A stretch of 64,000 bases of DNA, taken from assembly GCF_009914755.1 (NCBI RefSeq), contig NC_060925.1, one strand, 5' to 3'. Positions within the stretch are counted from its first letter, which is position 1. The number at the start of each line of letters is the position of its first letter. The notes under the pieces are model-generated. The model made no database searches and was not told the DNA's origin. It was given only the letters and a program-made list of their open reading frames with translations. This document shows, in pieces, positions 1 to 64,000 of this stretch. This DNA is from the human T2T-CHM13v2.0 reference genome, Homo sapiens. The translations under genes were made by a program, and so were the position numbers.

Positions 1-59
1 AGAAACTGACCTGAGTGGACCCAGAGTGATTAAGCAGACAGGACTTTAAAACAACTATC

Positions 60-427
60 AATGCTGTGGCTGGGAGAAAAATTAAAAAAAAAAAACAACT
101 ATCATAAATGTTTGAAGAATGAAAGGAAACTATGTTCAAAGAATTGAAGGAAAATATGATGACAATGACTCAAAAAAGGAATCTCAATGGAGAAATAGAA
201 ACTTTAAAGATGCACCAAATGGAAAGTCTAGAGTTGAAAAGTACAATAAACAAAATGGAAAAAGAATCACTAGATGGGCCCAAAGCAGATCTGAGGCAGC
301 AGAAGAAAAAAAGAATCAGTGCATTTGAAGATAGAGCAATGAAATTATCCAATCTGAAAAACAGAGAAAAAAGACAGAAGAAAAATGAACAGCCTTGCAG
401 ACTCATGGGGACAAAATCAAGTATAGC

Positions 428-479
<52 letters not shown>

Positions 480-1370
480 ATGGGAGTCCCAGAAGGAAAG
501 GAGAGAGAGAAAGTGGAAGAAAAACACGAAACAAAACAAAACAATGGCCCAAAAGCCTCAAATCTGAGGAAAAACATAAATTTATCAATCCAAGAAACTA
601 AAAATACCCCAAGTCTGATAAATAAACCCCAAGTCTAGATACATCAAAAATCAAACTGTTGAAAGCAGCAAGAGAAAAGGGATTTATTATATGTAGGGGA
701 ATGACAGTACAATTAATGGCTGACTTTTCAAGTCATCAGAACACAGTGGAATGACTGTCAATCAAGAATTCTATATCCAATAAACCACCCTTCAAAAATG
801 AAGGTGAAACAACACATTCCCAGATATACGAAAACCAGTATAATTGCTAGCCGGTCTATCTTACAAGTCATATATAAGGATGCTTTTCTGGCTGAAAGAA
901 AATAATACCAGACGGTTAACTCTGATCCACAGAAAGAAGTGAAGAGTACTGGAAATGGAGAATAGAAAAGACTACATACATATATTTTTTGTGTTTTCTT
1001 CTTTTAATTTCTTTTTAAAAACCATCAAGATTATTTAAAGCAATGACTATACCACTGACTTATAATATATGTAGATATAATGCATATGACAAAAATAGAA
1101 GGATGAGGATGAAATAGAGCTCTTTTGAAGCAAAGTTGCTATATTTTACTGAAATTAAGTTAATATTAACCTGACATAGATTGTGATTGAGTTGTATATG
1201 GTAATCATTTGAGCAACCACTAAGAAAATAACTAAAAATGATTAAATGGTAAATGAGAAGTATTTGCTTAACACAAAAGAAGGCAGTAAAGGTGGACCAA
1301 TGCAACAAAAAAGGCACGAGACATCTAGAAAACAAATAGCAAATGCAGTCATAAAGCCAAGAAAGCCAAA
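60..1370 (+). mobile_element. Ancient LINE-1 (L1M-type) fragment with ORF1 remnant, in CA6 intron 4; boundaries approximate
   Basis: ORF 132-638 reads ...LELKSTINKMEKESLDG...RISAFEDRAMKLS...IYIMGVPEGKEREK..., resembling the L1 ORF1p coiled-coil/RRM start; A-rich + strand; downstream 'gtcaatcaagaattctatatccaataaaccacccttcaaaaatgaaggtgaaa' is typical of the L1 ORF1 C-terminus. Confidence 0.75.
429..478. repeat. (AC)n(AT)n microsatellite
   Basis: About 20 AC units followed by a few AT units. Confidence 0.95.
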
Positions 1371-1580
1371 TTTATGCACAGTGAAAGAGATCAACACCAC
1401 TTGACTGAAAAGAGCCATTGAAAATAGACCTTTTTCACCCAAAGCAACTTTTCTGACTGTTAAAGTCAATACTCATTCAGAAAGAGTGACCTGGTGTTGG
1501 GGGAATTGTAGTCGTTCTGCCTTGGACATCTGGCTCTCTGTCGGAAGTCCTGAGGATGAAGAAGGGAACTTGTGAGATCA

Positions 1581-1975
<395 letters not shown>

Positions 1976-2267
1976 TTAGAGTAAGAGTTGGCCATTTCTG
2001 AGGGCATCACCAATGACTGACAAGCTTCTTTCCCTGGAAGCTGCCAAAATACTTCAGATAATGCCTTTCTGGAAGGACTCATGAACCTGCGTGGTTGGTA
2101 GCAAAGAACAGCCAGACTGTCTCTGCCAAAACACAAGACGGCACAGGCTGCCTCTCCTTACTCTCTAGGCTCGGCCCAATCCGCTAGAAAGCTGAGTGGC
2201 TGGATTAGTAGCGATGGTGCTGGGGCCTCTTCTTCACTTACGCTCAGTGCTCTGTGTTTCTCTGCAG

Positions 2268-2337
2268 GTGAAGAATTACCCTGAAAACACTTATTACAGC
2301 AACTTCATTTCTCATCTGGCCAACATCAAGTACCCAG
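2268..2337 (+). CDS. CA6: Carbonic anhydrase VI, exon 5 (70 bp): VKNYPENTYYSNFISHLANIKYP(G)
   Basis: Acceptor tgtttctctgcag| and donor |gtaagg; translation matches CA6; phase 1 joins the next exon. Confidence 0.97.
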
Positions 2338-2765
2338 GTAAGGGAAGCCAACTGTGGCTGCAGGAGGGAAGGGGAATGAGTGTGAGTGTGAGTGTGAGGT
2401 GGGCCCAGGGGGCAGGGGATTGATGCTGGTGGGGAGGGTGGCCCGTGGGCCCTGCCAAGGGAGTCCATCCCTCCCTGTGCCAGGTTACTTGTTCCAGTGA
2501 TTTCTGCTGTTGGCTTAGGCAGCAAACCTCTCTGAGAAGCCTGTGCATAAATTCGATGTGTCATTTCCCATGATTGGAACTTCTGACTGGAGTTGCACTA
2601 AGTAGGCATATCCTTGCTTCGATGACTGTCACCTCAGCTGGCAGTGACAGTCCTGGCAGCTAGAGAGATGTCCACCTGGCTCCAAGCTGAGATGAATGTC
2701 AAGAGGGAAGCCCTCGTCATACCACTTGGACATCCAGACACTCGGGGTGTTCTTCCGTCCCCTCT

Positions 2766-2780
2766 CCTCCAGAGGGCGGC
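2766..2780 (+). promoter_or_regulatory. Candidate CTCF motif (forward)
   Basis: CCTCCAGAGGGCGGC versus core consensus CCRSYAGRKGGCRS; motif match only. Confidence 0.35.
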
Positions 2781-4640
2781 GTTCTTGTAAGAGCCATTTC
2801 CCACCCAGGGTCAACCCTTGACTTTTGAGCTATAACCACAATAGCTCTGCATCCTCGACTTCACACGTCCCATTCCGGCCACACCTCCCAGCCTCCCAGT
2901 CCTCTGACTTCAGCACCCAGCCCCTCCTGCAATTCACCTGACCGGAGTCCTCCAAACCTGGGGCTTCCACATTCTTGCTCCTAGTGACGCCTGTGTCCTT
3001 TCATCTCTCTCCCAGCTTAGATTCCACCCCGATACTCTCAAGTCTCCCTCAACACTCCCATGCAAACACCCTCTAGCCCTCACCCCTCCACCCCTCCACA
3101 AACTCACCTGGCAAATCTCCAGACCAACTCTGGAGTTTTTTTAGTTATTTTCTTAGTGGTTGGCTGGCAGCCAAACAGCTGAATGCAACTGGACAGAAAT
3201 CCATAGACATCTAACTGGTATTATTATCGTTATTATTTTTGAGACATGGTCTTGGTCTGTTGCATAGGCTGGGGTGCAATGGCGCGATCATGGCTCAGTG
3301 CAGCCTCGACCTCTGGGACTCAGTTGATCCTCCCACCTCAGCCTCCTGAGTAGCTGGGACTACAGGTGCACCACCATGCTTGGCTGGTTTTTTGTATTTT
3401 CAGTAGAGACAGGGTCTCACCATGTTCTCAGGCTGGTCTTGAACTCCTGGGCTCAAGTGATCTGCCTGCCTCAACTTCCCAAAATTTTGGGATTATAGGC
3501 ATGAGCCACCACACCTGGCCAACTGGTATTATTTTTTATTCATAGCTACAAATATGAACAGTGCCCAGAAATCCTAAAGTATCACGCTGGGCATTTTCTT
3601 TCTGACCTCCCAAATTCCTGTCACATGCTTTCTCCTCTCTCCTGAAGCCCCTGTGCCTGGGCTCCAGCAATTCCCCTGGAGCTGACGCTCCCACTCCCAC
3701 TCCATTGAGAAGACAGAAGCCACAGGCCAGAAACACTCCGCTCCTTAACCCACGTGCATCTGGACCAAATTCCACATCCCCTCTTCAGCTGCAACGGATG
3801 ACAAATCCCTGCTCTTGTCAACACCACCCCTCCCACGTGGGGCCCAACCCCACTCCTCTCCCATGCTCAGGGCCTCCTTTCCTGCTATTCTCTCCCTGGT
3901 CTTCTGCATCGTTGATTTCTCTCTCTCTCTCTCTTTTTTCTCTTTGGAGATGGAGTCTTGCTCTGTCACCAGGCTGGAGTGCAGTGGCATGATCTCAGCT
4001 CACTACAACCTCCGCCTCCCGGGTTGAAGTGATTCCCCTGCCTCAGCCCCCTGAGTAGTTGGAATTACAGGCACACACCACCATGCCTGGCCAATTTTTT
4101 GTATTTTAGTAGAGACAGGGTTTCACCATGTTGGCCAGGATGGTCTCGATCTCCTGACCTTGTGATCTACCCGCCTCGGCCTCCCAAAGTGCTGGGATTA
4201 CACGCATGAGCCACCGTGCCCGGTCTGCATCGTTGATGTCTTACTCTTTATTAAAGCCTCCTGCTCAGCACACACATCTGCCCTAATTCCTCCCACCTCC
4301 AAACACAAGCAAACAAACGTTATCTCCTGACCTTACCATTCCCCAGCTTCCCCCAGTTCTCTGGCTCCCCTTGAAAAGGTCATAGAATAGTCCTGTTCTC
4401 CATTCTCACCCACCCCACCCTGAGCTGGCCCCAATGCTCCACGGAGCCGGAGTGACGGTCAGATCTATGGGCCACTCTTCTTCTCGTCTTAGTTTACCTT
4501 CAAAGGGTGGTCTGGCGCGCCCCAGCTCTGCCCTCTCACTCTCTTTCTGGCTCCTGCCCTAAATGTTGGGTGGAGTCAGGCTCTGTCTCATCTCAGTGAC
4601 TCCACGCAGTCCCACAGCCTGAATTAAAACTTACCACTTA

Positions 4641-6025
<1,385 letters not shown>

Positions 6026-7338
6026 TGATCCACCCGCCTCGGCCTCCCAAAGTGCTGGGATTACAGGTGTGAGCCACCATACCTGGCCGTATGTTTATTT
6101 TTTGAGGAACTATTATACCATTTTCCGTGGTGGCTGCATCATGATTCTGGAATTCTTGACTTTCACTTAAATATATTAGAGTTACAAAAATAAATCTCTA
6201 CCACAGAGCCCTTTTGGAGGTTATATCTTGAAATCTTCCAATAATAATCAAACTTAGAACTCTTTTGCCTACTCATGGGCTTATGCACTCTGAGACATTG
6301 TGGCCTTGGTTGAACAGGCCTATCTACGTATGTATCAAAACTATGTTCTCTGCCTTTAAGAAGCGCAGAAGTGCTCAGGGAAAGTGAAGCAAAATCCAAC
6401 TCAATCCTGTGTTGCCTTGAGAGTCTTGTGCTGAGCTCAGGGGCTCAGTGTTGTTGACATGAATGAAACAAGGACCTCTCTAGAGCAGGAGCAGGTGTGG
6501 CTGCTGCAGGAGTTTTGCAGGCCTGGTGGAAGTGGCCCCACCCTACGCCCCACCTGTGGCTGGGCTTGGTTTCCAGCGGTTGTGGCAGGAAGAGCTCAGG
6601 ACCAAATGCCTGTACCTGGACCCTGGCTTGGTTCTGATTCTGCATTTATTATTTAAAAAAATAATAAAAAAAAACAACTTATTGTAGAGACGGGGCCTCC
6701 CTGTGTTGCCCAGGCTGGTCTTGAACTCTTGGCCCCAAGCAATCCTCCCGCCTTGGCCTCCCAGAGTGTTGAGATTACAAGCGTGAGCCACTGCGCCTGG
6801 CCTGATTCTGCATTTACAACTGTTGTCTACCCACTTCTCAATGAGCCCAAACCAAGGCATTTTGGTCTTTCTTCAAGGGCACTTACCCAGAAGTCTCCAG
6901 GGGCCATATTTATTTCTTTCATTGATCATAAAATGTGTCCTCTGCCTAGCCATGATAATGGTGACCGCAGCAGTTACACTTAGGAGTACTTCCCTATGTA
7001 GTGGTTCAATGCCAGCTGCTTTCCAGACGTTATTCCTTCTTACCCTCACAACAATCCTGCTGATTATTCCCTTTCTACAGATGAGAAAATGGCCGCAGGG
7101 TGAGCACCCGGCCAAGAGCACTCAGCCAGGAGCAGGTGTCTGAGTGCGTCTATCCCCAAAGTCTCTCCTCTCAATCCCTTCCAGGAAGAAGTAAACTGGG
7201 AAATTGTTTCTTAATCATCAGCTTCTATGTTCTGCTGAACTCAAGAGATTGGAACCTGGCGAGGCCTGGGCCTGAGCTGTCCTCCCGAGGGGCAGCGCTG
7301 GTCCCTGACATTCTGTTACCTTCTGTCTTCTTGGTCAG

Positions 7339-7496
7339 GACAAAGAACAACCCTGACTGGCCTTGACGTTCAGGACATGCTGCCCAGGAACCTCCAGCAC
7401 TACTACACCTACCATGGCTCACTCACCACGCCTCCCTGCACTGAGAACGTCCACTGGTTTGTGCTGGCAGATTTTGTCAAGCTCTCCAGGACACAG
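7339..7496 (+). CDS. CA6: Carbonic anhydrase VI, exon 6 (158 bp): (G)[52 protein letters not shown]
   Basis: Acceptor ttcttggtcag| and donor |gtaatg; contains the alpha-CA signature [14 protein letters not shown] with the catalytic gatekeeper Thr. Confidence 0.98.
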
Positions 7497-7548
7497 GTAA
7501 TGTATGGTATCACTTTGCCGAAGTCTTCCCATTCGATTGCCTGGTTAA

Positions 7549-7959
<411 letters not shown>

Positions 7960-8149
7960 TAAACTTTTCATTTCCTTAGAAAAAGGTGGAAAAGACCCCT
8001 GCTCAAGGACACTCACACTCCAAAATGTTGCCAGTCAGGCTAGAAGTGCCCCCAGACACCTGACAAAAGCAAATGGTAAATTATCTCTGGGAAAATGACC
8101 TTAAATCCAGACCTAGAAGAATTTTCACAAATAAAGTTACTTGAAATTA

Positions 8150-9610
<1,461 letters not shown>

Positions 9611-10547
9611 GTCAGGTGAGGTGGTTCATACCTGTAATTCCAGCACTATGGGAGGCTGAGTGGGCGAATGGCCTGAGGAGTTTGAGACCAGCCTGGCCCA
9701 CATGGTGAAACCCCATCTCTACTAAAAATATAAAAATTATCTGGGTGTGTGGGTGGGTGCCTGTAGTCCCAGCTAGTCAGGAGGCTGAGGCAGGAGAGAA
9801 TAACTTGAACCCGGGAGGTGGAGGTTGCAGTGAGCCGCAATCGCGTCACTGCACTCCAGCCTGGCGACAGAGCGAGACTCTGGTCTCAAAAAAAAAAAAA
9901 AAAAAAAAGAGAAAAACCTGACATTTTCAGAAAAACAAAAATTGAGTTTGCCACTTGATATATTTCTGCTTCTTCTTTCTCTCCTTTCTACTATTGGACA
10001 AATACTCATATAAAAAGCTGAAAAGAGAGCTTGTGTGCAGATACCTGTTGGAAGAATGCACGGATAGATTAGTTCTGGAATAATGCCTGAGACACAGCAC
10101 CCAGAACCTCCCCTGGACTTGAGATCTTCTTACAGTCACTTCATCAGGGTTATATAAATCCAAACTCTAGCCCAGTTGTTAATTCTTTTTTATTTTTTAT
10201 TTTTTTTGAGACAGAGTTTCTCTCTGTCTCCCAGGCTGGAGTGCGGTTGCGTGATACTGGCTTACTGCAGCCTCTGCCTCCCAGGTTCAAGCGATTCTCC
10301 TGCCTCAGCCTCCTGAGTAGCTGGGATTACAGGTGCACACAACCATGATCAGCTAATTTTTAGTAGAGAAGAGGTTTCACCATGTTGGCCAGGCTGGTCT
10401 CCAACTCCTGAGCTCAAGTGATCTGCCCGCCCCAGCCTCCCAAAATGCTGGGATTACAGGCGTGAGCCACTGCGCCGGGCCAACTGTTATTTCTTTTAAA
10501 TTACCCAGTGACTCTTCCCCTCCATAATGCACTCACGTTGCCCCCAG

Positions 10548-10662
10548 GTTTGGAAGCTGGAGAATTCCTTACTGGATCACCGCAATAAGACCATCCACAA
10601 CGATTACCGCAGGACCCAGCCCCTGAACCACAGAGTGGTGGAATCCAACTTCCCGAATCAGG
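10548..10662 (+). CDS. CA6: Carbonic anhydrase VI, exon 7 (115 bp): [38 protein letters not shown]
   Basis: Acceptor gttgcccccag| and donor G|gtgagt; alpha-CA motif N(D)YRxTQPLNxRxV; N-glycosylation sequon NKT. Confidence 0.98.
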
Positions 10663-10923
10663 GTGAGTGAGACCGACTCTTGATCATGCTCTGCAGTTTA
10701 ACTCCTGTTTTGCTCCTTCCTCTAGGTGGACCCATCTCTTCTGGTGATATAAGGGAAGGAGAGTCATTTCAGTAGCAAGAGGCTCAGGTGGGCCAAGCTG
10801 CACAGGGCTTGGGCAGAGGGTGATGACTTTTTCCCAGTCCAGGCAGGGATGCCAGTGAGTAGAACACACGAGACAATCAGAAGCGACAGCTACGTGATTT
10901 ATTACCTACCTAGTCTTGGCTAG

Positions 10924-11295
<372 letters not shown>

Positions 11296-12072
11296 TAACC
11301 TTATTAACCCCACCCAGATTATTTCCTGCGCATCTTGATCATAGTCTGTGTTATGAACCCACCCCCAACGCCTCCTATACATTCTCTCAAAGTGGAGTTA
11401 ACTAGACCACATATTGTTCCCTGCATCTGCCTGGGGCGCAGGCCCCAGACCCCAGCGTGCTGGAAGCAGGTGCGGGCAGGCCAGCCTCCGCTGCATCCTC
11501 CAGTTCCTTGGATCAGGCTCCAACGGTGTCCTTGGCTCACCTCGTTTCTGTGTTGGCAAGAGTGTAAATATTTCACAGCCTCCTCATCTTTATTTTGTCT
11601 GCTTTCTGTAAAGTTGTGGTGAATCCATTGTCTTTACAGCCCATTCTGTTAACCATTCCTGATACCTTTATATTTTCCAATACAGTAGAATCAGTATCCT
11701 ATCAATATTGTGTACTCAATATTATCCCACTTTTTTTTTCTTTTTTGAGACAAGGTCTCAGTCTGTTGCCCAGGCTGGAGCTCAGTGGCACAATCACGGC
11801 TCACTGCAGCCTCAAACATCCAGGCTCAAGTGATCCTCCCACCTCAGCCTCCCCAGTAGCGGAGACTGCAGGCACACACCACCACACCCAGCTAATTTTT
11901 TTTGTAGTTTTTGTAGAGATGGACTCTTACTATGTTGCTCAGACTGGTCTCAAACTCCTGGCCACAAGCAATCCTCCCCCCTCAGCCTCCCAAAGTGCTG
12001 GGATTATAAGCACGAGCCACCTCGTTCGGCCTTATCCCATCTTTATATGTACCTTTTAAAACTTAAATTTCC

Positions 12073-12395
12073 TCCGGGTGTGGCGGCTCACGCCTGTAAT
12101 CCCAGCACTTTGGGAGGCTGAGGCGGGCAGATCACGATGTCAGGAGATCGAGACCATCTTGGCTAACATGGTGAAACCCCGCCTCTACTAAATATACAAA
12201 AAATTAGCCAGGCGAGGTGGCGGGCGCCTGTAGTCCCAGCTACTGGGGAGGCTGAGACTGGGGAGGCTGAGTAGCTGGGCATGAACCCGGGAGGCGGAGC
12301 TTGCAGTGAGCCGAGATTGCGCCACTGCACTCCAGCCTGGGCGACAGAGAGAGACTCTGTTTCAAAAAACCAAAACAAACAAACAAACAAAAAAA
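12073..12395 (+). mobile_element. AluY-type SINE with an internal complex rearrangement
   Basis: AluY diagnostics (gagatcgagaccatc, ggagcttgcag); altered at 12242-12279. Confidence 0.85.
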
Positions 12396-12577
12396 TTAAA
12401 TTTCCACCTCCCCAACCCGAATAAGGCCTATTTGTGATTTTCTCCCCACCTTTCCTTCCTGGTTCACTTACTGAATTAACAGAGGATATAGGTGTTTTCT
12501 ATATTGTTTCCTGAAATACAATTCACTCCTCCAATACAATACTAACAGAAGAAAAAAACTGACATCAGTTACAGTAA

Positions 12578-12919
<342 letters not shown>

Positions 12920-13379
12920 TGAACTCCTGACCTCAGGTGATCCGCCTGCCCGGCCTCCCAAATTGCTGGGATTACAGGTGTGAGTCACTGTGCCCGGCCT
13001 GTCTCCTAGGTCTAAATGTTGCCATGTTTCCCCTGCTTTCCCTAAAACAATTTTACGCTATTCTTGCAATAGTCACTAACAGACTGCGTATCGTTCTATT
13101 TGCCACATCTGAAATGCTTTTTCCACTACAGCGTCACTCTAGCATCTCCTCACGAGGGGGTCAGATGTTCTAGGTACCGGCCCCAGACTGAGGTATTCCA
13201 TGCTGTGATTTGTCTGTAGGTCCACTAAGAATCGCTGTTTAGGATCGATTACTTCAACTCCCAGTTCAGCATCAGAGGGCTTCCTTACCCCCAGGGAACC
13301 CGAATTGTGGCCTCCCTTTGCTGATTATAGAACAGACAACTGGGCATCATCTTGGCCCACCTTCCCTCAGGCCTGGATT

Positions 13380-13385
13380 TTTCTT

Positions 13386-13457
<72 letters not shown>

Positions 13458-13793
13458 TTTCCCTCCCTCCCTCTCTCTCTCTCTCTCTCTTTCTTCCTCT
13501 CTTTCTTTCTTTTTTTGACAGAGTCTTGCTCTGTTGCCCAGACTGGAGTGCAATGGCGCAATCTTGGCTCACTGCAGCCATGACCTCCAGGGCTCAAGCA
13601 GTCCTCCTACCTCGACCTCCCAAGTAGCTGGGAGTAGCATGTACCACCACACCCAGCTAATTTTTGTATTTTTTTGTAGAGACGGGCTTTGGCCATGTGG
13701 CCCAGGCTGGTCTCGAACTCCTGAGCTCAAGCAATCCACCCACTTCAGCCTCCCAAAGTGCTGGGATTACAGGCATGAGCCATCGCGCCTGGC
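13380..13793 (-). mobile_element. AluJ-type SINE with tail expanded into (CTTT)n/(CT)n microsatellite
   Basis: Antisense Alu body ~13516-13793; (CTTT)n ~13398-13455; flanks caggcctggattt / caggcccagattt. Confidence 0.85.
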
Positions 13794-14016
13794 CAGGCCC
13801 AGATTTCTATGTAGCAGTGATTGGCTGTGGTCAACCCAGCTGCGTGACTCATGGTATTTCACTGTTCTGTAGAGAACTGTATCCCAGCGGGGTTGATATG
13901 ATTAACCCACCTGCAAGGAGTGAATTGAGAAACCAAGGTCAGTTACAAAAACAAGACGATGGCCAAATACGGACCTCTTGCGATTTATTTACTAGAAAAC
14001 GCCTATATCCCCTCAG

Positions 14017-14114
14017 GCAAGGGCCACGGGGAGCATCGTGGGAGAAGCCAAAATCCAAGAGTACAGCCCACCTCAACACGCCACCCCTTGGCTTTGGGCA
14101 GCTTAGAAGCCTGA
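14017..14114 (+). CDS. CA6: CA6 alternative terminal coding segment from an upstream acceptor: (G)[31 protein letters not shown], giving a 313-aa isoform
   Basis: Acceptor atatcccctcag|GC in the same phase as the exon 7 donor; open to TGA at 14112-14114; matches my recollection of an annotated CA6 isoform. Confidence 0.75.
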
Positions 14115-14291
14115 GTTCAAACACAGTGAAGATGACTAAAGGCAATGCACCGGGCACGTGGAGAGCATTCTAAGGAATCAAAAGACTTCCCAAAAATACG
14201 ATGCGGGTATGGTGTCTGGCCGTCCCCCTTCTCTGTTTTTGTGAGGACTGTACAAGGTTTAACCATTTCCGACTAACTCTTCTTTTTACAG

Positions 14292-14374
14292 AATACACTC
14301 TAGGCTCTGAATTCCAGTTTTACCTACATAAGATTGAGGAAATTCTTGACTACTTAAGAAGAGCATTGAACTGA
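14292..14374 (+). CDS. CA6: Carbonic anhydrase VI, canonical exon 8 coding part: (E)YTLGSEFQFYLHKIEEILDYLRRALN* (308-aa isoform)
   Basis: Branch-point-like ctaac plus tcttctttttacag| acceptor; TGA at 14372-14374; known CA6 C-terminal amphipathic extension. Confidence 0.98.
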
Positions 14375-14728
14375 GGAAAGCTAAGAGGAAGATTCAATAT
14401 TAACTAGCTTGAAGCCTGACCTAGCCAGAAGTGCCTGTCCGCTGCAGCCGCACCCTACCTTGTCTAAGAAACCATGTGTGTCTGGAACACGCTGCTCCCC
14501 CTGGGGCAGCTGTTGGGATTCTGATTAAAAGAGGGGAAACGATCATCCTGGACAGGAAGTGAGATGGCTTCAGTTCATGAGACGGGATCTGAGTTAGACA
14601 TCACCAGTGGAAATTGATTGGAATAGAAACTTAAAGGAAATGGAACCCTAACTATTCTCCCATCAAATCATATATGTTGACCTGTCTGAATTATAAACCA
14701 GCCTGACCTTTCCTTTAGCATTAGATGT

Positions 14729-14734
14729 AATAAA
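14729..14734 (+). terminator. CA6: CA6 polyadenylation signal AATAAA
   Basis: AATAAA ~355 nt after the stop, followed by T-rich downstream sequence (14763-14810). Confidence 0.85.
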
Positions 14735-14879
14735 ATAACTTTGGAAATTTGTCATTTAAAAATTTCTTTCCTATTCCTTTGTATTACTTCAAATATCCCT
14801 TCTTTGTTCTGCCCGCCCCCGACTCCTCCCCCCACTCCTCCCCCTACTCCCCCACAACCGCACATAGGTGAAGGGATAG

Positions 14880-15551
<672 letters not shown>

Positions 15552-15783
15552 TGAGAATTTGTCAGTGGGGAAGTTTGGAGCAGTGGCTGTGAGTCAAAGA
15601 AAAAACAGGAGACGAGAAAGAAGAAGGGCTCCCAGGACAGAAGGAAAGAAGAGAGGGGACCTCACTGCAAACCCCCTTGTTGGTCAAATGGTGCCTGGTC
15701 CTTGTTACCAGACCCAGATTCAGGCATCCCATTAGTTATGTGGGATGATAACATGACCTCACAGGGCTCATAGGGCTGTGGCT

Positions 15784-15884
15784 TCATTAAATAACACTGA
15801 GAAGTACCCAGAAGAGTGACCCATATTTTTTTTATCATTAAATAACACTGAGAAGTACCCAGAAGAGTGACCCATATTTTTTAT
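15784..15884. repeat. Near-perfect 51-bp tandem duplication (2 copies)
   Basis: tcattaaataacactgagaagtacccagaagagtgacccatatttttt starts at both 15784 and 15835. Confidence 0.95.
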
Positions 15885-16273
15885 TTTTATTTTTATGTTT
15901 TTTGAGACAGGATCTTGCTCTGTGGCCTAGGCTGGAGTGCAGTGGTGATCCTAGCTTCATGGCAGCCTCAACCTCCTGGGCTCAAGTGATCTTCCTACCT
16001 TTGGTCTCCCAAGGTGCTGGAATTATAGGCATGAGCCACCACACCTGGCTGCTACCAATTTTCTTGGTCACTTATGCATTCCCTTCATCGATGCCCCTTC
16101 CTTCCCATGCCTTAGCTTCCTCCTCACTTCTGATTGAGCTCACCCTGGCTCTTCTGAATTCCTTCTGCTCTTGTTACCTCTGTTGTTTTTCCATGTCATT
16201 ATTTGTCATATCCTAAGCACTTCCACCACACGTGACTGCCCTCAGCCCCGAAGGCCACCTTCAGTGAACTTGC

Positions 16274-16390
16274 ATTATCCCCAGTTTACAGAAAGCAAAC
16301 CAAGACGTCGACTTGCCCAAGATCTCCTAGGTGGCAGATGAAAAGCCAGGATTTGAACCCAAGTCTTTTGTATCCACATTCTTTTAACCA
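16274..16390 (-). mobile_element. MIR SINE fragment
   Basis: 'cattatccccagtttacaga...gacttgcccaagatc...gccaggatttgaacccaagtc' is the MIR core in antisense. Confidence 0.7.
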
Positions 16391-17089
16391 TAGGAAGCCT
16401 CCCTTTCATTTTCTCAACAAGCTTTCTTATGCACTTGCTCTGAGCCTGACATAACACTAGGTGCTGGGGGTTCAGGGATGGGTGAGAACAGCTCCCACAC
16501 TCCTACAGCTCGGGTCTGGTGAGCAGAGTGGACACTAAAATAAGTAATCGCCATATCGCCCCATGGTGGAGGGAGCGCCTGTGTTTAAAATCCAAGTGCT
16601 TGGCCTGGGTTTTGAAGGCTGAGAAAGAGTTCACCTGGGAAACCAAGTCAGAGAGGGGCGGGGGTATTGTAACCCGAGAGTGTGGCATGTGCTGATGGGA
16701 AGACACCTGGGGAAGTGGAAGCAATTTGGCGTGGTCAGAGGACCAAGTTCAAGGATGCTGGCACGGAAAGCGGGGGTGTGGCCAGGGCAGGTCAGGCCGT
16801 CACTGGTATCTTCTGTGCCACTAAAGGGTTTCGGATTTTACCCTGTAGGTGACGGCAGCGACTGCAGGGTTTCCACAGGGGAACGACACGGTGCGATTCA
16901 TTCTTTCCACCAGATATGTGTGTCTATAATGAATGAGAGACGCAACAGTGGGCGGTACGGCCAAAGAGCTTACTTACATTCCTGTGGGAAGGCAGACAAG
17001 GAAATGAAGATGGAGATGGGATTACACTTGCCTGTCCTCAGGGATCCAGCCCTCCCACCCCTGAAAGTCTATCCTTAAGAGAGGCTTGT

Positions 17090-17463
<374 letters not shown>

Positions 17464-17556
17464 TTAACAGCAAAATACAGGAAAAAACACAAACGTCCAT
17501 CAGTTGGGGATTGGTTGACTAAACCAGGGCTATTCACACAACAGAGAACTGCATAG

Positions 17557-17694
<138 letters not shown>

Positions 17695-18017
17695 TGAGTA
17701 GCTGGGATTACAGGTGCATGCCACTAACGCCCTGGCTAATTTTTGTAATTTTAGTAGAGATGGGTTTTGCCATGTCGGCCAGGCTGATCTCGAACTCCTG
17801 ACCTCAGATCATCTGCCCGCTTTGGCCTCCCAAAGTGCTGGGATTACAGGCATGAGCCACTGCGCTTGGCCTGTAGGCTATGTTTTTGAGCCTGAAAAAA
17901 GCAATTTTACAGATGGCACAAGAAGAATTAGAAATATGAATATAGTTAAGTATTTGTTTATGTTTTGAAGCACAAACAGGGAAAAAGAAACCAAAAATAA
18001 ATTAAAATGGTTTCCTA

Positions 18018-18453
<436 letters not shown>

Positions 18454-18976
18454 TCAGGCTTTATGTAATTGCAAAGTAAAATTAAGTAAGTAAGGAAAAA
18501 AGCATTCCTGAAACATAAAACGCGAGTTACGTTTCAACATAAAAATATAGCAGAACAATTGAACAATTATACATAGGGCCGGTGGCATGAACACTGAAGG
18601 ATTTTTTCATGTTATTTTAGACACAGTATTTTTCATCTACATACCTGCTGCAGTATATCCTAAGGACAAGAAGAAGTACCAAGGAATCTTAAACAGTACT
18701 TAGGAATCCTCTTAAAAATTATATTGGTATTGTTATTTTGAAATTGTGTGTGTGTGCAATTACTATCCTCTACTACTATATGTGCACAAATAATTATGTT
18801 AATGTCCTCACTAACAAGATTTTCAGCATAAAAAACAGAGATCCAAATTGAAAAATTAGGCTGGGCTTCATGGCTGACACCTTTAATCACAGCACTTTGG
18901 GAGGCTGAGGTGGGAGGATCACTGGAGCCCAGGAGTTCAAGACCAGCCTAGGTAACACCGCAAGACCTCATCTCTA

Positions 18977-19096
<120 letters not shown>

Positions 19097-19237
19097 TCAC
19101 TGCACTCTAGCCTGGGTGACAAAGCAAGACCCTGTCTCAAAAAAAAAAAAAAAAATTAACAAAGCTAGATAAAAACTCTGTAATCATAAATTTAGAAATA
19201 TCAATATAAATTTATAAATTCTTTTTTTTTTTTTTTT

Positions 19238-19536
19238 AGGGACAGGATCTTGTTATGTTGCCCAGGCTGGAGTGCAGTGGCTATTCACAGGCATGATCCC
19301 ATTACCGATCAGCACAGGAGTTTTGACCTGATCCATTTCTGACCTGGGCTGATTCACCCCTCCTTAGGCAACCTGGTTGTCCCCTGCTCCAGGGAGGTCA
19401 CCATACTGATGTCAGACTTAGTGTGGACACCTGATTGGCACAGTGCACTGCAGCCCAGAACTCCTAGGCTTAAGCTATCCTCCTGCCTCAGCCTTCCAGC
19501 TACCTGGGACTACAGGCACGCACCACTGCACTTGGC
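19238..19536 (-). pseudogene. RN7SL451P: Full-length 7SL (SRP) RNA processed pseudogene
   Basis: Reverse complement aligns end to end with 7SL RNA, including the S domain that Alus lack (…GGTGACCTCCC…CCAGGTTGCCTAAGGAGGGGTGAA…GGTCAAAACTCC…); poly(A) tail 19222-19237; TSD ATAAATTCTTTTT at 19214 and 19538. Symbol is from memory of the locus and not verified. Confidence 0.92.
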
Positions 19537-20547
19537 AATAAATTCTTTTTCTCTTTCTAAAAACATGTATTTCCTAGGTCTGTTCACTGAAACGTCTTAC
19601 CAACAAAAACAACCTACAAGCAATTAACACCTTATAACCAGATAATGGCTCCCCTTTTTTTTTTTTGAGATGGACTTTTGCTCTGTTGCCCAGGCTGGAG
19701 TGCAGTGGCACGATCTCAGCTCACTGCAATCTCCACCTCTTGGGTTCAAGTGATTTCTCCTGCCTCACCCTTCCAAGTAGCTGGGGTCACAGGCGCGCGC
19801 CACCACACCCGGCTAATTTTTGTATTTTTAGTATAGACGGGGTTTCACCATGTTGGTAAGGCTGGTCTTGAACTCCTGACCTCAAATCATCCACCTGCCT
19901 CGGCCTCCCAAAGTGCTGGGATTGCAGGCGTAAGCCACTGTGCCCGGCCCAGATAGTGGCTTCTAAATATCATTTTTCACTATGAGGAATCAGGGAACCT
20001 TGGAGAAATGACTGATTCCAGATGCGGAACAAGAATATAGAAGATGGGCTGGGCACAGTGGCTCACTCCTGTAATCCCAGCACTTTGGGAGGCAGGGTTG
20101 GGAGGATCATTTAAGGCCAGGAGTTTGAGATCAGCCTGTGCAACAGAGCAAGACTCCTGTCTATTAAAAAAAAAAAAAGAATATTTAAGAAGAACCTGGG
20201 ATATCTTTTTAGGCCAGAAAACAAGAAATTTAACTAAGTACTGGATTTATGTCAAAAAGACACTGGGGCCATCTTGAAGGGGCTCCTGGGTCAACTTAAG
20301 CATTCAAAAGAACAATATCATAAAAAGAATCATAACTGCAATGGATTGAAAATTGAAACACTGAATATATAGAAATATATGAGTTCATTATGGTCCTAAA
20401 AATAAGTGAAAGAAAACGCACTGGTCTTCTTTGGAGGTTGCTAGGGAAACCATTTATTTTTCTGTAAATTGGCAAATAGAAAGAAAGGGTCAAATATATG
20501 TCCCGCCTTCCCTGTGCACACTGCAGCTGAGAGATCCTATGGTTGGT

Positions 20548-21520
20548 TGCATCAGTTTCCTGAGGCTGCTGTAATAAATAACCACAAACGACATGGTTTA
20601 AAATATCAGAAATTTATTTTCTCACAGTTCTGGACACCAGAAATTTGAGATCAGGGTGTTGGCAGGACCAAGCTGCCCTCAAAGATGCTGGGGGGCTTCT
20701 TCCTTGCCTCTTCCAGCTTCCAGCGGTCACGGGCATTCCTTGGCTTGTGGCTGCATCACTCCGTCTCTGCTTCCATCCTCACATGGTCTTCCCTTTTTCT
20801 CTGTGTCTTTGTCCGTCTGCTTTTCTCTTATAAGGTCATTTGTCATTGGACTTAAGGTCCATTTGAATAATCCAGAACTTCATCTCAAAATTCTTTACTT
20901 GATTATATCTGCAAAGATCCTTTTCTTTTCTTTCTTTTTTCCTTCCTTCCTTCCTCCTTTGCCCTTCCCTTTCTGTCCCTCCCTCCCTTCTTTCTTCCTT
21001 TCCTTTCCTCTCCTTTCCCTTTCTTTCTCCTTCTTTCTTCCTTCTCTTCCCTTCCCTTCCCTTCCCTTTCCCCTTCCCCTTCCCCTTCTCCTTCCTTCCT
21101 TCCTTCCCTCCCTCCTTCCTCCTGCTTTCTCAGTTCGTTTTCTTTCTTTCAAGATGGGGTCTCCCTCTGTTGCCCAGGCTGGAGTACAGTGACACAAGCG
21201 TAGCTCACTGCATCCTCAACCTCTCAACCTCCCAGGCTCAAGTGATCCTCCCGAATCAGCCTCCCAAATGGCTGGGACTACAGGCACGCTCAACCACACC
21301 CAGCTAATTAAAACAATTTTTTTTATAGTGACAGAGTTTCACCTTATTGCCCAGGCTGGTCTGGAACTCCTGAGCTCAAGCAATTTGCCCTCCTTGGCCT
21401 CCCAAGAGCTGGGAGTACAGGCATGAGCCACCCCCCCCAGCCCCCTTTTTCCAAATAAGGTCACATTCACAGGTTCTGGGGGGACATTCTTTTGGGGTGG
21501 CCACTGTTCTACCCTATAGA
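20548..21520 (-). mobile_element. MLT1C-like MaLR LTR interrupted by an AluJ with a long pyrimidine-rich tail (~20920-21442)
   Basis: 'tcagtttcctgaggctgctgtaataaataaccacaaac…aaatttattttctcacagttctgga…' and resumption 'ttttccaaataaggtcacattcacaggttctggg'. Confidence 0.75.
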
Positions 21521-21959
21521 GTTGGTGAGAATGAGTTCTTCTTGGAGGAATTACAGTTAGTATATTCAGAAGGAGTCATTTTGCAGCCTCAATGAAATGA
21601 TGGACCCCGGTAATGATCATGATTGGTTTCCAACACCATTAGATGGGAGATTGATGGGATCTTTACACTATATTGCATTCTATTCTATTCTATCCTATCC
21701 TATTCTGTGGATCAGGCCGACAACCTTTGGAAACACTGAGCAGTGTTAACATCACTGAACACGAAATAAGAGTACACACTGTGCTTCTGGAAACTCAGGC
21801 CACAGAAGAATGTGTAATTCGCCATGAAGAAGTAAGCCCCATGAGGAAGATGGGATTTTTGTTTTCTTTTTCACGACAAACTCCAACCACCTGAAAAGAC
21901 TATCTGGTATGTAAGATGCTCAGTGAAAATGTACTGAATGAATGAATTAGCATTCATAT

Positions 21960-22480
21960 AAAGAAATGCTAAAAATCAATAAGAAAACAACTAACAACCC
22001 AACAGAAAAATCATAAGGAGGGGGGAACTGACAATTTACAGGAGGAGAAATAGGAATGATCAATAGTAATTAAGGCAATGAAAATGAAAACCGCAATGAG
22101 ATATCAATTCACAGCCTCGGATTGGCAAAAACTTTAAGGTCTGATGCTACCAAGTGCAACTGAGGATGTGAAGCAATCTTCATCCAGGGCTGGGAGCGTG
22201 AACAGGTGCAACCGCTCTAAAAGCAGTTTGGTAAGACCTCATAAAGTCGAACAGGGGCATCTCCTAGGACCCAGAAATTCCACTTCTAGGTATTTACTTT
22301 ACAGAGACTTGCATGAATGCATAAGAAACAAACATGCTCATCGCAGCATTACTTATAATGGAAAAATATAGGAAACAACCTAAAAGTTTGTCAATAGGTG
22401 AATGTAAAATAATGATGTTTTAGAGATCATATCATGCAGTGGTAAAGACAAATGAACTAGAAAATGAAAATTAGAAATAT
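21960..22480 (+). mobile_element. L1ME-like 3' fragment
   Basis: 'aaatcaataagaaaacaactaacaacccaacagaaaaat…aaaaccgcaatgagatatcaattcaca…gacccagaaattccacttctaggtattt' typical of the L1 ORF2 end/3'UTR. Confidence 0.7.
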
Positions 22481-22625
22481 GAGCATGAGGCTGGGCACGG
22501 TGGTTCACGCCTGTAATCCCAGCACCAAAGTGGGAGGCCGAGGCGGGTGGATCATGAGGTCAAGAGATCGAGACCATCCTGGCCAACATGGTGATACCCC
22601 GTCTCTACTAAAAATACAAAAATTA

Positions 22626-22964
<339 letters not shown>

Positions 22965-23236
22965 CTAGGCATGGTGGAGTACGCCTGTAGTCCCAGCTAC
23001 TCAGGAGGCTGAGGTGGGAGGACAGCTTGAGCTGGGAGGCAGAGGTTGCTGTGAGCCAAAATCGCACCACACTGCACTCCAACCTCGGCAATAAAGCCAG
23101 ACCTTGCCTCAGAAAACAAAATGACAAAACAAAAAACAAAAAAAGTTACAAACATGTTGAGCAACAAAAGCAAGTCCAGGAAAAAATAGCGTAGTATTTA
23201 TAAAAAGTTGAATAACAAAATAATGATGTACATACA

Positions 23237-23590
23237 CAGTTAGGTGCCAAATCACAATGTTTTAGTCAGTGATGGGTAGTGTAGTCGACGGTGGGCCCAG
23301 AAGATGGTGACACTGTATTTTCACTGTGCCTTTTCCATGTTTAGATACGTTTAGATACAGTAATACTTAGCATTGTGTTACAGCTGCTTACAGCCTTCAG
23401 TAGAGTAACATGCTGTGAAGCTTTGTAACCCAGGAGCAGTTACACTGCTCCACAGTGTGGCCACACCACAGAGCCTAGTGTGGGTAGGCTATGCCATGTG
23501 GGTCTGTGCAAGTACACCCTACGGTGTTCACACAATGACTCATGACACGTTTCTTGGCACATATCCCTATTGTTTACTGACACATGACTG
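23237..23590 (+). mobile_element. Tigger3a-like non-autonomous DNA transposon (TcMar-Tigger)
   Basis: Starts CAGT…, ends …CATGACTG followed by TA; internal 'tgtattttcactgtgccttttccatgtttagatacgtttagatac' matches the Tigger3a consensus as I recall it. Confidence 0.75.
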
Positions 23591-23664
23591 TATAATGTCA
23601 AGGAGACACAACACATAGTAAAGGTAATTAATAAGAAAAACACCGAGCAGGGGCAAGTGGCTCA

Positions 23665-24147
<483 letters not shown>

Positions 24148-24388
24148 TTAAGTGTAGTGGTGATATCAATTATGAGGAGGGATGGAAGAGAACTCAGTCT
24201 TTAACGACTTACTGCAGAAGGTGGGTGGTGATACATGGGTATTTATTACTCTTTATTACCTTTATTACTATTTATCCCTTTAAAATAAAAATCTGATTAC
24301 ATCATTTTCCTACTTCAAAACTTCCGGTGTTTCTCATGACACTTTTTTAAAAAATTAATCTTTTATTCAATGTTATAGGTAGTATTAA

Positions 24389-24734
<346 letters not shown>

Positions 24735-26099
24735 TAGCTGTGGTCTGCCTCCCTGGCCCTGGCCGCTTTCTGGGCATCATCTGTCTCTGCCCTCCCTTTT
24801 CTCACCGAGCTCTGGTTGCAGCGTTCCTCAGAGACACCAAATGTGTTCCGGCCACAGGGCCTTTGCACATGCCGTTCTCTGCACTGAACATGGGGCATGG
24901 ATCTCTCCTCCTCCTTGTTGTGCTTCTTTACTCACCTCACAAAGGCCACCAGGCCATCTTCTGTTTTACCCCAGGGATGACAATGAGCTTGAGAGGATGG
25001 CTTCTTTGCCCTTGTGCCCTGAGCTGTGAGCCCAGAGCTCAGCCAACTGCTCCCACTGTGCTCCTATTCAGGGAGGGCTCGCCTATGGAAGCGGCTGCAC
25101 AGTGGCTCTAGAAAGAATATGTCCTGTAGGAGGGAAGGGCTGCCCTCTGGGTGGAATCATGGTGGTCTCCAGAAATCTCCTCCACTGGATTCCTGGGCTG
25201 GAGGAGCCACGTGCTCCCTGCAGCCACCTAGGGCCACCGGGAGATTCTGGTCTGAGGCAGGAGTGCAGCTGCAAATGCAGAAAGCAAGGCTGGGGTGTCT
25301 GGGATGAAGCAGGCCGGAACTGGGCTCAGCACCGAGCTAGCTCTTGGGATGTTTTATTTACCAGGGTCATTCACATTTATGTTGTCCTTCAAAAGATCCT
25401 GAAAGTTCTTGGGCATGGTGGCTCATGCCTGTAATCCTAGCACTTTAGGAGGCCATGACAGGAGGACTGCTTGAGCCCAGGAGTTCAAGACCACCTTGGG
25501 CAACATAACAAGACCTTGTCTTTACAATAATGAACATAAAAATAAATTTAAATAAACATTCCTGAAAATTCCCATGGATCTCAGCCTGTCTTGAGTCTCT
25601 CAGCAACACCATGAGCGGGGAACTCTGATTGCCAAGGTACAGGTAGAGAAACTGGGGCCCAGCTTTCATTAGCAACAGAGCCAGGATTTGAACTCAGGTC
25701 TCAGACTCTAAGCCAGTCATCTTTCCATCATTCTATGACTCTTCCCTTTGCGATGAAGGAGGGGGACCCAGGCAATACTCCCATATGACTAATGGATCCA
25801 GAAAAATCATTACTTTCAGAACCTACAAAAAAACTTTGAGGACAAAAAGCGTGGGTTTCTGAAGCACCTTCAGCCCTGAGCAATCCCAGCACTTTGGGAG
25901 CAGTGAGCAAGCTGTCATTTTCCCTGCGCTTCTCGCAGACCTGGAAGCACAATTGTTCCAACAGTGACAGTTTACAGGGTGTTCATTGGCACTCACTGTG
26001 GTTCTCACGGAGGAATGGCAGGCTTGGCGCTCAGCCTGGGAGAGTCTGCTTTCTGGAAAGGCAAATAGGAGCCAGGAAGCTGCTGGTTGGACTGAATCA

Positions 26100-26977
<878 letters not shown>

Positions 26978-27063
26978 TAAAAACTAAAACTAAGGAGCTG
27001 GGCATGGTGGCTCACCCCTGTAACCACAGCACTTTGGGAGGCTGAGGTGGGCGGATAACGTTA

Positions 27064-27373
<310 letters not shown>

Positions 27374-27878
27374 CTAACATTCACTTTATAAACTACATTG
27401 TTGAGGCCAATTTTGTTTTCTACAAACCTCCTAGAAGCTGGAGAGCACGCGTGGGCCCCCAGCCACAACGGGGCATCCTCTCCCAGGGACAGCAGAAAGA
27501 ATCGTGTTCTTTAAACAGCCACAAAACCACGTTGTCAGTGGGAAGGAAGTCACTGAGCAACTGCTCCCGAGGGGCAGAAGCTGGGAAGACCCTAGTGGGG
27601 CCTGGGATCTTGATGTTCTAATATTGGTTCCTGTAAATTCATGTTGCTCAGTACAAGTTTTGAGAAACAAAACATCCTTCCTTAGACACAGCCCGTTAGC
27701 TGTTACATGGTGCTGGCCGTGGGTGTTCCTCTCACCAGTGCCAGAAATTCTCTGAAAGACCTTCTGTGTTGGTGTCATTTTGTAAACAAAAACAAAAAAA
27801 CCCCCAAAACCTAAAGCAAGGAAGGTTCTTGAACAGATTGGAGGGGTCAAGCAGAACCAGCAGCCCCGACAGAGGAGG

Positions 27879-27896
27879 TGCTGCCCTCCAGTGGCG
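27879..27896 (-). promoter_or_regulatory. Candidate CTCF motif (reverse)
   Basis: Minus strand CGCCACTGGAGGGCAGCA, one mismatch from the canonical CCACTAGAGGGCAGCA. Confidence 0.5.
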
Positions 27897-29722
27897 TCTG
27901 TGAGGACAGCAGGGGCTGTGCCCAGGAGACCTCAGAAATCATCCAGTCCACCCCCTCCCATTTTTAATATTGGTAAACTGAGGTACAGAAGATCTATAGA
28001 GGTCTCCAGGTAAGTTAATAGCATATCAAGGACAAAGGGCAGATTGCGTGTCCCTGCACTGTTCCAGTGGGATGTGGGGGGCTCTGGACATGGGGATGTT
28101 GGTCCCTGTTTCCTCTATGCACTGCTTAAGGAATTTCCAAGCACCCTCACACCTGAATAATGGGGGTCCCCCACCCCACCCACAGCTGAAGGGACGGTGG
28201 GCCAGCAGTCACTCAGGTGCCCCCTCTCAGGCCTCAGTAAGTGATATCTGAATGCCAAGGCCGTGCAGAGGGGACCACGATTGGCACCTGGTCACCCTAA
28301 AACTCACACAAGTGTATGCTGGGGAGCAGGTGCTAAGCCCTTCGCAGGAAAGCCGCTGTCCAGGGAGAAGGATGCAGGGCTGGAGAGAAGCAGAGGAGGA
28401 CCTCTGGGCTTCCGAGGGGGGTCAGCGTGGCGGGGGTGGTGAACGATGACCTGCTGACAACCGCCGGACCGGGCTGTACTTCCTGCCCTTGACTTACACA
28501 GAAATTCCCTGCAGGCCTCGGTTGCATTTCTGCTCTTCACAAATACACCGTTCCCAACTAAGACAGCACGCCTTTGATTTTGTTGGAGCCTCAGGGACAG
28601 GCTTTGCTATCTCCACGTCCTGACAATGACGCTGGGACAAGACAGTATACCCTGACACAGCCTCTCAGTGGGATGCTGGGACCCAGCTCCAATTCCTGTG
28701 CTCTCATCGAGCCCTTGGACCCCTGGAGCTGGCCTATGGGACACGTCAGCAAGAGGTGGAGGGCGGGGTGCATTTTCCAGGTGGCTCCAAGCAGTCTCAG
28801 CTCCACCAAGGCAGGACCCAGGGCTGAGTTTGAGGGTGTCAGGACCCCAGCATCTTCCAAACATGGGGCGAATGCCCCCACAGTCTCTGTGTCAGAGCTT
28901 CCCACCCTACCCTGACAGCATAATGAGCTCCTGTGGGTGGAGGCTGACAGAGGCCCCGGACGCACCGGGCTCAGGGGTGCTGCTCATGCATTGACCTCTC
29001 TTTGAGAGGGGCCCTGAGAGACGCCTGCTTGTGTACGTCTTAGAGGCAAAGATCCAGATGGTCGGGCACGGTGGCTCACACCTGTAATCCTTGGGAGGCC
29101 AAGGCAGGTGGATCGCCTGAGCTCAGGAGTTTGAGACCAGCCTGGCCAACATGGTGAAACCCTGTCTCTACTAAAATACAAAAATTAGCTGGGCGTGGTG
29201 GCAGGTGCCTATAATCCCAGCTACTCAGGAGGCCGAGGCAGGAGAATCACTTTCACCTTGGAGGCTGAGGTTGCAGTAAGCTATCACACCACTACACTCC
29301 AGCCTGGGTGACAGAACAAGACTCTGTCTCCAAAAAACAGGAAAAATCCTTTTTGGCTTATAAGCTTCTCTTTGAAAATAAAAACACTACAGGGAAAGTT
29401 AATTGATGAAGCATTATCACTTAATTAAATCAGTGTGAATTAAACAACAGATAGCAAGTAGTTTCATTGTGATGCCTTTCTTTTGGGTTTCAGATGGTGG
29501 ATTTGATAAGGAGGAAAGGAGTATTAGAGGCAGCTGACTGAGGGAGGCCTGAGGCTGTTGGTTGAGTCACTGTTTCATCTGGGGTAGGCCGGGACTTCCA
29601 TGTGAAACTAAGTGTTTGCAGAGCCCAGTGGGCTGTGTGGCTGCATCTGAGAACTGCTGGGAGCTGTGGATTTGCTGGGGAATCAGCCCAGCTGTCCCCG
29701 GGAGGTTGGTGGGGGCGGAGGA

Positions 29723-29980
29723 GGGACACAGAGGAGTGTCCCTCCATGTAGGCAATGACATGGGATGTCAAGGTCAGCCAGCTCAGGGACTGTGTGCTCC
29801 CTGGGGAGAGGAAGGGCTGGCTCTGGGACCTCTGGGCTCCCTGGGGAGAGGCAGGACTGGCTCTGCGACCTCTGGGAGCCTGAGTGCAATGGTCAACGTG
29901 TGGGCCCCCCATCACAGGAAGAGGGAGCCATACTGGGGATTTCTAAGTACCAGCAAGGGTCTCCAGGGCTCTGTAGGCAA
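29723..29980 (-). pseudogene. Unprocessed SLC2A7-like pseudogene fragment: degenerate exon 10 (29723-29796) plus ~180 bp of homologous intron 9
   Basis: Aligns to SLC2A7 46972-47194; exon part 54/74 identical with a 2-nt deletion; translates [11 protein letters not shown]/fs/[12 protein letters not shown] versus [26 protein letters not shown]; acceptor AG kept, donor GT lost. Confidence 0.85.
29796..29876. repeat. 40-bp tandem duplication (2 copies, 3 mismatches)
   Basis: gctccctggggagagg(a/c)agg(g/a)ctggctctg(g/c)gacctctgg repeated at 29796 and 29836. Confidence 0.9.
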
Positions 29981-32674
29981 TTTTTTTTTTTCTTTTTTTT
30001 TTGAGACAGAGTTTGGCTCTGTCACCCAGGCTGGGGTACAATGGCACGATCTTGGCTCATTGCAACCTCCGCCTCCCAGGCTCAATCACTTCAGCCTCCA
30101 GAGTAGCCGGGACTACAGGCACAGCCCAGGCACCATGCCCAGCTAATTTTTGTATTTTTTGTAGAGACAGGGTTTCACCATGTTACCCAGGCTGGTCTCG
30201 AACTCCTGACCTCAAGTTGATCCTCCTGCCTCAGCCTCCCAAAGTGTTGGGATGACAGGCGTAAGCCACGATGCCCAGCCTGTAGGCACTATTAATAAAA
30301 TAAAAATAGAATGTAAAACCTCAAATCATGGATATAAAAATTAAGCAAAGTTAATCAATATAGCAAAAGAAAAGAAAAATTCAAAAATAGCAAGAACATA
30401 TAAGAAACAAAGCATACAATAAGATGCAGAAGAACAAACATCAATTGTAAGACATAAGAATGGATTAAACTCTGCTATTCAAGGGCAAATATTCTCAGAT
30501 GGGATCAAAGAATAAAAAACTAAGACATAGCTAAAACATAAGACAAGCTGGGTGTGGTGGCTCATGCCTGTAATCCCAGCACTTTAGGAGGCTGAGGCAG
30601 GAGGATCTGTTGAGGCCAGTAGTTTAAGACCAGCCTGGGCAACATAGTGAGACCCTGTCTCTACAAAAAATGGTAGTGTGTGCCTGTAATCCCAGCTACT
30701 CAGGAGGCTGAGGCAGGAGGATGGCTTGAGCATAGGAGTTGGAGGCTGCAGTGAGTCATGACTGCACCACTCCACTCCAGCCTGGGTGGCAGAGTGAGAC
30801 CCAGTCTCCAAAACAACTACTACAACAATACAAAGCAAAAATAAAAAAGATAAGACAACAGAGAGGTTAATGCAAATGCAACTGTCGCCCAGGCTAGAGT
30901 GCAGTGGCACGATCTCAGCTCACTGCAACCTCCACCTCCTGGGTTCAACCAATTCTCCTGCTCAGCCTCCCGAGTAGCTGGAACTACAGGTGCACGCTAC
31001 CATGTCTGGCTAATTTTTGTATTTTTAGTAGAGAAGGGGTTTCACCATGTTGGCCATGCTGGCCTTGAACTCCTGACCTCAAGTGATCCACTCGCTTCGG
31101 CCTCCCAAGGTGCTGGGATTACAGGCGTGAGCCCCTGTGTCCAGCCAACATAAACATTAATGCAGAACCCAAGGCTAAGAGCATTAAAGACAGGTTGAAA
31201 GAGCAGAAGTAGCACCTTTGGGATGTGGAGATTTGATCAAATTGGCATTTCAATGGCGCTGAGGATGCCAAGAACACCCAAATCCTAACCTGGGACACCC
31301 TTTTCTCCCAGATCTCTGTGAGACACAGCGGCTGCTCTTCGTCCTCCCCAGTTCTCAGTCCATGTGTTTTGAGTGGGATGTGTCAGCGTGCTACAACCTG
31401 TTGGCTACAAGGATTGTTTTCCGGGATAGATGTGATCAAGGAGCCCAATCAGGTCCCACCCCAGAATGTGGGGGGACTCAACCACAACATGTACAAAACT
31501 AAATGCCTGGTTTCCCCAAAAAGCCTGGTACTTTCCTTGTGACCCCAGATTCAGTAAGTGTTACCACCACCCATCCGATGAAGGATGTAAAAACCAGCAA
31601 ACATTTGTAACCTCTCCCTCCCCATCACCCACTCTCCAGTCCATTATTGAGCCCCATTGATCTCACTTCCTAAACGTCTCTCAATTGTAGTCTCAACAAT
31701 CTCTAGTGACCTCCATTTTTCCACTATCCCTCTGTAGTCAAGCCACCAGTATCTCTTCCCTGGTCTATGGAAGTGGCCTGCTAACTCGTCTCCTTACTTC
31801 CACACTTGCTTCTCTCTACATTTGTCTATTCCAGCCCATTATCCAAGCTGGGGTCACAGCCATTTTTTTTTTTTTGAGGCAGGTCTTGCCCTGTTGCCCA
31901 GGCTAATGTGCAGTGGCATGAACTGCACTCAACCTCCTGGGCTCAGACAATCCTCCCACTTTAGCCTCCTGGGTAGCTGGGACTACAGGCACATGCCACC
32001 ACACCCAACTAATTTTAATATATTTTTTTGTAGAGATGGGGGTCTTGCTATGTTGCCCAGGCTAGTCTCAAACTCCTGGGCTCAAGCAATCCTCCTGCCT
32101 TGGCCTCTGAAAGTGCAGGGATTATAGGCATGAGTCACAGCACCTGGCCTGCTCTTTCTTTCTTTCTTTTTCTTTCTTTCTTTCTTCCTTTTCTCTTTCT
32201 TTCTTTCTTTTTTGTGCTCATTAACCATCCCCACCTTCCTGCTGCTTTGTTCTCTAATGAACTATTTTATTCAAGACCTTTGTTTTCAGAGACAGAAAAT
32301 CCAGAACACACAAGTTTTAGCAACACAGGGAACCCATTGTTTCACCTACCAGAAGAATCCAGGGGAGGCCTGGCTTCCAGTATAGCCGGAGCCCAGGATC
32401 CAGAGTGTGGCATCAGAAGTGTGGTCATCCTGTCTCGGCTTTGCACATCCTGTCTGTGGGCCTTGCCCTCAGGTGACCAATCCCCTGAGTGGGTCTCAGA
32501 AGCTCCAGGATTCCAGCCTTGCAGCCCAGCCACCCAGGAGGACTGGCATAGAGATGCCCTCCCTGAAGTGGGACCCTGAAGAGAGTACCGTGGGTAAAAG
32601 ATTAGGAAAGAAGCCCACCTAATAAAGGGAGATGGCAAGGAAACCTGACATCAGGTTGCAGATCTGGGTAAAGG

Positions 32675-33013
32675 ATGCTGCTGATAAAGACATACCTGAG
32701 ACTGGGCAATTTACAAAAGAAAGAGGTTTAATTTGACTCACAGTTCCATGTGGCTGGGGAAGCCCCACAATCATGGCGGAAGGCAAGGAGGAGCAAGGCA
32801 CGTCTTACACGGATGTCAGCAGGCAAAGAGAGAGAGCTTGTGCAGAGGAACTCCTCTTTTGAAAACCATCAGGTCTCATGAGACGTATTCACTATTATGA
32901 GACTAGCTTAGGAAAGACCTGCCTCCATGATTCAATTACCTCCACCAGGTCCCTCCCACAACGTGTGGGAATTCAAGATGAGATGTGGGTGGGGACACAG
33001 CCTAAACATATCA
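32675..33013 (-). mobile_element. THE1B/C-type MaLR LTR (slightly truncated)
   Basis: Reverse complement begins TGATATGTTTAGGCTGTGTCCCCACCCACATCTCATCTTGAATTCCCAC; contains 'ctgataaagacatacctgagactggg'. Confidence 0.88.
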
Positions 33014-33592
33014 GGGGAGAAAGGTAGCCTTTGAGCATTTGTAAGCACCAGCTTGTCCTTCCCTGGCTTTAGGGTTTGAATCCACATGGCTGCAATTTAA
33101 AAAGGGCATAAAAACAAACAAACAAACCCTAAACTAAAACCTCAGTGGCACCTCCTGGTGTCTGACAGAAGCAATCACAGAAACATTTCGGGCCACTGTA
33201 GATATTTGAATATGGTGGGGCTATTAGATGATATTAAGGAATTATTTTAAATTTTGGTATGTGAAATAAAAGTATTCTATAAAAACATGACTTTATTTAT
33301 TTATTTAGATACAGAGTCTCGCTCTGTCGCTCAGGCTGGAATGCAGTGGCACGATCTTGGCTCACTCTAACCTCCGCCTCCCAGGTTCAAGCGATTCGCC
33401 TGCCTCAGCCTCCTGAGTAGCTGGGACTACAGGTGTGCGTCACCATGCCCGGCTACTTTTTTTTTATTTTATTAGAGACAGGGTTTCACCATGTTGGCCA
33501 GGATGGTCTCAATCTTCTGATCTTGTGATCCACCTGCCTTGGCCTCCCAAAGTACTGGGATTACAGGCATGAGCCACAGCGCCTGGCCACCC

Positions 33593-35730
<2,138 letters not shown>

Positions 35731-35734
35731 AGAA

Positions 35735-39050
<3,316 letters not shown>

Positions 39051-39780
39051 TCCAGTGTTCGTAACACCCCCTTACTATCCTGTCCCCTGGCTGTATTCTA
39101 CTGGGCAGAAGCCAGTTAGCTTTGTCCAGGCTCAGAACCTATTTCTCCACTCACACCAACTACAAAGACCACCAGATCATTTTCTATTTTACTCCAGAGT
39201 GCAGCAACTGTATTTGGGTGGCCCTGGGCTCACTCAGCCCACACTCTGGTGATGGCTTCTTCACTGATTTGCTCTCATACCACTAACTGGCTTACTATGA
39301 GACCTGGACACTCCCTTCTGTGGACCACAGGAAAGGCTGTGGGAACAGAACTCCAGCAGGGTGTGTGACCCAGGAGGGAGGCATTCTTATTCGGGGGAGG
39401 AATCACATGGACTCCTGGAATTCCTGGATGAAGACACCTGGGCTGCCTCAGCCACAGGACCTGCTGGAGCCACACCTTGGACCTGCTGGGGACTCAGTCG
39501 TTGGTGCAGGGCTCTGTACAGATCCAGACAGAGAATGGGCCCAATGGAGACTCTGGGATGAGCGTGCAGGGGACGCAGCTGTCAGATCCATTTCTAATAG
39601 CAGCCATGAAGATGAACCCTGACCTTTGTGAAATGCTTCGTACTTACCAAGCATTTCCACCCGATTTATGTGAGGCAAAGATTATCAGCCTCAATTTAGA
39701 GACATGCAAAGTAAAACTAAAAGACCTTAAGTAACTTAAGGACCGAATTGGTGAAAAATGTGAGACCCAAAGAAAGATAT

Positions 39781-40745
<965 letters not shown>

Positions 40746-41104
40746 TATAATTAATATGCAAAGTGACAAGCATGCCAATGGAAAAAGATGCACGGTGATT
40801 CCAGGGCCCAGAGGTGAGAGGACCTCCCGCTGGACAGGACAGGAGAGGTTCTTCAGGCTCATTCGAGCTGGGTTTTGAAGGCTGGGTAGGGCTGTGATCG
40901 TTTGGAGGGAAGGCACATGAAAGCACGCCAGGGAGAAAGGCACAGAGGATTGGAAGTACTTGGGGTGGTGGCAGGAAACCCACGTTATGACAATACGGTT
41001 CCAGCCTTATCATCTCGAGTGATAGAATCAGCCTAGGATTCCAGCAGGGAGTGACATGGTCAGGCCTGAATGCAGGTGCTATTTTTTTTTTTTTTTTTTT
41101 TTAG

Positions 41105-41230
<126 letters not shown>

Positions 41231-41481
41231 TGACCGCACTGGCCAATTTTTGTATTTTCAGTAGAGACGGGGTTTCATTGTGTTGCCCAGGCTGGTCTCG
41301 AACTCCTGAGCTCAGGTGATCTACTCGCTTCAGCCTCCCAAAGTGCTGGGTTTACAGGTGTGAGTCACCACGCCCGGCACTGCACCTTGTTTTCAAGGAA
41401 GATATCAACTTCCCCATTGGAGGGAGAGGAGGAGAGAGAGTGGACTGGGAATGGTCTTACTCCCTTGCCTGTGGCCCCTGT

Positions 41482-42470
41482 TGTGGGGGGAAGAATGAGA
41501 GATCAGACTGCTACTGTGTCTATGTAGAAAGAAGTAGACAGAAGAAACTCCATTTTGTTCTGTACTAAGAAAAATTCTTCTGCCTTGAGATGCTGTTAAT
41601 CTGTAACCCTAGCCCCAACCCTGTGCTCGCAGAAACATGTGCTGTGTTGACTCAAGGTTTAATGGCTTAGGGCTGTGCAGGATGCGCCTTGTTAAAAATG
41701 TGTTTGCAGGCAGTGTGCTTGGTAAAAGTCATCGCCATTCTCCATTGTCGAGTACCCAGGGACACAATGCACTGCGGAAGGCCACAGGGACCTCTGCCCA
41801 AGAAAGCCTGGGTATTGTCTAAGGCTTCCCCCCATGGAGATGGCCTGAGATATGGCCTCGTGGGAGGGGAAAGACCTGACCGTCCCCCAGCCCGACACCC
41901 GTAAAGGGTCTGTGCCGAGGAGGATTAGTGAAAGAGGAAGGCCTCTTTGCAATTGAGGTAAGAGGAAGGCATCTGTCTCCTGCTCGTCCCTGGGAACGGA
42001 ATGTCTCGGTATAAAACCCGAGCGTACGTTCTGTTTACTGAGATAGGAGAAAACTGCCTTATGACTGGAGGTGAGACATGCTGGCGGCAATACTGCTCTT
42101 TACTACACTGAGATGTTTGTGTAAAGTCAAACATAACTCTGGCCTATGTGCACATCAAGGCACAGCACCTTTCCTTAAACTTATTTATGACACAGAGCCT
42201 TTGCTCACATGTTTTCCTGCTGACCCTCTCCCCACCATTACTCTATAGTCCTGCCACATCCCCCTCACCAAGACAGTAGAGATAGTGATCAATAAATACT
42301 GAGGGAACTCAGAGACCAGTACTGGTGAGGGTCCTCCGTATGCTGAGCGCCGGTCCCCTGGGCCCACTGTTCTTTCTCTATACTTTGTCTCTGTGTCTTA
42401 TTTCTTTTTTCAGTCTCTCATCCCACCTGACGAGAAATACCCACAGGTGTCGAGGGGCTGGCCCCCTTCA
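41482..42470 (+). mobile_element. HERV-K(HML-2) solo LTR, LTR5A/LTR5B type, 989 bp with 6-bp TSD CCCTGT
   Basis: TG…CA ends; starts TGTGGGGGGAAGAATGAGAGATCAGA, ends CCCACAGGTGTCGAGGGGCTGGCCCCCTTCA; TSD at 41476-41481 and 42471-42476; TATAAAA at 42010; AATAAA at 42291. Confidence 0.95.
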
Positions 42471-42652
42471 CCCTGTGATCGACAGGACAGAGCTGGGCAC
42501 GCAGGCTGGGATTCACGGTGCAACCTGCAGCCACGGGGTGGAGAAAGGAAGCCACGTCGCCAGGAAGGCAATGGCATTCAGAGCCTTGGACTCCTTAATT
42601 GATGCAATGACGGCAGCTCGGGTATCCATAGCAATTGTGGAACTTGAAAAGT

Positions 42653-42825
42653 TTTACTTTAAAAAAGTGCATCTATACATCATTTAAATTTTGGTGCCAA
42701 TGTAGAATCGGAAAATCGAGTCTTAACCAATCAAAATTCACGTGCCGGCCCCTTCCTCCAGGTCATTCCTCAATGGCTAGCCTTGGAACTTCTCAGCTAA
42801 ATATGCATTGTTGTGGGTATTTAAT
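42653..42825 (-). terminator. SLC2A7: Candidate SLC2A7 poly(A) signals: ATTAAA (42820-42825) and AGTAAA (42653-42658)
   Basis: Variant hexamers on the minus strand ~140 and ~305 nt after the stop; I saw no canonical AATAAA before the LTR. Confidence 0.45.
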
Positions 42826-42961
42826 AATATCCATAATTAAGTTAAATGGGGGCAACGACAAAAGCCTCCGTGCTATTATCCTCCCCAGAGCCTGGGGCCG
42901 GGAGGCCCATTGTCATAGAAGGAAGCCTTGAATATGGGCTCCCGTCCTTCATGCAGGGCCA

Positions 42962-43515
<554 letters not shown>

Positions 43516-43720
43516 TCAAAAAAACAAAAACAAAAACAAAAACCCCAAAACAAACAACAAATAACCAATGCTGGTCGAGGCCTTTGTGAGTCCATAAAGG
43601 AGTTGCTTGGCAGCCAGTTTTGTTTCACTCCTGGAGGAATGATATAGCTAGAAAACTGTGATCACTAAAGATTGTTTGCAGGAAAAAAAAAAAAAAAGCT
43701 AGAAATTGGATTCCCCCTCA

Positions 43721-44206
<486 letters not shown>

Positions 44207-44413
44207 TCAGCAGGGGATCACCCTTCAGTAACTGAGAAACCGGTGTCTTCAAGGGTTTGCAGGCAGTGGGGCCACGTGTGTCTGTGGACCCTTGGATGTG
44301 TCTGAGAGCCTGTCCCCACCTTGCTGGATTCACAGATGTGCTTAGCGGAAGGGGAATACATCTTACTCCCTGGAGGCCCGGTGGAGCGGGTTGGGGAAGG
44401 GGCCCTCACTCAC

Positions 44414-44541
44414 CTGGATGGATGGGAACAGGAAGCCTATGATGAAGTTGGTGAGCCAGTGCACTGCCCCGTCCACCATGAAAGCTGCCCGCCGGGAGGA
44501 CTGCAGGAAGATCTCGGTCCTCACCACCGAGGGGACAGGAC
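44414..44541 (-). CDS. SLC2A7: GLUT7 exon 11 (128 bp): (S)[42 protein letters not shown]
   Basis: Acceptor ccctccag|, donor |gtgagt; E-x-F…R-x-A-A and HWLTNF motifs. Confidence 0.97.
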
Positions 44542-46971
44542 CTGGAGGGCAGAGCAGGATGGGTGGGGCGGAGAAGGACCCAGGTGTCCCCCAGGGCTGG
44601 CGGGACGCGGCCCACTCTAGCCTCTGACCTAGGACCCTCAAGAGTACCAGCTGGGATTGGGGACTGGAAAGGAACCCTGCCTTTACCCACAAAACCAGGG
44701 CGTGATCAGAGCAGGAGCTGCAAAGATCCACTTTGCAAAGTCTGGTTGGAGAGCCTGGAATTGAATTTCCATTGCTGCTTCTTCAAGGCCAATGACGCTC
44801 CATGAAGGTTTGCAGAAAGTAAATGGATGGGAAGCTTCGTGGGAGCAGCAGGAGTGAGTGGGCTCCAGCTCACAGGCAGCAGAGCTTTCTGAAAGAGCTT
44901 CCTTTGCGCTGGCGTCACTCTGACTTGAGACCGCCCGCGCTTGGGAAGTGCCGCCCTCCTATGGCGGATCTGGGTATGGCAGGGCCTGAGGGCTACACCT
45001 TCTTGGACAACTGTTTTTCATTATCGCTTCCTTAAGAAGCCTTGTCTAAAATGTCTAAAGCCATTTTTGTTCCCTAATCGCCACTCCCATGAAATTTTAA
45101 TACTGTGCGTCTGTTTAGGTCCTGCATATATAGATATCTGTAGCTTTACACAAAGAAAGAGGAAGATTCTGTCCCTCCTCCTCCAAGCTTCCCACCCCCG
45201 CTTAGGTGGTGAAATGGCCTCATTGAAAAGGTCCGGTCTCACAGATCACTGGAGGTCAGGAGTTCGAGACCGGCCTGGCCAACATGATGAAACCCCATCT
45301 CTACTAAAAATATAAAAATTAGTCCGGCATGGTGGCGTGTGCCTGTAGTCCCAGCTACTCAGGAGGCTGAAGCAGGATAATCTGTTGAACTCGGGAGATG
45401 GAGGTTGCGCTCCAGCCTGGGCAACAGAGTGAGACTCCAACTCAAAAAAAAAAAAAAAAAAAGAAGGAAAAAAAGAAAAGGACCGATCTCCCTCTCTGGA
45501 TGGACATGGAGAAGAATTCAAAGCCCCTGAATGAAGCTGGGATGTCAAGTGCAAACTCCTGCAGCCCAGTGACTTGGGGCCCGGGCCCCTTCTCCAGGGC
45601 CCTGACCCCAAAGTGGACGCCGGCAGGGATGTCATCTGTCCTGCCTTCCTCCTGTCCACCACAACAACAGCAGCCAATAGTCCTTAGGTCTAAGTTGAAT
45701 GTCAGATCAGCCCATGCTCTGACCTCGCGTCTGCCGGCACACCTGATCACCCCGTTCTTGGAGAAGCACCATGGCTTGCTCCAGGTGACACACAGGCAGT
45801 GGGGGCAGAACGGCTTGGAACCCGGCCAGGTCTACACACACTGGCACTTTTCCTTTGAGGTTCTGCTGCCTCCACGTTTGAGGTACACTGGGAAGGCGTC
45901 CTGCTCTAAATCCCCACCCGCTCCCCTTTATTTTTTAGACAGAGTCTTGCTCTCTTGCCCAGCCTGGAGTGCAGTGGTGGATCTTGGCTTACTGCAACCT
46001 CTGGGTTCAAGTGATTATCCTGCCTCAGCCTCCCGAGTAGCTGGGACTACAGGCGCCCGCCAACACACCTGGCTAATTTTTGCATTTTTAGTAGAAACGG
46101 AGTTTCACCTTGTTGGCTAGGCTGGTCTCGAACTTCTGACCTTAAGTGAACAGCCTGCCTCCCTCCACCTCTCAAAATGTTGGGATTACAGGCATGAGCC
46201 ACCATGCCAGGCCTAAATCCCACTTCTTAAATACCCTTAAATACAAGTATGTGGTCTCATTCATGTGCCTGACACAGCACAGTGTAAACAGGTATTCCGC
46301 CAATGGATGTTGAATGAATTAAATACCTTCATTTTGGTTTATGGACAGTGCTTTCAAAATGAACATTCTTCAGGGAATGTTATTAGAGTCTTCACAGTCA
46401 GGGGTGTCTTTTCCCAGGCAGGGAGAAGGAGGTTCAATTCTCAGGACACACTAGGGAAGGAGTCTGGAGTCTCAGAGGCTGCCCAACAGGTGGGCCCAGG
46501 TGGAGGCCCGAAGCCACTGGCAACAGGACATTGGGGACAGTGTAATAAGGGACTGTAGCTGGCAGTCAGCGGGGATAGAAGGCAGTTGAGCCTTGGGTGT
46601 GCTGTGGGCTTGGAGGCTCAAGTGAGTGTCTGGAGGGTGTGGATGTAAACCAAGGTGCCCCAGGGGTGTCTGACTGGCATAAGCTCCCTCTCTGCAAAAG
46701 CTCATGTCCTTGTTGGGTGCCAGACCTGAGTCTGGGCCCCCCTGGGAGCCACAGATGATCAGTGGGGCGCTGGCCTGGCTGGCGCTGGTTGAATGAATGC
46801 ACATGGCCTGGAGTGCCATCAAGGCTGAGAACTAAGAACGTGTGGGATCTGCGTGAGCACGGGGACCAAGGACGTCCATTCACTCAGCAAATATGTGTCG
46901 AGCACTGACTGTGTGTCAGGCCCAGGAATGGACCAGGATGGCCGGGGCGAGGGAGGCGTGCAGGTACTCAC

Positions 46972-47047
46972 TGGGCCCAATGGAATGTCCCGCGATGTAG
47001 GCAAAGACACAGATGATGCCGAGGTAGGACAGCTCGGGGACCCTGTT
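46972..47047 (-). CDS. SLC2A7: GLUT7 exon 10 (76 bp): [25 protein letters not shown](S)
   Basis: Acceptor ctctccccacag|, donor |gtgagt; TM10. Confidence 0.97.
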
Positions 47048-48185
47048 CTGTGGGGAGAGGCAGGGCTGTCTGGGCTGAGGCCAGGAGCCCCACGTGCGGG
47101 GGGGTCCACCTGCGGGTCCCACCTTCCTGCCCCAGGGAGGAGCTGCACCTAGATGTCTGGGCACCTCCATGGACCTTGAGGGCTCTGTGGGCAAGAGAGG
47201 AAGGCCAGTGAGAACCAGGCCTTGTAGCCTCCCACAGGGCTCCCTCCAGCCTCACCTGATGAGCGTCATGGAGAATGAGGGGCATCTACCTTTGAGTTAT
47301 TTTCCTGCCAGGTGCCATTCTCTGCACTTTACAAATCACAAATATTAACTCATCTGATCTTTGTGATACTCCTCTGCCCTCTGAGTGACTCTACGATTCT
47401 TTCTTTTTTTTTTTTTTGAGACAGAGTCTCGCTCTGTCGCCCAGGCTGAAGTGCAGTGGCACAGTCTTGGCTCACTGCAGCCTCCGCCTCCCGGGTTCAA
47501 GATTCCCCTGCCTCCGCCTCCTGTAGCTGGGACTAGAGGCGTGCGCCACCACGCCCGGCTTATATGATTGTTTCAGTTCCACAATTGTGGAAGCAGAGCA
47601 CAGAGGGCCCTGAATACAGACCATGAGGAACCTTAGTCCCTCAGGGATCAAGCAGTGGCTGAAGTCACCCAGTCAACATGAGTGAGCTGAGGTCCGGACT
47701 TTCTCTACCATTCTCTGGAGACTCCTAGGACCCCCGGACCCGTGGAGCTGGCAGACCACCATCTCTGCTCCCAACTGCCGAGAGAACAGCCAATGCAAAA
47801 CCGGGTCAACGGACTTCAGCCAAACTAACCGGGTGCCCCCAGATGAACTTCCCAGGGAACCCTGTAGTCACAGTTATGAGACGGCCTCAAGGGACAAGTT
47901 GGCAGCAGAGCTGGATGGCGAGGTGGGAGGGGAGGCACTGGGAGCTTCCAAGCAGAGAAGCAACAAGATCTGATTCATTTTCAACAAGAAGAGAAGGCAG
48001 GAGGATTGGGGCCATTCAACACTTCAAGCAAAAGCGAGGCTGGCTGGGTTGGTGGGGCCGCCCTGGACCCGGTGTGAAGCGAGCAGCTGCTGCTGCATTT
48101 TCAGGCAGAGCCCCTGGTTGGACAGAAGGAGTGAAAGAGCCACCGGGGATGCCCCTAGGTTTCAGAAGTGTCACTGGCGGTGGTC

Positions 48186-48200
48186 TCTGCAGGTGGCGCT
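48186..48200 (+). promoter_or_regulatory. Candidate CTCF motif in SLC2A7 intron 9
   Basis: TCTGCAGGTGGCGCT; perfect CAGGTGGCGCT core, mismatches at the 5' end. Confidence 0.4.
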
Positions 48201-49806
48201 CAGTCGTGCTCACCTCTTTTCACTTCCTAGAATCCCTAAAGGTTCTGCTAAGAACTTATATTGGTTTTTTTTTTTTTTTTTAGACAGAATCTCGCTCTGT
48301 CACCCAGGCTGGAGCAGTGCTGTGATCTTGGCTCACTGCAACCTCTGCCTCCTGAGTTCAAGTGATTCTCCTGCCTCAGCCTCCCGAGTAACTGGGATTA
48401 CAGGCACACGCCACCACACCCGACTAAATTTTGTATTTTTAATAGAGACGGGGTTTCACCACGTGGTCAGGCTGCTCTAGAACTCCTGACCTCAGGTGAT
48501 CCACCCGCTTTGGCTTCCCAAAGTGCTGGGATTACAGGTGTGAGCCACTGCGTCTGGCTGAGAACTTATACTGGTTTTAAAATTAAAGAAGAAAGTTCTT
48601 TCCGAAGGAAACTTTAATTGATTTATGAGCATCACTAACACTGTTCGTCGCCAGGCCTTGCTTTCCCCGCAGGCCCTGGCCTCCTGCTCATTCCCTGAAT
48701 CCCCCAGCTCTTTCCCACATGGAGCTCTCTGCACTCTCTGGTGGTTAAGGACAAGTCATTGCAGAGAGGGCAGCTTGGAAAAGAAGGAAAAGAGCAAAGA
48801 TCTTGGCTCTACATGACAGAATGAGCTCCTCACACATTCTTGTACTCATGTGCAATTGCGTTGCTGATATATTTTCCATTTGAAAGGGCTCAGGACAGTG
48901 CTGCCGTTCCTGCACAAGCAACAGCAAAGAGGCTGCCTCGGAGACACAGAATGCTGGTTGCTTTTTAGAGATTTTATATCATGACACACCACGTATTTTC
49001 ATCACTTCCGTAGAACGTGGATAATACATACAGGCTGAGAACACTGCAAATTAAAATGATGTACTTCTTGTTTGGGTGGTCTGCTGTGTTTTAGTCTTAC
49101 TGAAAAATGATTCGTAGTTTTGTTTTGTTTTTTCTTTTTTGAGACAGGGTCTCACTGTCCCCCAGGCTGGAGTACAATGGTGCGATCATGGCTCACTGCA
49201 GCCTTGACCTCCCAGGCTCAGGTGATCCTCCCACCTCAGCTTCCTGAGTAGCTGGGACTACAGGTGCACACCACCACACCCAGAAAACGTTTTGTATTTT
49301 TTGTAGAGATGGGGTCTCACCATGTTGTTCAGACTGGTCTTGAGCTCCTGGGCTCAATGGGTCCTCCTGCCTTGGCCTCCCAAAGTGCTAGGATTGCAGG
49401 AGTGAGCCACTGTGCTCAGCCTCCTTCTACCTCTCGAATGGGGTGACTTCTGGTCTTTCCTTAACCCACACCTGTTCACCGCCCATAGATGTTTTCTAAT
49501 GCGGTGGCATCCTTGCATTTACGCATTGAAGCACATATTTTATTGCAAACTGTCCTCCTTGTTTCTCTTTCCCATGACAGCTGGACCATCTATCCGGTTA
49601 CTTATTTGCATGTGCAGGTGTAGGTAAATGAAGCCATCTGTGACATTCACTTCAGGATGGGGCATTGCAAAGTACTTTTCCAGGCAGGATGCATGCCATC
49701 AGTGGGACTCAGAACCAACCACTTGGTGCAGCGGGCCCGGTTCAGTCAGGGGACCTCCCACCCTCCCCATGACTCCCCACCCAGGGGGCAGGAAATGAGG
49801 TCAGAC

Positions 49807-50373
<567 letters not shown>

Positions 50374-50489
50374 TGATTTGACATGGGTCAGACATTCATG
50401 CTCTTCACCACCACCCTTCCTTGTTCTGGTCATTCATTTCCAGACCTCCTGGATCTTGGCTCCCTGCACCCCTTGCTACCCACTAGAAT

Positions 50490-51028
50490 AACCACATTTT
50501 CTAGTTTCTGTGTTTGATGCTTTGACATCTTGGGACCTTTATGGCCCTGGAGGGACTGCCCTTCCCACCCCACTGATAGCAAACAAACCGCTGTCTGGGA
50601 GTGAGTGCCTCTTTCATCTGCAAACCAACAATGCAGGCCCACACCCCAGGTCTTCCTTTGCTGAGCTTTCACACGCAAGGCCAGCATCACCTGCCCTAAC
50701 ACCCTGGGGGCCAGGGGCCAGACAGCTGGCACAGCCCCTGTGGTCCCCGACCCTGAGGAAATTATTCACACCAGCTACTCCTAAACCTGCTCGCTCTGCC
50801 TCACCCATTCCTTTCTGTGGGAACCACAGTAAAGGTTCATCCTCACACTTCCCCTTCATGCCTCTGCTTCCTGACCAACCCTGGGGCTTCCCCGCAGGCC
50901 CGGAATGGCGTGGACCGCACCCTCCTCATGGGATCTGTGAGGAACAAACTGTCTTTCCAGCAGTAGCCACCTCCTGATCTGTTGGCCTCACCATACCTGA
51001 ATAAGAATAAAACCTACATTTAAAAATA
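50490..51028 (+). mobile_element. ERVL-class LTR, MER74/LTR53-like
   Basis: 'tttgatgctttgacatcttggg…ccctggagggactgccc' near the start and 'ttggcctcaccatacctgaataagaataaaacctacatttaaaata' at the end. Confidence 0.55.
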
Positions 51029-51302
51029 GCCCCTGGGCTGGGCACAGTGGCTCACACCTGTAATCTCAGCGCTTTGGGAGGCCGAGACAGGAGGATTGAT
51101 TGAGCTCAGGAGTTCGAAACCAGCCGGGTCAACATAGTAAGACCCTGTCTCTATGTTTAAAAAATAAATAAATAAAAAGAATAAGAATAAAAATAGCCCC
51201 CTCCTATTCTCTGGGGCTCCACTCGACATTGAGGCCATCTGGAATCTGGGCTCACATCATGCGGGGCCCCTCATCTCTCCACTTTTCCACCTGATGGACT
51301 GA

Positions 51303-51726
<424 letters not shown>

Positions 51727-52542
51727 TAATACCATTTCCATTCTACTCCATCCCTAATGGCTGACCAGAGCCGGCCCTGTACAGCCCCTTGACTCATGTT
51801 AGCTGACTCATGTCCTCCCAACATCCCAACAGACAGACTATCACTGCCATTCAGGATGGGAGCGAAGTGCACCCCAAAAATCAGGGAAATACTGTCAATT
51901 TCCTGCTGTATGCCTGGTTCCCAGATGCTGTTCCTCCAGGGAGAGGGAAAGGGTATTTTTCTGGCTTGGGTTGCTCCAGGTAGGATGATGGTGAAGCAGG
52001 TCCTAGTTATGGTCATTTATCCCCAAGGAGGAGGACTCTGAGGATAAAGGATGGATCCTGCCCCAGGGGAAAACTGGGGATGGGGCCACAGAAATCCAGC
52101 AGGAGGAAGGGGTTGAGACTTCAGCCTGGGGACCTCTGTCCTCTTCCCTTAATTTTCCTGTCAGCCTCTCCCACTGTTTTCCTTAACTTCTCCCTCCCTG
52201 CCCTTCTAAACCTTCTGAGAGTTTACTGGAACTTAAACTAGCTCTGGGGAAAATACAAATAATAGATAACTTTCTTGAAAATGTTTACCATCACTGGCAA
52301 CTCAAGAAATAGGAATCAAAATAATCAGGAGATAACTTGAAAATGGTCTAGGGAAAGGAATGCCATGATCATCTGACCCTTTTTCATGCAACATATATAT
52401 CAAAGCGTAAGTAGCTCAGACTTTAAATACTAAACTCTGAAATCATGAAACTGCACCAACAAAAAGGGGTACCTGCATTTGAATACCATGTATTGCAGTC
52501 ACCATAATGATTTTTACAAAGGAAGAAACTTGGATCTGAAGG

Positions 52543-52993
52543 TTTTTCTTTGTTGTTGTTGTTGTTTTTGAGACAGAGTCTCACTCTTGTCACCCAGGCT
52601 GGAGTGCAGTGGTGCCATCTCCCTGCTCACTGCAATCTCCACCTCCCAAGTTCAAGTGATTCTCCTGACTCGGCCTCCCAAGTAGCTGACATTACAGGTA
52701 CCCACCACCATGCCCAGCTCATTTTTGTATTTTTTAATAGAGATGGGGTTTCACCATGTTGACCAGGCTGGTCTCAAACTCCTGACCTCAAGTCATCCAC
52801 CTGCCTCAGTCTCCCAAAGTGCTGGGATTACAAGTGTGTGCCACCACACCTGGCTAATTTTTTTGTATTTTTAGTAGAGACTGGGTTTCATCATGTTGGC
52901 CAGGCTGGTCTCAAACTCCCTGACCTCAAGTGATCTGCTCGCCTTGGCCTTCCGAAGTGCTGGGATTACAAGTGTGAGCCGCCGCGCCCGGCC
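52543..52993 (-). mobile_element. Trimeric Alu (left-left-right) within one TSD
   Basis: One right arm and two left arms; flanks GGATCTGAAGG (52532-52542) and GGCTCTGAAGG (52994-53004). Confidence 0.8.
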
Positions 52994-53188
52994 GGCTCTG
53001 AAGGAATTTTGAGTTTTCTGGTCAAAGTCATGCAGGTAGTTAGTATGTGTGCATCCTAAAGTCCATGTCCCTTAAATGACCCCAGGACCAGGGCCACCAG
53101 CACTCAGTTCACTCTGTGGGGCTCCTGTCTGCCTGGCGGCACCTGGCCAGAGACCCTCCAGCAGGAAGGATGCCTCCTGCTCACTCAC

Positions 53189-53299
53189 CGAGGTGATGGT
53201 CATCACTATGTTGACGACGCCAGAGCCCACCGTTACATATTGGGAGTGAGCGGCCTCCACGCCCGCAGATGTGTAGATGGTGTCCGCATAGTAGTTGAT
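53189..53299 (-). CDS. SLC2A7: GLUT7 exon 8 (111 bp): [37 protein letters not shown]
   Basis: Acceptor tttttgtttag|, donor |gtgagt. Confidence 0.97.
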
Positions 53300-54344
53300 C
53301 TAAACAAAAACACAGGGCTGTCAGGACAGGCCGGAAGACCCAGGACGCTGGCTTAACTTTCTCAACTCAAGCCACACACAGTTCTGCAAGCCTGGGTTGG
53401 GGACCCTGGGACAGGAAGAGGGTAGCAGGTGGTGGGAAAAAGAGGCCTGACCTGGAGTCGGGACACCAGGGTGGAGCCCGGCGCTGCCCTGGAATCCAGG
53501 GTCGCAGCTCCTCCCTCTCTGGGCCTCAGGTTTGGCGTCTATAAAATGGAAGTCAGACCATACGACCTCCAAGAGCACTTTTCCCTCCATCATTCAGTTA
53601 CTCTAAGAGCTCAGATCCCAAAGAATGACTTCTTACCTCTCACTCTGGGCCAAGCCAACCGCAAGTTGAGTCTGTCTTCTGGCCCCATGCCAAGGACATT
53701 GGCACAAACAGCCCTTTGAAAGGCCACGTGTGCTATTCCACATCTGGTGGCTCCCACCTGGGCCATCTACCCTCCCACGATCACTGGTTAAACATCCATG
53801 AATCCCTGAGGCCAAGGCCACCTCTTCCCGACACGCCACTGGAGCAACTGGGTCACCCACCCAATCTCCAGTGTTTTAGCTTCTGTCAGATCTCCACCCT
53901 TCCCTCACACCATGGTTAGATACAGTTACAGCCAAAGAGCCACGGTCGCAGAAAGCGATGCCACAAACATCACAGACAAGTGGGCCCAAGATGGGCTCCT
54001 GACACAGGCTGGGCCTACCAACCCAGGCCTGGTGACCTGAGCTTGGACCCAGGAGACCTCAGCTCATCTCAGTCTAGCTGGTCTCTTGTATAGAAGGGAA
54101 AGGACTATTGGCAGGAGGCATTCCTTCTGGGGACTGGGAAACAGAGAAAAATGAAGCTGGCATGTGGGGAGAGGCAGAGCACGGAGGCAGAGAGGAGTGA
54201 GGTTTCTTCCTGACATCTGGCTCTGCCTGGACTGATCCTGGCCCCACTGCCAGGCCAGGCCTCTGTGGGTGGAACTGTGTGTTGCTATCCATGAAGCCTG
54301 GGTCTGCTTCATCTGTCTCCCTGCCTGGCCACCGTCCCACATAC

Positions 54345-54532
54345 CGCATTGATGCCCGACAGCTGCTGGCCGGCCATGAGCACGATGATGGAGAGGAGCT
54401 GCCAGCGCAGGGACCGCAGGGCACAGAGGTGCAGCACAGACAGGTGGCCCTCGGCGCGCTCGGCCCGGGCCTCCGCACGCATGTCCTCCAGCTCGGCCTC
54501 CATGTCCGTGTGGCCTCTCAGCCTCCTCAGAG
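54345..54532 (-). CDS. SLC2A7: GLUT7 exon 7 (188 bp): (A)[62 protein letters not shown]
   Basis: Acceptor ctttccgcag|, donor |gtatgt; [10 protein letters not shown]7 motif. Confidence 0.97.
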
Positions 54533-54780
54533 CTGCGGAAAGCAGAACCACCCGCTCAGAGGGCCGTCTCCCTGCAGGCTGGGCCCCAAGCCCCCATGCT
54601 GGCCCTGAGCTCACCATTCCCTGACCTGACCTTGGTTGTGCCCCAGTTGCCACCCCCCCACCCCGTTCAGCTCCCAGCTCTCACCCCTGACCCATGGCGA
54701 CCCTGACTGTGGCCCTGACCGTGTCTCTGCCTGGCCCCCGGGGTGGGCAGGGCCTGGGAGAGTAGCCGGCGACTTCATAC

Positions 54781-54906
54781 CTTGTCGCGCTGTGGCTTCA
54801 TCTCCTTTCTGAATCAGGGAGTAGCGGGGGCTTTCGGGGAAGAAGGGCAGGGTCAGCAGCTGCAGCAGGGCGGGCACCCCTGTGAGCGCCAGAAGCACCG
54901 GCCAGC
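54781..54906 (-). CDS. SLC2A7: GLUT7 exon 6 (126 bp): (G)[41 protein letters not shown]
   Basis: Acceptor ctccttgcag|, donor |gtatga; PESPR motif. Confidence 0.97.
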
Positions 54907-56072
54907 CTGCAAGGAGCCAAGGACTCAGGATCCCGGGGCCTGGGCACCCCCTGGCCCACCTACCACTGTGCTCGGAAGGTCACGCTCCTATGTGTGAACC
55001 AAGGACTGTGGGGACTTCATTCTCACCAGGGTACTCCTACAAATGGTTTCCACATTCAAAACGGAGGGAATCATGAGAGTTATACAAATTTACACGTCAT
55101 TAATTATTTTGCAGGAAGAACACCGTTTCTCTAAAGAATAGGCAATGATTTAAACACTTGAACCCCGGAGAAAATGAGCTCAGTCTTGTTCCTACTTTTA
55201 TAGCAGGAAAGGGGATAATCTCTGCCTCATTAGGGCCATGGTAGGGCAGGGCCTGGACCCTGCGCTGGGTCTGAGTGAGCTCCTTCTGGATGGCTTGGCC
55301 TAAGGAGGGGAACTGAGATTCCACTAAGAGAACAGGGTCTCCGTCTGCCTCCCACCCCTGCTGGTATGGTGGGAAGTGGACAAGTTCTTTTTTTTTTTTT
55401 TTTTGAGACAGAGTCTAGCTCTATCAGCCAAGCCGAAGTGCAATGGTGCGATCATAGCCCACTGCAACCTCAATCTCCCAGGCTCATGTGATCCTCCCAC
55501 CACAGCTTCCTGAGTGGCTGGAACTACACGCGTGCATTACCGCACCTGGCTCATTTTTTTTTTTTTAATTTTTAGTAGAGACAGAGTCTTGCTATGTTGC
55601 CCAGGCTGGTCGTGAACTCTTGGGCTCAAATGATCCTCCTGCCTTGGCCTCCCAAAATGCTGGGCATGAGCCACTGCACCCAGCTGACAAGTTCTTTAAT
55701 GTCTCTGAGCCTCAGGCAAGAAGTGGCGAGGGCTGAATGAGGCACAGGTGCTAAGCGTCATGCACGGTGGATTCCCCAGCTGATGTCTCTCTAATTGACG
55801 ATTTAATACTCAGCGGCTCTGGGAGTTTAGGAATCATTACTGTTAACGATCTTTCATGGAGCACCCTCCAGGTTCTGAGTCTCTGAACCTCTTCAGGGTA
55901 CTGTGGGGACCACAAAGACATAAATCCACCCATTAAGGAATATGTGCAGAATTTGGGTCATTCAGAAATGTCTGTAAAAAACCCCGGCCGGGCATAGTGG
56001 CTCATGCCTGTAATCCCTTCACTTTGGGAGGCGGAGGCAGGAGGATTACTTGAGCCCAGGAGTTACAGATCA

Positions 56073-56429
<357 letters not shown>

Positions 56430-56521
56430 TTATTGCTGGCCGCATTCATTCAGGCCCGCCTGGTGGTCCATCCTCTTATCCTCTTTCCCTCCACCCTCCA
56501 CGAGTGTCTCTCACTTTCTCC

Positions 56522-57388
<867 letters not shown>

Positions 57389-57884
57389 CACTCCTCTCTC
57401 CTAAATCTCCACCACGACCCCCACTCGCTCTCAGGCAATGGCCTTGCCTCCTAATTCACTGGGAAGATAGAGGCCGCCAGAAGAAAACAGCCACCCAGTG
57501 ACAGAGACGGTGGCTGTGAACCTGCTTGCCCTGCATTGACTTCCCTCTGTACTGGACCATTCCTATGGCAGCCAAATTATGCTGACACTTTTCATGGCTT
57601 GAAAGAAACCTCTTCTCTCGACCTCACTTCCCCAACTTCTCTCCTTCCCTTTATAGCAGAACCCCTACCTGCCTCTGAGCCCGATTCCCATTCCTAAGCA
57701 CGATTTGTCGCCATCACTCACCAAAACAGCCCCGACCACGTCACCCATCCCTTTGCCCACCACACTGCCCAACACCTGACCCTAAAATCATCTCTCGGGT
57801 CTCATCTGACTCGATCCGTCAGTAACACCTGGCACAGCCGAACGAGAGACTGGACCTAGCGTGACCTCTGCGGCTGCCGGTTAC

Positions 57885-58037
57885 CTGCCGGGTTGCCCAA
57901 GATGGCCTGGAGGCTGAAGATCTGTGCTAGGAAGACTCCAACGATGACGAAAACCTCGGTCATTGTTCCCACCATGCCTCTCAGGTTCTTGGGGGCCAGT
58001 TCTCCCAGGTACATGGGAAGGGCGCTGTAGGAGATGC
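57885..58037 (-). CDS. SLC2A7: GLUT7 exon 5 (153 bp): (G)[50 protein letters not shown]
   Basis: Acceptor gcccaaaccag|, donor |gtaacc; PMYLGE-x-AP…LRG sugar-porter motif. Confidence 0.97.
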
Positions 58038-58518
58038 CTGGTTTGGGCACAGCAGAAATCAGGGCAGGCAAACCGCAAACGCAGAATCTGAGATGCAATT
58101 CAATTCCGTTTCCTAATCCCGGGGCTTCTCCATGCTGTCAGCCCCTCCGTGGAGATGGAGCTCGGCCAACCTCGACTGTTTAGTTTGGACTTACACCAAA
58201 ATCCCTCCAGAATCCTCAGCCCCCACGGGGGAGTCACCAGGATGTGATGAGGAGACCTTTTCCTTTCTAGCCACCGGGCTGGGCCGCTTGTTACAGGGGA
58301 GGAGCCTAGGCCTCCGTGTGTCCCTGGGACTTAACGATAAAACTTTTGCTTTGGTCTATTTTCTGATTTTTCTAAAGCACAGATTGCTTGTCTAACTTTT
58401 ATTCATAGAAGAAATTACTGTAGTTAAGAAACTACTGAGTTTAAATTGTCCATCTTCCTGGGACGATACCTTGTAAAACCTTATTGGTTATTTGTACTTC
58501 AAGGTGAAAGTGTTTCTA

Positions 58519-58695
<177 letters not shown>

Positions 58696-58870
58696 TTAAT
58701 TAATTAAGAAAAACAAGCATGAGGCTTGCAAGGGCCTGGGGATGCAGATGGGAGGACGTCTTGAAATGAAAAGAGGCAGAGCCAGGCAGACACCTCATCT
58801 GCTCCTGCTTCCAGCCTTGGCCAAACAGACCCTTCCCCCAAGGCTGAGCCGGAGCCTGGGCCCCAGGTAC

Positions 58871-58995
58871 CTGCACAGACTCCCAGCACCACTCGGGAAA
58901 AGACGATCAGCTCAAAAGCCTTGGCCACTTTGCTGACTCCCATCAGGATGGCGGGGATGATGGCAAAGATGTTGTTGATCAGCAGGGTCCCCTTT
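58871..58995 (-). CDS. SLC2A7: GLUT7 exon 4 (125 bp): (R)[41 protein letters not shown]
   Basis: Acceptor tgtctttgcag|, donor |gtacct. Confidence 0.97.
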
Positions 58996-59130
58996 CTGCA
59001 AAGACAGTGAGCCCAGAGGGCAGGGGTGCGTGGAGGCCGCGGAAGCCCTCCCAACACCAGCTCCTATTCTGCGGGCAGTCACTACAGAGGCGCGGGGAAT
59101 GTGCCCGAGAAAGAGCTGAAGCAGGGGGCC

Positions 59131-59774
<644 letters not shown>

Positions 59775-60334
59775 GATGGGAAGAAGGGGCGAATGGGCAG
59801 ACGTCCCAGGAAGGAAGACTTGGGGTCAGTGGGGGTAGAAGCTGGGGAGGGGAGCATTCTAACGATCGGAGCTGCCTGCAAAGGGGAGGGCAGGAACAAA
59901 GAATGGGCTGTCCCAGGAGGTAGAGAGCTTCCCATCACTGGTGGTATTCAAGCTGTCGCTGGTGGTTTCTAGACTAGACACGATGACTGTCAGGAACGTT
60001 GAACAGGGAATTCTTACAATCAGTGGGGTGCAGAATGGGACTACATGATTTCTAAGATCCCTTCCAAGGCTGAAAAACCACAAGCCTGAGAAGGAGAGGG
60101 AGTGCCTGAAAAACAGCGCTATGCCAGGTGCGTCCTGCTGCCTTCATGATCCACTCATCTGCTTGACTCTGTGCTCTAGGTCCCCTGCCAACTTGCAGCA
60201 ATGGCTCCTGTGCCCCCCCCCACCCCCCCGCCTTTGGCTTGGGTTTTGCACAGGAGAAGAATGGGCAGTGGACCAGAAAGAGGGCAGAGAGCTCCCGAGC
60301 TGTGGGGTTGCTGGCTGGTGCATCCTGATATTCT

Positions 60335-60971
60335 CTTTTTTTTTTTTTTTTGAGATGGAGTCTTGCTCTGTCGCCCAGGCTAGAGTGCAATGGTGGGATC
60401 TCGGCTCACTGAAACCTCCGTGATATGGTTTGGCTGTGTCCTCACCCAAATCTCATCTTAAATTCCCACATGTGTGGGAGGGACCTGGTGGCAGGTCTTC
60501 CCAGTGCTGTTCTCGTGATAGTGAATAAGTCTCACCAGGTCTGATGGTTTTATAAGGAAGAGTATTTCCGCACAAGCTCTCTCTTTGCCTGCTGCCATTC
60601 ATGGAAGATGTAACTTGCCCCTCCTTTGCCTTCCGCCATGATTGTGAGGCTTTCCCAGCCACGTGGAACTGTGAGTCCATTAAACCTCTTTCTTTTGTAA
60701 ATTGCCTAGTCTCGGGTATGTCTTTATCAGCAGCGTGAAAATGGACTAATACACTCCGCCTCCCGGGTTCAAGCAATTCTCTTGCCTCAGCTTCCCAAGT
60801 AGCTGGGATTACAGGCATGCGCCACCATGCCCAGCTAATTTTTGTATTTTTAGTAGAGATGGAGTTTCACCATGTTGGCCTGGCTGGTCTCGAACTCTTA
60901 GCCTGAAGTGATTGGCTCACCTCAGCCTCCCAAAGTGCTGGGATTACTGGCGCGAGCCCCCGTGCCCAGCC
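60335..60971 (-). mobile_element. AluSz-like SINE split by a nested THE1 LTR
   Basis: Alu text stops at …gaaacctccg (60420) and resumes ctccgcctcccgggttcaag (60754). Confidence 0.9.
60421..60753 (+). mobile_element. THE1B/C-type MaLR solo LTR with 5-bp TSD CTCCG, inside an Alu
   Basis: TGATATGGTTTGGCTGTGTCC … GTGAAAATGGACTAATACA; CTCCG at 60416-60420 and 60754-60758. Confidence 0.93.
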
Positions 60972-61654
60972 TGGTATTCATTTTTTATTTCTTCTCTCTC
61001 CACCTCCAGGTGGAGGTGCTCCCTCCTCACACCCCTACAGGTCTGGGGGTGATGAAGCTGTCAGCAGCCCCAGGACTACCTTTGTGATTGTCTCACACTT
61101 TGCACACATCTTTGAGGACCGCTGGGACCCTGAGTGAGTGCACTCAGTGAGGAAGCCAGGAAGGCGAGGTTCTGGTGCCAAGAGCAGGGAGTGGGTGGTG
61201 AGGACTCTATGAAGATATCCCAGGTCGGCAACACTGAGGACTGGCCAGGGAGTCCACAGACAAGCAGGCTGGTGTTCTCAGGCCACTTTTCTCTCCCTGG
61301 GGCTGCCACAGCCTTCAGGAGCAGCCACCAGAGCACATCCCCCATCACGGGGAGGGTCAGCCAGCCAGGAGGCCCAAAAAGACTAAGCAGCCCCGACACG
61401 TTCCCACCCTTCTCTGGACTCCCAGCCCTTCCTGATGACTATAAGGGGAGGCTGGGGCTGTCAGGACCCCACTGGGCAAGGCTGGCACCACCACATTCCT
61501 GGACTCAGGCTCTTCATCTGGAAAATGGGTTCAGACAAGGAAGTGGAGGCCAAGACTGGGCTTCCAGAACAGTCCAAACACTCTTGGTCTGGCTGAGAAC
61601 ATCACAGTCTGGATGACCAAAAAAAAAAGCTTGAATTATGGTATAGTTACATTA

Positions 61655-62548
61655 GAGTGAATTGTTTCTTCTTTCCAGCGCATAATGTATGGCAAATTAA
61701 TTGTCGATCAAGTATATGCAAGAAGAGGTCCTATGAATCTTGCATTAATTAATAGATAATTAATTTTCAATCAGCACTATTTTTTTCTATGCCTGAAAAT
61801 GGAATTGCTCTGGTTTTTTGAGTGACTTTTCACTAGAGGGCCTTCCAGTCACTCCTGCAAGCTGTCTAACCTGGCACACCATGCCCAAGTGTAACTGTGA
61901 GTCCGAATGAGTGGGCTGACCTAAGGGAATGCCACCAGGCCTCATCCTGAGCCCAGGCTCATGCTTTGCCCTCCTGGGAACCTTGGCCTGTGCATCTTTC
62001 CTTATCTGTGGAGTCACGTCTTTGGAGCACCTGGGCTTAGGAAGAATGATTAGTGAATCTGTGTAAGCCAAGCAAAGTTCAAAGACCTGCCCAGTCTTCA
62101 TTTCCAAATAATCTCGTATCTATGAGACAGTGGCCGGCAGCGTGACTCAGCCTGACCCCAGCCTCAGTAACAAACTCTGGCAAAGACACGCGGGGAGAGG
62201 CTGCAGCGCTTAGAACTTGGAGCCATGGTCACCTGACCCCGGAATGAAACCTGATAAACGAGCATTTACTGAACACCCACTGGAAGTGCTTACAAGGCAC
62301 TAAGCTAAGCACCGTCAAGAACCTTGATCTCAAAGGCTGCACCTGTGGCAGGTGACGGAAGGGAATGCTTTTCCCATGCAACTACCTAGGAAAGAAATCC
62401 CAGAGACATTTAGGGACTGGTTTAAGGTCATGATGACTGTGGCCAAGCGGAGACTAGACTTCAGATCTCCTGATTTTCAGGGTCACACGTCTCCCCACCA
62501 GGTGCACAAATGCCCAGAGACAGTGTGGCTTACTAGCATGAATTTTAA
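61655..62548. repeat. SLC2A7 intron 3 segment duplicated at 33593-34821 (Alu-free copy)
   Basis: See paralogue; ends ~27 bp from the exon 3 donor. Confidence 0.97.
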
Positions 62549-62574
62549 GTGGGAGCAGTGCACCTTCTGTTTAC

Positions 62575-62735
62575 CTGCCGCAGCTATCAACCAGCAGGCC
62601 CACGAGCAATGACCCCAACAGGCCGCCCAGAGGAAACATGGAGACGGTGCAAGACCATAGAAGCAGCATGAGCTTCCCGTCCATGAATGTTGCGTGTCGC
62701 TCAAAGTAGGTTTCGTTGTAAAATGACTTGAAGAC
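62575..62735 (-). CDS. SLC2A7: GLUT7 exon 3 (161 bp): [53 protein letters not shown](R)
   Basis: Acceptor atgttttccag|, donor AG|gtaaac; NET glycosylation sequon in loop 1; exons 1-2 lie beyond the window. Confidence 0.97.
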
Positions 62736-62983
62736 CTGGAAAACATTGCCCCATCCACAGCTAAGAATATTGGGCAGTTCATGAGAAATGAGAAAGTGTT
62801 CTCAGTGGCCACTTGTCATTGTACAGAGAGGTTTTTCTGCTAACACCTATAAGACACAGTTAAACCCACTGATTCCCTACTATTACCTGAGAATCAAAAA
62901 ATCTACTATATGATGGGTTGAAATGAGAAACTAGGCTGAACAAAAAGATTGTTACAAAATCACTGTTAAAAAATTTACTTTTG

Positions 62984-63273
62984 GCTGGACGCAGTGGCTC
63001 ACGCCCGTAATCCCGGCACTTTGGGAGGTTGAGGCGGGCAGATCATGAAGTCAGGAGATCGAGACCACCCTGGCTAACACAGTGAAACCCTGTTTCTACT
63101 AAAAATACAAAAAATTAGCTGGGCGTGGTGGCGGGCGCCTGTAGTCCCAGCTACTCAGGAGGCTGAGGCAGGAGAATGGCGTGAACCTGGGAGGTGGAGC
63201 TTGCAGTGAGCCGAGATTGCGGCACTGCACTCCAGCCTGGGCAACAGAGCGAGACTCCGTCTCAAAAAAAAAA
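62984..63273 (+). mobile_element. AluY-type SINE with TSD aaaaatttactttt
   Basis: AluY diagnostics (gagatcgagacc, gaatggcgtgaacc, gagcttgcag); followed by an Alu monomer with similar flanks. Confidence 0.85.
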
Positions 63274-63817
63274 AATTTACTTTTGGCTGGGAATGGCTCA
63301 CACCTGTAATCCTGGCACTTTGGGAGGCCGAGGCGGGAGGATTGCTTGAGGCCAAGGGTTCAAGAGCAACCTGGCCAACATAGGGAGACCCTGTCTCTAT
63401 TAAAAAAAAAGAGAAAAGAAAAGAAAAAAAAATTTTACTTTTGAGAGACTTACGACTTACTCTGCCAGAGGCACCATAGGAAATATTCTTCTTTTTTTTT
63501 TTTTTTTTTTTTTGAGATGAAGTCTCACTCTGTCACCCAGGCTGGAGTGCAGTGGCATGATCTTGGCTCACTGCAACCTCTGATTCCCGGGTTCAAGTGA
63601 TTCTCCTGTCTCAGCCTCCCGAGTAGCTGGAATTACAGATACCCGCCACCATGCCTGGCTAATTTTTGGATTTTTAGTAGAGATGAGGTTTCACCATGTT
63701 GGCCAGGCTGGTCTTGAACTCCTGATTTCAGGTGATCAGGTGATCCACCCACCTCAGCCTCCCAAAGTGCTGGGATTGCAGGCGTGAGCCACCGCTCCCA
63801 GCCCAGGAAATATTTTT

Positions 63818-63980
63818 ACTAATTGTGTGACTTCAGGCAAGTTACAGAACCTCCAGAAACCTTAATTTCCTCATCAGTTATGGAAACAAGATGTACCTTA
63901 TAAAGAATGTGTTAGCATTAAATGTGATTAAGTGATGGTACATTGCTTGACTCGGAGGTTCCATCCATGGTAATAATTGT
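63818..63980 (+). mobile_element. MIR SINE fragment
   Basis: 'tgtgtgacttcaggcaagtta…ccttaatttcctcatc…cattaaatgtgattaa' matches the MIR core. Confidence 0.6.
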
Positions 63981-64000
63981 AAGTACACTAATATATGTAT

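What the first reader, a model, noticed from the sequence alone, without database searches (positions are those of the whole stretch)
29723..29980. Fossil exon of a second SLC2A7-like (GLUT7) gene copy downstream of SLC2A7
Seen: 29723-29796 aligns to SLC2A7 exon 10 (46972-47047) on the same strand at 54/74 identities with a 2-nt frameshifting deletion. It reads [20 protein letters not shown] against [22 protein letters not shown], and both halves appear in the ORF track in different frames. The acceptor AG survives and the donor is destroyed. Homology runs on for ~180 bp into intron 9 (gatttctaagtaccagcaagggtctccagggctctgtaggcaa versus gatgtctgggcacctccatggaccttgagggctctgtgggcaa), so this is a genomic duplicate, not a retrocopy. 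Knowledge: SLC2A7 and SLC2A5 are tandem paralogues, and VPEL and AY..GHS are GLUT7-like rather than GLUT5-like. Inference: the cluster once held a third class II GLUT gene between SLC2A7 and CA6. With the intron-3 copy at 33.6-34.8 kb (same order and strand) it suggests a whole-gene duplicate that lost exons 4-9. I do not recall an annotated pseudogene here.
Basis: partly seen in the sequence, partly recalled or inferred. Interest (0 to 1): 0.8.

Follow-up and report, generated by a model that had tools for sequence, protein, structure and literature searches.

The report
Decayed extra copy of SLC2A7 exon 10
Between the human CA6 and SLC2A7 genes lies a broken, very old leftover copy of one SLC2A7 exon with some flanking intron, an ordinary kind of genomic fossil that seems to be unannotated and marks an extra duplication step when this sugar-transporter gene pair arose in early mammals.

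Summary
Window 29723-29796 matches SLC2A7 exon 10 (46972-47047) on the same strand at 54 of 74 bases, with a 2-nt deletion. The local alignment scores 46, and 0 of 500 dinucleotide shuffles reach it (max 27). Homology runs into intron 9 (43-nt block, 2 of 1000 shuffles). Two collinear intron-10 patches, 29351-29406 and 27874-27918, extend it further (0 of 300 each; reciprocal best hits in 134 kb). It is therefore an unprocessed genomic duplicate of at least 2.1 kb, neither a retrocopy nor an interspersed repeat.

It belongs to the SLC2A5/7 clade (95%) and is probably sister to SLC2A7 (70%). It shows no sign of past selection.

The whole-gene reading is not supported. No other SLC2A7 exon leaves a remnant in 14.8-42.6 kb. 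The intron-3 copy at 33.6-34.8 kb is only 3.9% diverged, against 27-36% for the fossil, so it is a separate, much younger local duplication.

No SLC2A7 pseudogene was found in print. This is a modest, ordinary relic that fits the published early-mammal rearrangement of this locus.

The parts
29723..29796 (-). Fossil of SLC2A7 exon 10. It has a 2-nt frameshifting deletion, keeps the acceptor AG and has lost the donor GT.
   Evidence: 54/74 identities to 46972-47047. Alignment score 46, with 0/500 shuffles reaching it. Splice sites read.
29797..29980 (-). Flank homologous to the 3' end of SLC2A7 intron 9. It includes a fossil-specific 40-nt tandem repeat (29781-29876) and a 43-nt conserved block (29937-29979). 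An Alu insertion cuts it off at 29981.
   Evidence: HSP 29808-29980 <-> 47021-47194 at 63.7% over 179 columns, E 6e-7. The block scores 19, reached by 2/1000 shuffles, and is the reciprocal best hit in 134 kb on both strands. TRF period 40, 2.4 copies.
29351..29406 (-). Patch homologous to SLC2A7 intron 10 (46332-46387), collinear with the fossil exon.
   Evidence: Score 22, with 0/300 shuffles reaching it (max 19). Reciprocal best non-self hit in 134 kb on both strands. Single copy in the genome search.
27874..27918 (-). Patch homologous to SLC2A7 intron 10 (44944-44988), collinear. It marks the left-most detectable end of the old duplicate.
   Evidence: Score 21, 33/45 identities, with 0/300 shuffles reaching it (max 17). 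Reciprocal best non-self hit. Single copy in the genome search.
29059..29346 (.). Alu-type repeat inserted inside the old duplicate, between the two intron-10 patches.
   Evidence: It matches dozens of other places in the window at 70-83%. Named Alu from recall of the consensus, not by a repeat library.
29981..30293 (.). Alu-type repeat, poly-T end first, that bounds the detectable homology on the intron-9 side. It is flanked by tgtaggca on both sides.
   Evidence: Many window matches. Flanking direct repeat read. No homology beyond it: 30294-30526 scores 9 against a shuffle mean of 11.
44944..47194 (-). Parent segment in SLC2A7: the distal part of intron 10, exon 10 (46972-47047) and the last ~147 nt of intron 9.
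   Evidence: Chain of four collinear blocks at offsets 17070, 16981, 17249 and 17213.
33593..34821 (.). A separate, young local duplicate of SLC2A7 intron 3 (parent 61656-62548). A later Alu splits it at 34418-34731. It contains no exon and is not part of the fossil.
   Evidence: 95% over 829 columns plus 90% over 90 columns. 32 mismatches in 819 aligned bases. Only these two copies in the genome search.

Best explanation
The stretch is a dead, unprocessed pseudogene fragment. A local segmental duplication copied a piece of the SLC2A7 lineage into the CA6-SLC2A7 intergenic space in the same orientation. The piece covered at least the distal part of intron 10, exon 10 and the last ~150 nt of intron 9, which is at least 2.25 kb of the parent.

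This happened after SLC2A7 had separated from SLC2A5, or in the same burst of rearrangement in early mammals. The copy has decayed neutrally since then. It carries a 2-nt frameshift, has lost its donor site, has an internal 40-nt tandem repeat, and was later split by two Alu insertions. Nothing suggests it has a function today.

The 95%-identical copy of intron 3 at 33.6-34.8 kb is an unrelated, far younger duplication of primate age.

Shown: the homology, its extent, its orientation, the lesions, the closer affinity to SLC2A7 than to SLC2A5, and the difference in age between the two copies. Inferred: the mechanism, the absolute age (roughly 100-170 Myr, from substitution rates recalled rather than computed here), and the absence of function.
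For: 1. Exon homology is far beyond chance: score 46 with 0/500 shuffles reaching it, z 16.8, and E 1.2e-11 in the window self search.
2. Intron homology appears on both sides in a collinear chain of four blocks. Each weak block finds its partner as the best non-self hit in 134 kb on both strands. A retrocopy would lack this.
3. It is not an interspersed repeat. The fossil, its left flank, patch L2 and the parent each gave 1 candidate (self) in the whole-genome search. The same tool found 8565 and 71 candidates for true repeats. The exon also encodes a helix shared by SLC2A5, 11, 1, 3/14 and 4.
4. Affinity: identity is 73.0% to SLC2A7 and 58.1% to SLC2A5. Shared derived sites are A7+F 4, A7+A5 1 and F+A5 1, using four outgroup paralogues. 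The ML tree gives ((A7,F)70,A5)95. Neither SLC2A7 nor the fossil shows intron homology to SLC2A5 (4 of 4 comparisons at shuffle level).
5. Neutral decay: differences from SLC2A7 fall 8/6/6 over codon positions 1/2/3, and the fossil's branch is 0.34 substitutions per site against 0.002 for SLC2A7.
6. Separate ages: the intron-3 copy is 3.9% diverged, against about 36% for the fossil's intron flank.
7. Context from print (passages only): non-mammals have CA6, one SLC2A5/7 gene and GPR157, while therians have CA6-SLC2A7-SLC2A5-GPR157. The duplication is placed near the origin of mammals (PMC5723433; PMC8042760).
Against: The sister relation to SLC2A7 rests on 74 sites and has only 70% bootstrap support. 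With three ingroup sequences, SLC2A7 simply has a very short branch, so a near-simultaneous three-way split fits almost as well.

SLC2A5 introns 9 and 10 are only about 0.3 kb each. Their lack of homology may therefore reflect deletion rather than greater age.

The right-hand end of the homology coincides with an Alu insertion, so the true breakpoint is unknown.

The exon 11 remnant would be expected near 27.35-27.47 kb, at the edge of a repeat, and was not found. The copy either never held that exon or lost it.

The genome DNA search did not recover the fossil-parent pair itself. Its 'single copy' answer therefore excludes abundant repeats, as, and does not rule out another rare diverged copy like the fossil-parent pair.

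No other vertebrate genome could be searched, so the age is not anchored by phylogeny.
Confidence: 0.72

Rival explanations
1. This is the reader's model: a complete third class II GLUT gene, a full duplicate of SLC2A7, once stood between CA6 and SLC2A7. It may have been functional. It was later whittled down by deletions until only exon 10 and scraps of intron remain.
For: The fossil has the same orientation as SLC2A7 and lies on its 3' side, as a tandem copy would. Homology extends at least 2.1 kb over exon and introns. The locus is known for gene duplication in early mammals. A marginal exon-9-like reading frame lies at 27851-27910 (AVL..G..HLL..G...C; tblastn E 2.3; DNA score reached by 1/100 and 6/100 shuffles).
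Against: No exon other than exon 10 is clearly detectable, although nine others were tested with the SLC2A7 and the SLC2A5 versions and by tblastn. Exons 11 and 12 should be as visible as exon 10. Only 12.6 kb separates the fossil from the SLC2A7 3' end, whereas exons 9 to 1 of SLC2A7 span more than 19 kb. Codon-position differences of 8/6/6 show no period of selection. The exon-9-like stretch is on the wrong side of exon 10 and overlaps a patch that matches intron 10 better.
Confidence: 0.17
2. The fossil and the intron-3 copy at 33.6-34.8 kb are parts of one duplication, with the high identity of the intron-3 copy maintained by gene conversion.
For: The two have the same strand and the same order as in SLC2A7.
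Against: Divergence is 3.9% against about 27-36%. The offsets to the parent differ by 10.8 kb (17,249 against 28,063). The young copy ends 27 nt before exon 3 and sits between Alu elements. Conversion limited to 0.9 kb of intron and maintained for over 100 Myr is an ad hoc assumption.
Confidence: 0.03
3. The similarity is due to chance, to GC-rich composition or to a shared interspersed repeat.
For: The region is GC-rich and holds a local tandem repeat. The individual intron patches are short, with scores of 19-22.
Against: 0/500 dinucleotide-preserving shuffles reach the exon score. Four blocks are collinear and are reciprocal best hits. The matched parent is a coding exon conserved in paralogues. 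No genomic copies were found.
Confidence: 0.01

Closest known systems
Unprocessed (duplicated) pseudogene fragments left by segmental duplication
   Same: A copy of an exon together with its flanking intron. It has the same orientation as the parent and lies next to it. It carries disabling lesions (frameshift, lost donor) and shows neutral decay.
   Different: Only one exon survives. It is far older (about 27-36% diverged) than typical annotated human duplicated pseudogenes, and it is not in the RefSeq table given for this window.
SLC2A7 itself, a tandem duplicate of SLC2A5 (therian mammals; PMC5723433 and PMC8042760, passages seen)
   Same: The same locus, the same orientation and the same kind of event (local duplication of a class II GLUT gene next to CA6). 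The age is probably similar.
   Different: SLC2A7 stayed intact and expressed. The fossil is a broken fragment, and it derives from the SLC2A7 side rather than from SLC2A5.
Described SLC2A pseudogenes SLC2A3P1, P2, P4 and SLC2AXP1 (listed in PMC12347752, passage seen)
   Same: Non-functional relatives of GLUT genes in the human genome.
   Different: According to that review, the three SLC2A3P copies are retroposed (processed) copies on other chromosomes. This one keeps intron sequence and lies beside its parent. None of the four is at 1p36.
SLC2A3/SLC2A14 segmental duplication on chromosome 12
   Same: A local duplication of a GLUT gene. Both copies were seen.
   Different: That pair is recent, and both copies have open frames. 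Here one copy is an old wreck.

Membership tests
Unprocessed (duplicated) pseudogene | Significant sequence homology to an exon of a functional parent gene | tested here: met
   54/74 identities. Score 46 with 0/500 shuffles reaching it.
Unprocessed (duplicated) pseudogene | Keeps the parent's intron sequence and exon-intron junction context, with no poly-A-tailed intronless structure | tested here: met
   The intron-9 flank and two intron-10 patches are collinear and are reciprocal best hits. The acceptor AG is in place.
Unprocessed (duplicated) pseudogene | Disabling lesions | tested here: met
   A 2-nt deletion shifts the frame. The donor GT is replaced by TC. No neighbouring exons are present.
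Unprocessed (duplicated) pseudogene | Not transcribed or spliced into a functional product | not testable with these tools
   No expression data are held. It lies outside every RefSeq transcript in the table supplied.
Class II GLUT, SLC2A5/SLC2A7 clade | Groups with SLC2A5 and SLC2A7 to the exclusion of SLC2A11 and the class I paralogues | tested here: met
   ML tree of the 76-nt exon-10 equivalent from 8 sequences: (A7,F,A5) 95%.
SLC2A7 lineage (as opposed to SLC2A5) | Shares derived states and intron sequence with SLC2A7 but not with SLC2A5 | tested here: met
   Shared derived sites are 4 with A7, against 1 with A5 and 1 for A7+A5. (A7,F) has 70% support. Intron homology is with SLC2A7 only. 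Support is modest, because only 74 sites are available.
Complete (whole-gene) duplicate of SLC2A7 | Remnants of several exons in gene order | tested here: not met
   Of the 10 SLC2A7 exons in the window, only exon 10 gives a score clearly above its shuffle null. The unmasked scans gave 32 for SLC2A7 exon 10, 18 or less for the other nine SLC2A7 exons and 17 or less for nine of ten SLC2A5 exons. SLC2A5 exon 9 scored 21 at 27834-27877, which 1/100 shuffles reach, and the site lies on the wrong side of exon 10.
Processed pseudogene / retrocopy | Intronless, poly-A tail, target-site duplications | tested here: not met
   Intron homology flanks the exon on both sides. The adjacent poly-T run belongs to an Alu.

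The most novel reading that the evidence does not exclude
The fossil is a physical footprint of a second duplication step in the stem-mammal rearrangement of the CA6-SLC2A5 boundary. That is the episode which, according to PMC5723433, created SLC2A7 and removed the pentraxin exon of CA6. On this reading the locus briefly held three SLC2A5/7-type copies, and an intact or multi-exon third GLUT7-like gene may still exist between CA6 and SLC2A7 in some mammalian lineage, such as marsupials, monotremes or basal eutherians.
Probability: 0.2. Interest if true: 0.5.

Novelty: new member of a known kind. Interest (0 to 1): 0.27.

Why it matters
On its own it is a small, inert relic of a kind found throughout vertebrate genomes. 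It has three modest uses.

First, it adds an apparently unannotated SLC2A7-derived pseudogene fragment to the GLUT family inventory.

Second, it shows that the CA6-SLC2A7 interval underwent at least two further local duplications after SLC2A7 arose: this old one, and a young 0.9-kb copy of intron 3.

Third, it gives a datable marker for the early-mammal rearrangement that produced SLC2A7 and has been proposed to have cost CA6 its pentraxin domain. Checking for the fossil in marsupial, monotreme and eutherian genomes would order those events.

Tried and rejected
1. Other exon relics. Each SLC2A7 exon 3-12 (+-30 nt) was searched against the repeat-masked 14.8-42.6 kb interval. Only exon 10 exceeded its shuffles; the others scored 12-18 against shuffle maxima of 16-20. 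The unmasked scan with the SLC2A7 and SLC2A5 exons gave the same answer. In tblastn with the spliced exon 3-12 protein, every hit at E<1 lay in SLC2A7 or SLC2A5. The best hit in the interval had E 0.59 and was unrelated in position. tblastn misses the fossil itself, because the frameshift leaves two halves of 11-13 residues.

2. An exon-9-like stretch at 27851-27910. It is marginal (E 2.3; 1/100 and 6/100 shuffles), lies on the wrong side of exon 10, and its parent patch shows only a 16-nt match to exon 9. I treat it as coincidence.

3. Tandem-duplication test. I looked for direct-orientation homology between 10.0-27.9 kb and 30.3-44.9 kb. There were only three weak hits and no chain. The one strong hit, 22059-22404 against 36441-36078 (inverted), is an old interspersed repeat.

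4. The 32677-33016 against 60734-60418 match (80%, inverted) looked at first like part of the intron-3 copy. It is a high-copy repeat with 8565 candidates.

5. Homology beyond the right-hand Alu (30294-30526, 31152-31862), and in 28000-29047: none.

6. SLC2A5 introns 9 and 10 against SLC2A7 and against the fossil: none.

7. The RefSeq alternative exon 47109-47184 has the same 76-nt length as exon 10. It is not related to it (score 7).

8. A relic of the lost CA6 pentraxin exon. A PF00354 search of the whole genome listed 35 matches, none in the window.

9. SLC2A9 exon 10 as a further outgroup: not found within 40 kb upstream of its exon 11. Class I paralogues were used instead.

Full report
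**What is there.** According to the annotation supplied, the window is human chr1 (T2T) 8,494,001-8,558,000. CA6 ends at 14762 on the plus strand. SLC2A7 occupies 42635 onward on the minus strand.

I read 29400-30300 and 46650-47550 and ran word-7 BLASTN of the interval against the SLC2A7 gene body, and then of the whole window against itself. Among 10,591 self hits, almost all of them Alu-type, only six pairs were low-copy.
- 29724-29827 <-> 46973-47074, 74.5% over 106 columns, E 1.2e-11.
- 29808-29980 <-> 47021-47194, 63.7% over 179 columns, E 6e-7.

**Is it more than chance?** A Smith-Waterman alignment gives score 46. None of 500 dinucleotide-preserving shuffles of 29600-29985, searched against all ten in-window SLC2A7 exons +-150 nt on both strands, reaches it (mean 16.0, max 27, z 16.8).

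The minus strand reads [11 protein letters not shown], then the frameshift, then [13 protein letters not shown], against [25 protein letters not shown]. The acceptor AG is kept and the donor GT is now TC.

**Extent: a genomic copy, not a retrocopy.** Four pieces of evidence bear on this.
- On the intron-9 side, the first ~27 nt are inside the main alignment.
- A 40-nt unit is tandemly repeated 2.4 times at 29781-29876 in the fossil only. Removing one unit brings the block spacing to about 98 nt, against 104 nt in the parent.
Each exceeds all 300 shuffles.

All four blocks lie in order, at offsets of 17,070, 16,981, 17,249 and 17,213. I scanned each weak patch against 134 kb, made of the window plus 70 kb to its right, on both strands. 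In every case the best non-self hit was its partner, in both directions.

The old duplicate therefore spans at least 27874-29980 in the copy and 44944-47194 in the parent. Alu-type insertions at 29059-29346 and 29981-30293 interrupt or bound it. Beyond the right-hand Alu nothing aligns.

**Not a repeat.** Whole-genome searches with the fossil, its left flank, patch L2 and the parent segment each returned only the query itself. The same tool returned 8565 and 71 candidates for two real interspersed repeats in the window.

There is a caveat. That search also failed to recover the fossil-parent pair, so it excludes abundant repeats but not another rare, diverged copy. Independently, the matched parent is a coding exon whose peptide is recognisable in SLC2A5, SLC2A11, SLC2A1, SLC2A3/14 and SLC2A4. 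Copying therefore went from gene to fossil.

**Which gene does it come from?** I fetched the SLC2A5 region and located its exons by tblastn. Exon 10 lies at extended coordinates 78082-78157.

| Pair | Identities |
|---|---|
| Fossil - SLC2A7 | 54/74 (73.0%) |
| Fossil - SLC2A5 | 43/74 (58.1%) |
| SLC2A7 - SLC2A5 | 53/76 (69.7%) |

I used SLC2A11, SLC2A1, SLC2A4 and an SLC2A3/14 copy as outgroups and counted a site only where 3 of the 4 agreed. Shared derived states were 4 for SLC2A7+fossil, 1 for SLC2A7+SLC2A5 and 1 for fossil+SLC2A5. At 22 sites the outgroups were ambiguous.

An ML tree of the eight 76-nt sequences gives ((SLC2A7, fossil) 70%, SLC2A5) 95%. Branch lengths are 0.34 for the fossil and 0.002 for SLC2A7. 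Neither SLC2A7 nor the fossil shows any intron similarity to SLC2A5 (4 of 4 comparisons at shuffle level), although SLC2A5's introns 9 and 10 are only ~0.3 kb.

The evidence that it split off after the SLC2A5/SLC2A7 separation is moderate, not strong.

**Decay.** Differences from SLC2A7 fall 8, 6 and 6 on codon positions 1, 2 and 3. There is no trace of a period under purifying selection, though 74 sites give little power.

**Was it a whole gene?** I tested every other in-window SLC2A7 exon (3-9, 11, 12) with 30-nt flanks against the repeat-masked 14.8-42.6 kb interval. Scores were 12-18, within the shuffle range. Unmasked scans with the SLC2A7 and SLC2A5 versions of all ten exons gave 32 for SLC2A7 exon 10. 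The other nine SLC2A7 exons scored 18 or less, and nine of the ten SLC2A5 exons scored 17 or less. SLC2A5 exon 9 scored 21 at 27834-27877, a score that 1/100 shuffles reach. tblastn found nothing credible.

A genome-wide search with the exon 11 peptide found nine places. These were SLC2A7, SLC2A5, and seven on chromosomes 4, 12 (two), 1 (42.8 Mb), 17, 22 and 8. There was no extra copy near the window.

A marginal exon-9-like frame at 27851-27910 lies on the wrong side of exon 10 and overlaps the intron-10 patch. I regard it as coincidence.

Only 12.6 kb separates the fossil from the SLC2A7 3' end. A complete third gene is thus neither shown nor excluded. A partial copy whose breakpoint lies in intron 9 is the simpler reading.

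**The intron-3 copy is a different event.** The segment 33593-34417 <-> 61656-62478 is 95% identical. After an Alu with a target-site duplication (34418-34731) it resumes as 34732-34821 <-> 62462-62548, and it ends 27 nt short of exon 3. It has 32 mismatches in 819 aligned bases, 3.9%.

The genome holds just these two copies. The adjacent 32677-33016 match is a high-copy repeat.

Both comparisons involve intron DNA, yet one is 3.9% diverged and the other about 36%. They cannot be one event unless conversion is specially invoked. With substitution rates recalled rather than computed here, the young copy is a few tens of Myr old. The fossil is of the order of 100-170 Myr old.

**Context in print.**
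- PMC5723433 (passages) reports that 17 non-mammalian genomes have CA6, one SLC2A5/7 gene and GPR157, while therian mammals have CA6-SLC2A7-SLC2A5-GPR157. It proposes that this duplication removed the pentraxin exon of CA6.
- PMC8042760 (passages) also treats SLC2A7 as a mammal-specific duplicate of SLC2A5.
- PMC12347752 (passage) lists four SLC2A pseudogenes, none at 1p36.
- A full-text search for SLC2A7P, 'SLC2A7 pseudogene', 'GLUT7 pseudogene' and 'SLC2A7-like' found 0 papers.
- The first search gave 28 papers, of which 15 were listed. Apart from the three papers above, I saw only the titles and abstract openings of those 15, and none of these showed such a relic. The three whose passages I read do not describe one.
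- I looked for a pentraxin relic in the window and found none.
- Supplements were not opened.

**Verdict.** The fossil is an old, unprocessed, apparently unannotated fragment of an SLC2A7 duplicate. The proposed link to the intron-3 copy, and the whole-gene model, are not supported. It is an ordinary kind of object, with some value as a marker for the early-mammal remodelling of the CA6-SLC2A7-SLC2A5 locus. The decisive test could not be run here: whether the fossil is present, and in what state, in other mammals.

Noticed in passing
window 33593-34821 (parent 61656-62548): A young local duplicate of about 0.9 kb of SLC2A7 intron 3. It has 32 mismatches in 819 bases, and the genome search found only these two copies. 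An Alu with a target-site duplication splits it in the copy, and it ends 27 nt short of exon 3. It lies between Alu clusters, which suggests a repeat-associated rearrangement.
   Followed up: yes
window 27851-27910, minus strand: An open stretch reading AVLTDATGGQHLLCRGCWFC resembles the start of SLC2A7 exon 9 ([20 protein letters not shown]), beginning at the exon's first codon. It is marginal (tblastn E 2.3; DNA score reached by 1/100 and 6/100 shuffles) and not collinear with the fossil exon 10.
   Followed up: partly
window 29781-29876: A 40-nt unit is repeated 2.4 times (87% matches) across the fossil's acceptor region. It is absent from the SLC2A7 parent.
   Followed up: yes
window 47109-47184: The RefSeq alternative SLC2A7 exon in intron 9 has exactly the length of exon 10 (76 nt) but no sequence similarity to it (score 7). 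It has stops in one frame. It overlaps the 43-nt intron block conserved in the fossil.
   Followed up: partly
window 22059-22404 and 36078-36441: An inverted pair at 64% identity over 374 columns. It is an old interspersed repeat, with dozens of 66-88% matches on many chromosomes.
   Followed up: yes
window 32677-33016 and 60418-60734: A ~340-bp high-copy repeat (8565 first-look candidates, many at 87-90% identity) is present once in the intergenic region and once, inverted, in SLC2A7 intron 3. The family was not named, because no repeat library is held.
   Followed up: partly
window 44944-44988: The parent of the left-most homologous patch lies inside the RefSeq-annotated enhancer 44472-44998 and silencer 44711-44990. 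The copy (27874-27918) lies about 200 nt from the annotated enhancer 28119-28619. No test of any regulatory meaning was possible.
   Followed up: no
window 14763-29000: No detectable relic of the pentraxin-domain exon that non-mammalian CA6 carries downstream of its catalytic exons. A PF00354 search of the genome gave 35 matches, none in the window.
   Followed up: partly
G000:C8:87624970-87625080 (L017): A match to the exon 11 peptide on chromosome 8 with an open frame of 179 aa. By position it is likely the retroposed SLC2A3P4 named in PMC12347752. It was not examined further.
   Followed up: no
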